From an uncultured Solirubrobacterales bacterium (GTDB lineage: Bacteria > Actinomycetota > Thermoleophilia > Solirubrobacterales > 70-9): a stretch of DNA of 64,000 nucleotides. A program made the translations under genes and the position numbers. Position 1 is the stretch's first letter, and the number at the start of each line of letters is the position of its first letter. Positions 1 through 64,000 of the stretch are shown in pieces. The stretch spans positions 718,426 through 782,425 of the forward strand of contig CAWEBQ010000003.1 of the NCBI GenBank assembly GCA_963807385.1. The letters run 5' to 3'. Under the pieces are notes generated by a model. That model worked only from the letters and a program-made list of their open reading frames with translations, did no database searches and was not told where the DNA came from.

Positions 1-1920
1 CTGATCGGTTCGCTCCAGCAAGAACTCCACCTGGCAAAGCCATGCGACGGCCTCGAGGCGCTCGGCGAGCTGCGCATCCGTCAGGGGGTCGATCAGGCCT
101 GCAGCGTGGTCGGCCATGGCGCGGGCCTCGGTCAGATCGGCGACCCGGAGAGCCTGCGAGGCCAGCACCGACGTGGCCACGCACTCGAGCACCGGGTGGC
201 CGACCTCGCGAGCCGAGGCCAGCGCCTGCCCGGCGAAGTCGTAGGCGTCCTCCCACTGGTCGCTCATCGCCGCCAGGCCCGCCAGCGCGCCGAGCACGGT
301 CGCTCGCCGGCGTCCCGCCTCCAACCCCGGGTCGTTGAGCAGTTCCTGCAGCGAGATGCGGGCCTCCTCGTGGCGGCTGAGAAAGCGATCGACGAGCGAG
401 CACGCCACCGTCGCCTCGATCCGCATGTCCAGCGCTTCGGCGGGCATCGCCGCGATGGCTTCGCGCAGGGCCACGCGGCTGTCGGTCAGTCGGCCGGCGG
501 CGGCGAGCATGCGTGCCCGCAGGACGAGCAGGGCGAGCCGCTGCTCGTCCGCCTCGGGGCCCTCGGGCAACAGGCGAAGAGCCGCGCCGAACCAGCGGGC
601 GGCAGCCGCCGGGTCGCGCGCCGCCGCATCGTTGGCGGCAGCGGTCAGGACCTCGATCGCATCCGCATCCCCGGCTCGGGCGGCCTGCTCCACATGGTGA
701 GAGCGCGCCAGCGGGCCGGCCCCGCGCTGGGACAGCACGGCGGCCAGCCGGGTGTGGGCGGCGATGCGCCATCCGGGACTCGCGGACTCGTAGACGGCCA
801 GCGCGACGATCGGGTGGCGGAAACGGAACTGTCGGGGCGCTGCAGTCGGCACCACAACCCCCATCGCGGTCGCCTGGTCGATCGAAGCCAGCAACTCCGC
901 CTGGTCGATCTCGGCGGCGGCCGACGCGAGGTCGAGATCGAAGGGGTCACCGGCAACGGCCGCGCCCTGGAGCGCAATCCTCGTGCGCTCGCCGAGGGCG
1001 GCCAGCTCGTCGCGAAGCGCCGCCTGGACAGCTTCCGGAACTCCCTCGATCATGCCGGCGGTACCTCCGCTCGGATTGGCAGCCAGGGATTCGGGCCGGG
1101 CGGCCAGTTGCTGGAGGTAGAAGGGATTGCCGCCCGCTAGCTCGTAGGCGCGCCTGGCCAGCTCTGGCTTCAGCGAGGACGCGAGGACGCGAGCTCCGGA
1201 TGGAGAGATCGGCCCGAGCTCAATTCGCACCAGGCCGGCGTCGCGGATGCCGGCGTCCAGCGCCGCCTGCCACCGAGCCGGGAGGATGCCGCTCCTGTGT
1301 GCCAGGGCGAAGGTCACCGGAGCGCGCGGTGGATGACGAAGAAGGTGCTCGGTGAGCTCGAGCGATGCGTCATCGGCCCAGTGCAGGTCGTCCAGCGCGA
1401 CTACCACGGGCTTGACCGAGCCGATCAGCTCCAGCAGACCCCTGACCGCCCGATGCGTCCGGTAGCGCTCCTCGCTCGGCGTCGCCGGCCTGGATTCGGC
1501 GAGGTCCGCCAGCGCTGGGAACACCTCGGCAAGCTCGGCGGCCTGATCCGTCGGCAACCGCTCAAGGAAGCGCAGGTTCAAAGAGGCGAGGTGGTCGTCC
1601 AGAGCGCCGACGTAGAGCGCGAAGGGGATCTCACGCTCGAGTTGCGCCGCTCGCGCCCTGAGGACGACTCTATCCGCGAGGCTCTCCGCGATCTCGTCCA
1701 GCAGCCGGGTCTTGCCGATCCCGGGTTCGCCGACGAGCTCCAGGAACCGGGCGCGTCCGGCGGGCGAATCACCAAGCACCTCCTTGATGCGGAGAAGCTC
1801 AGTCTGGCGACCGACGAGGGGCGGGGTGGGCAGGCCGGAGCCGGTCTCCCGACACGACCCGGGCGCTGAGATGGCGGAGATGGGCGTGGACGCCGACAGA
1901 GTTTCCCCCTCATCACGCAT
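1..1920 (-). CDS. STAND/LAL-type AAA+ ATPase regulator with a helical-repeat C-terminal region. Only the 5' part is present; the gene runs off the left edge.
   Basis: Absent from the ORF track because there is no stop codon in the window. My own minus-strand translation (codons whose lowest coordinate is 1 mod 3) starts at the ATG that is the reverse complement of 1918-1920. It reads MRDEGETLSAS...PPLVGRQTELLRIKEVLGDSPAGRARFLELVGEPGIGKTRLLDEIAES, with the Walker A motif GEPGIGKT encoded at about 1708-1731. It is still sensible at the edge (...AMADHAAGLIDPLTDAQLAERLEAVAWLCQVEFLLERTDQ at 1-120). The plus-strand ORFs 106..1140 and 1297..1869 are antisense shadows. Confidence 0.75.
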   Translation of the reverse strand, partial: MRDEGETLSASTPISAISAPGSCRETGSGLPTPPLVGRQTELLRIKEVLGDSPAGRARFLELVGEPGIGKTRLLDEIAESLADRVVLRARAAQLEREIPFALYVGALDDHLASLNLRFLERLPTDQAAELAEVFPALADLAESRPATPSEERYRTHRAVRGLLELIGSVKPVVVALDDLHWADDASLELTEHLLRHPPRAPVTFALAHRSGILPARWQAALDAGIRDAGLVRIELGPISPSGARVLASSLKPELARRAYELAGGNPFYLQQLAARPESLAANPSGGTAGMIEGVPEAVQAALRDELAALGERTRIALQGAAVAGDPFDLDLASAAAEIDQAELLASIDQATAMGVVVPTAAPRQFRFRHPIVALAVYESASPGWRIAAHTRLAAVLSQRGAGPLARSHHVEQAARAGDADAIEVLTAAANDAAARDPAAAARWFGAALRLLPEGPEADEQRLALLVLRARMLAAAGRLTDSRVALREAIAAMPAEALDMRIEATVACSLVDRFLSRHEEARISLQELLNDPGLEAGRRRATVLGALAGLAAMSDQWEDAYDFAGQALASAREVGHPVLECVATSVLASQALRVADLTEARAMADHAAGLIDPLTDAQLAERLEAVAWLCQVEFLLERTDQ

Positions 1921-1976
1921 CCTACTCGCGGATCGTCCCTCTGCGGCGACGCGGCCGCACGCGAGGGGCGCCGACG

Positions 1977-2843
1977 CTATCCCACCGGCTGGGCCATGGT
2001 CCGTCGATCGGCCACCGCCGCGGGGATGGCCCGTGCGTTCATGGCCACTAGCACCGTCGCGGACGCCCCGAACCAGGCAAACCAGACCCAGGTGGCCAAT
2101 GCGGCGGCCGGGAAGAGCTCGCTGTGCATGAGCGAGACCACGACCGTCCCGGCGGTGAAGACCAGCATTGCCGGCGCGATTGCCGCGAGCTCGGCCCAGG
2201 CCCGGCGCCGCGAATAGACCCAGCTGGTGAACGCGTAGGCCAGGAATGGACCGCCGTAGAACTGGGCGAGGCCGGCGCTGACCGGCCAGGGCCAGACATC
2301 CACCATCGCCTCACGTGCGACCAGCAGCGCCACCCCGACGACAGCGAACACGGTGGCCTGCAGCTTGAGGAACGCGGGAGCCCAGGCCGGCAGAGTGGGC
2401 CCCCCGACCGCTGGAGCTTCCCGGTGGCGAGCTGTCCACGCGAGCGTGAAGGCGATCGTCGGGTAGACGATGTAGGAGAGCGTCCAGACCCGGACAGGCG
2501 TCAGGTCGAAGTCGAACGCATCGAGGTTTAGGAGGGTCACGAGCAGCAGGAGGCTGGTGAAGATGCCAATCGCAGGCAAGGCCGGCGAGACCTGCGACCA
2601 GCGGTGCGCCAGGATGGATCCGATCATGTAGACGCCGCCGAAGAGGTAGAGGACGCCGACGAAGCGAGCGTGGAGGGGCGGCAGGACTACCCAGGTGAAG
2701 GACTCATCGATTCGTGCTGGAGCGAAGAGGCCCAGGTACGCCACCAGTAGCGCGGCGACGGCGATCACCGCGAAGAACAGGCGTCGCCCGGCCGAAACCT
2801 CGTTCGCCGCGCCGATCCGGGTGCGCGTTCCCAACCTCTTCAT
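1977..2843 (-). CDS. Polytopic membrane protein of an unrecognised family, internally duplicated (paralog 1 of 3 in the window)
   Basis: 288-aa ORF with about 8 hydrophobic segments. The two halves resemble each other (ESFTWVVLPPLHARFVGVLYLFGG versus VDVWPWPVSAGLAQFYGGPFLAYAF). It is collinear with 62105..62944 and 62941..63765. Confidence 0.7.
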   Translation of the reverse strand: MKRLGTRTRIGAANEVSAGRRLFFAVIAVAALLVAYLGLFAPARIDESFTWVVLPPLHARFVGVLYLFGGVYMIGSILAHRWSQVSPALPAIGIFTSLLLLVTLLNLDAFDFDLTPVRVWTLSYIVYPTIAFTLAWTARHREAPAVGGPTLPAWAPAFLKLQATVFAVVGVALLVAREAMVDVWPWPVSAGLAQFYGGPFLAYAFTSWVYSRRRAWAELAAIAPAMLVFTAGTVVVSLMHSELFPAAALATWVWFAWFGASATVLVAMNARAIPAAVADRRTMAQPVG

Positions 2844-3068
2844 CTTGATCTACCTCCTCTGAGGGCTTGTCTGCTCGGTCAACTCTGTCCCCGCCGCACG
2901 GCCCTGTGCATGGGGGAAGTGCCTACTCGCTCACCCACTTCGTCCCTAGGCCTCCGGTTTGAACGGAAGTAGGGGGTTCCCCCATGTTCAAAGAGCTTCG
3001 CGTGCCAGAGGGTGGGTCGCATGACAACTCGCAGCGACATACATGCACACGTACTCGGAACGACAAGA

Positions 3069-5207
3069 ATGAGCCGTACGGCCATCGGCCTCGGGTTCAT
3101 CGCCTTGACGCTCGCGCTCGCTCCGGCGGCGCTTGCAGCCCAGGCGTCTGTGACCGAGCTCCCGGGGGCCGGCAGCGACGTCCTCCGCTACGACGGCGGA
3201 ATCGACGCCCAGAACACGACGATCACCTTCAATCCGGGCGGAGTGCCCGACTTTCGTGTCCGCGAGACCGGATCGATCATCACCGCCGGGAGCGGCTGCA
3301 GCAAGATCTCGAGCGACACCGTCAGCTGCCCCTCTGCCGGGATCGGGCTGATCCTTGCGACGCTCGGTCTCGCCAACGACCGGATCGATGTCAGCGAGGG
3401 GATCCTGCTCCCGGCGACGCTAGACGGAGACGGAGGTGACGATGTCCTCATTGCCGGCGGCGGCGATGACCTGGTCCGCGGCGATCTCGGCGACGACACG
3501 CTACACGGGCGGTCTGGAGACGACGAGCTGAACGTGGGCGGCTCCGTCGCCCAGGCGTTCGAAGAGGAACTCACCGGAGGAGCCGGCGACGACACACTGG
3601 TCGGAGCCAACGGTGACGACACCCTCTCGGGAGGCGACGGCAACGACTCGCTCAACGACATCGCCGGAGCCGACGACGTGTCTGGCGACTCGGGAGTCGA
3701 CACGGCGCGGTTCGAGATCCTTGGTCCTGGCCCCCCAGGCGTCACGGCGGACCTCGACGATGCTCCGGACGACGGCCTCGCCGGACAGGGGGCAAACATC
3801 CACTCCGACGTCGAGAACCTTGTCGGCACCGACCGTGCCGACGTGCTGATCGGCAACGGCTCTTCGAACGAGCTACGCGGTGGCGAAGGCGCCGACAAGC
3901 TGTTCGGCGGGCCGGGAGGCACCGTTCCTGACGTCCTCAACGGTGGCGGCGGCCGCGATCTGGCCGACTATGGCGGGCGCACCGAACCCCTCGTCCTCAG
4001 GGCGGCCGCCCTGGGCGGTACCACGGGCAACGGCGCCTCCGGCGAGGGCGACGCGCTCTCCGGCATCGAAGACGTGCGCGGCGGACTGGCCGATGACACC
4101 CTGCGGGGAGACGCCGGCGCGAACCAGCTCGACGGCAACGCGGGAAATGACCGCCTCGACGGCGGCGCCGGCGACGATCAGGTCAGGGGCGGGCCCGGGA
4201 CCGACACCGCTGACTACTCGAGTCGCACCGAGGCGGTTCAGGCGAGCTTGGCCGGCGGGGAGGCCAGAAGCGGCACCGAGCTCGATGCGCTCGACCAGGT
4301 CGAGAACCTGGTGGGGGGCTCGGAACGCGACCAGCTCGAAGGCAGCTCGGTCAACAACGTGCTTCGGGGCGGAACGGGCGGGGACACGCTTCGCGGCCTC
4401 GGCGGATCCGACCTCCTGATCCCCGGTCCCGGGATTGTCAGCGATACGCTTGAGGGCGGCGAGGGTCCGGACACGCTCGACTACTCCGACCGTGGCGAGG
4501 ACCTCGTCGTCGACCTGACCGACGCCCAGGGGCTGGGCGGTCAGGGCGCGCCGGGCGAGGAGGATCGGGTCGCATCGAGCGAGCACGTGATCGGCGGCTC
4601 GGGCGACGACGTACTCGTCGGCGACCAGACCGCCAATCGTCTCGCCGGCAGCGGCGGCAGCGACAAGCTCGACGGGCTCGGTGGGTCCGACGAGCTCCTC
4701 GGCGAGGGCGGCCCAGACCGGGTGACCGCGCGCGACGGAGCTGCCGACATCGTGACGTGCGGCGACGCCTCAGACACGGCGCTCGTCGACGCCACGGGTG
4801 ACCAGGTTGACTCGGATTGCGAGGCGGTCGACCTCCCTGGGCCGCCCGAGGTGACGATCCTGAGCCGGCGCCTGCGCCCCGACGCGCGCGGGTTCGTGCG
4901 GATCAAGCTCGGGTGCGGCCCGGAGACCTGCGGCTTCGGCCGGCTAACGCTCGAGAGCGCGAAGAAGGTTCAGGATGCAAGTGGCCGGCGGCGAGTCCGA
5001 CTCGCCCGAGAGCGATTCGCGATCGAGCCCGGGCGGACCCGGATCGTCCGGACCCGACTCTCGGGTCGGAACCGCAGGCTGGTAGCGCGGCTCAGCCCGC
5101 TCGCGGTGCGCGTCGTAGCGGTCGCTGTCGACGCCGTCGGCGAACGCAGCAAAGCCACCCGAGAGGTGACTCTCACAGCAAGGCAAGGTGGGCGGGGCAC
5201 TCGATGA
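3069..5207 (+). CDS. Secreted RTX-like (hemolysin-type) calcium-binding repeat protein
   Basis: The ORF is 3012..5207. The likely start is the ATG at 3069, which gives a signal peptide MSRTAIGLGFIALTLALAPAALAAQA. There are many GGxGxD nonapeptide repeats, for example GGAGDDTLVGANGDDTLSGGDGNDSL and GNAGNDRLDGGAGDDQVRGGPGTD. Confidence 0.85.
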   Translation: MSRTAIGLGFIALTLALAPAALAAQASVTELPGAGSDVLRYDGGIDAQNTTITFNPGGVPDFRVRETGSIITAGSGCSKISSDTVSCPSAGIGLILATLGLANDRIDVSEGILLPATLDGDGGDDVLIAGGGDDLVRGDLGDDTLHGRSGDDELNVGGSVAQAFEEELTGGAGDDTLVGANGDDTLSGGDGNDSLNDIAGADDVSGDSGVDTARFEILGPGPPGVTADLDDAPDDGLAGQGANIHSDVENLVGTDRADVLIGNGSSNELRGGEGADKLFGGPGGTVPDVLNGGGGRDLADYGGRTEPLVLRAAALGGTTGNGASGEGDALSGIEDVRGGLADDTLRGDAGANQLDGNAGNDRLDGGAGDDQVRGGPGTDTADYSSRTEAVQASLAGGEARSGTELDALDQVENLVGGSERDQLEGSSVNNVLRGGTGGDTLRGLGGSDLLIPGPGIVSDTLEGGEGPDTLDYSDRGEDLVVDLTDAQGLGGQGAPGEEDRVASSEHVIGGSGDDVLVGDQTANRLAGSGGSDKLDGLGGSDELLGEGGPDRVTARDGAADIVTCGDASDTALVDATGDQVDSDCEAVDLPGPPEVTILSRRLRPDARGFVRIKLGCGPETCGFGRLTLESAKKVQDASGRRRVRLARERFAIEPGRTRIVRTRLSGRNRRLVARLSPLAVRVVAVAVDAVGERSKATREVTLTARQGGRGTR

Positions 5208-5256
5208 GACGACCGCCGCGCCGACCACGAACGCCACCGACCGAGGAGGTCAACCG

Positions 5257-5865
5257 ATGCTGAGTCAAACACCCTTGCAGTCGATGCCGCTGCTGCTCGT
5301 CGCCCTCGCTGCGATCGGCGCGGGCTGTGGGGACGACGGGGACGGCGCAGCCTCGGTGACGCCTCCGGAGGGGACGTTCGTCGGCCAGGTTGAGGAGACG
5401 AACGCATACATCGCACTGGTCTCCGACGGCGAGCGCGTCGCCAGGTAGGTCTGCGACGGCGACGCTGAGGGGCGCAGCGTCTCGGTCTCGGCCTGGTTCG
5501 GAGGAAGACTGGACGGCGAGGACGGCGAGCTCGTCGACCGAGACGGCTCCAGGCTGGGCGGGACTACCCTGACGCCGGCCGGGGCAACTGGCGAGGTCCT
5601 AATAGACGGCGAGTCCTACGCGTTCAGGGCGGGAGCCGCAGATGGCAACGCCGGTCTCTATCGGGGGGTGAATGGCGAGTCCGGGGGGCCTCCCGCCGTC
5701 GAGGTAGGCCAGATCGTCCTCGCCGACGGAAGCTGCCGGATACGGCGCGGTGATCCGGACCACAGCCTGACGGACGATCACCGGATCGACCGCCGGCGCT
5801 CGGAGCCTACGCGAGCAGGGACGCCAGGTCCGCGTCGAGCAAGTCGACTCGACGCGGTGAGCTGA
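5257..5865 (+). pseudogene. Lipoprotein gene interrupted by an in-frame TAG at 5446-5448
   Basis: GAGGAGG lies upstream of the ATG at 5257. The signal and lipobox read MLSQTPLQSMPLLLVALAAIGAGC. The frame stops at TAG 5446-5448 and then stays open in the same frame to 5865. The downstream sequence looks protein-like with GC-rich third positions (VCDGDAEGRSVSVSAWFGGRLDGEDGELVDRDGSRLGGTTLTPAGATGEVLIDGESYAFRAGAADGNAGLYRG...). No start codon explains 5449-5664. Confidence 0.55.
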
Positions 5866-6229
5866 CTGCGTCAAAGCTCCCATCGGCCGAGACGATGGTG
5901 GGGATCTCGTGCTCGAGGCTGCTGGCCACGTGCAGGCGGTCATTCGCTCCCAGCTCGGGCGGGGCTTCAAGGGCCATCGCGAGGTCGAGCGTACGCGGCG
6001 AGACCGCCAGCAGGTCGTCGAAGATCGTGCGGGCACGGAGGGTCTGCCCGGCCAGATCCGGGACGCGGCCGCTCAGCTCAAGGTGCCAAACCTCCTCGAG
6101 CACGGCGACCGAGGTGGTGCCCGGGACATCGCCTTCCGCGATCGCCGCGAGCACCTCGATCGCCGGTTCCCGGCGCGGACCCGGCGTGACCGCGTAGACG
6201 ATCACGTTGGCGTCCACAAAGAACGTCAC
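5807..6229 (-). CDS. vapC: PIN-domain toxin VapC
   Basis: 140 aa beginning (M)TFFVDANVIVYA, with a later acidic residue in ...GANDRLHVASSL..., typical of VapC. The GTG start overlaps the antitoxin stop (GTGA at 6226-6229). Confidence 0.85.
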   Translation of the reverse strand: MTFFVDANVIVYAVTPGPRREPAIEVLAAIAEGDVPGTTSVAVLEEVWHLELSGRVPDLAGQTLRARTIFDDLLAVSPRTLDLAMALEAPPELGANDRLHVASSLEHEIPTIVSADGSFDAVSSPRRVDLLDADLASLLA

Positions 6230-6510
6230 TCGCGAGCACGCTTGGACTTCGGGCCGAGGTCGCCCGCGTCGTCGATCGCCGCGTGGATCAGGCGCTCGAT
6301 CTCCTCCGGTTCAAGGCTGGGGCCACGTGGCCTGGCCGCGCGCATCCCTGCGATCGCCCGCGCCCTTTCCGCGCGAGTGCTCGTGCCGAGCTGGGCGTCG
6401 ATCGCGTCGCGCACGACGGCGCCGACGGAGACGCCGCGGCGGCGCGCCTCCGCGTCCAACCGGCGGCGCTGCTCGGGATCGACCAGCAGCTGCAAGCGCT
6501 CCTTGAGCAT
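6226..6510 (-). CDS. vapB: Ribbon-helix-helix (CopG-like) antitoxin VapB
   Basis: The ORF is 6226..6564. The probable start is the internal Met giving MLKERLQLLVDPEQRRRLDAEARRRGVSVGAVVRDAIDAQL, an RHH-like N-terminus. It overlaps vapC by 4 nt. Confidence 0.75.
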   Translation of the reverse strand: MLKERLQLLVDPEQRRRLDAEARRRGVSVGAVVRDAIDAQLGTSTRAERARAIAGMRAARPRGPSLEPEEIERLIHAAIDDAGDLGPKSKRARE

Positions 6511-6578
6511 GTGTAGAGCATACACCACTATGAGTGTAGGCACTTCCCCCATGGAGAAAGCCATGCCCGGCGGCGATC

Positions 6579-7568
6579 ATGGGAGCCAATGGAGACCTTC
6601 CCCGGAAAGCCCAGTTCGCTTCTGGGGTCCGCCCCGGCAGGTGGTCGGTGAGTCGTCGCGCCTCCTGGCTGACGGGCGGTTTGACCCTCACCCTCACGCT
6701 GGCGCTCGTCGCCTGTGGGGGCGCCGGAGACCGTGGCGGAAACGCGGACCCTGAGCAACTACTCGATAGCGCCTTCGCGAATCCGATCCCAACCTCGATT
6801 ACCGAGGCCACGGTAGTGGCTCAGGTCGAGGGCCTGAAGGGGCTCCCCGGCGCGCTGGAACTGAGGGTTGAGGGTCCATACGTGAGCGGCAAGGGCCAGG
6901 AGATCCCCAGTGTCGACTGGGCTGTCGACGTAGCAGCGGGCGCGCTCGGTCTGACAGGCGAGCTGGTTTCGACCGGGGACAACGTATTCGTCGTTCTCGG
7001 CGGCGAGCCATACGAGGTCGGTCGGAGGCCGGTGGCCAGGCAGAACCGCCAGGTCCGCGCTGCGACCCGCGCCGCCGGAGGGACCCCGAAGCCGCTGACG
7101 AATCTCGGAATCCATCCGCGTGATTGGTTCCGTGACCCATCGGTCGTCGGCGAGGAGGTTGTCGATGACGTCGAGACGGTTCACGTCACCGCTGGACTGG
7201 ATGCCCCACAGGTGGTCGAGGACGGCCACGAAGTCGCCAACAACCTGGGACTCGCAGGGCCCGAGCCGGCACCAACCCGGCTTTCGCCCGACCAGGCCGG
7301 GTCCGTGAAGCGCCAGATCGAGAGGGGCTCTATCGACGCCTGGATCGGCATCGACGACGAAGTCGTTCGCCGGTTTCGCGTGGAGCTCGCCTTTGCCGTG
7401 GCGCCCGCGCAGCGGAACGAGGTCGGCGGGGCACGATCTGGAACCGTGATCCTCGACATCCTCCAGCTCGAGGTCGGTGAGGAGCAAACCGTGGAAGGCC
7501 CCTCACGCGGCCGCCCGATAGCCGAGATCGTCGACGCCCTCCCCGGGATTCCCGGGCTTGAGCAATGA
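6579..7568 (+). CDS. Putative lipoprotein, function unknown
   Basis: 329-aa ORF with lipobox LTLALVACGG. The alternative GTG start at 6648 would give a conventional signal peptide (VSRRASWLTGGLTLTLTLALVAC). Confidence 0.7.
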   Translation: MGANGDLPRKAQFASGVRPGRWSVSRRASWLTGGLTLTLTLALVACGGAGDRGGNADPEQLLDSAFANPIPTSITEATVVAQVEGLKGLPGALELRVEGPYVSGKGQEIPSVDWAVDVAAGALGLTGELVSTGDNVFVVLGGEPYEVGRRPVARQNRQVRAATRAAGGTPKPLTNLGIHPRDWFRDPSVVGEEVVDDVETVHVTAGLDAPQVVEDGHEVANNLGLAGPEPAPTRLSPDQAGSVKRQIERGSIDAWIGIDDEVVRRFRVELAFAVAPAQRNEVGGARSGTVILDILQLEVGEEQTVEGPSRGRPIAEIVDALPGIPGLEQ

Positions 7569-7613
7569 TGGCTCGGCCCGGGTACGCCCAAGCGCAGTCG
7601 GACCGTGGGATCG

Positions 7614-10475
7614 CTACCCGCCCGGGGCGAGGGCGGCCGGGAGCTCCTGGCGCGAGCCGATATCCAGCTTGCGGTAGCTGCTCGTCAGGTGCACCTCCAC
7701 GGTCCGGACCGTCACGAACAGCGCCTGCGCGATCTCACGGTTGGTCAGCCCGTCGGCGGCCATGCGGACGACGCGAAGCTCGCTGGGGGTGAGCGCATCC
7801 ACGCCCGTGCGCATCATCCGCCGAGGTCGCGCCCCGGTCGCGACCAGCTCCTCGCGTGCACGCTCGGCCAGGGGCCGCGCTCCGCATCGGTGCGCCAGCT
7901 CCATCCCGGCTGCGAGTGGCTCCCGCGACTCCTGGCGGCTGCCGGCACGCCGAAGCGCCGCGCCGAGGTCGACGAGCGAACGCGCGTGCTCCAGCGACGC
8001 ACCGCTCCCCTCCAACACCTTCACGGCATCGCGCAGCCGCCCTGCCCCCTCCGGTCCGCCGGTAGCGAGGCCTAGCGCGCGCAGCGCCATGCCGACGGCG
8101 CGCGGCGCGCCCCAGGCCTCGGCGAGGGCAAGCTCCTGCGCAGCGGCGGCTTGGGCGGCCTCCGCGTCCCCCAGCGCCAGGTGTGCCTCCGCCATCAGCC
8201 CGCGGTGGAAGAACCAGGCAGGGTTCCGCCCCCTGCCCGGCCCCTCGCGCCTGTCCAGCTCCCTGAGATCGTCGAGCGCCGACTTCGGGCTCGACTGCGC
8301 CAGCCGAAGCCGGGCGCGGCTCGCAAGCGGGAAGTCATGCATCAGGATCCGCTCGAGATCGCCTGAGAGCCCGGCGGCGTCGAGCTCCTCCTCCGCCGCC
8401 TCTACCTCCCCGCGCTCCACCAGGGCGTCGATCAGCCAGCCACCCGCCATCTGGCGCACGATCCAGAGCGGCGCCGCGGCCTCGATCGATGTCCGGGCCT
8501 CTGCCTCCGCGTCGGCGAGGGCCCCCTGGCGAAACGACAGCGTCGCCAGGAAGGCCGACCCCCGCGCAACCCCCAGACGCGAGCCGCGCCGGCGAGCCTC
8601 GCGAATCGTGGCCACCAGCGCTCGCCTGGCCTCGTCGTATCTGTCGGCGAGGATCAGCGGGAACGGGGCGTTGAAGAGGACGTGCGCATCGGGACCCTGG
8701 TCCGCCAGCAGCCCGCCGTCCAGCGCTCGCGCTGCCCCGTCGGCCACGGGGTCCGCCCTCGACCCGCCAAAGGCCTGGGCGAAGGACACGGTCGCCAGCA
8801 GCGCGCGCTCGCCCGCGGTTCGCGCATCGCGGACCTCGTCCTCCCACCGTAGGATTCGTGCGAGCGCACCGTCCACCGTGCCCACGGATAAGAGTCCCTC
8901 GGTAGCGATCTCGGCCTCGACCTGAAGCGCCAGCTCGCGGTCGGCATCGCCCAGCTGGTCGACCGCTCGCTCGAGTACCTGCATCGCCTCCTCGTAGCGG
9001 CCCGACGGGACCATGCCGAAGGACAGCTCGCGCGCCACCTCGGCGTAGGCGGGGCCCGCCGGGACCAGCTCGAGCGCCTCGGCGAGGTGCTCGAGGCCGG
9101 CGGGCTCGCCTATTCGCAGCTCGCTCGAGCCCAGCTCGTGAAGCAGCTCGGCCCTCCGCTCCCCGTCTACGGGTTCGCGCAGAGCGCGCGTCAGGTACCT
9201 GACGGTCACGTCCGGCGCGCCGCGATTCAGGGCGGCGCGGCCGGCGCGCTGAAGCTGGCCGGCCGCGTCCTCGATCGCACCGGGCTCCGCCGACAGCAGC
9301 TGGATCGCGATTCGCTCCGCCTCGACGCCCGCCGCCTTGAGGATGGCGGCGGCGCGCCCGTGGACCAAGGCCCGGCGGCCGGACGGGATCAGGCCCAGCG
9401 CCCCCTCGGCGATGAGGGGATGAGTGAACTCCAGCGGACGCGAGGTGGCGAGGATCTCCGCCGCGGTGAGCATGTCCGCGGCGTCCGCCGCCGTTGTGTC
9501 GTCGAGATCCGCGAGACGCGCAGCGTGCGGCAGCTCGACCGCCGAGCCCAGAACCGCCACCGCCTCGGCGAGCGCCGACGCCTCGCGTGGAAGCGCATCC
9601 AGCCGTCGCGCTATCGCCCGGGAGACCGCCTCTCGCCCCAACTCCCGCGCGGCGCCGGCTTCGGTGGCCCCCGGAGCGACTCCTCGCTCCCTGAGGGTCG
9701 TCAGGAGGATGGCCAGGACGAACGGGTTTCCGCCGGTGGTCTCGTGGCATGCCCGCGTGAAGCCCTGGTCCGGTGAAGCGCCCAGGCCCCGCTCGACGAG
9801 GGTGGCCGTGGCGGCGGCGGTCAACGGCGCGAGCTTCAGCTGGCGCGCCTCGCCCGCGGTCGCACGCACGAGCCGCCGCGAGCTACCTGGATCGCCGGTC
9901 CTGAGCGCGACCAGCATGAGCAGCGGAAGCTCATCCACGCGGCGTGCGAGATAGGCGAGGAACTGGAGCGAGGGCTCGTCGCACCACTGGACGTCGTCCA
10001 CGACGACGACGAGGGGCCCGCGACTCGCCAGGTTCGCCGTCAACCAGTAGAGGCCGTGAACGGCAGCGAAAGCCGGCTCGGACGAGCCTCCCGGCGCGAG
10101 TCGCCCGTCATCGTGGGCGATACCGAGTAGGGGTCCGGCCAAGGCCGCTGCGCCGTCGAGCACCTCCGCTTGCTCCGCCGTCAAGAGCGCCCGCACCTTG
10201 GCCTCGAACAGCTGCCGAACGACGCCCATCCCGAACTCCTGCTCAAACTGACCCGCGCGGGCTGAGACAACCTCGAGCTGCTGATCACGGGCGATCCCGG
10301 CGGCCGTCTCCACCAGCCGGGTCTTGCCGCTGCCCGCCGGTCCGGCCACGGTGAGGACCGAACCGGCCCCGCGCACGGCGGCCCCAACCCGCTCCTCGAT
10401 CTCGGCCAGCTCCCGGTCACGTTCGAGCAGAGTGGGCTCTCCTCGCCCGTTCGCCACGCTGGCCACGCTCGTCAT
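7614..10475 (-). CDS. LuxR-family (LAL-type) transcriptional regulator: AAA+ ATPase, helical repeats and a C-terminal HTH
   Basis: 953 aa. Walker A is VAGPAGSGKTRL and Walker B is LVVVVDDVQW. The C-terminal LuxR HTH reads LTPSELRVVRMAADGLTNREIAQALFVTVRTVEVHLTSSYRKLDI. Confidence 0.9.
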   Translation of the reverse strand: MTSVASVANGRGEPTLLERDRELAEIEERVGAAVRGAGSVLTVAGPAGSGKTRLVETAAGIARDQQLEVVSARAGQFEQEFGMGVVRQLFEAKVRALLTAEQAEVLDGAAALAGPLLGIAHDDGRLAPGGSSEPAFAAVHGLYWLTANLASRGPLVVVVDDVQWCDEPSLQFLAYLARRVDELPLLMLVALRTGDPGSSRRLVRATAGEARQLKLAPLTAAATATLVERGLGASPDQGFTRACHETTGGNPFVLAILLTTLRERGVAPGATEAGAARELGREAVSRAIARRLDALPREASALAEAVAVLGSAVELPHAARLADLDDTTAADAADMLTAAEILATSRPLEFTHPLIAEGALGLIPSGRRALVHGRAAAILKAAGVEAERIAIQLLSAEPGAIEDAAGQLQRAGRAALNRGAPDVTVRYLTRALREPVDGERRAELLHELGSSELRIGEPAGLEHLAEALELVPAGPAYAEVARELSFGMVPSGRYEEAMQVLERAVDQLGDADRELALQVEAEIATEGLLSVGTVDGALARILRWEDEVRDARTAGERALLATVSFAQAFGGSRADPVADGAARALDGGLLADQGPDAHVLFNAPFPLILADRYDEARRALVATIREARRRGSRLGVARGSAFLATLSFRQGALADAEAEARTSIEAAAPLWIVRQMAGGWLIDALVERGEVEAAEEELDAAGLSGDLERILMHDFPLASRARLRLAQSSPKSALDDLRELDRREGPGRGRNPAWFFHRGLMAEAHLALGDAEAAQAAAAQELALAEAWGAPRAVGMALRALGLATGGPEGAGRLRDAVKVLEGSGASLEHARSLVDLGAALRRAGSRQESREPLAAGMELAHRCGARPLAERAREELVATGARPRRMMRTGVDALTPSELRVVRMAADGLTNREIAQALFVTVRTVEVHLTSSYRKLDIGSRQELPAALAPGG

Positions 10476-10579
10476 CTTGATCCTTCGGTACCCCCGAACA
10501 AAGTCTACGGGGGGTCACACGACGCGAAGCCTTCCCCCGTCACGGACGATCCGGTCGATCCGACCAGGAGGAGCGTCCG

Positions 10580-11560
10580 ATGAACGATGACCACCAGACC
10601 CCTTTCACCGCGATGGCCCAGTGCCAGGTGCCGATCCAGCTTGCGCCGATGGCCGGAGCCGTTAGCGTCGAGCTGAGCCTGGCCGTGATCGCCGCGGGTG
10701 CCCACGCGTCCTTGCCGTGCGTGAATCAGCCCGCGACGATCGTTGCCAGGCAGCTCGACGCGCTCGCGGCGAAGACGACCGCGTTCTCGGCCAACTTCAT
10801 CGCCCCCCTTGCCGATCCCGACGCGCTCGACGCTGCGATCGAGCGCGCGGCCATGGTCGACTTTCACGCGGGACCGCCCAACCCGAGCCTGATCGGGCGG
10901 GTCAGGGACGGCGGCCGCCACGCGGCCTGGCAGGTGGGGAGCGTGGACGACGCACGCGCGGCCGAGGCTGCGGGATGCGACCTGCTGGTCGTCCAGGGGT
11001 CGGAGGCCGGCGGGAGGCTGGCCGGGAACACCCCACTGCTCGCGCTGCTGCCCGAGGTGGTGGATGCGGTCGGTGTTCCCGTGCTCGCGGCGGGCGGCAT
11101 CGCGAAGCCCGCCGATGTCGCGGCCGCGCTCGGCGCCGGCGCCGACGGGGTACGGGTGGGGACCCGCTTCATCGCGTCCTCCGAGTCGGCCGCGCACCCC
11201 GCCTGGATCGAGGCGCTGCTCGCGGCGGCGGAAGAGGACTCCGTGGTCACGACCGCCTTCGTTCGCGACCTCTCTCCTCCGGCGTCGCTGATCCCGCATC
11301 GCGTGCTTCGAAGCTCGATCGACGCCGCGGAGAACGCCACTCGGGAGATCCTCGGCGAGATGGAAATCGGCGGGCGGGTCCGCGAGATCCGCCCCTTCGA
11401 GGCGCCGCCTCCGGACCGCACCTTCCACGGCCACGCCGATGCGATGCCTTTCTACGCCGGCGTGGCGGCCGGGTCGATCAACTCTGTGATGACGGCAGCG
11501 GAGATCGTTGCCGAGCTGGCGGCGGGCATGCCCGCCGGCGAGGAGGCAGTACGCCGATGA
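10580..11560 (+). CDS. Nitronate monooxygenase (NMO / 2-nitropropane dioxygenase-like FMN oxidoreductase)
   Basis: 326 aa with PIQLAPMAGA, LVVQGSEAGGR and VLAAGGIA..ADVAAALGAGADGVRVGTRF, the characteristic NMO TIM-barrel blocks. Confidence 0.8.
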   Translation: MNDDHQTPFTAMAQCQVPIQLAPMAGAVSVELSLAVIAAGAHASLPCVNQPATIVARQLDALAAKTTAFSANFIAPLADPDALDAAIERAAMVDFHAGPPNPSLIGRVRDGGRHAAWQVGSVDDARAAEAAGCDLLVVQGSEAGGRLAGNTPLLALLPEVVDAVGVPVLAAGGIAKPADVAAALGAGADGVRVGTRFIASSESAAHPAWIEALLAAAEEDSVVTTAFVRDLSPPASLIPHRVLRSSIDAAENATREILGEMEIGGRVREIRPFEAPPPDRTFHGHADAMPFYAGVAAGSINSVMTAAEIVAELAAGMPAGEEAVRR

Positions 11561-12063
11561 GGGGCCTGGGCTGGGAGCATGCGAGACAGAACGCGATCGC
11601 CTATCTGGCGCTCCTGATCGCGCTCGGCACCGGGAGCGCCTACGCGGCCGGGCGGATCGGCGCGAGCGACATCAGGCCCAACGCCGTTCGCTCCAAACAC
11701 ATCGCGAGCGGGCAGGTCAGGCCGGGTGACACTGCCTCAGCGCTGGGCCTGAACTGTCCAGACGGGACCGTGCTCGTCGAGGGAGCTTGTATCGAGGCGG
11801 TGGCTCGGGCGGCCGAGGACCACACGGCGGCGGCGAACGCCTGCACGGCCGCGCACGGGCGACTGCCGTCTCCCTCCGAGCTGCAATCGCTCGACGCGAG
11901 GGTGAGCCTGACCGCACAGGAGTGGACGGGCGTGCGCTACGTCGATCTCGACGATGGCTCCTCAGCCGTGATCAGAGTGATCGTGGCGGAGGGGGGCCTG
12001 AGCGGCTCCGACAACGGCATCGTGCCGAGCCCGTTCCGCTGTGTCGTCGCACCCTTGGACTGA
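11557..12063 (+). CDS. Hypothetical membrane-anchored or secreted Cys-containing protein
   Basis: The ATG at 11557 overlaps the NMO stop (ATGA). It has an N-terminal hydrophobic segment (AIAYLALLIALGTGSAYAA). The C-terminal part contains ...ANACTAAHGRLPSPSELQSL..., which is faintly DUF1566/lectin-like (weak). The first part of track ORF 10717..12063 is a shadow. Confidence 0.55.
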   Translation: MRGLGWEHARQNAIAYLALLIALGTGSAYAAGRIGASDIRPNAVRSKHIASGQVRPGDTASALGLNCPDGTVLVEGACIEAVARAAEDHTAAANACTAAHGRLPSPSELQSLDARVSLTAQEWTGVRYVDLDDGSSAVIRVIVAEGGLSGSDNGIVPSPFRCVVAPLD

Positions 12064-12108
12064 CCGGGGCCGAGCATCGGTCAGCCGGACGAATGCACCC
12101 GCCAGACG

Positions 12109-13287
12109 CTACAGCGTGGTGGTCCCGGACGTCTCACTGGCAAGGCCAGCGGCCCGCTCGCCCTTCAGCTGGCGTGCGTTGTCGGCGATGAAGTCCTCGG
12201 TCTGCTGCCGCGCCTCGTCGTCCGGCCGCTGCGTGTGCGGGGACTTCATGAGGTACGAGGACGGGCCATCGAGCTGACCGGCGATGCCGTTGTTGAGCGC
12301 GAGCTTGATCAGCCGCACGGCGTCGATCACGACGCCCGCCGAGTTCGGCGAGTCCCAGACTTCGAGCTTCAGCTCGACCGTCAGCGGCACGTCGCCGAAG
12401 GACTTGCCCTCGAGGCGGATGTGCGCCCACTTGCGGTCGGTGAGCCATGGCACGTAGTCCGAGGGGCCGACGTGGACGTCGTCCTCGGGGAGCTCGGTGC
12501 CCATCACCGAGGTGACGGCGTTCGTCTTCGAGATCTTCTTCGAGTCCAGCCGCTCGCGCTCGAGCATGTTGAAGAAGTCCATGTTGCCGCCCACGTTGAG
12601 CTGTGAGGTGTGCTGCATCTCGACGCCGCGCTCGTGGAAGAGGCGGGCGAGTTGGCGATGGACGATTGTGGCTCCGACCTGCGACTTGATGTCGTCGCCG
12701 ATGATCGGCAGCCCGGCCTCCGTGAAGCGCTTGTCCCAATAGTCCTCGCGGGCGATGAAGACCGGCAGGCAGTTGACGAACCCGACGTCCGCCTTCAGAG
12801 CCTGCTCGACGTACCACTTGGTCGCGTCCTCCGAGCCCACCGGGAGGTAGCAGACGAGGACGTCGGCCTTGGTCTCCTTGAGGATGCCGACGATGTCGGC
12901 GGTCTCCCCCGGCGCCTTCGTGATCCTCTGCTTCAGATATTTGCCGAGGCCGTCGTGGGTCATCCCCCGATGGACCTCGACGCCCATCTCCGGAACGTCG
13001 GCGAACTTGATCGTGTTGTTCTGGCCCGACCAGATCGCCTCGGAGAGGTCCTTGCCCACCTTCTCGGAGTCGATGTCGAACGCGGCGACGAACTCGATGT
13101 CGCGGACGTGGTAGCCACCGAGGTCCACGTGCATGAGGCCCGGGACCTGCTCGGCGGGATCGGCGTCCTTGTAGTACTCGACGCCCTGGATAAAGCTGTT
13201 GGCGCAGTTGCCGACGCCGACGATGGCGACGCGGACCTTGCCGTCGTCGTGCCTGTGGCCGTTGCTGCTGGCCCCGTTTGTACTCAT
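12109..13287 (-). CDS. ino1: myo-Inositol-1-phosphate synthase
   Basis: 392 aa with [42 protein letters not shown] and [16 protein letters not shown], matching bacterial/archaeal MIPS blocks. GAGGAGG lies upstream of the start. Confidence 0.9.
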
Positions 13288-13374
13288 GCGAACGAAGTCC
13301 TCCTCGCGGCGGGTGGAGAGGTAACTATGCCTGACCCCCGGCGCAGTTACAGCGGTGTGGGGCCCAGGGTGAGG

Positions 13375-14019
13375 CTACTCGGCGCCCGTTGCCTCCTGGG
13401 CTTTGAGCTCGCCGCGCACGTGCCAGACGCGCTGGCCGACCGTGAAGGCAGTGAGCACGGCCATCGCGTAGACCGCGGGCTCGAGCAGCTCCACCCCGTC
13501 GATCAGTTCCTCCGCGCCGAAGACGAGCCCCGCCGAGAGGATCACCACGCGCACCGGCCGCGTCGCGATGCCGACCTTGCATTCCACGCCGAGGGCCTCG
13601 GCGCGGGCGCGTGTGTAGGACACCATCAGCGAGCCGAGCACGGCGACGACGCAAGCCGCTGCGGCCACCGAGTCGCCGTTCTCGGCGAAGTAGTAGGCGA
13701 CGGCTGCCAGGACGATGCCCTCCTCGATGCGGTCGAGCGTGGAGTCAAGGAAGGCGCCGAACAGCGTGCCCTTCCCCGACATCCGCGAGTAACGCCCGTC
13801 GAGGGTGTCCATAACCGAGCCGACGATGAACGCGATCCCGCCGAGGAGGAAGTGCTCTCCCACGATGAGGGCGGCGGCGGCGAGGTTCAGCACGAGCCCG
13901 GTCATCGAGATCGCGTTCGGCGTGAGGCGGGACTCGATCAGGCGGTTGCGCGCGTAGACGCGCAGGTCCTGGCCCGACCGGGGACGCGGCCCGGGGCTTG
14001 GTGCCTTGCCTTCCACCAC
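13375..14019 (-). CDS. CDP-alcohol phosphatidyltransferase, probably phosphatidylinositol-phosphate synthase
   Basis: Carries the signature D-x2-DG-x2-AR...G-x3-D-x3-D as DTLDGRYSRMSGKGTLFGAFLDSTLDRIEE. The track ORF extends to 14124. I prefer the GTG at 14019 (or 14016), just after the upstream gene's stop at 14027. The substrate is inferred from adjacency to ino1. Confidence 0.75.
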   Translation of the reverse strand: MVEGKAPSPGPRPRSGQDLRVYARNRLIESRLTPNAISMTGLVLNLAAAALIVGEHFLLGGIAFIVGSVMDTLDGRYSRMSGKGTLFGAFLDSTLDRIEEGIVLAAVAYYFAENGDSVAAAACVVAVLGSLMVSYTRARAEALGVECKVGIATRPVRVVILSAGLVFGAEELIDGVELLEPAVYAMAVLTAFTVGQRVWHVRGELKAQEATGAE

Positions 14020-14026
14020 GCGGACG

Positions 14027-14803
14027 CTACTGCGCGATGGCGGCGTCGTGGCCTCCACGCCACGACCAGTGGCTCGAGCGGAGGCGAGCCAGGCGGTGCG
14101 CGGCGATCGCCGCGGCGCACGCAACGGCTGCTCCGGCGGCCGCGTCGAACCAGAAGTGATTGGCGGTCACGACGATCACGAACAGGACCAGCAGGGGGTA
14201 CGCGGACCAGGCGGCGCGCGCCGCCGCGCCCTGAACGAGCGCCACCGCCGGCGCGGCGACCATCAACGAGAACGCGATGTGCATGCTTGGGACCGCCGCG
14301 TAGGGGTTGACGAGGAAGCTGGCGCTCGAGGAGTCCTGCTCGATCCCCGCGACGGTCGCGATCGTGTCGGTAAACCCCAGCTCTCCGAACATCCTGGGTG
14401 GCGCCGTGGGGAACGCCGCGTAGCCCACGAGGGCCAGGACCATCGCCACCATGAACATGTTGCGCACGAAGTAAAAGTGGTCGTTGCGGCAGAGGTAGAG
14501 CCACGTGAGGAACCCGGCCGTGACCACGAAGTGGGTATTGAAGTAGGCCCAGTTGGCGAGGTCGATCAACCACCTGTGATCGAGCACGGCCTGCTGGAAC
14601 CCGGGCTCGAAGAACGTCCCGAGGGACCGCTCGAGGTCCATGATGCGCTCGGCGTTGGCGAACGCGAGCCCGGAGCGCCCGTCCACGAACCCGCGCACGA
14701 GCTGATAGCCCTGGTAGACGCCCAGGAAGAGCACGACCTGCAGTGCCAGATCGCGCCAGCCGCGCGGAAGGCGCGCGGAGATTGAGGAAAGGCTCCTGCG
14801 CAA
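14027..14803 (-). CDS. PAP2_C / inositol-phosphorylceramide-synthase-like membrane protein (PAP2 superfamily)
   Basis: 258 aa and polytopic. Motifs are NPYAAVPSMHIAFSL and VTANHFWFDAAAG (the S-x-H ... H-x3-D arrangement of the PAP2_C / Aur1-like group). Confidence 0.65.
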   Translation of the reverse strand: MRRSLSSISARLPRGWRDLALQVVLFLGVYQGYQLVRGFVDGRSGLAFANAERIMDLERSLGTFFEPGFQQAVLDHRWLIDLANWAYFNTHFVVTAGFLTWLYLCRNDHFYFVRNMFMVAMVLALVGYAAFPTAPPRMFGELGFTDTIATVAGIEQDSSSASFLVNPYAAVPSMHIAFSLMVAAPAVALVQGAAARAAWSAYPLLVLFVIVVTANHFWFDAAAGAAVACAAAIAAHRLARLRSSHWSWRGGHDAAIAQ

Positions 14804-14859
14804 GGCCTCCGATTCTAGGAGGCGTCGCTCGTCGGCCGGAGCGAACCGGCCTCGAACCT

Positions 14860-15801
14860 ATGCTGGGACCGATGAGCGCGACCGACCGGCCCGCGGGGCC
14901 GATCCTATGCCTGGGCGAGGCGATCGTGGACCTGATCTGCGAGGAGGAGGCGGAGAGCCTCGGCGACGCCTCCGCCTTCCGGCCTCATTTCGGCGGCGCG
15001 CTGGCGAACGTCGCCGTGTCGGCCGCGCGCCACGGGGCTGACGCGGCCCTCGCGGGCGGGGTCGGCGACGACCCCTGGGGGGAGTGGCTGGCGCGCCGGC
15101 TTGCCGCGGAGGGGGTTGACCTGAGCTGGTTCTCGCGGGTTCCGGGGCTCCAGACCCCGGTCGCGTTCGTGGCCTTCGACTCGGAGCGCGAGCCGACGTT
15201 CTCGGTCTACGGCGACGGCATCAGAGCCGGCATCCACTCGGTCGCACCGCGGCTGGCCGAAGCGGTCGGCTCAGCCTCCGCCCTGGTGTTCGGATCGAAC
15301 ACCCTGGTCGGTGAGGCCGAGCGCGAGGTCACCCTGCGGGCGCGGGACCTCGCCATCGCCGGCGGAATCCCCGTGCTGTTCGACCCGAACCTGCGACCGA
15401 ACCGGTGGCAGGACCTCGGGGCGGCGTGGGAGCTGTGCCGCGTGGCGGCGAAGGGAGCCTTCGTGGTCCGGGCGAACCTCGACGAGGCCCGCGGAATCAC
15501 CGGGCTCGGGGATCGGCCGGATCCGGCCGACTGCGCCGAGGCCATGACCGAGCTCGGGGCCAGGATCGCGGTCGTGACGATGGGGGCCGACGGGGCGATC
15601 GCGCGCGGCGAGGCGGATGGCGAGGCCCGGGCTCCGCGGGTGGATGTGGTCAGCCCGCTCGGAGCGGGCGACGCGTTCCTCGGCGCGCTCGCGGCCGAGG
15701 CGGCCAGCGGCGGATGGACTCCCGGGGCCGTGGTTGCCGGGCTCGGGGTGGCCGCTGCGGCGGGGGCCCGGGCCTGTGAGCGCTGGGAGGCCGTCGGTTG
15801 A
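14860..15801 (+). CDS. PfkB-family carbohydrate kinase
   Basis: Contains ILCLGEAIVDLI and the C-terminal GAGDAF motif (VVSPLGAGDAFLGAL). The track ORF starts at 14743; the ATG at 14860 or 14872 is more likely. Confidence 0.8.
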   Translation: MLGPMSATDRPAGPILCLGEAIVDLICEEEAESLGDASAFRPHFGGALANVAVSAARHGADAALAGGVGDDPWGEWLARRLAAEGVDLSWFSRVPGLQTPVAFVAFDSEREPTFSVYGDGIRAGIHSVAPRLAEAVGSASALVFGSNTLVGEAEREVTLRARDLAIAGGIPVLFDPNLRPNRWQDLGAAWELCRVAAKGAFVVRANLDEARGITGLGDRPDPADCAEAMTELGARIAVVTMGADGAIARGEADGEARAPRVDVVSPLGAGDAFLGALAAEAASGGWTPGAVVAGLGVAAAAGARACERWEAVG

Positions 15802-16481
15802 GTCGCGGCTGGACGCGCCCGCGGAGGGCGCGCATCCGGGCGATCAGGGATCGCCTGCGCGAGACCTACGGCCGTCCCGTAAACCAACCGCACGGCCATC
15901 CGATCGCCGAGCTGGTGCGGACGGTCCTCTCCCAGAACACCAGCGATGGCAACCGCGATCGGGCGTTCAACCGGCTGCGCGAACGCTACCCCTCCTGGGA
16001 GGAGGTTCGCGACGCCCCAGCCGATGACGTGATCGAAGCGCTGCGCCCGGGTGGCCTCGCGAACACCAAGGCACCGCGGATACAGCGGATCCTTTCGCAG
16101 CTCGGTGAGCACCCGGACCTCGATTGGACCGAGACGGCCCCCCGGAACGAGGTGATGGAGTTCCTCGTGGGCCTCCCCGGCGTCGGCCGAAAGACCGCGG
16201 CCTGCGTGATGATCTTCACCTGGGATCGCCCGGAGATCCCGGTCGACACGCACGTCTACCGGGTCGGCACGCGGCTCGGCCTGTTCCGGCCCGGCGCCTC
16301 ATTCGACGAGGCCCACGAGGAGATCCTGCGCATGGTCGATCCCGAGGATGCCTACGAGTTCCACATCAACCTGATCCGCCACGGCCGGGCGCTCTGCAAG
16401 GCCCAGCGGCCCCGGTGCGAGGAGTGCCCGCTGGTCCGCATGTGCCCCTACGGGCGGGACCTCCGGTCGGCCGGCCGGTAG
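15798..16481 (+). CDS. nth: Endonuclease III (HhH-GPD DNA glycosylase with an Fe-S cluster)
   Basis: Contains LVGLPGVGRKTAACVM..VDTHVYRV and a C-terminal Cys cluster CKAQRPRCEECPLVRMCP. The TTG start overlaps the kinase stop. Confidence 0.9.
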   Translation: MSRGWTRPRRARIRAIRDRLRETYGRPVNQPHGHPIAELVRTVLSQNTSDGNRDRAFNRLRERYPSWEEVRDAPADDVIEALRPGGLANTKAPRIQRILSQLGEHPDLDWTETAPRNEVMEFLVGLPGVGRKTAACVMIFTWDRPEIPVDTHVYRVGTRLGLFRPGASFDEAHEEILRMVDPEDAYEFHINLIRHGRALCKAQRPRCEECPLVRMCPYGRDLRSAGR

Positions 16482-16487
16482 CTTCCC

Positions 16488-16516
16488 GCGGCACGCGGCG
16501 GCGGTCAGCGTGCCGC
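16488..16516 (+). terminator. Stem-loop just after nth
   Basis: GCGGCACGC (16488-16496) pairs with GCGTGCCGC (16508-16516), a 9-bp perfect stem with an 11-nt loop. No U-tract follows. Confidence 0.35.
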
Positions 16517-16573
16517 AGTTCCCGACCCCCTAGTTACGGCGGCATTAGTATCCGGCGCGCCCCGACTGGCGAG

Positions 16574-17107
16574 ATGGCCGGGGCGTCGCCGACCATGAGC
16601 AAGAACCCGATTCTCATCTTCGCCGCACTAGTCGCCGTCGTGGGCGTGATTGCCTGGCAGGCGTTCGCCAAGGAGGGCAGCGAGGAGGCGGCCGCGGTGC
16701 CGGTCGATTCCGGCGACAAGCGGTCCCAGGAGATCTTCGCCGACAACTGCGGAAGCTGCCACACCCTGGCCGCGGGCGGGACCGACGGCGTGGTGGGCCC
16801 GAACCTCGATGAGATCCTGCCGACTCAGGTGGCGCCGCCCGACGGCACTCCCAAGGAGGTCGCAGAGGCCAACCTGCAGGCCTACGATGGCACCTACGGG
16901 CGCGTCCTCACGGCGGTGGTGTGCGGGCTCGGCGGCCGGATGCCGGCCGGGATCCTCCAGGACTCCGACGCCCAGGACATCGCTGGGTTCGTCGCGGCCT
17001 ACGCGGGTCAGCTGGGCGAGGACCAGGGACCGCTCGTACCCCCGGACGAACGCCAGACGCCGCCGCCCGAGGAATGCACCGGCGCCGCCGGCGCCGCCGC
17101 GAAGTAG
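16574..17107 (+). CDS. Membrane-anchored class I c-type cytochrome
   Basis: Start is the ATG at 16574 (or 16595). It has an N-terminal TM segment ILIFAALVAVVGVIAW, heme motif CGSCH, a distal Met region GGRMPAG and a Pro-rich tail. The upstream part of track ORF 16124..17107 is a shadow. Confidence 0.8.
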   Translation: MAGASPTMSKNPILIFAALVAVVGVIAWQAFAKEGSEEAAAVPVDSGDKRSQEIFADNCGSCHTLAAGGTDGVVGPNLDEILPTQVAPPDGTPKEVAEANLQAYDGTYGRVLTAVVCGLGGRMPAGILQDSDAQDIAGFVAAYAGQLGEDQGPLVPPDERQTPPPEECTGAAGAAAK

Positions 17108-17206
17108 CCACCCCGCCCTGGGGTAGGACCCCACCGCGAACGCATGACTTCCGTGCCTGAGGACCCCCAGGGGTCCGATCGCTCGGATTGGGAGGGGGTT
17201 GGGTAA

Positions 17207-17240
17207 TCTGCTATGTTCCGACTCAGATTTACTTAGGAAC
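17207..17240 (+). promoter_or_regulatory. Candidate HspR operator (HAIR-like) upstream of dnaK
   Basis: TCTGCTA-N7-ACTCAGA (17207-17227) is followed by ACTTAGG, framed by GTTCC...GGAAC (17215-17240). The 9-mer CGACTCAGA (17219-17227) is the reverse complement of TCTGAGTCG found upstream of clpB. The known HAIR consensus is CTTGAGT-N7-ACTCAAG. Confidence 0.35.
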
Positions 17241-17264
17241 CTGAACATAAGGAGCAGCTGAGAC

Positions 17265-19162
<1,898 letters not shown>

Positions 19163-19163
<1 letters not shown>

Positions 19164-19807
19164 TGGGCGACGACACGGAAGCCCGCCCCGAGTCCGACCC
19201 CGCCGCCGCCGGACGCGGGAGGAGCACCGAAGCGCCCGAGGCCGAAGCCGAGGACGAGGGCTTCGAGGCCGGAGCGGAGGAGGCGGCGGGAGACGTCCAG
19301 GCTGATCTCGACTCTCTGTTGGCCGACACGCAGCGCGAGCGCGACGAGTACCTCGCGCTCGCGCAACGCGCTCGCGCCGACTTCGAGAACTACCGCAAGC
19401 GCGCGGGCGCCGAGGCCCGCGACGCCGAGCGGCGCGGCCGGGCGGCGATCGCCAAGGACCTCGTCCCGACGCTCGACAACCTCGAGCGCGCGCTGCTCGC
19501 GGCGGGCATCAACCCGGCGCCTGCGGACGCTCCCACGTCCGAGCCTCAGTCCGAGGAGGTCTCCGCTCACGACGCCCTGGCGCGCGGGGTCGAGCTCGTG
19601 TATCGGGAGCTTCGCGGCGCGCTTGGGCGATCGGGTGTGGAGTCGTTTGACCCGGCGGGCGACCCGTTCGATCCCGAACTGCATGAGGCCGTGGCAAGCC
19701 GCCCGGGCGAGGGCACGACCGCCGGGACCATCGTCGAGACCGTTGACAAGGGCTACCGGCTCGATGGGCAGGTGCTGCGTGCCGCGCGCGTGATCGTGGC
19801 GGACTAG
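19163..19807 (+). CDS. grpE: Nucleotide exchange factor GrpE
   Basis: 214 aa with RARADFENYRKR and a C-terminal FDP..HEA...V..GY motif. The start overlaps the dnaK stop (TGATG). Confidence 0.95.
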
Positions 19808-19809
19808 CC

Positions 19810-20913
19810 GTGGCCGCGCGCGATCCATACGAGATCCTGGGCGTCTCCAACAAGGCGACGGACGAGGAGATCAAGAAGGCCTACCGGAAGCTGGCCCGCG
19901 ACTACCACCCGGACCGCAACCCCGGTGATCCGGCAGCCGAGGAGCGCTTCAAGGACGTCCAGGGCGCCTACGACACCCTGTCGGACCCGGAGAAGCGGCG
20001 CGAGTACGACGCCGGGGGACGCTTCGCCAACTTCGGGGGCGCGGGCGGGGGCTTCACCTCGGACATCGGCGACATCTTCTCCACCATCTTCAGCCGCGGC
20101 GGCCCCGGCGGCGGCCAACAGCAGATCCGCGGACGCGACCTCGAGACGGAGGTGTCGCTCGGCTTCGACCAGGCCATGCGTGGCACCGAGATCTCGGTCA
20201 CGGTCCCGAAGCAGGCCACCTGCGAGACGTGCGGCGGCAGCGGGGCGAAGCCGGGCACTACACCGATCACGTGCCCTCGGTGCGGCGGGCGCGGGATCGA
20301 CTCCGAGAGCCAGGGCTTCTTCTCGATCAGCCAGCCCTGTGCCCAGTGCGGAGGTCGCGGCCAGGTGATCGAGCATCCGTGTCCGACGTGCTCGGGCTCG
20401 GGGACCACGCCGCAGCGCAAGCGCTACCGGGTCCGGATCCCGGCGGGCGTTCGCGACGGCACGCGGATTCGCGTCGCCGGCAAGGGCGAGGACGGGCCCC
20501 TGGGCGGTCCGCCCGGCGACCTGTTCGTGGTGACCCGCGTCCAGCCTTCGCCCGTGTTCGCGCAGAGGCCCGACGGCCACCTCGAGGTCATGGTGCCGAT
20601 CACCTACGCCGAGGCAATCCAGGGCGCGGAGGTGACGGTGCCAACCCTGAACGGGACCAAGCGCATCCGGATCCCCGCCGGAACGCAGCACGGCACGATC
20701 CAGCGGCTGCGCGGAGAGGGGCCGCCGCGCACGGGAGCCTCCAGCCGCGCGGACATCCGCTACCGGATGGAGATCGAGGTGCCAGAGGAGCTGACCGCCG
20801 ACCAGCGGCGCGCCCTCGACGAGTTCTCGAAGACGATGAACGACCGTGATCCACGCGAGCGGCTGCTGCGGGATGCATCCGCGGCGTCCGCGAATGTGGG
20901 GGCCAAGGCATGA
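19810..20913 (+). CDS. dnaJ: Co-chaperone DnaJ
   Basis: J domain DPYEILGV...YRKLARDYHPDRNP, and four CxxCxGxG zinc motifs (CETCGGSG, CPRCGGRG, CAQCGGRG, CPTCSGSG). Confidence 0.97.
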   Translation: MAARDPYEILGVSNKATDEEIKKAYRKLARDYHPDRNPGDPAAEERFKDVQGAYDTLSDPEKRREYDAGGRFANFGGAGGGFTSDIGDIFSTIFSRGGPGGGQQQIRGRDLETEVSLGFDQAMRGTEISVTVPKQATCETCGGSGAKPGTTPITCPRCGGRGIDSESQGFFSISQPCAQCGGRGQVIEHPCPTCSGSGTTPQRKRYRVRIPAGVRDGTRIRVAGKGEDGPLGGPPGDLFVVTRVQPSPVFAQRPDGHLEVMVPITYAEAIQGAEVTVPTLNGTKRIRIPAGTQHGTIQRLRGEGPPRTGASSRADIRYRMEIEVPEELTADQRRALDEFSKTMNDRDPRERLLRDASAASANVGAKA

Positions 20914-21389
20914 GCGCTCCCGAGGAGAGCACCCCGCGGCGGGCCCGCCGCCGGACCCGCACGACGACGACAGCGTCCTTCGACGCGGGTCGCGGCGTCT
21001 TCATGATCTCGGTCGCTGCAGAGCTGGCAGAGATGCACCCGCAGACGCTTCGCCTGTACGAGGCGCGCGGGCTGATCACCCCGAAACGCTCGCCGAAGGG
21101 CACCCGGCTCTACTCCCAGGAGGACGTGGAGCGCCTGTTGAGGATCCAGCGCATGACCGCAGACGAGGGCCTGAACCTCGCCGGGGTTGAGACCGTGCTG
21201 GAGCTGGAGGAGCAGCTCAACCGCGTTCGCGGAGAGCTGGCCAGGATGCGGGAGCGCAGCGCTCAGCTGGAGCGGGAGCTGCTCGAGGAGGTCCAGCGCG
21301 TAAGGCGCTCCGTGCGGGCCGAGATCGTCCCCTTCGGCGCCTACGAACGGCACGGCATCAGCGGGCGTCCGGGCCGGACGGCCGAGTGA
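20910..21389 (+). CDS. hspR: MerR-family heat-shock repressor HspR
   Basis: Contains ISVAAELAEMHPQTLRLYEARGLITPKRSPKGTRLYSQEDVERLLRIQRM. It is the last regulatory gene of the dnaK operon, with an ATGA overlap with dnaJ. Confidence 0.9.
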   Translation: MSAPEESTPRRARRRTRTTTTASFDAGRGVFMISVAAELAEMHPQTLRLYEARGLITPKRSPKGTRLYSQEDVERLLRIQRMTADEGLNLAGVETVLELEEQLNRVRGELARMRERSAQLERELLEEVQRVRRSVRAEIVPFGAYERHGISGRPGRTAE

Positions 21390-21742
21390 TCGCCTACGGC
21401 CTCGCGGCCGGCCGCATCGTGATCGGCGCCGGACTGTGGGCCGCCCCGAGGCTGTCGATGCGGATGCTCGGGTTCGCAGACCCGACGCCGGAGACCATCG
21501 CGATCGCCCGAGTCGCGGGAACACGTGACCTCATCCTGGGCGCCTGGCAGCTCCGCTCGATCGGGGATGACGCGAAGCTCGCTCGGGCGAGCGCCACGGT
21601 GGCCATCTGCGATGCCGGGGACACCGTCGCATTCGGCCTGCTGTTCGCCTCGGGGAACCGGGCAGCCGGGCTGCGGGGCCTGGCCGCGGCCGGGCCTGCC
21701 ACGGTCGCCGGGCTCGCGCTCGCCGCCTCCCACCGACGGTAG
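21386..21742 (+). CDS. Small hydrophobic protein, function unknown
   Basis: 118 aa with a GTGA overlap with hspR and Gly/Ala-rich hydrophobic segments. No family recognised. Confidence 0.55.
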   Translation: MIAYGLAAGRIVIGAGLWAAPRLSMRMLGFADPTPETIAIARVAGTRDLILGAWQLRSIGDDAKLARASATVAICDAGDTVAFGLLFASGNRAAGLRGLAAAGPATVAGLALAASHRR

Positions 21743-21766
21743 GGGCGCCCCAGGCACGGTGCGCAC

Positions 21767-21793
21767 AGATCTGAGTCGAGGGCACTTAGATCT
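21767..21793 (+). promoter_or_regulatory. HspR operator-like inverted repeat overlapping the clpB promoter
   Basis: AGATCTGAGT-CGAGGGC-ACTTAGATCT: 10-nt arms with one mismatch and a 7-nt spacer, which is HAIR geometry. It is immediately followed by the -10-like TATGCT (21793-21798) and TAGAAT (21798-21803). Confidence 0.5.
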
Positions 21794-21804
21794 ATGCTAG
21801 AATC

Positions 21805-24402
21805 ATGCCTGAAATGCAGGCTGACCGATTCACGATCAAGGCCCAGGAGGCTGTAGCCGGAGCCCAGCGCCTGGCGCTGGCCGCGCGCAATCCCGAGGTC
21901 GCCCCCGTGCACCTGCTCGGCGCCCTGCTCGAACAGGACGACGGGTTCGCGCCCGCGGCGCTGCGCAAGGTGTCGTCGGACGTCGTCGCGATCGCCGAGC
22001 GCACCCGCGCCGCGATCGCCGAGCTGCCGACGGTGGGCGAGGGGGCCGAGCCGCGCTTCAACGACGCCACTACCCACGTCCTGCGCAGGGCGGAGCGCGA
22101 GATGAGCGCTCTGGGGGACGAGTACATCTCGGTCGGCCACCTTTTGCTGGCGCTCGCCGATTCCGCGTCTCCCACGACGGATCTGCTGCCGGACCGCGAG
22201 TCCCTCGCCGGTGCCGTCGCCGAGACGCAGGGCCCCAGCCGGGTCACCTCCCCGAACGCGGAGGAGATGGCCGAGGCGCTGGAGCGCTACGGGCGCGACC
22301 TCACCGCCGACGCACGCGCCGGCAAGCTCGACCCGGTCATCGGCCGCGACGAGGAGATCCGCCGGGTGATCCAGGTGCTCTCCCGCCGAACCAAGAACAA
22401 CCCGGTGCTGATCGGCGAGCCCGGCGTCGGCAAGACCGCTATCGTCGAGGGCCTCGCCCAGCGCATCACGAACGGCGACGTCCCCGAGTCGCTGCGCGAT
22501 CGACGCGTGATCGCGCTCGACATCGGCGCCCTGCTCGCCGGCTCCAAGTACCGGGGCGAGTTCGAGGAGCGCCTGAAGGCCGTGCTCGGCGAGGTCCAGG
22601 CTGCCGAGGGCCAGGTCGTGCTCTTCCTGGACGAGCTTCACACCATCGTCGGCGCCGGCGCCGCGGAGGGCGCCGTCGACGCCGCGAACCTTCTGAAGCC
22701 GATGCTGGCCCGCGGGGAGCTGCGCGCGGTCGGTGCGACCACGCTCGATGAGTACCGCAAGCACATAGAGAAGGATGCTGCGCTTGAGCGCCGCTTCCAG
22801 CCGGTGCTCGTCGGGGAGCCCGACATCAACGACACCATCGCGATCCTGCGCGGACTGAAGGAGCGCTACGAGGTGCACCACGGCGTCCGCATCGCAGACC
22901 CGGCGATCGTCGCGGCCGCGACGCTGTCCGAGCGATACATCGCCGACCGCTTCCTCCCCGACAAGGCGATCGACCTGATCGACGAAGCGGCCTCGCGCCT
23001 GAAGATGGAGATCGAGTCCTCCCCTGTCGAGATCGACGAGGTCGATCGCCGGATCCAGCAGCTCGAGATCGAGAAGCAGGCCCTCGGCAAGGAGAAGGAT
23101 GCCGCCTCGAAGCAGCGCCTGGGGGCGATCGAGTCCGAGTTGGCGGACCTGGGCGAGAGCGCGGGCGAGATGAAGGCCCGGTGGCAGGCCGAGAAGGGCG
23201 CCATCGAGGCGATCAAGGCCGCCGTCGCCGAGCTGGAGGAGGCCGGGCGTGAAGCCGAGCGGGCCGAGCGCGCGCAGGACCTCGAGCGCGCCGCCGAGCT
23301 CCGCTACGGGGTAATCCCGGACCTCGAGAAGACGCTGGCGGCGCAGGAGGAGCGCCTCCGCGGGCTGCACGCCGAGGGCGGCTCGATGCTCGCCGAGGAG
23401 GTCACGGAGGAGGACGTGGCGCAGGTCGTGGCGCGCTGGACCGGGATCCCGGTCTCACGCCTGCTCGAGGGCGAGGTCTCAAAGCTCGTCCACATGGAGG
23501 GGCGGCTGCACGAGCGCGTCGTCGGCCAGGACGAGGCCGTGGAGGCCGTCTCGAACGCGTTGCGACGCTCGCGCGCCGGGCTCTCCGACCCGCACCGGCC
23601 GATCGGCTCCTTCCTCTTCCTGGGCCCGACCGGCATCGGCAAGACGGAGCTGGCAAAGGCCCTCGCCGAGTTCATGTTCGACTCCGAGCAGGCGATCATC
23701 CGCGTGGACATGTCCGAGTACATGGAGAAGCACTCGGTCGCGCGCCTGATCGGCGCACCCCCGGGCTACGTCGGCTACGAGGAGGGCGGCCAGCTGACGG
23801 AGGCCGTGCGCCGCCGCCCCTACGCCGTGCTCCTCCTCGACGAGATCGAGAAGGCACACCCGGACGTCTTTAACGTGCTGCTCCAGCTGATGGACGACGG
23901 ACGCCTGACGGACGGCCAGGGCCGCAACGTCGACTTCACCAACACGATCCTGATCATGACCTCGAACGTGGGCTCCGACAAGATCGCGACCGAGACCGTG
24001 GACGAGCGCATGCGCGAACGCGTCGAGGAGGTGCTCGAGACGACCTTCAAGCCCGAGTTCCTCAACCGCATCGACGACGTCGTCATCTTCCATCGCCTCT
24101 CCCGCGAGGACATCAGCCGCATCGTCGATCTGCAGGTCGAGCTCCTCACCGACCGCCTCGAGGAGCGAGGCGTCGAGATCCGGCTCAGCGACGACGCCCG
24201 GACGCTGCTGGGGAACCTGGGCTACGACCCCACCTACGGCGCCCGCCCGCTGAAGCGGGTGATCCAGAAGCAGCTCGTCGACCGGCTCGCCCTGGCGCTG
24301 CTGGAGGGCGAGTTCGCGGAGGGCGAGGTGATCGCGGTGGAGGCGGAGGGTGGCGAGCTCGCCTTTTCGGCGACCGGCGAGCGGACCGCCGCCGTCGCGT
24401 AG
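21805..24402 (+). CDS. clpB: Disaggregase ClpB
   Basis: 865 aa with two Walker A motifs ([16 protein letters not shown]), a middle coiled-coil region and the C-terminal GARPLKR motif. The start may be the ATG at 21805 or at 21814 ([13 protein letters not shown]). Confidence 0.97.
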
Positions 24403-24423
24403 ACGGGTACATTTCCGCGCTTG

Positions 24424-25383
24424 ATGCGCGCCATCGTCACGGGGACGGCGGGATTCATCGGTTCGCGCCTGTCCCGGCGACTACTGGAAGCCGGGAGCGC
24501 GGTCGTCGGGATCGATCGGATCTCCGACTATTACGACCCGGCGCTGAAGCGCGAGCGACTCGACCGCCTGGGCCGCGCCGACGGCTTCGAGCTGATCGAG
24601 GGCGACCTCTGCGAGATCGACCTCCGAGCCGTGCTGTCGGACGCGGACGTCGTCTTTCACCTGGCGGCCCAGCCGGGCGCCCGCGGCGGCTGGGGTGAGG
24701 AGTTCGGGGTCTACCAGCGCGACAACGTGACCGCCACCCAGCGCCTGCTGGAGGCCGCCCGGGAGGGCGCGCTGCGCCGGTTCGTCTTCGCCTCCTCCTC
24801 ATCGGTGTACGGGGAGGCCGAGCGCTACCCGACCGACGAGGGCCTGGAGCCGCACCCCGCCTCTCCGTACGGGATCACGAAGCTGTCCGGCGAGCAGCTC
24901 TGCCACCTGTACGGCAGGTACGGCGTGCCGGCGGTGATCCTGCGCTACTTCACGGTCTACGGGCCGGGCCAGCGCCCGGACATGGCGTTCTCCCGGTTCA
25001 TCGCCGCCGTGCTCGCGGGGCGGCCAGTGGAGGTCTTCGGCGACGGGTTTCAGGAGCGCGAGTTCACCTACGTTGATGACGCCGTCAGGGCCACAGTCGC
25101 CGCCGGTCAGCGTGGGCGGCCGGGGGCCACCTACAACATCGGCGGCGGGTCGCGAGCGAGCGTCCTCGCCGCGATCGAGCTGATCGGCGAGCTGCTGGAG
25201 CGGGTGCCCGAGGTGCTCCACCTCCCGGTGGCCGCGGGTGACCTGCGCCGTACCGCCGCCGACGTCTCCCTCGCGAAGGCCGAGCTGGGCTTCGCGCCCA
25301 GGACATCCCTACGAGCGGGACTCTCCGCCCAGCTCGACGCCACTCCGAGCGCCCGCGAGCCCGTACCCGAGATCCTCGAGTAG
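24424..25383 (+). CDS. NAD-dependent sugar-nucleotide epimerase/dehydratase (SDR family)
   Basis: Contains MRAIVTGTAGFIGSRL (GxxGxxG), S..SVYG and YGITK (YxxxK). Its 3' end overlaps the convergent GT-ST fusion gene by about 75 nt. Confidence 0.85.
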   Translation: MRAIVTGTAGFIGSRLSRRLLEAGSAVVGIDRISDYYDPALKRERLDRLGRADGFELIEGDLCEIDLRAVLSDADVVFHLAAQPGARGGWGEEFGVYQRDNVTATQRLLEAAREGALRRFVFASSSSVYGEAERYPTDEGLEPHPASPYGITKLSGEQLCHLYGRYGVPAVILRYFTVYGPGQRPDMAFSRFIAAVLAGRPVEVFGDGFQEREFTYVDDAVRATVAAGQRGRPGATYNIGGGSRASVLAAIELIGELLERVPEVLHLPVAAGDLRRTAADVSLAKAELGFAPRTSLRAGLSAQLDATPSAREPVPEILE

Positions 25384-27111
25384 CTCCCCGGCGACGGCCT
25401 CGAATGTGCGCACGGCGCCGGCGTCCATCTCGGTCCGCCAGCGACCGATCCGGTCGGGACGCGGCGGCTCGGCCACGAGCGCATGCTGCTCCGCCCGCCG
25501 TTCGGCCACGGGGGCCATGCGCTCCGCGGCTCCCAGGTGATAGCCCAGCACCGCGTCGTCCCAGGGCAGGTCGAGGAACCGCGTGAGCCGGCGGAGGGCC
25601 GGGGCCGGATCGGTCACGAGCGCCTCGTAGCGAACCTCCGTGTAGGCGTGCGGGGGTAGGCGGGAGGCCTGCCGGCGGGCGCCCACGGTGCGCTGGCGCC
25701 ACAGGCGTGCCGCGCCCTCGACATCGTCCGGCCCCCAGCTCACGCCGGCCAGCGAGACGGCGACGTCCCGGCCATCCCGGATGACCTGGACGAAGCGCGC
25801 CTCCGGCACCACCGCGCTGATCATCCGCATCCGGCGCGAGTAGCCGGGGGTCTTATCACCCCACCGCGGCTTCCCGACGCGGCGGGCGTGAACGACGTGC
25901 ACGCAGCGAACGGCGTCGGCCAGACGCAGGGGCCGGATCGCGCTGAGGTGCGCGGCCAGCTCGCCGGGATCCAGTCCGAGGGCCGGCCATCGGCGATGGG
26001 AGACGATCAACTCGTGCGTCATTCGCCGAAGCTCGTCCTGGCTAGCCCCCTCGGAGTCGAGCTTTCGCCAGCGGCGCACCAGCATCGGGATGAAGTGGGT
26101 CTCGGCCGGGATCGCTAGCCGCGGATGAGCGTCCAGCATCAACCGCAGGAGCGTGGTGCCGGAGCGCGGGGTGCCGATGACGAACGGGACCGGCGGTGGC
26201 CGGGGATCCGCCCGCAGGCGGGCCGCCGATGCGCGGAGCCGACCCGGCGTCGCCTGCGCCCGGGCCAGCGCCGTGCGCGGGTCCACCCGGGGCGCGGGGG
26301 GGGCGGTCCAGGGGCCGAGCCGCCCCAGCCGGTCTCGAAAGCGGGTGTCCTCGACGACCAGGTCGTCGGGGGTGTCAACCACCTCCCGCGCGTAATAGTC
26401 CTCGAGCTCACCGCGGCGCCAGAGCCTGTACTCGCGCCGCCGGTTGCGGTTGAACCGCTCCTTCGGGGTGTTGGCGTGCTCGATCGTGCGCCCACGGATG
26501 ATCACGCCGTGCTCGAACTGGTCGTAGGTTCGCATCTGGAAATGGAGCACCTCGACGGAGCCCAGCCGGACCGTCCTGCCGGCCGCCGGCTGCGCCGGCC
26601 GGTGCACCCCCTCGATCCTCAGCCCCGGACGGGCCCGGTGGATCCACTTCGGCAGCAGGGGCAGGTGAAGCTTGTTGACGGCCGCCCGCTGACGAAGCGT
26701 CATCCGCTCCCACCACGGCCGGCCGTCCTCCGGAGTCGGCACGAAGTTCAAGCGCCGGCACACCACGCCCCCGATGCCGGGGTCGAGGGCGGCGACCGCC
26801 TCCTTCAAGGTGCCGCTCTCCGGGAACCAGAACTCGTCCGCGTCGTTGGGGAGCACCCAGTCCGCCCCCTCCTCGTCGATCGCGATTCGCGCCATCCGGG
26901 TCAGCCACCGCGCCTGGCGGTAGACGCCCGGTTCGTCGATCACCCGGACGAGCCCACGCGTCTCGTAGTCGCGCAGGATCTCCCGCGTGCCGTCCCGCGA
27001 CCCGTTGTCCATGACGACGGCGAAGTCCACTCCCTGGGAGAAGTGGTAGTCGAGGTTCTCCCGCACGACGTCGGCCTCATCGCGTACGAGCAGGGTCATC
27101 ACCAGGCGCAT
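25309..27111 (-). CDS. Bifunctional fusion: N-terminal GT2-like glycosyltransferase domain plus C-terminal TPST-like sulfotransferase domain
   Basis: 600 aa. The N-terminal roughly 300 aa read LLVRDEADVVRENLDYHFSQGVDFAVVMDNGSRDGTREIL...NDADEFWFP and are paralogous to 47806..48900. From about aa 305 (about nt 26199 downward) it reads PFVIGTPRSGTTLLRLMLDAHPRLAIPAETHFIP...KPRWGDKTPGY...VIRDGRDVAVS. Confidence 0.85.
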   Translation of the reverse strand: MRLVMTLLVRDEADVVRENLDYHFSQGVDFAVVMDNGSRDGTREILRDYETRGLVRVIDEPGVYRQARWLTRMARIAIDEEGADWVLPNDADEFWFPESGTLKEAVAALDPGIGGVVCRRLNFVPTPEDGRPWWERMTLRQRAAVNKLHLPLLPKWIHRARPGLRIEGVHRPAQPAAGRTVRLGSVEVLHFQMRTYDQFEHGVIIRGRTIEHANTPKERFNRNRRREYRLWRRGELEDYYAREVVDTPDDLVVEDTRFRDRLGRLGPWTAPPAPRVDPRTALARAQATPGRLRASAARLRADPRPPPVPFVIGTPRSGTTLLRLMLDAHPRLAIPAETHFIPMLVRRWRKLDSEGASQDELRRMTHELIVSHRRWPALGLDPGELAAHLSAIRPLRLADAVRCVHVVHARRVGKPRWGDKTPGYSRRMRMISAVVPEARFVQVIRDGRDVAVSLAGVSWGPDDVEGAARLWRQRTVGARRQASRLPPHAYTEVRYEALVTDPAPALRRLTRFLDLPWDDAVLGYHLGAAERMAPVAERRAEQHALVAEPPRPDRIGRWRTEMDAGAVRTFEAVAGELLEDLGYGLAGARSGVELGGESRS

Positions 27112-27142
27112 CGGGCTCTCACCCTGCCATGCCCGGAGGGGT

Positions 27143-28942
27143 CTAGGGGTGCTCGATGCGGATCAGCTGATTGTCCGCCACGTCGTGGAGGGTCCGGATG
27201 GCGCCGTCGGTCCAGCGCACGGTCACACGGTCGACCGTCGTCGAGTCCCCAAGGCCGAAGTAGGTGCGCCAGTCGCCGGCCGAGTACCTCGAGCTGTCGC
27301 TCTGCCCGACCCAGGCCGTCTGCTCAGCACCGCCCGCCGCGATCCGCACCCGGGCGCCCGGGGCCTCGCGGGCACCGCTCCGGCCCCCGACGTCCACCTG
27401 CAGCCAGTGGTCGAGGGCGAGGTTGTTGCGGAACAGCGAGCTGAACCGCCCGGAGTCACCGCGGGCCGTTAGGGCCCCGTCGCGGTCGCCGTCTCCGTCC
27501 ACGTCCATCCACACCGCCCGGGCCGTCCTCAGGCTCCCGGTGGCGAGCATCCCGGTCGCGGTGAAGCCACCCTGCGGCCGCTGCTCGTAGATCCCCCCCG
27601 GGGGGGCGTAGAGGTCGAGCAGGCCGTCGTTTTGGTGGTCGATCCAGACGACTGGACCCTCCGCCTGCGCCGGCAGGCCCATCCCCGGGGGAGTGCGCGC
27701 CGCCAGGGCGCCGCGGCGGTTGGGAAGCAGGGTGAGCCCATCGCGCGCCGAGACGAGCACGTCGGCGTCGCCGTCGTTATCGAAGTCCGCCGACGCGACG
27801 CCCGCCACCTCCCCCCGGGGCAGGTGGGTCATGCGCTGTCTGCGCGCCCACCCGCCGTCCGCCCGACGCTCGAAGACGCGCAGGCCACCGCGGTCGAAGG
27901 TGATCAGCTCCGGCTTGAGGTCGCCGCGGAGGTCAACCCACTCGATCGCGGGGCCGCGCGCGCCCGCGCGCTTGAGCGGGCCTGACGCGTTCTCGAACCC
28001 CCGCCCGCGCCGAACGAACAGCCGAGTGGGCCCGTCGGTGCAAGACATCGACAGGTCGGTACGGGCGTCCCCGTCGGCGTCGATTGGCAGCGCAGCCCGA
28101 GCGCGGCAGCGGCCCTTGCGCAGCCCGCGCGCGGCCGCGAAGTCGTCGAAGACGCCGCGCGCCTGGAGCATCAGCTGGTCCTGAACCAGGTTGCCGTGGC
28201 CCTTGATGCGGCCGGCGAGCCCCCCGCGCGCGATCAGCGTGTCGCTGTCGCCGTCGGAATCCGCGTCCGCCCAGCCCATGCCGTGCCTGTCGCGGACCTG
28301 GATCGAGAACCTCGCCTTCGCCGCCTTTACCGCCTGCGAGCCGATGAAGGTCGGGTGGGCCGAGGTCTCGAGCACCTTGACCGGAAGCGCAAGCGGGACC
28401 ATCCGGACGTCAACGCGGCCGCCGGGCGGGATCGAGTAGTCCACGCGGGTGTTCGGGAGGTCGCCGCCGCCCTGGACGTCCACCCCCGCCCGCGCGCCGG
28501 ACTTGGCGATCGCCTTGACGATCCCGCGCGACTTGATCGAGCCCGAGGTGCTCACGCCGTGCGAGGCCAATCGCAGCCCGTTCGGCCGGTAGAAGACGTA
28601 AAGCCCCGGATCGCCGTGGGTCGGGGCGTTGTTGATCGCCTCGAGGCCGGGGAACGCCGGCTTGTGGTCGAGCCTCAGGTCCGAGAGCTGATTCGTAAAG
28701 CCGCCCCCGCCGTCGCCGATCAGCACCACCTGGCGGTTGTTGTGCGCGGTGGTGAAGAGATCCGGGCGGGCGTCGGCACCGACGTAGGCGACGCCCAGGT
28801 CGTAGACGCGTTGCGGGATCGGCAGATCGGTGGTCGTGAACGGGGCGAGGCGGGCCTCGGGCGAGGAGGCCCCGAACGCGAGCACGGCGACCAACACGGC
28901 GATCGCCGCGGTCTCCCTGCGATACCGCTTGCGTGCCCCCAT
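27143..28942 (-). CDS. Secreted FG-GAP/VCBS-repeat protein with a C-terminal ASPIC/UnbV domain (CRTAC1-like)
   Basis: 599 aa with an N-terminal signal-like segment AAIAVLVAVLAFGASS. Repeats include ADFDNDGDADVLV, WMDVDGDGDRD and ADADSDGDSD. The C-terminus reads GARVRIAAGG...GQSDSSRYSAGDWRTYFGLGDSTTVDRVTVRWTDG. It lies 31 nt upstream of the GT-ST fusion on the same strand. Confidence 0.8.
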   Translation of the reverse strand: MGARKRYRRETAAIAVLVAVLAFGASSPEARLAPFTTTDLPIPQRVYDLGVAYVGADARPDLFTTAHNNRQVVLIGDGGGGFTNQLSDLRLDHKPAFPGLEAINNAPTHGDPGLYVFYRPNGLRLASHGVSTSGSIKSRGIVKAIAKSGARAGVDVQGGGDLPNTRVDYSIPPGGRVDVRMVPLALPVKVLETSAHPTFIGSQAVKAAKARFSIQVRDRHGMGWADADSDGDSDTLIARGGLAGRIKGHGNLVQDQLMLQARGVFDDFAAARGLRKGRCRARAALPIDADGDARTDLSMSCTDGPTRLFVRRGRGFENASGPLKRAGARGPAIEWVDLRGDLKPELITFDRGGLRVFERRADGGWARRQRMTHLPRGEVAGVASADFDNDGDADVLVSARDGLTLLPNRRGALAARTPPGMGLPAQAEGPVVWIDHQNDGLLDLYAPPGGIYEQRPQGGFTATGMLATGSLRTARAVWMDVDGDGDRDGALTARGDSGRFSSLFRNNLALDHWLQVDVGGRSGAREAPGARVRIAAGGAEQTAWVGQSDSSRYSAGDWRTYFGLGDSTTVDRVTVRWTDGAIRTLHDVADNQLIRIEHP

Positions 28943-28995
28943 GACTGGGGAAAGCGTAGAGCAGTCGCCAGGGCGATAATCGATGTGCTTCCGAG

Positions 28996-29388
28996 ATGGG
29001 CCCGATCACCAAAAGCGCGCTGGCCGGCTACGAGGACTTCAACGATCAGGACTTCGACTCCCTCCTCTCGCGGATGACGGAGGACTTCTCGTGGCACGAG
29101 GCTCCGGAGATTCCCGGGCCGAAGTCGGCGCGCACACGCGCCGAGTTCGCGAGATACCTCCGGGGCTTCGACCAGCTGTGGGACGAGTTCCGCTTCGAGG
29201 TCCTCGAGACCGCTGAGGCGGACGACATGCTCTACAGCAGAGTGGTGCTGCACGGCCGAGGCAGGGCAAGCGCAGACGCCCTCGAACTCGAGATCCACCA
29301 CGTCTGGCGCCTGCGCGATGGCCTCTTCGCGAGCATGCACGCTTACCTGGATCGCGACGAGGCGCGCGCGGCCGCGCGCGTCGACTAG
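28996..29388 (+). CDS. SnoaL/NTF2-like small protein
   Basis: 130 aa. The size and pattern (...FRFEVLETAEADDMLYSRVVLHGRGRASADALELEIHHVWRLRDGL...) are typical of the NTF2-like/SnoaL_2 fold. Same architecture as 56569..56985. Confidence 0.6.
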   Translation: MGPITKSALAGYEDFNDQDFDSLLSRMTEDFSWHEAPEIPGPKSARTRAEFARYLRGFDQLWDEFRFEVLETAEADDMLYSRVVLHGRGRASADALELEIHHVWRLRDGLFASMHAYLDRDEARAAARVD

Positions 29389-32300
29389 AGGCGCCGCTCG
29401 GTGTCGCGGATCACCCGCAGCGCCGCGTGCTGGCGCTCCGCCGAGACGACGTCTCCCTTGGCCTCGTAGAGCTGAATCGCCCTGGTGATCGGGGACACCG
29501 CCTCGGTAGGGGCGCGCGCTGCGCGCATGACGGCCCCGAGCGAGGCCAGCGCATCGGCGAGCAGAAGCGTTGTGTCGCTGGGCTCGGCCGCCGCGATCGC
29601 CTCGCGCGCCAGCCGCTCCGCCTCGGCCAGATCGCCGCTGGCCAGCAGGCTCTCGACCCGCGCGAGTCGCCACTTGACCTGGGCGTCGAGATCGTCGTGC
29701 GCGGCCATCCGCTCGGCCCGGCGGGTGAGCTCCAGCGCCTCCTCAATTCGGCCCTGGCGTACGATCGCTACGGCGAGCATCGGCGCCACCGTGGCGGCGA
29801 TGTGCTTGGCGCCGATCGAGTCGAAGTAGGCCAGCGCATCCCGAAGCTCGACCTCCGCCGCAACCGGATTGGAGCGGAGCGGCTCCACCGCCGCGGTCGA
29901 GATCGGCAGGTAGGCGTTGTGAGCGGGCTGGCCGAGCTCGTCGAAGATCCGGCGCGCGGAGTTGAACGCGTCCGCCGCCTCCTCCGCCCGGCCCGAGCGC
30001 GCAAGCATCTCGCCCATGCGCGTAAGCGTGGAACCCTCCAGCGAGCGGTTCCCGCGGGCACGCGCCCAGTCGAGGTCGTCCCGCGCCCGGGCGACGACGC
30101 GCTCGCATGGGGATGGGCCGAAGACGGCCACCTGCAGCAGCCAATAGCGAATCCAGGCCTCGACGCCCTGGTCTCCGGCGTCGCGGGCGAACTCCAGCGC
30201 GTGCTCGAAGGCCTCCTGCGCGGCCGCCTGTTCGCCGCGATCGGAGTGGGCCTTGCCCAGCAGGTGCCATGCCTTGGCCGCGCCGAGATCGTCGCCGAGG
30301 CCCTGGAAGACGCCCGTCAGCTCCGCGGCGCCGGAGCGCCCGTTCTCCGCCCACCAGGTCGGCTCCGTGAGTCGGCGCAGGCTGAGTTCGAGGATCCGCA
30401 CCTCCGCGTCGGTCCGGGGATCGACTCCTCGCGCCGCTCGCCTTCGCAGCTCCGCCAGGGCGTCGGCGGCCGCGGACGTCTCGCCCCCTCGGACGAGCGC
30501 CGTCCCGAGGGACAGCAGCGGCTCCAGGCGCGACGAATCCTCCTCCGAGGCGAGGGCGACGACCCTTGCGTAGAACTGCGCGGCGGTGACGTCGTCCTGG
30601 CGGGCGCTCGCGCGGTTTCCGGCCGCCATCAGATGCTCGGCTGCCTTGGCCGTCACCCTCTGGGCGTCGGCGGCTCCGGCCAGGAGCTCGCGGTGATACC
30701 CGGCGGCGGCCTCGAAGTGGTAGCCGACGATCTCCTCGGCCTCACCACGCCGATCGTTGGTCCACTCAAGCATCCAGTCGCCGACCTGCTCGTGCAGCTG
30801 AGCACGTCGGGCCTTCGGGATCGCCTCGTAGACGGCGTCCCGAAGCAGCAGGTGCCGAAACCGGAGCATGTCCGGCGCCGTGCCCCTGCGGCGGACCGTC
30901 TCGACCACGAGCTTGCGAGCGAGCCCTGCCAGGGGCTCGGTCATGTCCTCGTCGGTCATCCGCTGGACGGCGCTCGCCCAGAACTCCATGCCGACCACCG
31001 CCGCCAGCTCGGCGCAGGCGCGCTCGCGATCGTCAAGATGGTCCACGCGCGAGGCGAGGATCGTCTCGATCGAGGGGGGTACGTCAAACTCCGCCAGGTC
31101 GTCGGCCGCGGTCCACCCGGACTCCGATCTGGTCAGGCGACCGTCGTCGATCAGCATGCGGAGCACCTGCTCGACGAACAGCGGGTTGCCCGCTGCGAGC
31201 TCGACGATCCGGGCGCGGGTCGTGTCCGGTAGGGCCGCGCCCGCGAGCTCCTCCACCAGCGCCTCGATATCGGCATCGGGCAGTGGGCCCAGGGGGATCG
31301 TCGTCGGGCCGGGCTCCGCCCATCCCGATCGGCGCGCGAGTAGCTCGAAGCGCGCAGTGCACGCGATCAGCACGGCGGCGTCCAGCTGGCCCGGGAGGCG
31401 CTCGATCAGGTCCAGGAGCGGATCCTCGGCCCACTGGAGATCCTCCAAAACCACCACGACGGGGCCGTGCGCCGCCCGCGAGCTGAGCAGCGTCCGCAGG
31501 GCCCACAGGATCTGCTCGGGGGCCTTGGAGGCCGGCTCGACGCCGATCAGCTGGGCGAGCTCGGACGCGGCGACGTCGGCCCGCTCGGAGCCGTCGAGCG
31601 CCGCGGCGATCTTCGCTCGCGCCGAGCGGGAGTCGTCGTCCTCGGTGATTCCCGCCGCCTGTCTCACGATCTCGGCCACCGCCCACCAGGTGATGCCCTC
31701 CCCGTAGGAGAGGCAGCGCCCCGCCAGCACCAGGGCTCTGCCGTGGTAGCGATCGACCACCTCCGCGAGCAGACGGGTCTTGCCGACGCCGGCGTCGCCC
31801 AGAAGGATCAGGAACTCCGGCGATCCGCGCGCCACGCACCGCTCGAACGCAACGGTCAGCAGCGAGAGCTCCCGGCTCCGGCCCACCAGCGGCTGATCCG
31901 CCAGCGGCACCGCCGCTTCCCGCGCCGCCGGGCCAAGCACTTGGTACGCCCTGATCGGCTCGGTGCGGCCCCGGAGGTCGAGGTCGCCCGCGAACTCCGC
32001 GTCCATCTCGCGGCGAACGAGGACATACGTCTCCTCGCCGATCACGAGGCCTCCCGGCGGCGCCCAGGATTGAAGGCGGGCCGCTACGTTCATCGTGTCC
32101 CCCAGGCTGACCCTCCGTCCCGCGACCTGACGGCCGACGACGACGGTGCCGGTGTTCACGCCCACGCGCATCTCAAGCCGCGTGCCCAGGCGGGGCTCGA
32201 CCTCGGCGTTCAGGGCCTGGAGCTCCTCGAACATCGCGATCCCGGAACGTACCGCGCGCAGCGCCTCGTCGGGCTGGGCCACCTCGGTGCCGAACACCCC

Positions 32301-32504
32301 CATCACGCCGTCGCCCGCGAGGTGCTCGATCAAGCCACCATGACGCTCGACCACGCCCGCCATGCGCTCGAGGAACGCCAGCATCAGCTCGCGGAAGGTC
32401 TCAGGATCGAACCGCTCGGCCAGCGGGGTCGAGCCGACGACGTCGGCGAACACGGCCGTTACCTGCTTGCGAAAGCCCTCCGGGCCCCCACGGTTCCCGT
32501 CCAC
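29385..32504 (-). CDS. Class III adenylate/guanylate cyclase fused to a STAND AAA+ ATPase and TPR-like repeats, with no recognisable HTH
   Basis: 1039 aa. Cyclase blocks are VTAVFADVVGSTPL, AGDGVMGVFG, VGVNTGTVVVG and GDTMNVAARLQS. Walker A is LGDAGVGKTRL, followed by a long helical-repeat C-terminus. Confidence 0.85.
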   Translation of the reverse strand: MDGNRGGPEGFRKQVTAVFADVVGSTPLAERFDPETFRELMLAFLERMAGVVERHGGLIEHLAGDGVMGVFGTEVAQPDEALRAVRSGIAMFEELQALNAEVEPRLGTRLEMRVGVNTGTVVVGRQVAGRRVSLGDTMNVAARLQSWAPPGGLVIGEETYVLVRREMDAEFAGDLDLRGRTEPIRAYQVLGPAAREAAVPLADQPLVGRSRELSLLTVAFERCVARGSPEFLILLGDAGVGKTRLLAEVVDRYHGRALVLAGRCLSYGEGITWWAVAEIVRQAAGITEDDDSRSARAKIAAALDGSERADVAASELAQLIGVEPASKAPEQILWALRTLLSSRAAHGPVVVVLEDLQWAEDPLLDLIERLPGQLDAAVLIACTARFELLARRSGWAEPGPTTIPLGPLPDADIEALVEELAGAALPDTTRARIVELAAGNPLFVEQVLRMLIDDGRLTRSESGWTAADDLAEFDVPPSIETILASRVDHLDDRERACAELAAVVGMEFWASAVQRMTDEDMTEPLAGLARKLVVETVRRRGTAPDMLRFRHLLLRDAVYEAIPKARRAQLHEQVGDWMLEWTNDRRGEAEEIVGYHFEAAAGYHRELLAGAADAQRVTAKAAEHLMAAGNRASARQDDVTAAQFYARVVALASEEDSSRLEPLLSLGTALVRGGETSAAADALAELRRRAARGVDPRTDAEVRILELSLRRLTEPTWWAENGRSGAAELTGVFQGLGDDLGAAKAWHLLGKAHSDRGEQAAAQEAFEHALEFARDAGDQGVEAWIRYWLLQVAVFGPSPCERVVARARDDLDWARARGNRSLEGSTLTRMGEMLARSGRAEEAADAFNSARRIFDELGQPAHNAYLPISTAAVEPLRSNPVAAEVELRDALAYFDSIGAKHIAATVAPMLAVAIVRQGRIEEALELTRRAERMAAHDDLDAQVKWRLARVESLLASGDLAEAERLAREAIAAAEPSDTTLLLADALASLGAVMRAARAPTEAVSPITRAIQLYEAKGDVVSAERQHAALRVIRDTERRL

Positions 32505-32569
32505 CCCGCAATCATCGCCGCTGCGGGCCCCGGCCGCAAGCGTCGCTCCTCCGTACGCTTCCCAGCCTC

Positions 32570-33655
32570 ATGCGGATCGGAATCTGTGCCTACTGGTTCA
32601 ACCGTGGTCAGGGCGTCGTCGCACGCCAGATCCGAACCGTGCTCGACGGGCTCGGGCACGAGACCTTCGTCCTTGCCCGGCCGACGCGCGAGTCCAACAT
32701 CCGCTCGGCTTTCGTCGATCGCAGCGACGTCTGGGATCAGCCCGGCATCACGGAGGCCTCCGCGTACGAGATCCCGGTGCAGGAGTACCTCGACTGGGGA
32801 GCGGAGCGACAGCTCGACATCGCGTTCTTCGACCAGAACTACGGATTCGAAGGGATCGCCGCTCTGCGAGGGACCGGTGTCAGGACGGTCGGGCGCTTCG
32901 TCTGGGAGCAGTTCTCGGAGTCTCACGTCCCCGAGGCGAAGGAGGCCCTGGACGTCCTGTACTCGCTCACGCGCTGCGAGCAGGAACGCTACGCCGGCTT
33001 CGGGATCGAGAGCCCGTACGTGCAATGGGGCGTCCATCCCGATCTGCTCGCCTACGACCACGGCGAGCGGCCCCCGGGCGAGGTCGTGAACTTTCTCTAC
33101 CCCGCCGGGTTTCTCTCGCGGCGCAAGCCGCTGCGCCAGATCCTGCGGGCGTTCCGGACGGTCGAAGGCGCTGACCTCCGGCTCACGGTGAAGGCGCAGG
33201 TCGAACGCCAGCAGCGGCGGCTGACGGAGGCCGCCGAGTCGGATCCGCGGATCTCGTTCAGCTTCGAGGACCTCCCCACCGACGAGCACCTGCGCCGGTT
33301 CGCCGCGGCCGACGTCTGCCTCGCCCCGAGCCGCTGGGAGGGTTTGGGCCTGCACCTATACGAGGCGACGGCGTTCGGGATGCCCGTCATCACCAACGAC
33401 GACCCGCCGATGAACGAGGTCATCAAGGACGGTGTCAACGGCCTCCTCGTCAAGAGCAGGCGCAAGGGCGAGGCGAAGTCGGGAATCCCGTCGGTGGACC
33501 CGAGCGTCCGCAGCATGCGAAAGGCGATAGATCGCATCCGAGACCCGGGCCTGCGCACCGAGTTGCGGGCCGGAGCTCTCGCCGAGCGCGAGCGCCTCGA
33601 CTGGCGCCACACCGTCGAGGGCTACGCACGTCTGGTCGAGTTGGCCACCGCTTAG
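32570..33655 (+). CDS. GT4-family (GT-B) glycosyltransferase, paralog A
   Basis: 361 aa with the C-terminal E-x7-E-type block PSRWEGLGLHLYEATAFGMPVITNDDPPMNEVIKDGVNGLLV. It is collinear along its full length with 54469..55566. Confidence 0.85.
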   Translation: MRIGICAYWFNRGQGVVARQIRTVLDGLGHETFVLARPTRESNIRSAFVDRSDVWDQPGITEASAYEIPVQEYLDWGAERQLDIAFFDQNYGFEGIAALRGTGVRTVGRFVWEQFSESHVPEAKEALDVLYSLTRCEQERYAGFGIESPYVQWGVHPDLLAYDHGERPPGEVVNFLYPAGFLSRRKPLRQILRAFRTVEGADLRLTVKAQVERQQRRLTEAAESDPRISFSFEDLPTDEHLRRFAAADVCLAPSRWEGLGLHLYEATAFGMPVITNDDPPMNEVIKDGVNGLLVKSRRKGEAKSGIPSVDPSVRSMRKAIDRIRDPGLRTELRAGALAERERLDWRHTVEGYARLVELATA

Positions 33656-33771
33656 GGCGTCGAGCGCCCCATCGCCGCCCCAGCGCGCCCTGCCGGATCG
33701 GGGGCGGGCTTGCACGAAGGGCGCGGACGTGAAAGAAAGGGGGGGTCCAATCCCCAAGGAGGAGATCCCCA

Positions 33772-34053
33772 ATGCCCACCTACATCATGCTCACGCGCCT
33801 CACTTCCGACGGCATCAAGACCATCAAGGACAACCCGTCGCGCGTTCGTGAGGTGAACAAGGAGGTCGAGCAGATGGGCGTAAGCGTGGTCAGCCAGTGG
33901 GCCACGCTGGGCGAGTTCGACTTCGTGTCGGTGGTCGAGGCACCGGACGAGATCACGATGGCGAAGCTCTCGATCGAGATGGGCTCGCGCGGCACCGTGA
34001 CTAACCAGACGCTTACCGCGATCGACGCTGAAGCGTTCACCAACGCCCTGTAG
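33772..34053 (+). CDS. GYD-domain protein
   Basis: 93 aa: MPTYIMLTRLTSDGIKTIKDNPSRV...TLGEFDFVSVVEAPDE. AAGGAGG RBS upstream. Confidence 0.75.
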   Translation: MPTYIMLTRLTSDGIKTIKDNPSRVREVNKEVEQMGVSVVSQWATLGEFDFVSVVEAPDEITMAKLSIEMGSRGTVTNQTLTAIDAEAFTNAL

Positions 34054-34074
34054 CGCAGCCAGCCGAGCCCTCGG

Positions 34075-35355
34075 ATGCGGATCCTCGTCGTCGGCGCCGG
34101 CGGGCGCGAGCACGCGATCGTGCGCGCCCTCGGCCGCTCGCCGTCGGCGGACGAGCTCCTCTGCGCGCCCGGCAACGCCGGGATCGCGGCCGATGCCCGC
34201 TTGCTAGACGTCGCGGCCGGCGACGTCCGGGGGCTGGTTGACGCCGCCGTCGCCGAGGACGTTGGGCTGGTCGTGGTGGGCCCGGAGGCCCCGCTTGTCG
34301 CCGGGCTCGTGGACGCTCTCGAGGCGGCCGGGATCCCTGCCTTCGGACCGAGCGCCTCGGCGGCCCGCCTCGAAGGCTCGAAGGTCCATGCCAAGGAGGT
34401 GATGGCCGAGGCCGGCGTCCCGACGGCCTCGCATGCTGTCCTGCGCGACCGGGAGGAGGCGCTGCGGCACCTGGCCGCCGCGGAGTACCCGCTGGTCCTC
34501 AAGGCCGACGGGCTGGCCGCGGGCAAGGGCGTGATCATCGCCGCGTCCGAGCCGGAGGCGCGCGACGCCGTCGAGCTGTTCTTCGTCGAGCAGCGATTCG
34601 GCGCCACCGAGGTGGTGTTGGAGGAGCATCTCCTCGGCGAGGAGCTCTCCCTCCTCGCGCTCTGCGACGGGCAGAACGTGCTGCCCCTGGCGCCCGCCCA
34701 GGATTACAAGCGGATCTTCGACGGCGACGAGGGGCCCAACACGGGGGGAATGGGGAGCTACTCGCCGGTTCCCGGCGTCAGCGCCAGCGCCGTGGAGGCA
34801 CTCGTCGACGAGGTCCACCGGCCCGTGGTCGAGTTGCTCGCCGCCAACGGCACCCCGTTCCACGGCGTCCTCTACGCCGGGCTCATGATGACCGCCGCGG
34901 GCCCGCGGGTGCTGGAGTTCAACTGTCGCTTCGGCGACCCGGAGACCCAGGCGGTGCTTCCGAGGCTGCGCTCGGATCTGGCGGACCTGTTCATGGCGTC
35001 GCGCGAGCCCGGTGGCCTCTCGGGCCTCAGCGCGGACTTCGACGAGCGCTGGGCGGTGACGGTGGTGCTCGCCTCGGCCGGCTACCCGGAGAGCTCGTCG
35101 AAGGGCGACGTCATCTCCGGGATCGCGGAAGCCGGGGCGCTCGAGGACGTGGAGGTCACGCACGCGGGGACGGCCGTCGCCGAGGGGAACGTCGTGACCG
35201 CCGGGGGCAGGGTGATCAACGTGACCGCGCTGGGCGCGGACGCGGCCGGAGCGCGCGCCCGGGCCTACGAGGCGGCCCGGCTGATCTCGTTCGACGGCAT
35301 GCAGATCCGCTCGGATATCGCCGCGCGTGCGGTCGAACGCACCGATGCGCCCTGA
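34075..35355 (+). CDS. purD: Phosphoribosylamine-glycine ligase
   Basis: 426 aa with [17 protein letters not shown]-grasp blocks and GGMGSYSP. Confidence 0.95.
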
Positions 35356-35371
35356 CTGGAAGAATCGCCCC

Positions 35372-35887
35372 ATGCAAGCCAAGAAGCCCGCCGACCAGCC
35401 CAGCACCGAGACCGCGACCGAGGAGCCGACCGAGGCGCCGCCCGACACCATGCCTGACGTCGAGGTCGCCTTCGAGGAGATCGAGGTCGACGCCCCCCGC
35501 GTGGGGATCATCATGGGCTCGAAGAACGACAAGCCCAAAATGCAGCCGGCCGGCGAGGCGCTTCAGGCGGCGGGTATCCGCTATGAGGTCCGCGTGATGA
35601 GCGCGCACCGCGACCCCGAGATGGTGCGCGAGTACTGCCACAACGCACGGATGCGCGGCCTGCGAGTAATCATCGCCGGGGCCGGAATGTCCGCGGCGCT
35701 GCCCGGAGTGGCCGCCGCCCACACGGACCTTCCGGTGATCGGGGTTCCGATTCTGGGCAAGGCCCTCGGCGGGCTCGACGCCCTGCTCTCTGCGGTTCAG
35801 ATGCCTCCTGGCATCCCGGTCGCGTGCGTCGCGATCGACGGCGCGAAGAACGCAGGGATACTGGCGGCCAGGATCATCACGTCCTAG
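35372..35887 (+). CDS. purE: N5-carboxyaminoimidazole ribonucleotide mutase
   Basis: Core is RVGIIMGSKNDKPKM...VMSAHRDP...IIAGAGMSAALPGVAAAHTDLPVIGVP. The start is uncertain: the ATG at 35372 gives an acidic, Pro/Thr/Glu-rich extension of about 40 aa, and the ATG at 35450 gives a canonical length. Confidence 0.9.
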   Translation: MQAKKPADQPSTETATEEPTEAPPDTMPDVEVAFEEIEVDAPRVGIIMGSKNDKPKMQPAGEALQAAGIRYEVRVMSAHRDPEMVREYCHNARMRGLRVIIAGAGMSAALPGVAAAHTDLPVIGVPILGKALGGLDALLSAVQMPPGIPVACVAIDGAKNAGILAARIITS

Positions 35888-35898
35888 ATGACCGTCAC

Positions 35899-37179
35899 GT
35901 GATCTCGCGGTACACGCGCGAAGGCATCGGGGGCGTCTGGACCGACGACCGGCGGATGCGCGCGTGGCTCGAGGTCGAGCTGGCCGCGACCGACGCCTGG
36001 GCCGCGGAGGGGATAGTGCCCCTCGAGGCCGCAGCGGCGTGCAGGGAGCGGGCCAGCTTCACGGTCGAGGAGGTCAAGAAACGCGAGCGGACCACGGGCC
36101 ATGATGTCGCCGCGTTCGTCGATGTCGTCTCCGCCTCGGTTGGAGAGCACGGCCGCTGGATCCACTACGGGCTCACCTCCTCCGACGTGCTGGATACCGC
36201 CATGGGCGTCCAGCTGCGAGAGGCCGGTGAGGTCCTGCTCCCGGGCGCCCGGGCATACCGCGACGCCCTGGTCACGCGCGCCCGAGAGCATGCCGAGACG
36301 CTCTGCGTCGGCCGCACCCACGGCGTTCACGCGGAGCCGACCACGTTCGGCCTGCGGCTCGCCGGGTTCGCCCTGGAGGCCGATCGCAACCACGACCGGC
36401 TCACCGACGCGTTTCAGCACGCGGCCGTGGGCAAGCTCTCCGGCGCCGTCGGGACATACGCGTCGGTACCGCCGGCGGTCGAGGCCCGCGTGATGGAGGC
36501 CCTGGGCCTGCGGCGCGAGGACATCGCGACGCAGGTGGTCCCGCGGGACCGGCACGCCGTCGTGCTCACCTCCGCTGCCCTCGCCGGGGCAGGTCTCGAG
36601 CGCTTCGCGACCGAGATCCGCCACCTGCAGCGAACCGAGGTCCGCGAGGTCGAGGAGCCGTTCGGCTCCGGTCAGAAGGGCTCCTCGGCGATGCCGCACA
36701 AGCGCAACCCGATCCTCACCGAGCGGATCACCGGGCTCGCCCGGGTCCTACGCGGTTACGCGCAGGTGGGCCTCGAGAACGTCGCGCTGTGGCACGAGCG
36801 CGATATCTCCCACTCGGGGGCCGAGCGCATCGTCCTCCCCGACGCCACGATCGGGCTCGACTACATGCAGCACCTGGGCGCAAATGTCGCCGCCGAGATG
36901 ACGGTTCGCGCGGACCGCATGAAGGAGAACCTCGAGCTCACCCACGGCGCGCTGTTCAGCCAGCGGGCGCTGACCGCGCTGGTCGAGTCCGGGATGACGC
37001 GAGACGACGCCTACCGGATCGTCCAGGAGACGGCCCAGCGGGCCTGGGACACCGGCACGCAGTTCCGCGAGCTGCTCGGCGCGAGCGCACCGGAGCTGGA
37101 CCTCGACGCGGTCTTCGACTACGGCGCGTACCTCGAGCACGTGCCCGACGTCCTGGCACGACTCGACGAGCTGGGGTAG
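35899..37179 (+). CDS. purB: Adenylosuccinate lyase
   Basis: The GTG at 35899 gives VISRYTREGIG..., and the signature GSSAMPHKRNP is present. The track ORF begins at 35824, inside purE. Confidence 0.93.
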   Translation: MISRYTREGIGGVWTDDRRMRAWLEVELAATDAWAAEGIVPLEAAAACRERASFTVEEVKKRERTTGHDVAAFVDVVSASVGEHGRWIHYGLTSSDVLDTAMGVQLREAGEVLLPGARAYRDALVTRAREHAETLCVGRTHGVHAEPTTFGLRLAGFALEADRNHDRLTDAFQHAAVGKLSGAVGTYASVPPAVEARVMEALGLRREDIATQVVPRDRHAVVLTSAALAGAGLERFATEIRHLQRTEVREVEEPFGSGQKGSSAMPHKRNPILTERITGLARVLRGYAQVGLENVALWHERDISHSGAERIVLPDATIGLDYMQHLGANVAAEMTVRADRMKENLELTHGALFSQRALTALVESGMTRDDAYRIVQETAQRAWDTGTQFRELLGASAPELDLDAVFDYGAYLEHVPDVLARLDELG

Positions 37180-37226
37180 TCGCATCACTGAGCGTTTTGG
37201 GATCTATTGGGTCCTCGAGCGCTCAC

Positions 37227-38570
37227 TCACCTGCGCCGCTCGAGGACCGCGCCGGTTCCGGTGGCGGGGGCGAGCGTGACGTTGCGGCGGACGATGCGCT
37301 CCGGCTCGGGGTCGCCCGCGCGCAGAACCGCGCCGCGAAGGATGGTGCGTAGCGCGACCCGCATCTCCATCAGCGCGAAGGATGCGCCGAGGCACCGCCG
37401 CGTGCCGCCGCCGAAGGGAACCCACGAGAACGTCTCGGGCGCTTCAGCGAGGAACCGCTCCGGGCGGAACGCGCGCGCGTTCGGGTAGACGTCGTCCCGC
37501 ATGTGGGTGAGGTAGATCGACGCCATCACCACGGTGCGGTCGGGGAGCTCGTACCCGCCGAGCTCGGCGACCTCGCGCAGCTGCCTGCCGGTGAACGGGA
37601 CCACAGGGCGGATCCGCATCGACTCGCTGATCACGGCGTCCAGCCACTCGGTGCCGTCGCCCTCGGCCTCATCGCGCAGGCGCTCCATCGCCTCCGGGTG
37701 GTGGAAGAGCTGGTCGAACGCCCACGCCAGCGATGTGGCGGTCGTCTCGTGGCCCGCCAGCAGCAGGGTCATGAGCTGGTCACGGACGTCGATGTCGTCC
37801 ATCGCGGTGCCGTCCTCGAACCGGGCGCTCACCAGCATCGAGAGGATGTCCTCGCGCTCGTCCAGCGCGGGATCGGCGCGGCGCGAGGCGATCTCGGCCC
37901 CCAGGAGCTCGTCGGTGCGCCGGATGCGGGCGACCGTCGTCCGCCACGGTGGCAGCTTCCGCAGGCGCGGGACGGCCATGCCCACGGCGCGGGCGGACTG
38001 CGTCGCGGCGAGGATCGCGACCAGGTTCTCGCTCAGCTCATCGCGCCGGCCCGCCTCCTCCATGCCGAACACCGCGCGCAGGATCACCTCCAGGGTCAGG
38101 GCCTGCATGCTGGGGTGAAGCGGAAAGCGTCGGCCGGTGGGCCAGCCTTCGATCTGCCGCTCGGCGGCCTCCTCGATCACCGATTCGTAGGCGCGCATCC
38201 GCTCGCCGTGGAACGGCGGGAGCATCAGCTTGCGCCGGCGCAGATGCTCCTCGTCCTTGGCCAGCAGCACCGAGCGGCGGCCGAGCACCGACTCCAGCAT
38301 GACGTTGCGACCGGGGGCGACCGTGTTCGTCCGGTCGGCGGCGAAGAGGCGCTTGAGCGAGGGCGGATCGGAGATGAACACCACGTCGCCGGGGCCGTAG
38401 AGGCGCAGCGTGAAGGTCTGGCCGAAGCGCCGCGTCGCGTCCTCCCAGAACGAGACCGGGTCGCGGACGAAGCGCAGCGTCTGGACGGCGCGGGAGGCGC
38501 TGGGCCCGGGCGGGAGCCCCGAGGGCCTACCCCGCGGCGGGGCGGCCGCTGCGGTCGCGTCCCCGGACAC
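37227..38570 (-). CDS. Cytochrome P450
   Basis: 447 aa with I-helix LLLAGHETT, ExxR (ESMRIRP) and heme loop FGGGTRRCLGASFA. The GTG start lies 2 nt after the csoR stop. Confidence 0.92.
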   Translation of the reverse strand: MSGDATAAAAPPRGRPSGLPPGPSASRAVQTLRFVRDPVSFWEDATRRFGQTFTLRLYGPGDVVFISDPPSLKRLFAADRTNTVAPGRNVMLESVLGRRSVLLAKDEEHLRRRKLMLPPFHGERMRAYESVIEEAAERQIEGWPTGRRFPLHPSMQALTLEVILRAVFGMEEAGRRDELSENLVAILAATQSARAVGMAVPRLRKLPPWRTTVARIRRTDELLGAEIASRRADPALDEREDILSMLVSARFEDGTAMDDIDVRDQLMTLLLAGHETTATSLAWAFDQLFHHPEAMERLRDEAEGDGTEWLDAVISESMRIRPVVPFTGRQLREVAELGGYELPDRTVVMASIYLTHMRDDVYPNARAFRPERFLAEAPETFSWVPFGGGTRRCLGASFALMEMRVALRTILRGAVLRAGDPEPERIVRRNVTLAPATGTGAVLERRR

Positions 38571-38572
38571 GT

Positions 38573-38875
38573 TCAGCGGGTCCGTGCGAAGCGCTCGACC
38601 GCCCCGAGCAGCTCCGCGACGCGCTCCTGCGCCTCCGGCCCGCCCTGCTCAACCGCGTCGCGTACGCAGTGGTTGGTGTGATCGGTGAGGACCTCGAAGC
38701 CCACCCGGTCGAGCGCCTTGGTGACGGCCGCAAGCTGGGTCAGGACATCGATGCAGTAGGCCTCGTCCGAGACCATCCGCCCTAGTCCGCGGACCTGGCC
38801 CTCGATGCGAGCAAGGCGGCGGAGGATCGCATCGCGGTTCTCGATGTAGCCGACGTCGGAAGTGGCAGCCTCCAC
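38573..38875 (-). CDS. csoR: CsoR-family copper-sensing repressor (DUF156)
   Basis: The GTG at 38875 gives a 100-aa protein VEAATSDVGYIENRDAILRRLARIEGQVRGLGRMV..AYCIDVLTQL...DHTNHC. The Cys / His(+25) / Cys(+29) spacing equals the C-H-C copper ligands of CsoR. The rest of track ORF 38573..39151 is a shadow. Confidence 0.8.
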   Translation of the reverse strand: MEAATSDVGYIENRDAILRRLARIEGQVRGLGRMVSDEAYCIDVLTQLAAVTKALDRVGFEVLTDHTNHCVRDAVEQGGPEAQERVAELLGAVERFARTR

Positions 38876-38885
38876 CCCCCGCACT

Positions 38886-38902
38886 ATACCGGGTGGGGGT
38901 AT
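38886..38902. promoter_or_regulatory. CsoR-operator-like palindrome overlapping a -10 element
   Basis: ATACC-GGGTGGG-GGTAT lies in the 55-nt divergent gap. On the minus strand, TATAGT (reverse complement of 38883-38888) ends 7 nt before the csoR GTG, so the transcript may be leaderless. Confidence 0.5.
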
Positions 38903-38930
38903 TGACCCTGCCACAATTCGCGGCCGTCTC

Positions 38931-39836
38931 ATGAGGATTCCCCTCTTCAGCCGCCGGCATGTACCAGACCCCGCCCCGTTCGTCGTCGGCGTCGGCCGCT
39001 CCGGCACGACGCTGCTGCGCCTGATGCTGGACGCGCATCCCCGGCTTGCGATGCCCCCGGAGACGGGCTTTATCCCCGGGCTCATCGCGGCCGCCAAGGA
39101 GCCGGGCGCCACCCCCGAGAGCGCCCTGGCCGCCGTCACGGGCCACCGCAAGTGGGGGGACTTCCCGATGTCTGAGGACGAGCTGCTCGAGCGCTGGCGG
39201 GGGCTCGATCGCGTGCGCCCGAGGGGCGTCGTCCGGGCCTTCTACGAACTCTACGCCGAGCATCAGGGTAAGCCGCGCTGGGGCGACAAGACCCCCGGCT
39301 ACACGATGTACATGGGGCGGATCTCGCGAACGCTGCCCGAGGCCCGCTTCGTGCACGTCATCCGCGACGGCCGCGCCGTCGCCCTTTCGCGGATGCGAAC
39401 GCTCGCGCTGCGGCCCGTCGAGATCAGCAAGGTGGCGAACCGCTGGCAGAAGCGGGTCCGCAAGGCGCGCGCGAAGGGAGCCGAGCTCGATCACTACCTG
39501 GAGATCCGGTACGAGTCGCTCGTTCGCGAGCCCGAGTCCACGCTGAGGCACGTTTGCGAGTTCATCGAGCTCGACTGGGATCCGGCGCTGCTCGATTACC
39601 ACCGCCGCTCCGAGGAGCGCCTGGCCGAGCTCGACCGCGATATCCCCGCCTGGGGGAAGAAGCTACCCCGCTCGGCGGAGAGCCGCATGGCCCTGCACCA
39701 GCAGACGACCAAGCCGCCGGACACCGCGCGCATCGATCGCTGGCGCGACGAGCTCTCGGCGGAGGACGTGGAGGCCTTCGAGTCGGTGGCGGGCGACCTG
39801 CTGAGCGAGCTGGGCTACGAGCCCGCCTCGGCGTGA
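38931..39836 (+). CDS. TPST-like PAPS-dependent sulfotransferase
   Basis: The ATG at 38931 gives MRIPLFSRRHVPDPAPFVVGVGRSGTTLLRLMLDAHPRLAMPPETGFIP...KPRWGDKTPGY...VIRDGRAVALS...LEIRYESLV...AGDLLSELGYEP. Confidence 0.88.
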   Translation: MRIPLFSRRHVPDPAPFVVGVGRSGTTLLRLMLDAHPRLAMPPETGFIPGLIAAAKEPGATPESALAAVTGHRKWGDFPMSEDELLERWRGLDRVRPRGVVRAFYELYAEHQGKPRWGDKTPGYTMYMGRISRTLPEARFVHVIRDGRAVALSRMRTLALRPVEISKVANRWQKRVRKARAKGAELDHYLEIRYESLVREPESTLRHVCEFIELDWDPALLDYHRRSEERLAELDRDIPAWGKKLPRSAESRMALHQQTTKPPDTARIDRWRDELSAEDVEAFESVAGDLLSELGYEPASA

Positions 39837-40699
39837 GCGATCCACGGCCCGTCCTGGTCGTCGGGCTGCAGAAGTCGGGGACGAGCCTGCTGCTGCGCCT
39901 GCTGTCTGAGACCAGCGCGTTCCGCAACCCGGTCCGCTTCGAGGGGCGCGAGCTGTGGGGAGACGACCCGCCGTTCGCACCAACCGCCTTTCCGGCGGGG
40001 ACGTTCTACCAGCGCGAGGGCGGCGAGAACGGGCACGAGCTGGGCGTCGCCGAGGCCACCGACGAGGTGCGCGAGCACCTTGAGCGGGCGCTGGCGGGCG
40101 CCGCGAGGCCGGGCAAGTCCCTGGTCCTGAAGAACCCGTACAACACCGTCCGCGTCCCATGGCTGCGCGCCCTGCTGCCGGACGCCGTGATCGTCGGCGT
40201 CGTGCGCCGAGCCTTGCCGAACACCTTCTCCCTGGTCAAGAAGCACGTCGAGAACCCTCACGTCCACCGCGGCCCGGAGGAGGGCTGGTGGGGGGTAAAG
40301 CCGGCCGGCTGGCGCGGGATCGTCTCCGAGGACAAGGTCGTGCAGGCGGCGCACCAGTGGGCGGGCGTAAACGGCAAGCTCTGGACGGACAGGGCGACCC
40401 TCGACCTGCTGGTCCCCTATCAGGATCTGTGCGCGGATCCTGCGGGGTTCGTGGGCCGGATCGGCGAGCTGGCCACGGACCGGGCGGTGACCGGGGAGTT
40501 CCCCGCCCTCGAAGCGCTCGACGACGAGTTCGAGCGCGGGGGCCCCTTGGAGTCTGCGAACCGCGTCTTCAAGCGCACCGGGTCGCTCGACCTCGAAGGA
40601 GCCGAGCGGGACCCGGCGCACCTCGAGCCGTACACGGAGGCCCAGCGCGCAAGGGTGCTCGCGATCTGCGAGCCGGTCGCGGCCCAGTTCGGGCTCTAA
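39833..40699 (+). CDS. Divergent sulfotransferase-family protein
   Basis: The GTG at 39833 overlaps the preceding stop (GTGA). It has a P-loop-like 5'-PSB motif VVGLQKSGTSLLLRLL and a later block LVLKNPYNTVRVPWLRALLPDAVIVGVVRRALPNTFS. The first part of track ORF 39554.. is a shadow. Confidence 0.7.
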   Translation: MSDPRPVLVVGLQKSGTSLLLRLLSETSAFRNPVRFEGRELWGDDPPFAPTAFPAGTFYQREGGENGHELGVAEATDEVREHLERALAGAARPGKSLVLKNPYNTVRVPWLRALLPDAVIVGVVRRALPNTFSLVKKHVENPHVHRGPEEGWWGVKPAGWRGIVSEDKVVQAAHQWAGVNGKLWTDRATLDLLVPYQDLCADPAGFVGRIGELATDRAVTGEFPALEALDDEFERGGPLESANRVFKRTGSLDLEGAERDPAHLEPYTEAQRARVLAICEPVAAQFGL

Positions 40700-42489
40700 C
40701 CGCGGGCCGCTGCTGCGAGCGTGCTCAGATGCGGTGCGAAACCCGCGCGCCAGGCGATGCGGGTGAGCATCCGCTCGTCGTGGGGACGCCCGCCGCCGTC
40801 GCGCGAGCGCTCCCACATCGCGCGGACCGCCTCCGGCTCGAAGACATCCTCCCAATCCCCCGCCGCGGCGATCAGCGCCTCCATCTCCTCGCGCCGCGCC
40901 GGCTGCTCGTAGAGGCGCCGGCGCGTGACGGGCCCGGCCGTCTCGGCCTCGAAGATGCGCACGCCCGCCCATTCTCCGAGCAGGCGCTCGACCAGGAGCG
41001 GGTGCAGCTTCGCGCGGACCCTCTGCAGCGGCTCGAGGTCGAAGCACGCGCGGACGAAGGCTGGGGTCGAGCAGGCCGACGAGCGGTCGTTCCGCGCCCC
41101 GAGGCCGGAGCGGAAGGCCAGGCGCTCGGTGAGGTAGTAGTAGTCGGTGAGAGAGGCGCCGCTGAGGCCCAGCTCGCGGCCGGACTCGAAGGCCCGGGTT
41201 GCCCCCTCACGAAACGTCGCGTAGGCCTCGGGCCGGGCGGCATCCCGCTTGCGCCTCGCCATCCGCTCGAACTTCTCGGCGAGCTGCGGGATGTCCATCG
41301 CCTCGGCGCGCTCCATCTTGCGCCGGCCCCCGTAGTAGAAGCCATGGCCCAGCTCCCCACCATGGCCGGAGACGATCGGCGGCAGGAAGCCGGACTGGGG
41401 CAGATCGAGCGGACCGCGGATCAGCGAGTGCGGGTTGAGCATCCCGTCGTGCACCAGGTGGTAGTCCGCCACCCGGTCCGCGATCGCATCGTCCTCGGTG
41501 GGGCTCTCCGCCGCGCGGACGACATGGTCGAGGGGCCTCGGCGCGGCGTCGAGCAGCTCTTGGACGACGTCCAGCTCCCCCGGCTCGAGGTCGACGGTCT
41601 GGAAGCGGCCGTCGATCCCGGCGGCGACGGCCGCGGCGGCGGAGACCCGCGAGTCGCGCCCACCGGAGAGGTCGATCGCCAGGCCGCAGGACCAGTTGGC
41701 GCGAAGGTCCCGGAACAGGCCCTTCGCCGCGCTCGCGGCGGCATCGGCGGAGCGGCCCAGCCTGGCCCGCCGGGGGCTCACCAGCTCGATCGCCCGGCGT
41801 GCCCGCGCCCGCCCTACCTCGATCCCCGACGGGCCGGGGCGAACCGTGAGCGCGCTCGCGCGGGGCACCTTCCGAGCTCCGGCGATCGCCGTCTCCTCGC
41901 CGAGGAACCAGCCCGTCGCCGCAAGCATCCCCCACGCGCGCTCGTCGAGCGCCGGGACCTCGCCGGCGAAGACCGGGAGCGCGCCCAGGCGGTTTGACCA
42001 CACCCGTAGGCCACCGCTCTCCAGTTCGTAGAGGCGAGCGGTGCCGATGAAGTCGTTGGCGACGTGCAGGTCCCCGGTGGCGGTGTCACGGACGCCCATG
42101 AGAAGCGGCGGATTGAGCTCGGCGATCAGGTCCGGGTCGGCCACCAGGCGGGCGGCCAGATCGGTCGCCGCCTCCGCGGGTGCAAGCTCGCCCAGGAGCG
42201 CGCCCCATCCGGTCGGCGGCGAGGTCCAGGCGACGGCGCGGCCGTCGCGCTCACTCCACAGCGGCCACAGGCGTCGCTCGTCGTCTCGGGCGAGCAAAGC
42301 AAGGCCAGTGCGGTGACCGAAGCTGGCGTGGCGAAGGAGCGGCTCCTCCGACAACGGCCCGTAGTGAGCCTCGACCCGGGCCAGAGCCCGCTCGACCTGG
42401 TCGTGCGGGACCTCACCGTCGTACGCCCACGCCAGCCAGGTGTGCTCGATGTAGTTGGGAACGCGGACGAGGCCGCCGTCGTCCGCCAT
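40696..42489 (-). CDS. Asparagine-synthase-like (PP-loop adenylating) enzyme lacking the N-terminal catalytic Cys
   Basis: 597 aa with PP-loop motif AIDLSGGRDSRV and AsnB-like C-terminal architecture. The N-terminus is MADDGG... rather than MCG. Its start overlaps the upstream gene's stop by 1 nt. Confidence 0.7.
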   Translation of the reverse strand: MADDGGLVRVPNYIEHTWLAWAYDGEVPHDQVERALARVEAHYGPLSEEPLLRHASFGHRTGLALLARDDERRLWPLWSERDGRAVAWTSPPTGWGALLGELAPAEAATDLAARLVADPDLIAELNPPLLMGVRDTATGDLHVANDFIGTARLYELESGGLRVWSNRLGALPVFAGEVPALDERAWGMLAATGWFLGEETAIAGARKVPRASALTVRPGPSGIEVGRARARRAIELVSPRRARLGRSADAAASAAKGLFRDLRANWSCGLAIDLSGGRDSRVSAAAAVAAGIDGRFQTVDLEPGELDVVQELLDAAPRPLDHVVRAAESPTEDDAIADRVADYHLVHDGMLNPHSLIRGPLDLPQSGFLPPIVSGHGGELGHGFYYGGRRKMERAEAMDIPQLAEKFERMARRKRDAARPEAYATFREGATRAFESGRELGLSGASLTDYYYLTERLAFRSGLGARNDRSSACSTPAFVRACFDLEPLQRVRAKLHPLLVERLLGEWAGVRIFEAETAGPVTRRRLYEQPARREEMEALIAAAGDWEDVFEPEAVRAMWERSRDGGGRPHDERMLTRIAWRAGFAPHLSTLAAAARG

Positions 42490-43421
42490 CAGGAGGAGCG
42501 CTCCGCGCGGCGCGCCTGGACATCGGCGAATGATTCATCTCGACTCGGCTTGAGCGGCAGGCGCGCCGCGAGCCAACGGCGGCGCTCGGAGTCCGCAAGC
42601 GGCGGCAGCAGCTCGTCCAGGAACCCTTCGACGTGGGCCCAGCGGTGCAGGTGCACGTGGACGAGGTCGTCGAGCTCGAGCGCCGATGCCGCGCCGGGCA
42701 GGCGGGCGCGCTGCGGCAGCGGGTAGTTGTAGGGCTCGGACAGCTCCCAGACCTCCTCGTGGCGGTCGGCGATCGTCGCCGCCCAGCTCATCTGGTCCAT
42801 CAGCTCAGGCTTGGCGTGGATGCACCCGGCGCCGACGAGGCGCTCGTGCGCCGCCTCCCAGGCGGAGAAGAGGCCAGCCGCACGCCGCGCCGCCAGCAGG
42901 CCGGCGTTCCAGTACGCGCGCACCCGAACGCCATCGACGGCGGTGAAGACGAAGGGCTCCGAGCTGACCCCCGCCGTCGCGTATAGCCGCTGCCACCACT
43001 CCTCGGCCTCGCCGTCATCCGGGCCGCGCGAGGCGGCGCGTGCGACGCCGACGGGCTTGGCCGCAGCGATCCAACTCCCCGTCGCCAGGTCCGACGGCTC
43101 GTTGACGAAGGCGCAGTCGCTGTCGGTGAAAACGAGGGTGGTGAAGTCCAGCTCTCGCTCGGCCCAGGCGGCCGCGTAGACCTTGTTCCATGTTGGGTGA
43201 TCGAGGTGGCGTTCGTTCAGGGGCTCGTCGATCAGCTCCACGCCGAGCCGGCCGAGCGCGGCTCTGGTCTCGGCGCCCGGGCCCAGGCCCGGTCGCGGCG
43301 CGAACGCGTAGACGGGCGCCTCGGCGTGAGCCCCCCCGAACTCCCGCAGCGACGAGACGCACAGGAGGGACTGCGCCTCCAGGGGGCCGCGCTCGACGCA
43401 GAGAAGGAAGGCCATCGACAT
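42489..43421 (-). CDS. Putative GT-A-like nucleotide-sugar transferase of an unassigned family (DxD motif)
   Basis: 310 aa: MAFLLCVERGPLEAQSLLCVSSLREFGG...LVFTDSDCAF...YWNAGLLAAR. It is collinear with the C-terminal half of 49829..51709. Confidence 0.6.
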   Translation of the reverse strand: MSMAFLLCVERGPLEAQSLLCVSSLREFGGAHAEAPVYAFAPRPGLGPGAETRAALGRLGVELIDEPLNERHLDHPTWNKVYAAAWAERELDFTTLVFTDSDCAFVNEPSDLATGSWIAAAKPVGVARAASRGPDDGEAEEWWQRLYATAGVSSEPFVFTAVDGVRVRAYWNAGLLAARRAAGLFSAWEAAHERLVGAGCIHAKPELMDQMSWAATIADRHEEVWELSEPYNYPLPQRARLPGAASALELDDLVHVHLHRWAHVEGFLDELLPPLADSERRRWLAARLPLKPSRDESFADVQARRAERSS

Positions 43422-43504
43422 GAGCCGGGCGAGGATAGGCGCAAAGCCGCAACGTGCGGGAACGCCGCGGCAGGGCCACCGCAGCGGCGTCTAGCATCGG
43501 CGCC

Positions 43505-44359
<855 letters not shown>

Positions 44360-44381
44360 GCCGACCGCCGGGAGCACGGCT

Positions 44382-45011
44382 TTGGCGGTCCTCGCCGAGT
44401 TCGACCGCCAGCTCGCCACGCTGCTGGAGCGCGGCTACGCCGGCGCGGCGGGCCTCGACGAGGCAGGCTTTTTGGCCCGGCTGGAGCCACTTCGCGCGCC
44501 GGCCGCCTCCCTGGCCACCGAGGCCGACGCCGAGGCCGGGCGCTTCGGCTTCGTGCTCGTGCCGAGTCGGCCCCTGGTGCCGGCGGCGGCCGGGATCGGA
44601 CTCGTTGAGCGCCGGGGCAAGGCCGGATTCCTCGCGATGCTCGACGCACAGGACCTTGACCGGTTCGGCCCGATCGACGGCGTGAGCGAGCCCGACGCGC
44701 CGGCCTACCTGCTCGCCGACGTCTCGAGCGGCCGCGAGAGCCTGAACGTCACCCCCGACGCAGCCGTCGCGGCCCAACTGGAGGCGGGGCGCACGCCCCT
44801 AACTGTCGAGGAGGGCGTCGCGCTGGCCACCCAGTTCCCCGAGGCCGTCGCCACCAACGGCGGTTTCTCGCTGGCCGGCTCGCGCTGCGGCGACCGGCGC
44901 GTGGTCGCGCTCTGGATCAGCGGGGGGGCGCCGAAGATGGGCTGGTGCTGGGCCGGCAACCCGCACACCTGGCTCGGTACCGCCTCGTGCCGAGGACGCA
45001 TCGCCGCCTAA
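44382..45011 (+). CDS. Conserved-looking hypothetical protein
   Basis: 209 aa with a TTG start. Third positions are GC-rich, and it is tightly packed between purC and a sulfotransferase. The C-terminal GWCWAGNPHTWLG looks like a conserved block, but I cannot name a family. Confidence 0.55.
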   Translation: MAVLAEFDRQLATLLERGYAGAAGLDEAGFLARLEPLRAPAASLATEADAEAGRFGFVLVPSRPLVPAAAGIGLVERRGKAGFLAMLDAQDLDRFGPIDGVSEPDAPAYLLADVSSGRESLNVTPDAAVAAQLEAGRTPLTVEEGVALATQFPEAVATNGGFSLAGSRCGDRRVVALWISGGAPKMGWCWAGNPHTWLGTASCRGRIAA

Positions 45012-45021
45012 GCTCAGCGCC

Positions 45022-45957
45022 GTGAACCTGTTCGTCCAGGGGATGCGCCGATCGGGCACGACGATCCTCTACGACGCCCTGCTCGAGGATCGCGAGCTGC
45101 GCTCGTTCTACGAGCCCCTGCGCGAGCAGAAGGTCTCGGTCGGCGGCGGCAGCGGCGCGCGCACCGGGGATGCGTTCGGCGAGACCGGTGCGCTGCGCGA
45201 GGCGTTCCGCGCCGATCGGTACCCAAAGCTCGACATCTCCGAGTTCAACTGGGGCGGGCCACGGAAGCCCCCGCTCGAGGTGGAGCCCGGGCTGCCGGAG
45301 CACGCGATGGAGTGGCTGCGCCACCTGCTGGGCACAGCGCCCGCGGTTGCGATCAAGGAGACGCGCTTCTACTCGAAGGTCCCGGAGCTTGTGAAGCTCG
45401 ACGCCGATGCAGCGCTCGTCCACGTCGTGCGGGACCCCCGCGCAGTGGCGGCCTCGATCGTGCTCGGGCGAGGGCGGCGCCAGGCCGAGAGGCTGCCCGA
45501 CGCCGACGCCTTCTTCGCCGACCGCTCGGAGCGCAAGCTCTGGTCGTGCCGCCCGATCTCGCGGCGGCTGATCCGCAAGGGACTCGCCTCTGGCGCCGAT
45601 GCCGCCTTCCTCGGGGATCCGTCGAACGTCCTGCGCGTGCTGCTGGTATGGAAGCTGACCTTCGAGCGCACGTTCGCCGAGGGTCGGCGGCTCTTCGGCG
45701 AGCGCTACCGCCTGGTGCGCAACGAGGACCTGCGAGGTGATCCCGCCGCGGCGCTCGGCTCCGTCTACGGAATCCTCGGCCGCGAGGTGCCCGCGGAGGT
45801 GGCGGCGTGGGCCGCCGCCAACGTACGCGAGCCCGAGCCCGTCTACGCCGCGGGCGACCCGCGCTGGGCCGAGGAGCTGCGGCGGGCCGGCATCTCGGAC
45901 GGGGTGCTGGCCGACGCGGGGTATTCCGCGGACCCGGCGGGTACGCTGGGCGCGTGA
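45022..45957 (+). CDS. Divergent sulfotransferase-family protein
   Basis: The GTG start gives MNLFVQGMRRSGTTILYDAL (5'-PSB). It also has AIKETRFY...LVHVVRDPRAVAASI (3'-PB-like). The stop overlaps the purS start (GTGA). Confidence 0.72.
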   Translation: MNLFVQGMRRSGTTILYDALLEDRELRSFYEPLREQKVSVGGGSGARTGDAFGETGALREAFRADRYPKLDISEFNWGGPRKPPLEVEPGLPEHAMEWLRHLLGTAPAVAIKETRFYSKVPELVKLDADAALVHVVRDPRAVAASIVLGRGRRQAERLPDADAFFADRSERKLWSCRPISRRLIRKGLASGADAAFLGDPSNVLRVLLVWKLTFERTFAEGRRLFGERYRLVRNEDLRGDPAAALGSVYGILGREVPAEVAAWAAANVREPEPVYAAGDPRWAEELRRAGISDGVLADAGYSADPAGTLGA

Positions 45958-46214
45958 AGGCAACGGTCCTGATCCGGCCCAAGGAGGGCATCCTCGACCC
46001 GCAGGGCAAGGCGGTCGAGCGCGCCCTGCCGGCGCTCGGGTTCTCGGGCATCTCCGGGGTGCGCGTCGGGCGCATGGTGGAGCTCGAGGTCGAGGACGCC
46101 GACGACCTGCCCTCCCTCTGCGAGAAGCTCCTCGCGAACCCGCTGATCGAGGACTATGAAGTACTGCCTGATGCCTCCTCCGCTTCGCGTCCGGGGGCAT
46201 CAGGGTCCGAGTGA
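45954..46214 (+). CDS. purS: FGAM synthase subunit PurS
   Basis: The GTG at 45954 gives VKATVLIRPKEGILDPQGKAVERALPALGF..V..VRVGR..ELE. Confidence 0.88.
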   Translation: MKATVLIRPKEGILDPQGKAVERALPALGFSGISGVRVGRMVELEVEDADDLPSLCEKLLANPLIEDYEVLPDASSASRPGASGSE

Positions 46215-46879
46215 CATTCGGGGTCCTTCAGTTCCCCGGCTCCTGCGACGAGCGCGATGCGCTTGCGGCCTGTGAGCGCGCCGGTGAGGCGCGGATGGTC
46301 TGGCACGAGGACACCGACCTGTCCGGTATCGATGCCGTCGTCGTGCCCGGCGGCTTCTCCTACGGCGACTACCTGCGGGCCGGGGCGATCGCACGCTTCT
46401 CGCCGGCGATGGGCGCCGTCGCCGGGTTCGCCGCCGCAGGCGGGCCGGTGCTCGGGATCTGCAACGGCTTCCAGGTTCTGTGCGAGGCGGGCCTGCTTCC
46501 CGGCGCGCTGCTGCCGAACGAGAGCGTCCGGTTCCTCTGCCGCCAGGTCGATCTGGTGGTCGAGAACGCGGACACTGCCTTTACTCGGGAGTGCTCGGTC
46601 GGCCAAACCCTCTCGATCCCCGTCAAGCACATGTCGGGGCGCTATTTCGCCCCGGACGAGCAGCTCGACGCGATGCAGGCGAGTGGCCAGGTGGTCCTGC
46701 GCTACGCCACCGGCCAGAACCCGAACGGCTCGGTTCGTGATGTGGCCGGCGTGATCAACGAGGCGGGCAACGTCATGGGCCTCATGCCCCACCCCGAGCA
46801 CGCGGTCGACGAGCTCGCGGGCTCGGCCGACGGGCTCGCGCTGTTCCGGTCCATGGCCGCCGTGCCCGCCGCGGCATAG
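46211..46879 (+). CDS. purQ: FGAM synthase glutaminase subunit PurQ
   Basis: Contains FGVLQFPGSCDERD, VVPGGFSYGDYLR, GICNGFQVL and MPHPE. Confidence 0.95.
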   Translation: MTFGVLQFPGSCDERDALAACERAGEARMVWHEDTDLSGIDAVVVPGGFSYGDYLRAGAIARFSPAMGAVAGFAAAGGPVLGICNGFQVLCEAGLLPGALLPNESVRFLCRQVDLVVENADTAFTRECSVGQTLSIPVKHMSGRYFAPDEQLDAMQASGQVVLRYATGQNPNGSVRDVAGVINEAGNVMGLMPHPEHAVDELAGSADGLALFRSMAAVPAAA

Positions 46880-47683
46880 ATGGCCGAGGGCACGGGGCGC
46901 CCCCGGCAGCGCTACCTGCTCCCGATCCCTACCCCGGAAGCGCCCCCGGGGCAGGTGACCGGCCCGCCGGACCTGATCGGGATCGGGGCCCAGCGCGCCG
47001 GGACGACCTGGTGGTGGCGCGGCGCGGTCCGCTCTCACCCCGGCTTCGCCCGCGACGTAAAGCCCGGCAAGGAGCTCCACTTCTTCGACCGCTTCTGGGA
47101 CGGGCGCGAGGTGCCCTCCGACCTCGCCGAGCAGTACGCGCTCCAGTTCCCCAGGCCCGAGGGAAAGCTCACGGGCGAGTGGACGCCCCGCTACATGCAC
47201 GACTACTGGACCCTGCCGCTGCTCCGCGCCGCTGCGCCGGAGGCGCGGATCCTGGTGATGCTGCGCGACCCCGTCGCCCGCTACCGCTCGGGCATCGCAC
47301 GCGAGCTGGGCATCGCCGGGAAGGCGGGCGAACCCCTGGAGATCGCGATCGTCGGCGACGCCGTGTACCGCAGCCTCTACAGCTCCCAGCTCCGGCGCCT
47401 CTTCGAGCTGTACGAGCGCGAGCGGGTGTTGGTCCTCCAGTACGAGCGCTGCGAGGCCGACCCCCTGGGGGAGATGCGACGCACCCACGAGTTCCTGGGT
47501 CTCGAGCCGCTCACCGAGATCCCGGGGGACCTCGACCGGCAGGTGGGGACCGCCCGCGAGAAGGTTCGCCTGGCTCCACTTTTGGAGGCGGAGTTGGCCG
47601 GTCGCCTCACCGAGGACGCACACAGGACCAGCGATCTGTGCCCTGAGATTGACCTCTCGCTGTGGCCCAGCGTCGGCGGATAG
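46880..47683 (+). CDS. Sulfotransfer_1-type (heparan-sulfate-ST-like) carbohydrate sulfotransferase
   Basis: The ATG directly abuts the purQ stop. Blocks are IGIGAQRAGTTWW, KELHFFD, EWTPRY and ILVMLRDPVARYRSG, which align by eye with the GxxKxGT / HFFD / TPxY / LRDPxxRxxS blocks of animal HS 3-O/N-sulfotransferases. Confidence 0.8.
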   Translation: MAEGTGRPRQRYLLPIPTPEAPPGQVTGPPDLIGIGAQRAGTTWWWRGAVRSHPGFARDVKPGKELHFFDRFWDGREVPSDLAEQYALQFPRPEGKLTGEWTPRYMHDYWTLPLLRAAAPEARILVMLRDPVARYRSGIARELGIAGKAGEPLEIAIVGDAVYRSLYSSQLRRLFELYERERVLVLQYERCEADPLGEMRRTHEFLGLEPLTEIPGDLDRQVGTAREKVRLAPLLEAELAGRLTEDAHRTSDLCPEIDLSLWPSVGG

Positions 47684-47726
47684 CCGCTCTGCGCGCCCGC
47701 CTGCCCGACTGTGAATTTTCGCAAGT

Positions 47727-47745
47727 GACCACCGCATAGGTGGTC
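47727..47745 (+). terminator. Small hairpin in the only sizeable low-GC gap of the sulfotransferase region
   Basis: GACCACC-gcata-GGTGGTC (7-bp stem). No U-tract. It could instead be a regulatory site for the operon starting at 47806. Confidence 0.25.
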
Positions 47746-47805
47746 TGACGCGAATACTCGAGGGTGAGACGCTTGGGACGAGAAGCCCTACCTACACTCC
47801 GCGCC

Positions 47806-48900
47806 ATGAAGCTGGCCATGGCCATGAAGGTCCGCGACGAGGCGGACATCATCGAGTTGAACCTGCGCTACCACGCTGCGCAGGGCGTTGATGAGTTCAT
47901 CGTCACCGACAACGGCTCGACCGACGGCACCCTCGAGATACTCGAGCGGTGGCGCGACGAGGGGCGCCTGCGGCTGATCAGCGAGCCCAGCGCCGACGCC
48001 TTCCGCGACCAGGGGCACTGGTGGGTCACCCGCATGGGCCGGATGGGGGCCGAGGTGGGCGCCGACTGGGTCCTCCACGCCGACGCCGACGAGTTCTGGT
48101 GGCCAGCAGGGGGCGATCTGCGGCAGGGCTTCGAGTCGGTCCCCGAGGCCTACGGCGCCGTGATCGGCCCACGCAGCGAGTTCGTGGCACGGCCTGACGG
48201 GCCGGGCCCCTGGTGGGAACGCCTCACGGTTCGCGAGACCCGGACGGCGCTGCGCCCGAAGATCGCCCACCGGCCAGAGCCCGACCTGCGACTGCGCCGC
48301 GGGGCCCACGACGTGGACTTCGACGCCGACGAGCTGGCCCGAGCCGGCCGGCCTGTGCTCCGCGGCATTCGGGAGCGGATGCGCCACGACGACGGGCGCC
48401 TCGTCTACGCACCGGTCTTTCCCGCCCGCGTGCTCCACGTGCCGCTGCGGAGCTTCGAGCAGTACAAGCGGCGGGTAGAGGTGATGCTCTCCGGCGGCTT
48501 CCACGACAACACGCGCGAGAAGCTCCAGCAGGCCCATGACAGCGGGCGCCTGGAGGAGATGTACGCCGACCTCGCGGTGGACGACGCGACCGCGCAGGCG
48601 GGCGTGGCCGACGGCACCCTCGTGGTCGACGAGCGTCTGAAGCGAGTCCTTCCCAGCTACGCCGACGCCGACGGCGTGCCGGTGGCCGCGCTCGACCCCG
48701 CAGACGTCGAAGCGGAGCGCACGGATGTTGCCTTCGAGGGAATGCGCTCGCTGACCCGCTCCCAGCAGGTTCTGATGCGTCAGCGCGAGACGCTGAGGAG
48801 GCGCCTGGACCGCAAGGACGCGAAGCTCGCCGCCAGGGAGACCGATCGCGGCGACAGCCGGCTTCGGAACGTCGCGCGGATGCTGAACCGGCCTAGATGA
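47806..48900 (+). CDS. GT2-like (Glyco_tranf_2_4-like) glycosyltransferase
   Basis: The ATG at 47806 gives MKLAMAMKVRDEADIIELNLRYHAAQGVDEFIVTDNGSTDGTLEIL...HADADEFWWP. It is paralogous to the N-terminal half of 25309..27111. Confidence 0.8.
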   Translation: MKLAMAMKVRDEADIIELNLRYHAAQGVDEFIVTDNGSTDGTLEILERWRDEGRLRLISEPSADAFRDQGHWWVTRMGRMGAEVGADWVLHADADEFWWPAGGDLRQGFESVPEAYGAVIGPRSEFVARPDGPGPWWERLTVRETRTALRPKIAHRPEPDLRLRRGAHDVDFDADELARAGRPVLRGIRERMRHDDGRLVYAPVFPARVLHVPLRSFEQYKRRVEVMLSGGFHDNTREKLQQAHDSGRLEEMYADLAVDDATAQAGVADGTLVVDERLKRVLPSYADADGVPVAALDPADVEAERTDVAFEGMRSLTRSQQVLMRQRETLRRRLDRKDAKLAARETDRGDSRLRNVARMLNRPR

Positions 48901-49832
48901 TCATCGCGCGTCGCTTCAGGCCCCGGCGCCGGGCGCCGGGACTCCCCGCGCCCTTCGTCGTCGGCGTCGGCCGCTCCGGCACAACGCTCCTGCGGCTGAT
49001 GCTCGACGCCCACCCCGACCTGGCGATGCCGCCGGAGACCGGATTCGCGCCGAGCGTGATCCGCGCAGGCCGCAACGGCCCGACACCCGCGAGCATGATG
49101 GAGCTGCTGCGCGAGCAGCGGAGCTGGGGCGACCATCACGTCGATGATGCCCAGCTCGAGCGCCGCCTCCGCGCCGCCAGAAGGCTCGACGGGACATCGG
49201 CCCTGCGCGCCTTCTACGGCCTCTACGCCGAGCGCCAGGGCAAACCGCGCTGGGGCGACAAGACCCCCGGGTACGTGAAGAAGATGCCGATGATCGAGCG
49301 CGCGCTCCCGGAGGCGCGTTTCATCCACGTGATCCGCGACGGACGAGACGTCTCGCTCTCCCGCGGGAGGCGCCGCCTCGCCGAGGGCGACGCGCCGGGG
49401 CCCGGGCGGGTCGCCGAGATGTGGCGCAACCGGATCCTGCGCGCCCGCGAGGACGGTGAGCGCCTCCGTCACTACCTGGAGATCCGCTACGAGGACCTGG
49501 TGACGGACACCGAACCCACCCTTCGTCGGGTCGCGGACCTGATCGAGCTCCCCTGGGACGGCGCGATGCTGACCTACTACGAGCGCGCGCCCGAGCGCCT
49601 GGCCGAGATGGCGCGGGACCTGCCCGCGACAGGCAAGAAGCTCTCGCGCTCGGGAGACGAGCGAATGGCTGCCCACGCCCTCGCGGCCGAGCCGCCAAAG
49701 GCCGACAGAATCGCGACGTGGCGCGAGCGCATGGGCGAGGAGGACCTCACGGCCTTCGAGGACGTGGCCGGGGACCTGCTCGCCGAACTCGGATACGAGG
49801 TCGGGAGCGGTCAGACTTCGGGCGTCGCATGA
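48897..49832 (+). CDS. TPST-like sulfotransferase
   Basis: ATGA overlap. Contains PFVVGVGRSGTTLLRLMLDAHPDLAMPPETGF, KPRWGDKTPGY, VIRDGRDVSLS and LEIRYEDLV. Confidence 0.9.
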   Translation: MIIARRFRPRRRAPGLPAPFVVGVGRSGTTLLRLMLDAHPDLAMPPETGFAPSVIRAGRNGPTPASMMELLREQRSWGDHHVDDAQLERRLRAARRLDGTSALRAFYGLYAERQGKPRWGDKTPGYVKKMPMIERALPEARFIHVIRDGRDVSLSRGRRRLAEGDAPGPGRVAEMWRNRILRAREDGERLRHYLEIRYEDLVTDTEPTLRRVADLIELPWDGAMLTYYERAPERLAEMARDLPATGKKLSRSGDERMAAHALAAEPPKADRIATWRERMGEEDLTAFEDVAGDLLAELGYEVGSGQTSGVA

Positions 49833-51709
49833 GCGCTGGCGCCGCGCAGAGCCCCGCCCCCTTTGTGGTCGGCATGAACCGCTCGGGCACGACCCTGCTG
49901 CGGATGATGCTCGATGCCCATCCCGAGCTCGTGATTCCGCCCGAGACGCACTTCATCCCAGACCTGATCAAGGCGACCAGGAAACGGGGCGCGAAGCCCG
50001 CTGACGCGCTGGCGGCGATGAGGTCCCACCGCGAATGGGAGGACTTCGCCTTCACCGACGCCGAGGCGCTGGCCTGGCTGGAGGGGCTGCCCCGCCTGGA
50101 GCCCGGCCCCGCCGTGCGCGCCTTCTACAAGGCCTACGCAGCCCGCGCGGGCAAGCCGCGATGGGGAGATAAGACGCCCCGCTACGTGCTGAAGATGCCG
50201 CGGCTCCAGGCGGCCCTGCCGGAGGCGCGGTTCGTCCACGTGATCCGCGACGGACGGGACGTCGCGCTCTCGGTACTCGACCGGACCGTGAAAGACCTCG
50301 ACGCGCCCGAGGTCGCCCGGCGCTGGAGCCGCAAGATCGAGCGGGCGCGCGCCGACGCACCTGCCCTAGCGCACTACCTCGAGGTGCGCTACGAGGAGCT
50401 CGTGTCCAACCCGAGGCCGGTGCTCGAGCGGATCTGCGAGTTCCTCGACCTGCCCTTCGATGAGGCCATGCTCGACTACCACGAGCGCTCCGGCGAGCGC
50501 CTGGAGGAGATGCGCCGCGGGCTGCCGGGGGCCGGCAACTCCGCGGAGCTCTCGGTCGAGCGACGGATGGAGACCCACCGCCGCACCACCGCGCCGCCCG
50601 ACGCCTCGAGGGCGACGCGCTGGCGCGAGGAGATGAGCGCGGAGGATCGGTCCGGCTTCGAACGCGTCGCCGGCGGAACGCTTGGCCGCCTCGGCTACAG
50701 ACCCTCCAACACCCCAAGCGTCGCGTTTTTGATCTGCGTGGAGGAGGGCCAGCTCGAGCAACAGGGGATCCTGTTCGCGCGCTCGCTGCGGCGCTTCGGC
50801 GGGCGCTTCGCGGGCTGCGCCGTCCACGCCTACGCGCCCCGCAAGGGACGCAACCCCTCGGCAGGGACCACCGCGGCGCTGGAGTCGGAGGGCGTCACGG
50901 TCCACACCGAGGTCCTGAACGCCGACCACGACTTCTACCCCTTTGCGAACAAGATCTACGCGGCCGCCGCGGCGGAGCGCGACCTCGACGAGGACGTGGT
51001 CGTCTTCACCGACTCCGACACGGTGATCATGAGCTCCCCGGACGCGCTCGAGCTGGCCGAGGACACGGACGTGGCGGCGGCGCCGGCGTTCCACGTCAAC
51101 AAGGCGAGCACGGGGCCCGGCCACCGGATGGAGGGCTACTGGGACCGGGTCTGGGAGCTGGCCGGCGTGCCCGGCGAGCCGCCCTGGGTCGAGACGTCGG
51201 AGCGCAAGAGGCCGGTCCGCTGCTACTTCAACGCGGGGATCCTGGCGGCGAGGCGGTCCTCCGGCTACTGCTCGGAGTGGCTGGAGCTGTGGAGGATGCT
51301 GCTGGCGGAGCAGCACTTCCCCGATGGCAAGATGATGGTCACCGACCAGGTGGCGATCTCGGCCGCGGTCGCCCGCCGGCCAGACCGGTTCGTTGCTTTC
51401 GAGCGCACCTACAACTACAACGTCCACCGCCGCCCCTACTACTCGGGCGGCATGGACACGGCCGACCTGCCGGACCTGGTCCACCTGCATTACCACCAGT
51501 GGTTCAACCGCCGGAACGTCCTTCGCGACCTGCGCCCGCCGCTCAGCCCGGACACCGAGCAGTACCTGTGGCTCGACTCGGAGCTGCCCCTCGAGCCCGC
51601 GATCCGCGCCCCGCTCCCCAGGCCCGGCCGCAAGCGCTCGCGCTGGCGCAACCGGGGCCTGGGCAAGCTGCGCTCGCCGTTGAGGGAGATCGGGAGGTCG
51701 GACAAGTGA
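49829..51709 (+). CDS. Bifunctional fusion: N-terminal TPST-like sulfotransferase plus C-terminal GT-A-like DxD domain
   Basis: ATGA overlap. The first roughly 295 aa contain PFVVGMNRSGTTLLRMMLDAHPELVIPPETHFIP...KPRWGDKTPRY...VIRDGRDVALS. From about nt 50711 it reads VAFLICVEEGQLEQQGILFARSLRRFGG...VVFTDSDTVI...YFNAGILAAR, which is paralogous to 42489..43421. Confidence 0.85.
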   Translation: MSAGAAQSPAPFVVGMNRSGTTLLRMMLDAHPELVIPPETHFIPDLIKATRKRGAKPADALAAMRSHREWEDFAFTDAEALAWLEGLPRLEPGPAVRAFYKAYAARAGKPRWGDKTPRYVLKMPRLQAALPEARFVHVIRDGRDVALSVLDRTVKDLDAPEVARRWSRKIERARADAPALAHYLEVRYEELVSNPRPVLERICEFLDLPFDEAMLDYHERSGERLEEMRRGLPGAGNSAELSVERRMETHRRTTAPPDASRATRWREEMSAEDRSGFERVAGGTLGRLGYRPSNTPSVAFLICVEEGQLEQQGILFARSLRRFGGRFAGCAVHAYAPRKGRNPSAGTTAALESEGVTVHTEVLNADHDFYPFANKIYAAAAAERDLDEDVVVFTDSDTVIMSSPDALELAEDTDVAAAPAFHVNKASTGPGHRMEGYWDRVWELAGVPGEPPWVETSERKRPVRCYFNAGILAARRSSGYCSEWLELWRMLLAEQHFPDGKMMVTDQVAISAAVARRPDRFVAFERTYNYNVHRRPYYSGGMDTADLPDLVHLHYHQWFNRRNVLRDLRPPLSPDTEQYLWLDSELPLEPAIRAPLPRPGRKRSRWRNRGLGKLRSPLREIGRSDK

Positions 51710-52605
51710 GCGCCGAATCCGTAGCGCCGGTGCCGTTCATCGTCGGGGTGCCGCGCTCCGGGACGACGATGCTGCGGCTGATGCTCGACGCGCACCCCGA
51801 CCTGGCGATCCCGCCCGAGACCTATTTCGTCACCAACCTGATCGAGGCCGGGTACGGCGGCGCCGGGCCCGAGCAGCTCGCCAACGTGCTCGTCAGCCAC
51901 CGGCGCTGGGGCGATCTGGGAATCGAGGAAGCCGAGCTTCGCCGCCGCCTGAACGAGATCGGGCGGCCTAGCGGCGGGGACGCGGCGAGGGTGGCGTTCG
52001 AGCTCTACGCCCACGGCCGCGGCAAGCCGCGCTGGGGCGACAAGACGCCGGCGTACCTCACCAACATCGCGGAGATCCACGAGGCGCTGCCCGAGGCCCG
52101 CTTCATCCACCTGATCCGCGACGGGCGCGACGTCGCGCTCTCCATCCTGCGGATGCCGGAGGCCGACCGGCCGATGCGCCGGCCCGACTCCGTCGGGCTC
52201 GTCGCGAGGCGCTGGAGCCGGCGGATCAAGCGCGCCCGCGCCCAGGCCGATGGCCTCCCCCACTACCTCGAGCTCCGCTACGAGGACCTGGTGCGCGATC
52301 CCGGGCCCGCCTTGCGCCAAGCGTGCGACCTGATCGAGCTGCCGTTCACCGAGTCGATGCTGGACTTTCACGCCGGGGCCTCGGAGCGCCTGGCCGAGAT
52401 CGACCGCGACCTCGCGGCGCGCGACGATCTACCGGCCCAGTCCGCTGAGGGCCGGACCGCGCCGCACGCCCTGGCGTCGCAGCCGCCAAGCGAAGGACGG
52501 ATCGGCGTCTGGCGCGAGGAGATGACCGCCGAGCAGCTGGCCGAGTTCGAGGACAAGGGCGGCGAGATGCTGCGGTCGCTCGGCTACGACGGGGGCGGGG
52601 GATGA
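51706..52605 (+). CDS. TPST-like sulfotransferase
   Basis: GTGA overlap. Contains PFIVGVPRSGTTMLRLMLDAHPDLAIPPETYF, KPRWGDKTPAY and LIRDGRDVALS. Confidence 0.9.
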   Translation: MSAESVAPVPFIVGVPRSGTTMLRLMLDAHPDLAIPPETYFVTNLIEAGYGGAGPEQLANVLVSHRRWGDLGIEEAELRRRLNEIGRPSGGDAARVAFELYAHGRGKPRWGDKTPAYLTNIAEIHEALPEARFIHLIRDGRDVALSILRMPEADRPMRRPDSVGLVARRWSRRIKRARAQADGLPHYLELRYEDLVRDPGPALRQACDLIELPFTESMLDFHAGASERLAEIDRDLAARDDLPAQSAEGRTAPHALASQPPSEGRIGVWREEMTAEQLAEFEDKGGEMLRSLGYDGGGG

Positions 52606-53549
52606 GCCCGTTGCTGCGACGCCGCTCCACGCCCGGTGGCCCTCCCGCCCCGTTCGTGGTCGCGAGCCCACGGTCGGGCACCACGCTCCTGCGGATGATG
52701 CTCGACGCCCATCCCGAGATGGCGGTTCCCTTCGAGACCCATTTCGTACCCGAGTTGATCGGCGCCGTTGAGGCGGGCGGCGGTGCGGCCTCGGCGCTTC
52801 AGGTCGTTACCGGGCACCGTCGATGGGGCGATTTCGGGCTCGACGACGAGGCCTTGGCGGAACGGCTGCGCTCGCACGGCGAGCTCACCCCCGGCGACGC
52901 CGTGCGCAGCTTCTACACCCTCTACGCGGAATCGCAGGGGAAGCCCCGCTGGGGCGACAAGACCCCGGAGTACGTGGAGTTCATGCGGCCGATCGCGGGA
53001 GCGCTCGGGGAGGCGCGCTTCGTCCACGTCATCCGCGACGGGCGCGACGTGGCGATGTCGCGGATCCGCTGGCGCCAGAAGCGCAGCGGCAAGACACCGC
53101 CCGTGCGTCGGATGGCCCGGCGCTGGAAGGAGGCGATCACCGTCGCCCGCGAGCAGGCGAGGAAGGTGGGTCACTACGTCGAGGTTCGCTACGAGGACCT
53201 CGTGGCCGAGCCGGAGGCAACGCTGGGGAGGATCTGCGACTTCGCGGAACTGGACTACGACTCGGCGATGCTGAGCTACCACGAGCGAGCCTCCGAACGG
53301 ATGGCGGAGATCGACCGGACGCTCCCGGGCACAAGCGACCGGGTTGAGCTGGACGCTTCGCAGCGCCTCGCCAAGCACGAGATGGCGACCAAGCCGCCGG
53401 AGCGCGACCGGATCCTGGCCTGGCGCAACGACATGAGCGAGGCCGACCGGCGGGAGTTCGAGGCCATCGCCGGGAAGCTCCTGCGGGACCTCGACTACCC
53501 CGTGGGCGACGGTGCGGTGGCCGCGGCCGCGGTGGTAGCGGAGGGCTGA
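52602..53549 (+). CDS. TPST-like sulfotransferase
   Basis: ATGA overlap. Contains PFVVASPRSGTTLLRMMLDAHPEMAVPFETHF, KPRWGDKTPEY and VIRDGRDVAMS. Confidence 0.9.
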   Translation: MSPLLRRRSTPGGPPAPFVVASPRSGTTLLRMMLDAHPEMAVPFETHFVPELIGAVEAGGGAASALQVVTGHRRWGDFGLDDEALAERLRSHGELTPGDAVRSFYTLYAESQGKPRWGDKTPEYVEFMRPIAGALGEARFVHVIRDGRDVAMSRIRWRQKRSGKTPPVRRMARRWKEAITVAREQARKVGHYVEVRYEDLVAEPEATLGRICDFAELDYDSAMLSYHERASERMAEIDRTLPGTSDRVELDASQRLAKHEMATKPPERDRILAWRNDMSEADRREFEAIAGKLLRDLDYPVGDGAVAAAAVVAEG

Positions 53550-54472
53550 TGGCCGCGCACCCCGCCCCCGCGCCGTTCATCGTCGCCAACCCCGGGTCGG
53601 GCACGACCCTGCTGCGGATGATGCTTGACGCTCATCCGGACCTGGCGATCCCGCCGGAGACCCACTTCGTCCCCGAGGTGATCGATCGGGCCCGCGAGAT
53701 CCGCAGGGCCAGCGACCGCAAGCCCACCGGCGAGGAGCTAGCCGACGCGATCGCCGCGGGACGCCGCTGGGAGGACTTCCACCTCGACCGCGGCGAGCTG
53801 GCGAAGCGCATGTCGGGACGCAGGGGCGAGGCCGGGGCGCGGGCGGCGATACGCGCCTTCTACGAGATGTACGCGGAGGCTCAGGGCAAGGCGCGCTGGG
53901 GCGACAAGACGCCCGACTACCTGCTGTCAATCCGGCGGATCGGCAAGACGCTGCCCGAGGCCCGATTCGTCCACCTGATCCGCGACGGTCGCGACGTCGC
54001 CACCTCCCGGCGGCGCTGGCGTGAGCGGGCCGGCGGACGGGAGCGCTCGGTCACGGCCTGGGCCGGACAGTGGCAGCGATGGATCGAAACCGCTCGCAAG
54101 CAGTCGGGCGACGTCGCGCACTACCTGGAGGTCCGCTACGAGGACCTCGTCACGGACACGGAGCCGGCGCTGCGCCGGGTCTGCGAGTTCGCGGAGCTCG
54201 ACTTCCGCCCAGAGATGCTCGATTACCACGAGCGCGCCGCCGGACGGCTTCGCGAGCTTGACCGCTCGCTGCCCGCCGCCGAGGGCAAGGGCGCGCGCGA
54301 GGCCTCTCACCGTCAGGCCAAGCACTCGCTGACGGCCGCGCCGCCGCAGGAGGCGAAGGTGCAGGCGTGGCGCCACGACATGAGCGAGGCCGACCGGGTT
54401 GCGTTCGAGGCGGAGGCCGGAGAGCTGCTCGCCGAGCTCGGCTACCCGGTGGGGGAGGCGGTCTCCTCGTGA
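53549..54472 (+). CDS. TPST-like sulfotransferase
   Basis: TGATG overlap. Contains PFIVANPGSGTTLLRMMLDAHPDLAIPPETHF, KARWGDKTPDY and LIRDGRDVATS. The 5'-PSB motif has G in place of R (PGSGTT). Confidence 0.88.
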   Translation: MAAHPAPAPFIVANPGSGTTLLRMMLDAHPDLAIPPETHFVPEVIDRAREIRRASDRKPTGEELADAIAAGRRWEDFHLDRGELAKRMSGRRGEAGARAAIRAFYEMYAEAQGKARWGDKTPDYLLSIRRIGKTLPEARFVHLIRDGRDVATSRRRWRERAGGRERSVTAWAGQWQRWIETARKQSGDVAHYLEVRYEDLVTDTEPALRRVCEFAELDFRPEMLDYHERAAGRLRELDRSLPAAEGKGAREASHRQAKHSLTAAPPQEAKVQAWRHDMSEADRVAFEAEAGELLAELGYPVGEAVSS

Positions 54473-55566
54473 GGGTCGGCGTGGTGACGAAGTGGTTCAA
54501 CCGGGGGCAGCCGGTCGTCGGACGCTACCTCCGCTCGGCGCTCGATGAGCTGGGCCACGAGACTTTCGTCCTGGCGAGACCGAGGCGCGAGGACGGCCCG
54601 ATGCCGGGCGCCCTCTCCAATGACGACGTTTGGGATCAGCCCGGCGTCACCGAGGGCTCCGCCTACGACATCCCGATGCGGGAGTACGAGGCATGGGCCG
54701 CGGAAAACGGGATCGAGGTCGTCTTCTGCGACCAGAACTACCAGTTCGACGAGGTCCGGAGGCTGCGCGAGGGGGGGCTGCGGACCGTGGGCCGATTCGT
54801 CTGGGAGCACTTCTCCGAGCAGCATGTCGATGGCGCGGGGTCCGCCTACGACGTGGTGTACTCGTTCACCCGGTCCGAGCAGGCCCGCTACGCCGAGCTG
54901 GGGATCGAGAGCCCCTACGTCACGTGGGGCTGCCACCCGGAGCTGGTGGCGGTCGGCGATGCGAGGCGACCCGCCGGCGACGGCCTGGTCCGAGCGGTCT
55001 TCCCCGGTGGGTTCCTCGGCAACCGCAAGCCGGTCGAAACGGTGCTGGAGGCCTTCGCGCGAACCGTGGATGAACGACTGCGGCTGCTGGTGAAGACCCA
55101 GGTTGAGCGCGAGCAGCTGAAGCCGGTCCTCGCCGCGGCAGAGGCCGACCCCAGGATCGAGGTGCTGGTGGAAAACGAGGCGACAGCCGATCACCTGCAG
55201 CGCTTCGCCGCGAACGACTTCTGCGTCGCGCCCGCCCGCTGGGAGGGCCTGGGGCTGCCGCTTTATGAGTCGATGGCGTTCGGGATGCCGGTGATCACGA
55301 ACGACTACCCGCCGCTGAACGAGGCGGTCACCGACGACGTGAACGGCCTGCTGGTCTCCGGCTCCCCCACCGGCAAGACCACGCGCTCGGGCATCCCGTG
55401 GCAGACGCCGGATGTGCGCGAGCTGGCCGCAGCTATCGAGCGCCTTGCCGACGATGAGCTTCGCGAACGGCTGAGCGCCGGGCAGATCGCGCTCCGCGAC
55501 GGCGCCCGGGCCTGGAGCCACACCGTGTCGGGGATCGGCGCGCTGGCCGAGGGGCGAGAGCCGTGA
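54469..55566 (+). CDS. GT4-family (GT-B) glycosyltransferase, paralog B
   Basis: The GTG at 54469 (GTGA overlap) gives VRVGVVTKWFNRGQPVVGRYLRSALDELGHETFVLARP...PARWEGLGLPLYESMAFGMPVITNDYPPLNEAVTDDVNGLLV. It is collinear with 32570..33655. Confidence 0.88.
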   Translation: MRVGVVTKWFNRGQPVVGRYLRSALDELGHETFVLARPRREDGPMPGALSNDDVWDQPGVTEGSAYDIPMREYEAWAAENGIEVVFCDQNYQFDEVRRLREGGLRTVGRFVWEHFSEQHVDGAGSAYDVVYSFTRSEQARYAELGIESPYVTWGCHPELVAVGDARRPAGDGLVRAVFPGGFLGNRKPVETVLEAFARTVDERLRLLVKTQVEREQLKPVLAAAEADPRIEVLVENEATADHLQRFAANDFCVAPARWEGLGLPLYESMAFGMPVITNDYPPLNEAVTDDVNGLLVSGSPTGKTTRSGIPWQTPDVRELAAAIERLADDELRERLSAGQIALRDGARAWSHTVSGIGALAEGREP

Positions 55567-56537
55567 GCGAGCGGCTAGGCCCGCTCGCCATCGCGGGACG
55601 CAAGCTCAGCCTGATGAAGCGCCGCAGGCGCCTGCGGCGCGCCGCGGCTCGGCTCCACGGCGGCACGCCCGATCCGCCGGCCCCGTTCATCGGCGGGGCG
55701 ACGCGATCGGGAACCACGCTGCTTCGGCTGATGCTGGACGCCCATCCGGATCTGGCAATCCCATCCGAGACGCATTTCGTGCCGGCCATGATCTCGCGCT
55801 GCGTCGAGGGGCCGGTTGAGGCGGGCGAGCTGGCGGCGATCGCAACAAGCCATCCGCGCTGGGGCGACTTCGGTCTCGAGGCCGCCGAGTACGTGGCGCG
55901 GGTGCAGGCCCTGGAGCCACTGACCGCCGCCGAGGCCGTGCGCGAGTTCTACCGCCTCTACGCCGACGGCCAAGGGAAGGTCCGGTGGGGCGACAAGACC
56001 CCTGGCTACATCCGCAAGACCCGGCCGATCCAACGGGTGCTGCCGGAGGCCCGGTTCATCCACATGATCCGCGACGGGCGTGACGTCGCCCTGTCGGTGA
56101 TGCCACTCAACTTCGGCCCCTCGACCGTCACCGGAGCCGCCGAGCTTTGGGTCAAGCGGGTGAGCCTGGGCCGAAAGCAGGCCAAGGCCGCCGACCACTA
56201 CGCCGAGGTCTTCTACGAGGAGCTGATCGAGCAGACGGAGCCGGCGCTGCGGCAGGTGTGCGATTACCTCGACCTGCCCTTCCACCGCGCCATGCTGGAC
56301 TACCACCAGCGGGCGGGAGAACGCCTGGCCGAGAAGGCACGCGACCTCAAAAAGGAGGACGGGCGCACCCAGCCCGCCGAGGCGCGGATCACGAGTCACG
56401 CCCTCGCCTCGGAGGCGCCGCGGGCCGACCGCATCGGCCGCTGGCGCCGCGAGATGACCGAGGCGGACGTGGCGGAGTACGAGCGGGTCGCCGGGGAGCT
56501 CCTCGCCGAGCTCGGCTACGAGCTGGGCTCGGGCTGA
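55563..56537 (+). CDS. TPST-like sulfotransferase (last gene of the operon)
   Basis: GTGA overlap. Contains PFIGGATRSGTTLLRLMLDAHPDLAIPSETHF, KVRWGDKTPGY and MIRDGRDVALS. Confidence 0.9.
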   Translation: MSERLGPLAIAGRKLSLMKRRRRLRRAAARLHGGTPDPPAPFIGGATRSGTTLLRLMLDAHPDLAIPSETHFVPAMISRCVEGPVEAGELAAIATSHPRWGDFGLEAAEYVARVQALEPLTAAEAVREFYRLYADGQGKVRWGDKTPGYIRKTRPIQRVLPEARFIHMIRDGRDVALSVMPLNFGPSTVTGAAELWVKRVSLGRKQAKAADHYAEVFYEELIEQTEPALRQVCDYLDLPFHRAMLDYHQRAGERLAEKARDLKKEDGRTQPAEARITSHALASEAPRADRIGRWRREMTEADVAEYERVAGELLAELGYELGSG

Positions 56538-56539
56538 GG

Positions 56540-56555
56540 GCGGCTCGACAGCCGC
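56540..56555. terminator. Short hairpin between convergent genes
   Basis: GCGGCT-cgac-AGCCGC (6-bp stem) in the 31-nt gap between 56537 and 56569. Weak. Confidence 0.25.
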
Positions 56556-56568
56556 GCCCGCCCGTGCG

Positions 56569-56985
56569 CTAGTTGTCCTCCCCGCGAAGGCTTTCTGGGA
56601 TGCCAGCCGCCTCGAGTGCCTCTTCCCTCGAGTTGAACGCCTCCTGACGCACAACCTTCCCTTCGCGGAGTTGGTACGCCCAGTTGACGGCCCCCTCGAC
56701 CGCCGCCCCGCTGCCACGGCCCTTTGCCCGGTGGACGGCGACCACGACCACGCGGTCGTCGAACTCCGCCAACTCCTCGATGTCGAAGTAGGCGCCCCGA
56801 TCGAAGGTGCGAAACCAGTCGCCGAACCACTCACCGACCGCGTCCCGACCGCGGAACGTGCCCGCGCGGATACCCGCCGTGACCACCAGCACGACGCCCT
56901 CCGCGTAGTGGCCCAGCGCCCGCTCCCAGTCCCGCTCGTTTGCGGCCGCGTACTGGTCCTCGACGATCTCCGCGTTGGTCAGCAT
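56569..56985 (-). CDS. SnoaL/NTF2-like small protein
   Basis: 138 aa: ...AYFDIEELAEFDDRVVVVAVHRAKGRGSGAAVEGAVNWAYQLREGKVV.... Same pattern as 28996..29388. Confidence 0.6.
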   Translation of the reverse strand: MLTNAEIVEDQYAAANERDWERALGHYAEGVVLVVTAGIRAGTFRGRDAVGEWFGDWFRTFDRGAYFDIEELAEFDDRVVVVAVHRAKGRGSGAAVEGAVNWAYQLREGKVVRQEAFNSREEALEAAGIPESLRGEDN

Positions 56986-57024
56986 CGCTGTAGCGCAGTG
57001 TGCTTCGGGCAGCTGCAGGCCGGG

Positions 57025-57663
57025 TTAGCCGTCCGGCGCCGGGGCCCCCTCGACGCGTTCGTGCACGCGCTGGGCGAGATCGGTCACGTCCTCGGGCCCC
57101 GACTCGCTCGGTGGCGCGTAGCGCTGGACCAGGTACATGAACCGGCCGTCAGCGAACTCGATCGTGTGGGTCGCGCCGTCCTGGGCGCCGTGCCCCTCCT
57201 GGATCGGCGTCGCGGACGCGCCCAGAGCCCCCGGGATCCCGTCAACACTGAACTCGGCCAGCGTGAACACGCACTCCCGCGGGCACTGCTCGAGGTCCTG
57301 GGCGTGGACGAAATCCCGCGCGGCGGCGGCACCATCCTCGTCAGCGAACTCGAAGGCGATGACCCAGGCGACGTCCCCCTTCTCCCTTGCGAAGACCCGC
57401 GCTGCAGCTCCCTGATACCCCGCCTCGGTGAATTCCTGGGTCGCCTGCTCGCGATCAACGTAGGTGATCCCGTCGCGCAGGGCCGGCTTGAGCTGCGGCC
57501 ACTCGAACTCGTCTGTGACCTTGAAGCCTGGCGCCTGGCCCGCTGGCAGCAGACGCGCCTGCAGGCTCATGGCCGGCGGGCTCTCGTCTTCTCCTCCGCA
57601 CCCCGACAATGCGATCGCGCAAAGCGACACGACCGCCCATCGCAGTCCACGTATGCGTCCCAT
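57025..57663 (-). CDS. Putative lipoprotein
   Basis: 212 aa with signal and lipobox MGRIRGLRWAVVSLCAIALSGC. Confidence 0.7.
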   Translation of the reverse strand: MGRIRGLRWAVVSLCAIALSGCGGEDESPPAMSLQARLLPAGQAPGFKVTDEFEWPQLKPALRDGITYVDREQATQEFTEAGYQGAAARVFAREKGDVAWVIAFEFADEDGAAAARDFVHAQDLEQCPRECVFTLAEFSVDGIPGALGASATPIQEGHGAQDGATHTIEFADGRFMYLVQRYAPPSESGPEDVTDLAQRVHERVEGAPAPDG

Positions 57664-57698
57664 GGCCCGGCAGAGTATCCGGTCCGCCGAAGACCGCG

Positions 57699-58274
57699 CT
57701 AGCGCAGCCAGCTCTCCAGAATGCGGACGAGGACAGCGACGGCGTCGCGACCCACGATCCCACGCTCACGCAGCGCGACCAATGCGTCGTAGTCGGTCAG
57801 CGCGCGAACCACCGAGATCTGGCGGTCCTCGAGCCCCAGCGGGTCGAGCGCGACGGTGGCAATTGCGTCGAGACGCTCCTCGATCTCCTCGTGGGCCTCC
57901 TGAAGGGGGGCCAGCAGGACTCGCTCGCGGCGGACCGCCCGCAGCACATCGGCGCCGCGCTCGTACAGGTCGAACAGCTCGCCGACCAGGCGGCGGAGGC
58001 GCTCCCGGCGAGAGCGCGCGCCCCGGAAGCGCTTCGCGATCTCCTCGTCCGACGGCAGCGATAGCCGGAGGAAGCTCAATTCGCCGCAGGCAGGAAGCAG
58101 CTCGTCAAGCGTCGGGAAGTGCCGGAAGACGGTCGCCGGCGCGACGTCGGCTCGCTCCGCGATCTCCTCCCAGCTCGTCGAGGATCTTCTGCGAGTTGTG
58201 ATCGAGGTCGTCCCGCCGCCGGGCCTGGAGGCCCCGCTCCACGTCCACCATGGCGAGGACGAGGGCTTCCTCAT
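57699..58274 (-). CDS. TetR-family regulator, possibly 5'-truncated or degraded
   Basis: HTH TSWEEIAERADVAPATVFRHFPTLDELL followed by a plausible ligand domain. The 33 aa upstream of the HTH are non-canonical (MRKPSSSPWWTWSGASRPGGGTTSITTRRRSS) and lie antisense to the cupin gene. Confidence 0.55.
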   Translation of the reverse strand: MRKPSSSPWWTWSGASRPGGGTTSITTRRRSSTSWEEIAERADVAPATVFRHFPTLDELLPACGELSFLRLSLPSDEEIAKRFRGARSRRERLRRLVGELFDLYERGADVLRAVRRERVLLAPLQEAHEEIEERLDAIATVALDPLGLEDRQISVVRALTDYDALVALRERGIVGRDAVAVLVRILESWLR

Positions 58275-58551
58275 CCTCGAGGGCGACGCGGTGCTCTACG
58301 TGGGCGATCAGCGCATCGAGGCCACAGCGGGCCAGTTCGCGCTCGGGCCCCGCGAGGTGCCACACCGCTACAAGGTGGGTTCCGCCGGCGCCCGCATGTT
58401 GTGGGTCCTGACGCCGGCCGGTTTCGAGGACCTCGTGGAGGCCCTGAGCGTTCCCGCCGAGGCGATGACGGTGCCGCCCCCGGAGATCGCCCCACCGGAG
58501 AACGCGACCGAGATCGCACTGCGATACGGCAACGAGCTCCTCGAGCAGTAG
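58198..58551 (+). CDS. Cupin-domain protein, possibly 5'-truncated
   Basis: The GTG start gives VIEVVPPPGLEAPLHVHHGEDEGFLILEGDAVLYVGD...PREVPHRY (cupin motifs 1 and 2). The usual N-terminal strands before motif 1 are missing. Confidence 0.6.
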   Translation: MIEVVPPPGLEAPLHVHHGEDEGFLILEGDAVLYVGDQRIEATAGQFALGPREVPHRYKVGSAGARMLWVLTPAGFEDLVEALSVPAEAMTVPPPEIAPPENATEIALRYGNELLEQ

Positions 58552-58618
58552 GGGCAGGACCAGCCCGGCACCGGTCGGTGCCCTCTCCGGCTGCGAGCCG
58601 CAGGGTGAAACCGCCCGG

Positions 58619-59860
58619 CTAGCCCTTCTCCTTCTCGTAGCCGCCCGCGTCGCAGCGCTTCCCCTGGGCCCGCGCCACGCCGCGCTGGTCCGTCGCCGGG
58701 TAGTCAGGCGGATCGGCGCACATCGGCTTCGTCTCCTTCGGCCCGGCGTCGATCGCGTCGCTGCCGTTGAGAAGAGCGTGGGTCTGGGTCGGGCCGCCGT
58801 TGGCGGCGAGCCGTCCCAGCTTGGCGTCGGCGTTCATCAGGTCGGTCGCGTCGGTCAAGCCCCCGCAGCTGCCGTCGCTGGCGACGTTGGAGCCCTCTGA
58901 GCCCTGGTTGTCCCCCCCGCAGTTCCCGTCCCCGCGTGGCTGCGCGAGCACAGTGGCAAAGAGCACCGAGGTGCCGCCGCCGAGGTTCGCCCCACCGACC
59001 TTTGCCCTGTTGTTCGCGATCGTCGCATAGCGGAATCGCGCGTTGGTGGCGCTGGAGCCGTAGTAGTAGCCACCACCGCCGCTGAACATGCCCGAGCCCG
59101 TGGCCCGGTTGCCGCTGATCGTGCTGTTGCGAATCACCGCGACCCCCTGGTCGTGGACGCCACCGCCCGTGTCCGCGACGTTGTTGCTGATGGTGCTCCG
59201 CTCGATCGTGGAGGTGATTGTCGTGCTGGACAGCGACAACCCGCCTCCGATCGAGCCGGCGGCCTTGTTCCTCCTGACCGTCGACTTGGTGAGGCTCAGG
59301 TTCGCATCGCCCCCGATGACCTTTATGCCGCCCCCCCCGCAACAGCTTGCTTGGTTGTTGCGGATCACCGAGGACTTGATATTGAGGATGTCCGAGGCTC
59401 GGATCCCGCCGCCACCGGCGTTCGACTCAGATCCGTTGGCGACGGTGAGACGCCGCAGGTAGAGGGGTCCACCGGCGTCGAAGACGCGGTCGTCGAGCGC
59501 CTTCGCGTCGATCACCGCCTTGCCGGGCGAGCGCCCCTTGACCGTGAGCCCGTCGGTGTCGAGCACGTCGAGGTCACCCGTGGCGCCCGCGTCCTCGTTG
59601 TTGCCCTCGATCTTCAGCTTGTAGGGCTTGCTCTGCGCCGGCAGAACGATCTTGTCGGGGCCGACCGCGTTGTTCGCATCGAGTACGGCCTCGCGCAGGC
59701 TGCAGGCCGACTGAGTGCAGCCGTTGGGTGCCGGGTCGCCGCGCGTAGTAACCGTCAACGGGGCCGCAACCGACGCGGAGGCCCATCCGAGCGATGCAAC
59801 GCCGACAACGACGAGCGCACCCACATGGCGGCCACCTGGGCACGATCGGACTCGACTCAT
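58619..59860 (-). CDS. Secreted right-handed beta-helix repeat protein (choice-of-anchor-Q-like)
   Basis: The track ORF extends to 59977. The Met at 59860 gives signal MSRVRSCPGGRHVGALVVVGVASLGWASASVAAP. After that come CSLREAVLDANN, repeated ...I.NS.I.GN.A...GGG... turns, and a Cys-rich C-terminus. Confidence 0.75.
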   Translation of the reverse strand: MSRVRSCPGGRHVGALVVVGVASLGWASASVAAPLTVTTRGDPAPNGCTQSACSLREAVLDANNAVGPDKIVLPAQSKPYKLKIEGNNEDAGATGDLDVLDTDGLTVKGRSPGKAVIDAKALDDRVFDAGGPLYLRRLTVANGSESNAGGGGIRASDILNIKSSVIRNNQASCCGGGGIKVIGGDANLSLTKSTVRRNKAAGSIGGGLSLSSTTITSTIERSTISNNVADTGGGVHDQGVAVIRNSTISGNRATGSGMFSGGGGYYYGSSATNARFRYATIANNRAKVGGANLGGGTSVLFATVLAQPRGDGNCGGDNQGSEGSNVASDGSCGGLTDATDLMNADAKLGRLAANGGPTQTHALLNGSDAIDAGPKETKPMCADPPDYPATDQRGVARAQGKRCDAGGYEKEKG

Positions 59861-59928
59861 TAGAACCCCCCGGTAGGCGGACCCCCTCATGGGGTGTGTC
59901 AACCTATACCACCGAAGAAGGGCCAAGC

Positions 59929-62067
59929 TCACGCCTCCGCCTCGATCACCAGACGGCGAAGGGGCTTCGGCGCCCACCAGTTACGATCGCCGAGCAGCGC
60001 CATCAGCGAGGGAACCAGCATCGCTCGCACGATTGTCGAGTCGATCAGCACGGCTACCGCCAAGCCGAAGCCGCTCTCCTTAACTCCGATCAGGCTGCCG
60101 CTTACCAGCGCGCCCATCGCGACTGCAAACAGCAGCGCCGCAGAGCTGATCAGCCGGCCTGTTCGCTCGAGCCCGAGCGCAACCGCCTCAGCGTTCGACT
60201 CGCCCCCGTCGTGCAGCTCGCGGATGCGGCTGAGGCTGAAGACGCCGTAGTCGGTCGAGAGCCCGAAGCCCGTTATCACGACGATCACCGCGACTCCGAT
60301 CGAGATCCCACCGGGGCTCGTAAAGCCGAACGCGCCCTCGAGATTCCCGTCCTGGAAGACCAGCCTCATCAGTCCGAGGGTGGCGCCGAGCGTGAGAACG
60401 TTCATCACCAGTGCCTTCAGCGGCAGGAGCAGCGAGCCGGTCATCACGAACAGGGCAGACACCGTGGTCGCGATCAGAATCGCCGCCGCGAGCGGTAGCT
60501 TGCTGAGGACGCTTTCCTCCTCGTCGATCTCGCTGGCCGCCAGGCCGCCGACGCGAACCTCGGCCACCGGCGGTGATTCCAGCGCCCGCACCTCGCCGAT
60601 CAGCTCCCGCGTCCGCGGACTCGCCCGTCCGACGGCGCTGAACACGTCCATTCTCACCACGTTCCCGAATCGAACGAGCGGTGGAACCACCTCGACCCCT
60701 TCGAGCGCCGACGCGTCTTTGCGGTACTTCACGGCCCAGGGCGCCGGCGGGCTGCCCGGCGGATCCTCGGTGACCCACTGAGTGATGATCGGATATTGGG
60801 AATCGGGCGTGAACTCGGCCGCGAGCTTGCGATCAACGGCCCCCGCCGACTGCTCGTCCGGAAGCAGGCTCGCGTCATCGGGGACAAACCTGATCCCCAA
60901 TGCGGGCAGGGCCAGGACGATCAGTACCGCCGCCGAGGAGACGGCGATCGTGGCAGGGTGCCGCATGACCCAGTGCGAGAACCGGTACCAGCGACCATGG
61001 GCGTCCGGTATCGCCGTCGCCCGAGCCGAGCGCTGCAACCAGCTCGGCGCCAGCGCGTTGACGCGCTCGCCGAGCAGTGACAGCAACGCCGGGAGGATGA
61101 AGAGCGCGCCGAGCGCGCACAGGAGGGTGACCGCGATGCCGCTGATCCCGACCGAGCGCAAAAGCTGCTGCGGGAAGACCAACAGGCTCGCCATCGCACC
61201 GGCGACCGTGACAGCACTGAAGATGACCGCACGCCCGGACGTGGACAGCGTGCGATGAAGCGCCTCGGGTACCTGCACCCCCCGGGCCAGCTCCTCGCGG
61301 AAGCGCGAGACTATGAACAGGGAGTAGTCGATCGCCAAACCGAGGCCGAGGGCGGTGATCACGTTGGTCGCGGTGACCGTGACCGGAACCACCTCGTGGA
61401 TCGCTCGCATTGCGGCCAGGGCGCCGACGACCGCGACTCCGCCCAGGATCAGCGGGAGCGTCGCGGCGACCAGGCTCCGGAAGAACAGCAGGGAGAGCAC
61501 CAGCAGCAGCGGAAAGGCGAACAGCTCGGCCCGTTGCAGGTCCTTCTCGGATTGCTCGGCGATCTGTTCGTCGGCGATCACCACCCCGCCTAGCTCCACG
61601 TCATCTTGGCCCGCGAACTCCTCTTCCACCGCCGGGGCGATGTCGTCGCTGTTGGCCTGGGCGTCGACTTCCGCGACCGCGAAGGCGCTCTGGCCGTCGA
61701 GGGCGATCAGCGGCCTCTTTGGCGCATACGGGCTGGTCACTCGCTCGACTCCTTCGACCCGTTTGAGCGCGGAGACGACCTCAGCGACCCGCTCGCGGCC
61801 GTAGGGGGACAGCGCCGGAACGCTGACGAGGGCGATCACCGTCCCGTCGCTGCGGACCCCGGTGACGTCCTCGAGCGCCTTGCTCGCCTGGGCGCTGTCG
61901 GTGTTGGAATCCTCGAATTCGTAGGGATCGAGAGCGTCGAAGGCCGTCATCCCGAGCGGCGCCGCCAGCAGGATCGCCACACCGCAAACGAGGAGGACGC
62001 GTTTGGGCGCGTGGATCGCGATGCCTGCCATCCGTGCGGCTAGCGGCTCTCTCCCCTCCGGAGCCAT
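59929..62067 (-). CDS. MMPL-family (RND superfamily) membrane transporter
   Basis: 712 aa with two blocks of about 6 TM segments separated by soluble loops and typical MMPL motifs (LGLAIDYSLFIVSRFREEL, GFGLSTDYGVFSLSRIRE). Confidence 0.88.
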   Translation of the reverse strand: MAPEGREPLAARMAGIAIHAPKRVLLVCGVAILLAAPLGMTAFDALDPYEFEDSNTDSAQASKALEDVTGVRSDGTVIALVSVPALSPYGRERVAEVVSALKRVEGVERVTSPYAPKRPLIALDGQSAFAVAEVDAQANSDDIAPAVEEEFAGQDDVELGGVVIADEQIAEQSEKDLQRAELFAFPLLLVLSLLFFRSLVAATLPLILGGVAVVGALAAMRAIHEVVPVTVTATNVITALGLGLAIDYSLFIVSRFREELARGVQVPEALHRTLSTSGRAVIFSAVTVAGAMASLLVFPQQLLRSVGISGIAVTLLCALGALFILPALLSLLGERVNALAPSWLQRSARATAIPDAHGRWYRFSHWVMRHPATIAVSSAAVLIVLALPALGIRFVPDDASLLPDEQSAGAVDRKLAAEFTPDSQYPIITQWVTEDPPGSPPAPWAVKYRKDASALEGVEVVPPLVRFGNVVRMDVFSAVGRASPRTRELIGEVRALESPPVAEVRVGGLAASEIDEEESVLSKLPLAAAILIATTVSALFVMTGSLLLPLKALVMNVLTLGATLGLMRLVFQDGNLEGAFGFTSPGGISIGVAVIVVITGFGLSTDYGVFSLSRIRELHDGGESNAEAVALGLERTGRLISSAALLFAVAMGALVSGSLIGVKESGFGLAVAVLIDSTIVRAMLVPSLMALLGDRNWWAPKPLRRLVIEAEA

Positions 62068-62104
62068 CGCTGCGGCAGTCTATCCGCGATAATCCGCCCG
62101 GCTC

Positions 62105-62944
62105 ATGACCTCCGGCTCAGAGCCCGATCCGATGCTGCCCCAGGTCCGCGCCGGGATTGCGGTGCTGTTGGCGCTCGCGATAGCCAATGGAGCCTTCCTC
62201 TACTTTCTTCCCGGTCGGGCCGAGCCCGACTACGCGTGGGCGATCGCGTTGCCGGTGAGCGCGGCGTTCATGGGGGCGGGCTACCTGGCCGGCACCGTCG
62301 CCACGGGGCTTGGCACCTTCGCCGCGCGGTATTGGCGATCCGTCCGCGCGCTGGTACCGGCCTTCTGCGTGCTCGGGTTGACTCTGCTCGCGGCGACCCT
62401 GATAGACGCCGAGCAGTTCCGCTGGGACTACTTCCCCACCTGGGTGTGGACGATCGTCTACGCCGCGCTTCCCCCTGCGGCCGTGTACTTCTGGATCCTT
62501 CAGGAGCGTGTCGCCGGTGAGCAGCCCGAGCGCGACGTACGGCTGTCGTCGCTCTGGGCGCCGGCAGTGCTGGTGGGCGTGATCCTCGGGGTCGTCGGCC
62601 TCGCCCTCTTCGCAGCGCCGGACTCGCTCCTCGAGGAGTGGCCGTGGGACATCACCCCATTGCTCGCACGCGTATTCGGGGGCTGGTACCTGCTAGCCGC
62701 CACCACCCTGATCTTCTCGGCTGCGAGCGTCCGTCGCGCGCACGAGATGCCGATTCCCTTCGCGACGGTGGCGACCTGGTGCCTCCTGATCGTGTTGCTG
62801 CCACTGCTCTACTCGGACACCGTGCGCACCAGTGGCATCGGCTTCTGGGGATTCGTAGGAATCCACGCCATTGTGCTGGCCGGCTGCACGTTCGCGGTCG
62901 TGCGCAGCGCCGCCCTGATGCGGGTCGACGGCGCGCGGCTCTAG
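62105..62944 (+). CDS. Internally duplicated polytopic membrane protein (paralog 2 of 3)
   Basis: 279 aa with DYAWAIALPVSAAFMGAGYLAG and EEWPWDITPLLARVFGGWYLLAA, plus a TWVW motif. Same family as 1977..2843. Confidence 0.7.
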   Translation: MTSGSEPDPMLPQVRAGIAVLLALAIANGAFLYFLPGRAEPDYAWAIALPVSAAFMGAGYLAGTVATGLGTFAARYWRSVRALVPAFCVLGLTLLAATLIDAEQFRWDYFPTWVWTIVYAALPPAAVYFWILQERVAGEQPERDVRLSSLWAPAVLVGVILGVVGLALFAAPDSLLEEWPWDITPLLARVFGGWYLLAATTLIFSAASVRRAHEMPIPFATVATWCLLIVLLPLLYSDTVRTSGIGFWGFVGIHAIVLAGCTFAVVRSAALMRVDGARL

Positions 62945-63765
62945 GCTGCCGCCGGCGCGCCTCGGGATCGCATCATGAGCGCAAGACCCGAGATCAGGAT
63001 CACCGCGAAGGCGCCGACCCATACCCAGGTGCCGAGCGCAGCCCAGTCGACCGTGTGCTCTTCGCGATCGGCGAGCACCAGGCCGAGAATCGCGAAGGCG
63101 CCCACCACGACCTGCACCAGGCCGACCAGCAGCACCTCAGTGGCCGCTGCAACCCGGGCGATCGCCAGCGCTGCCACCCCCAGGGTGATGATGATCGCGC
63201 TGTAGAGGCGGGCGTGGAAGACGTCCACCTCCCACGGCCAGAAGTCGATGAAGGTCTCCGGCGCCACCAGCAGGCCGACGCCGTAGGCGATAAAGAGTGT
63301 CGCGGTGACGAGGAGATACGTGCGCCAGGCAGGCGGAGTCGGCAGCGGATTGGCGGGCGGGAGGTGGCGGAAGCGCAGGTATGCGTAGATCGAGCCGGCC
63401 GGGATCAGCACGTAGAGCACGAACCAGATCCACGTCCCCGGGTTCGCCGAGTCGAAGCGATCGGCGTAAAACAGCGTCACCACGAGCACCAGGCTCGTGA
63501 ACACGGACACCATCAGCAGGGCCACCCGCCCCGGCGCCCATCGGAAAGAGGTCTGCCAGAAGAGCACCGCCGCCAACGACGCCAGGTAGACGGCGCCGAT
63601 GAAGCGGATGTTGAAGGGCCCGCTCTCCCACGGCAGCTCCTCCAGCCCCGTCGAGGGGAAGAAGAAGGGAACGATGCCCGCAACCGCGAGTACGACGGCC
63701 TCGACACCGATCAGCGCACGTAGGGCCGGCGGCAGAGCAGGGTTGGCTGGGTGAGTCCGCGTCAT
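62941..63765 (-). CDS. Internally duplicated polytopic membrane protein (paralog 3 of 3)
   Basis: 274 aa with ELPWESGPFNIRFIGAVYLAS and DFWPWEVDVFHARLYSAIIITLG, plus TWIW/TWVW motifs. It is convergent with paralog 2, and the two stop codons share the palindrome CTAG at 62941-62944. Confidence 0.7.
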   Translation of the reverse strand: MTRTHPANPALPPALRALIGVEAVVLAVAGIVPFFFPSTGLEELPWESGPFNIRFIGAVYLASLAAVLFWQTSFRWAPGRVALLMVSVFTSLVLVVTLFYADRFDSANPGTWIWFVLYVLIPAGSIYAYLRFRHLPPANPLPTPPAWRTYLLVTATLFIAYGVGLLVAPETFIDFWPWEVDVFHARLYSAIIITLGVAALAIARVAAATEVLLVGLVQVVVGAFAILGLVLADREEHTVDWAALGTWVWVGAFAVILISGLALMMRSRGAPAAA

Positions 63766-64000
63766 GTGCGGGAGGAGATCGTATTTCTTCTCCGGCTCGT
63801 CCCGAGGCGGTACGCGGATTCGCCCTAGGCCACGCCGCTCTCAGCAACCGGATGACGGGCGACCGTGCACCGTTGCGCGGCGAAGTCTGGGACGTCCTGC
63901 ACGAAGAGTGTCTGCTCTTCACCGACGAGGGATTCCATGATGCGGTCGCAGCCTTCCCAGAAGCTCGTACGTGTTCGATGTCAAGGGTCTGCGCGGCGAG

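Follow-up and report, generated by a model that had tools for sequence, protein, structure and literature searches.

A TPST-like sulfotransferase array interleaved with and fused to glycosyltransferases in a Solirubrobacterales bacterium, with a sulfated glycoconjugate as its probable product

The 64,000-nucleotide stretch of an uncultured Solirubrobacterales bacterium analyzed here (the window) carries eight paralogous sulfotransferases related to tyrosylprotein sulfotransferase (TPST). With a probability of roughly two in three, these are PAPS-dependent, probably regiospecific O-sulfotransferases building a multiply sulfated glycoconjugate. A carbohydrate acceptor is favored because the sulfotransferases are fused to glycosyltransferases, because glycosyltransferase genes are interleaved with theirs, and because neither a precursor peptide nor a peptide exporter was found.

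Eight related sulfotransferases and three distant ones

With the open reading frame at 48897-49832 as tblastn query, exactly eight full-length sulfotransferase relatives were found in the window (44 to 56% identity, E values of 1e-67 to 1e-96), and all of them match Pfam PF13469 (Sulfotransfer_3; 1e-32 to 1e-42). This bears out an earlier note on the DNA, which had described eight closely related paralogs; all four peptide strings it quoted were located in the query frame. The span of 48897 to 54472 that it gave covers five paralogs, while the other three lie outside. On the plus strand are ST1 (38862-39836; PF13469, 1.6e-42); the reference copy ST2 (48897-49832; 2e-35), the start of which overlaps the stop of the GT2 gene upstream; ST3, the N-terminal half of a fusion (49829-50710, end approximate; 2e-37); ST4 (51706-52605; 2e-39), which overlaps the gene upstream by 4 nt; ST5 (52602-53549; 2e-33); ST6 (53549-54472; 1e-35); and ST7, the final gene of the array (55563-56537; 2e-32). 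ST8 forms the C-terminal half of another fusion on the minus strand (25309-26220; 3e-37). ST6 may be inactive, because its PGSGTT motif places Gly where the catalytic Arg should be; this Gly is kept in four orthologs (71 to 81% identity).

Orthologs of each paralog in related genomes are about 80% identical and the paralogs themselves about 50%, so the duplications are old and the copies have been maintained. The PAPS-binding and catalytic segments are 69 to 78% identical among the paralogs, and the segments aligned to the peptide contacts of TPST are 14 to 33% identical and rich in indels.

Three more distant sulfotransferase genes, overlooked in the earlier reading, lie on the plus strand: a divergent one at 39839-40699 (PF13469, 1.3e-13; GC3 of 0.92 in frame), one between purC and purS at 45022-45957 (PF13469, 2e-10), where 43 of 75 related loci also have a sulfotransferase-like gene, and one of the Sulfotransfer_1/3 type at 46880-47683 (PF13469, 1e-11; PF00685, 3e-9), for which XssA scored best among the references used (52 bits). 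The locus thus totals 11 sulfotransferase domains and 6 glycosyltransferase domains.

Resemblance to TPST is a property of the family

Among solved structures, animal TPST1 and TPST2 are the closest relatives of the paralogs by both sequence and predicted fold. The phmmer search against the PDB returned TPST1 at 7e-14 and TPST2 at 6e-12, the family profile reached TPSTs at 3e-27 to 8e-23, and Foldseek with the AlphaFold2 model of ST2 (pLDDT of 89.6) ranked TPSTs first (E value of 1e-12, TM score of about 0.6, 24% identity), so that the proposed resemblance to TPST holds. In the HMMER alignment, R26, E47, and K122 align with R79, E100, and K159 of TPST1, and RDGRxxxxS aligns with its 3'-PB motif; the match of the catalytic Glu and Lys, earlier judged by eye, therefore stands and extends to the Arg. 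BLASTP aligns the C-terminal LGYE with LGYD of TPST. Animal TPSTs (PDB 5WRI, 3AP1) and a tick TPST (8W5Z) hence share with the paralogs the PF13469 family and fold, the 5'-PSB and 3'-PB motifs for PAPS, the catalytic positions, and the C-terminal LGY(D/E), although at only about 24 to 25% identity. Whereas TPSTs are Golgi membrane proteins, the window sulfotransferases and glycosyltransferases are predicted to be soluble, and the sulfotransferases to be cytoplasmic and PAPS dependent; no signal peptide or transmembrane segment was found in any of them. The window holds no PAPS synthesis genes.

The earlier TPST-type reading is sound as to family, fold, and catalytic residues, but the likeness does not discriminate acceptors, because the same profile matches the OLS (9e-23) and CurM (5e-18) sulfotransferases almost as well, and because all eight paralogs score higher against XssE and sulfotransferases of an Antarctobacter cluster and a Sinorhizobium plasmid (76 to 108 bits) than against TPST1 (64 to 78 bits). 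These higher-scoring references are sulfotransferases of bacterial polysaccharide or other biosynthetic clusters. By these scores, TPST likeness is a family-wide trait rather than an acceptor-specific one. Moreover, the residues with which TPST1 holds acidic peptides (R102, R106, the T199 strand, and R285) are unconserved in the aligned paralogs, and the position of the catalytic Ser of TPST is retained in only four of the eight. No carbohydrate-acting PF13469 structure was among the structure matches obtained.

The rhizobial Nod factor sulfotransferase NoeE, a carbohydrate O-sulfotransferase, is the sole NCBIfam model matched by the paralogs (2e-12 to 1e-9, in the N-terminal region). Orthology was rejected because the scores of 38 to 47 bits fall far below the equivalog cutoff of 500 bits.

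Glycosyltransferases as fusion partners and neighbors

The six glycosyltransferase domains comprise two each of the GT4, GT2, and GT8-like types. Two fusions with sulfotransferases claimed in the earlier note are real, one by fold and the other by Pfam. The first, on the plus strand (49829-51709), is a single continuous open reading frame that overlaps ST2 by ATGA and joins ST3 to a GT8-like domain (50711-51709), which has no Pfam match but adopts the fold of a retaining GT-A glycosyltransferase and is 41% identical to the stand-alone gene at 42489-43421; this architecture is kept in five related genomes. The second, on the minus strand (25309-27111), joins an N-terminal GT2/GT92-like glycosyltransferase (PF13704, 4e-13) to ST8, and its full-length architecture is kept in nine protein clusters (39 to 72% identity). 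A third type, GT4-ST-ST, occurs in metagenomes, and the three architectures are independent of one another. The earlier argument that such fusions favor carbohydrate acceptors is correct.

Unfused genes of the same families as the fused domains are also present. Directly upstream of ST2 lies a plus-strand gene of the GT2 type (Glyco_tranf_2_4; 47764-48900; PF13704, 1e-17), probably with its true start near 47806, which shares 35% identity with the GT2 domain found in the second fusion. The stand-alone GT8-like enzyme (42489-43421, minus strand; AlphaFold2 pLDDT of 96.5) belongs to a family without a Pfam model; its model matches GT6, GT8, and GT24 enzymes in Foldseek (ABO GTB at 4e-8, LARGE1, XXYLT1, WbbM, and glycogenin), and its DxD motif (D100/D102) is invariant. 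Two GT4 genes on the plus strand, at 54469-55566 (PF00534, 7.5e-17) and at 32570-33655 (PF00534, 4e-18), are 54% identical to each other; the latter stands upstream of GYD-purD-purE-purB, a position kept in four related loci. A NAD-dependent sugar-nucleotide epimerase/dehydratase is encoded at 24421-25383 (plus strand; PF01370, 2e-59).

A known counterpart is the xss cluster of Synechocystis, which is genetically tied to the sulfated exopolysaccharide synechan (PMC8205485). There, as in the window, the PF13469-type sulfotransferases XssE and XssA lie among GT2 and GT4 genes (PMC8205485). XssE aligns over its full length with the window paralogs (25% identity, pairwise E value of 8e-24, 76 to 101 bits across paralogs), but lacks the TPST-type Lys in the BLASTP alignment. 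Besides Wzx, Wzy, and PCP genes, the xss cluster carries only 2 sulfotransferases for 8 glycosyltransferases (PMC8205485), whereas the window has 11 sulfotransferase domains for 6 glycosyltransferase domains, carries the fusions, and is devoid of export and polymerase genes.

Secreted proteins and candidate peptide or protein acceptors

The secreted proteins reported earlier (RTX, FG-GAP/ASPIC, and beta-helix types) are present and bear N-terminal hydrophobic, signal-like segments. One of them, a secreted or anchored FG-GAP/UnbV_ASPIC protein (27143-28942, minus strand; PF13517, 1e-20; PF07593, 9e-14) with such a segment, is encoded directly upstream of the GT2-ST fusion. Together with the TPST matches and the aligned catalytic residues, these proteins speak for O-sulfation of tyrosines on a ribosomal peptide or a secreted protein, the reaction that animal TPSTs and Xanthomonas RaxST carry out. 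RaxST, a soluble bacterial TPST-like enzyme that presumably belongs to the same family as the paralogs, uses cytoplasmic PAPS. However, raxST is accompanied by raxX, which encodes its substrate, and by raxA and raxB for maturation and export (10.1101/149930), and nothing like these was found here. The search for small Tyr/Asp-rich open reading frames yielded none in the gaps of the window and none conserved across the 75 related loci, and neither a precursor peptide nor a peptide exporter, peptidase-ABC types included, was found in the window or in these loci. Only 3 of the 75 loci have an FG-GAP/ASPIC homolog within the island, and a peptide substrate would hardly explain why eight paralogs have been maintained and why glycosyltransferases are fused in three different ways. 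Where RaxX is absent, RaxST homologs are already believed to use other substrates (bioRxiv 10.1101/149930). With the peptide-holding residues of TPST1 unconserved as well, tyrosine sulfation is very unlikely.

The same FG-GAP/ASPIC gene could point to a glycan on an S-layer or other secreted glycoprotein, made by a pathway of protein glycosylation and sulfation, which is a sub-case of the carbohydrate acceptor with a protein scaffold. The GT8-like folds include extenders of protein-linked glycans (XXYLT1, LARGE1, GlyE, and UGGT), and the locus is without lipid-carrier machinery. Against this, no oligosaccharyltransferase or recognizable protein O-glycosyltransferase was found, the enzymes are all cytoplasmic by prediction while the candidate targets are exported, and none of the candidate target proteins is conserved from locus to locus; we regard this variant as rather unlikely.

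A variable island around the purine operon

The genes from 48897 to 56537 abut or overlap by 1 to 4 nt, and from purC onward all genes of the run share one strand; the gaps are short, and no terminators were found above chance. The anchors are purC (43454-44359, plus strand; SAICAR synthetase by eye, with PF01259 in two orthologs), present in 43 of the 75 loci, and purS and purQ (45954-46879, plus strand; known from the translations, with PF02700 and PF13507 in orthologs). The order purC-ST-purS-purQ-GT/ST array is conserved across Solirubrobacterales/Thermoleophilia: a variable GT/ST(/methyltransferase) island occupies the same chromosomal site around the purine operon in these bacteria, and the locus described here is one of its variants. 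Over all loci there are 288 sulfotransferase regions, and related islands also encode SAM methyltransferases, along with a lipoprotein that weakly resembles clan GH-A glycosidases, at a score below threshold. Solirubrobacterales are common soil bacteria. The earlier suggestion that either acceptor would be unusual for such a bacterium fails at the gene level, since both family and island are widespread in this order. A 597-residue protein with an SGGRDS motif by eye (40696-42489, minus strand) matches nothing in Pfam, NCBIfam, or the PDB and has homologs in 8 of the 75 loci.

A cytochrome P450 gene (37227-38570), transcribed divergently from ST1 and with homologs in 21 of the 75 loci, mostly beside purC, raises the question of whether the acceptor is a non-carbohydrate small molecule or lipid. 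A lipid or isoprenoid hydroxylated by a P450 is one candidate, as exemplified by Cyp128/Stf3 and sulfomenaquinone in Mycobacterium tuberculosis, and a hydroxyl activated as by CurM is another. An MMPL transporter 3.4 kb downstream, with MMPL homologs inside the island in two related loci, would fit, as would the OLS and CurM activating domains (PDB 4GBM, 4GOX; Foldseek TM scores of 0.55 to 0.6), almost as close to the paralogs as TPSTs. However, those domains belong to PKS modules and act on beta-hydroxyacyl-ACP, and no PKS, NRPS, or terpene genes were found here. In most loci the P450 gene is upstream of purC with no sulfotransferase gene between them, while glycosyltransferases are far more constant partners (GT4 genes in 55 of the 75 loci) and it is to them that the sulfotransferases are fused. 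Such an acceptor is unlikely, though a glycolipid product would fit both this possibility and a sulfated glycoconjugate.

The window and the related loci yielded no priming phosphoglycosyl transferase and no flippase, polymerase, or ABC exporter; therefore, the locus does not resemble the usual polysaccharide loci of the Wzx/Wzy or ABC type.

Proposed function of the array

We infer that the eight paralogs and three distant sulfotransferases act alongside the six glycosyltransferase domains and the sugar-nucleotide epimerase on a carbohydrate acceptor, and that their product would be a multiply sulfated oligo- or polysaccharide, glycolipid, or protein-linked glycan. Because the PAPS-binding and catalytic core is common to every paralog but the acceptor-side loops differ from one to the next, each paralog would sulfate a hydroxyl or a sugar of its own as the glycan grows. 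Each fusion protein would add a sugar and sulfate it within a single polypeptide, and the sulfated product may reach the cell surface.

Eleven sulfotransferase domains in the window

Because the window has a G+C content of about 71%, genes were selected from the open reading frames (ORFs) by third-position GC (GC3). All the strings quoted in the earlier note were located in ORF 48897-49832(+), and eight relatives of full length and 44 to 56% identity were retrieved from the window by tblastn with its protein, in agreement with the eight closely related sulfotransferase (ST) paralogs described there. Counting the query itself as the reference copy, ST2, these are ST1 (38862-39836), ST3 (49829-50710), ST4 (51706-52605), ST5 (52602-53549), ST6 (53549-54472) and ST7 (55563-56537), all on the plus strand, together with ST8 (25309-26220), which is the C-terminal half of a 600-amino-acid (aa) ORF on the minus strand (25309-27111). 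ST3 is the N-terminal half of a fusion at 49829-51709(+), and its ATG overlaps the preceding stop codon as ATGA.

The eight paralogs match Pfam family PF13469 (Sulfotransfer_3) with 114 to 147 bits (E values of 1e-32 to 1e-42), and three distant ST-like genes, absent from the earlier note, also exceed its gathering score of 27 bits, with 42 to 52 bits: 45022-45957(+), 46880-47683(+) and 39839-40699(+). The last one (E value of 1.3e-13, with a GLQKSGTSLL P-loop) lies within an apparent 859-bp gap and was found because this seemingly intergenic stretch shows a GC3 of 0.92 in one frame; it had escaped simple ORF and GC3 filters because the longest ORF of that frame begins within the upstream gene. 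The window therefore encodes 11 sulfotransferase domains. No signal peptide or transmembrane segment was predicted in any ST or glycosyltransferase (GT) of the window.

Sequence alignment of the paralogs (45 to 56% identity to the reference copy) reveals that xSGTT, E47, K122, RDGR and S155 are invariant. In the 5'-PSB loop (xRSGTT) and the 3'-PB motif (RDGR....S), SGTT, R147 and S155 are found in all eight copies and the loop Arg in seven, the eighth being ST6, which carries Gly (PGSGTT). Judged from its sequence, ST6 may be either a pseudo-enzyme or an enzyme that relies on a different residue. The same Gly in place of the catalytic Arg is kept in the ST6 orthologs of four related loci (L002, L003, L038 and L055).

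Resemblance to tyrosylprotein sulfotransferases is real but not specific

The paralogs had been proposed to resemble tyrosylprotein sulfotransferases (TPSTs), and this likeness was recovered by sequence and by fold. The top matches of phmmer against PDB sequences were TPST1 (7e-14) and TPST2 (6e-12), and a profile of 81 family members matched TPSTs at 3e-27 to 8e-23. When the AlphaFold2 model of 48897-49832 (pLDDT 89.6) was searched with Foldseek, tick and human TPSTs ranked first (E value of 1e-12, TM of about 0.6, 24% identity). BLASTP aligned the same protein with TPST1 over the whole length, down to LGYE/LGYD; the final third of the TPST1 sequence was provisional in this comparison. The catalytic residues of TPST1 are R79, E100, K159 and S286 (PMC5562738); the HMMER alignment pairs the first three with R26, E47 and K122. 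Among the eight paralogs the Glu and Lys are invariant and the Arg is present in seven, while the S286 equivalent is Ser in only four, at a site in a gapped, lower-confidence region of the alignment.

However, other sulfotransferases score similarly or higher, so that the resemblance does not single out TPSTs. The OLS and CurM sulfotransferases, which act on beta-hydroxyacyl-ACP acceptors, matched the profile at 9e-23 and 5e-18 and the fold at a TM of 0.55 to 0.6, and the sole NCBIfam model matched was NoeE, with a score far under its cut-off. In tblastn against plasmids, annotated sulfotransferases within polysaccharide clusters were matched, among them XssE in the xss cluster of Synechocystis pSYSM, the source of the sulfated exopolysaccharide synechan (PMC8205485), and an Antarctobacter enzyme in a cluster with GT1, GT2, GT4 and methyltransferase genes. 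The eight paralogs reach 76 to 108 bits against XssE and the Antarctobacter and Sinorhizobium plasmid enzymes, versus 64 to 78 bits against TPST1. RaxST homologs are themselves widespread without RaxX and presumably have other substrates (10.1101/149930). The present result is a further caution against taking "TPST-like" in bacterial annotations as a sign of protein tyrosine sulfation.

TPSTs hold their peptide through R102, R106, R123 and R285, which contact its acidic residues, and through the backbone strand at T199. These elements are not conserved in the paralogs: the R102 position reads G/G/H/Y/H/H/H/H and the R106 position S/G/D/N/E/E/A/M, R285 is retained in three of the eight, and the T199 position falls in an indel-rich loop (14% pairwise identity among paralogs, model pLDDT of 69 to 77). 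Overall, identity among the paralogs is 69 to 78% in the PAPS-binding and catalytic segments but 14 to 33% in those on the acceptor side, a pattern that would be expected of enzymes with a common donor and different acceptors.

The gene content around the enzymes also speaks against protein tyrosine sulfation. The search for small Tyr/Asp-rich ORFs proposed in the earlier note found none in the gaps of the window locus, and no small Tyr/acidic ORF is conserved across 75 related loci; when 896 small intergenic ORFs of these loci and the window were clustered, the only groups to emerge were purS, GYD, a CsoR-like regulator, gene fragments and antisense artefacts. Neither the window nor the related loci encode an ABC exporter with a peptidase. 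An FG-GAP/ASPIC gene does lie directly upstream of the fusion that contains ST8, and three other islands include relatives of it, but its protein is not a constant island partner. We consider protein tyrosine sulfation highly improbable. A protein-linked glycan as scaffold is judged quite unlikely.

The sulfotransferase family is fused to three glycosyltransferase folds

C-terminal to its ST part, the ST3 fusion carries another domain (50711-51709), which has a stand-alone paralog at 42489-43421(-). The family of these two gave no match in Pfam, NCBIfam or PDB sequences, with a single sequence or a profile, and its assignment came from structure prediction alone: the AlphaFold2 model of 42489-43421 (pLDDT 96.5) is a retaining GT-A fold of the GT6/GT8/GT24 type (hereafter GT8-like), which Foldseek placed with ABO GTB, LARGE1, XXYLT1, glycogenin and WbbM at E values of 4e-8 to 5e-7. 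Its DxD motif (D100-x-D102) is invariant in 57 sequences. The family has 252 relatives, the named ones coming from Solirubrobacterales metagenome-assembled genomes (MAGs). For the GT4 and GT2 proteins of the window, comparison with PDB sequences was uninformative.

The ST-GT8-like fusion (49829-51709) is kept in five related genomes. The 600-aa ORF at 25309-27111(-) is a GT2-ST8 fusion, an architecture found at full length in nine database clusters at 39 to 72% identity, and a third type, GT4-ST-ST, is represented by the metagenome protein P0312 (1,016 aa, 12 member sequences). One ST family has thus been joined independently to three different GT folds, which is the strongest available argument for a coupling of sulfation to sugar transfer and bears out the suggestion that the GT fusions favour carbohydrate acceptors.

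ST-ST tandems of about 640 aa are also common among the metagenome relatives (P0250, P0289 and P0340); they were rejected as candidate ST-GT8 fusions, being genuine tandems, and the second ST domain of P0340 has degenerate catalytic motifs (GDDTP, ARSGTD). Matches of 418 to 534 aa, tried as new domain fusions, each match one complete ST copy plus part of a second and appear to be shortened or merged calls of tandem-ST genes.

Gene order and export

According to Pfam annotation, the genes of the window include, in this order, dnaK-grpE-dnaJ-hspR-clpB and an epimerase, followed by the GT2-ST fusion(-), FG-GAP/ASPIC(-), SnoaL and a cyclase-AAA-TPR gene(-), then by GT4, GYD, purD, purE and purB, by a P450(-), ST1, an ST-like gene, a 597-aa protein(-) and the GT8-like gene(-), and by purC, DUF5701, an ST-like gene, purS and purQ. 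The array itself reads ST-like, GT2, ST2, ST3-GT8-like fusion, ST4, ST5, ST6, GT4 and ST7, and on its 3' side lie the unrelated genes SnoaL, TetR, cupin, beta-helix and MMPL. From 48897 to 56537 neighbouring genes abut or share 1 to 4 nt; a promoter and terminator scan of 43 to 57.8 kb gave nothing above chance. A link between sulfotransferase and purine chemistry, suggested by the synteny with the purine genes, was considered; no evidence for it was found, and it is left as co-location.

Some neighbours match no Pfam family. The soluble 597-aa protein (40696-42489, minus strand) had no match in Pfam, PDB or any other library searched, also with a profile; it contains SGGRDS, reminiscent by eye of PP-loop ATP pyrophosphatases and asparagine synthetase, and has homologs in 8 of the 75 related islands. 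Three paralogous membrane proteins with 5 to 8 predicted transmembrane segments, a common FWPW motif and no Pfam family stand at both ends of the window (1977-2843(-), 62105-62944(+) and 62941-63765(-)).

Like the xss clusters of the synechan type, the window places STs beside several GTs, with 11 ST and 6 GT domains between 24.4 and 56.5 kb. Unlike them, neither the window nor the annotated related loci encode a priming transferase, Wzx/Wzy/PCP proteins or ABC export. The sole transporter nearby is an MMPL protein (RND-type lipid/glycolipid exporter; 59929-62067, minus strand), 3.4 kb past the array, with homologs inside two related islands (L009 and L075) between purQ and the first GT4. For this reason a sulfoglycolipid is kept in play as the product, in which case MMPL is a candidate exporter. 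A group of genes at 12109-14803 (minus strand), some 10 kb away from the closest ST, encodes myo-inositol-1-phosphate synthase, a CDP-alcohol phosphatidyltransferase and a PAP2 phosphatase; it has the look of a lipid pathway of the phosphatidylinositol type, which could supply a glycolipid anchor.

The P450 gene (37227-38570, minus strand) diverges from ST1 (38862-39836, plus strand) and has homologs in 21 of the 75 loci, usually beside purC. This pairing recalls the synthesis of sulfomenaquinone by Cyp128 and Stf3 in Mycobacterium tuberculosis, where the acceptor is no carbohydrate. In most related loci, however, the P450 and purC are not separated by an ST gene, and we regard sulfation of a non-carbohydrate small molecule or lipid as unlikely.

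The island is widespread and variable in Solirubrobacterales

More than 7,000 proteins match the family at E <1e-10, the named ones being nearly all from Solirubrobacterales MAGs, and at least 558 encoding stretches were found in GTDB species representatives, nearly all of Solirubrobacterales, Conexibacteraceae or Thermoleophilia (best identity 88%). The 75 related loci, each of at most 21 kb, contain 288 ST regions, with one to eight per locus. The recurrent arrangement is purC, ST-like, purS and purQ followed by the GT/ST array: purQ is present in 46 of the loci, GT4 in 55, and an ST resembling 45022-45957, wedged between purC and purS, in 43 (L076, L077 and L078 included). One group of islands resembles the window, with GT2, ST, ST-GT8-like, one to five STs, GT4 and ST; another has four GT4 genes, two SAM methyltransferases, a lipoprotein and a secreted 834-aa protein. 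The lipoprotein shows a sub-threshold likeness to clan GH-A glycosidases (GH39, E value of 0.08), which is a hint only.

Each window paralog except ST8 has orthologs of about 80% identity, whereas paralogs share about 50%, from which it follows that the duplications are old and that their copies have been maintained. Between the ST-GT8-like fusion and GT4, the number of ST genes ranges from one to five in L001, L002, L003, L038 and L055 and is three in the window; this variation indicates ongoing gain and loss of copies.

Discussion

According to the above-described analysis, the paralogs would be O-sulfotransferases that use PAPS, and their acceptors would most probably be sugar hydroxyls in a glycoconjugate that the co-encoded GTs assemble, a reading to which we give a probability of roughly two in three. 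The high ratio of STs to GTs suggests heavy sulfation. More tentatively, and at somewhat less than even odds, a whole order of abundant soil Actinomycetota may make a hypersulfated glycoconjugate, with roughly as many sulfates as sugars or more (11 ST versus 6 GT domains). The enzymes of this assembly would all be soluble and cytoplasmic, bifunctional GT-ST proteins among them, and would be encoded in a hypervariable island that is co-oriented and possibly co-transcribed with the purine-biosynthesis operon.

PF13469 sulfotransferases in glycan clusters are known in cyanobacteria and have been proposed in Pontiella and Actinoplanes (PMC8205485, PMC7356697, PMC13390465); what sets the present island apart is how many STs it encodes, together with its GT-ST fusions, its lack of membrane machinery and its order-wide conservation. 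Bacterial sulfated polysaccharides have been described as essentially confined to cyanobacteria (PMC8205485), and those of actinomycetes as a possibility awaiting verification (PMC13390465, 2026). Our literature search found no paper tying sulfotransferases to Solirubrobacter, Conexibacter, Thermoleophilia or Solirubrobacterales.

If the proposal is true, the product would be a heparin-like polyanion or a sulfoglycolipid outside cyanobacteria and animals, and glyco-engineering could draw on the island for natural GT-ST fusions and for soluble carbohydrate sulfotransferases that may be regiospecific. The window locus and its at least 558 relatives would then show a ubiquitous, poorly cultured soil lineage investing heavily in glycan sulfation, with the product likely to be a major anionic component of the envelope or matrix, with a bearing on sulfur cycling in soil, on metal binding and on tolerance of desiccation.
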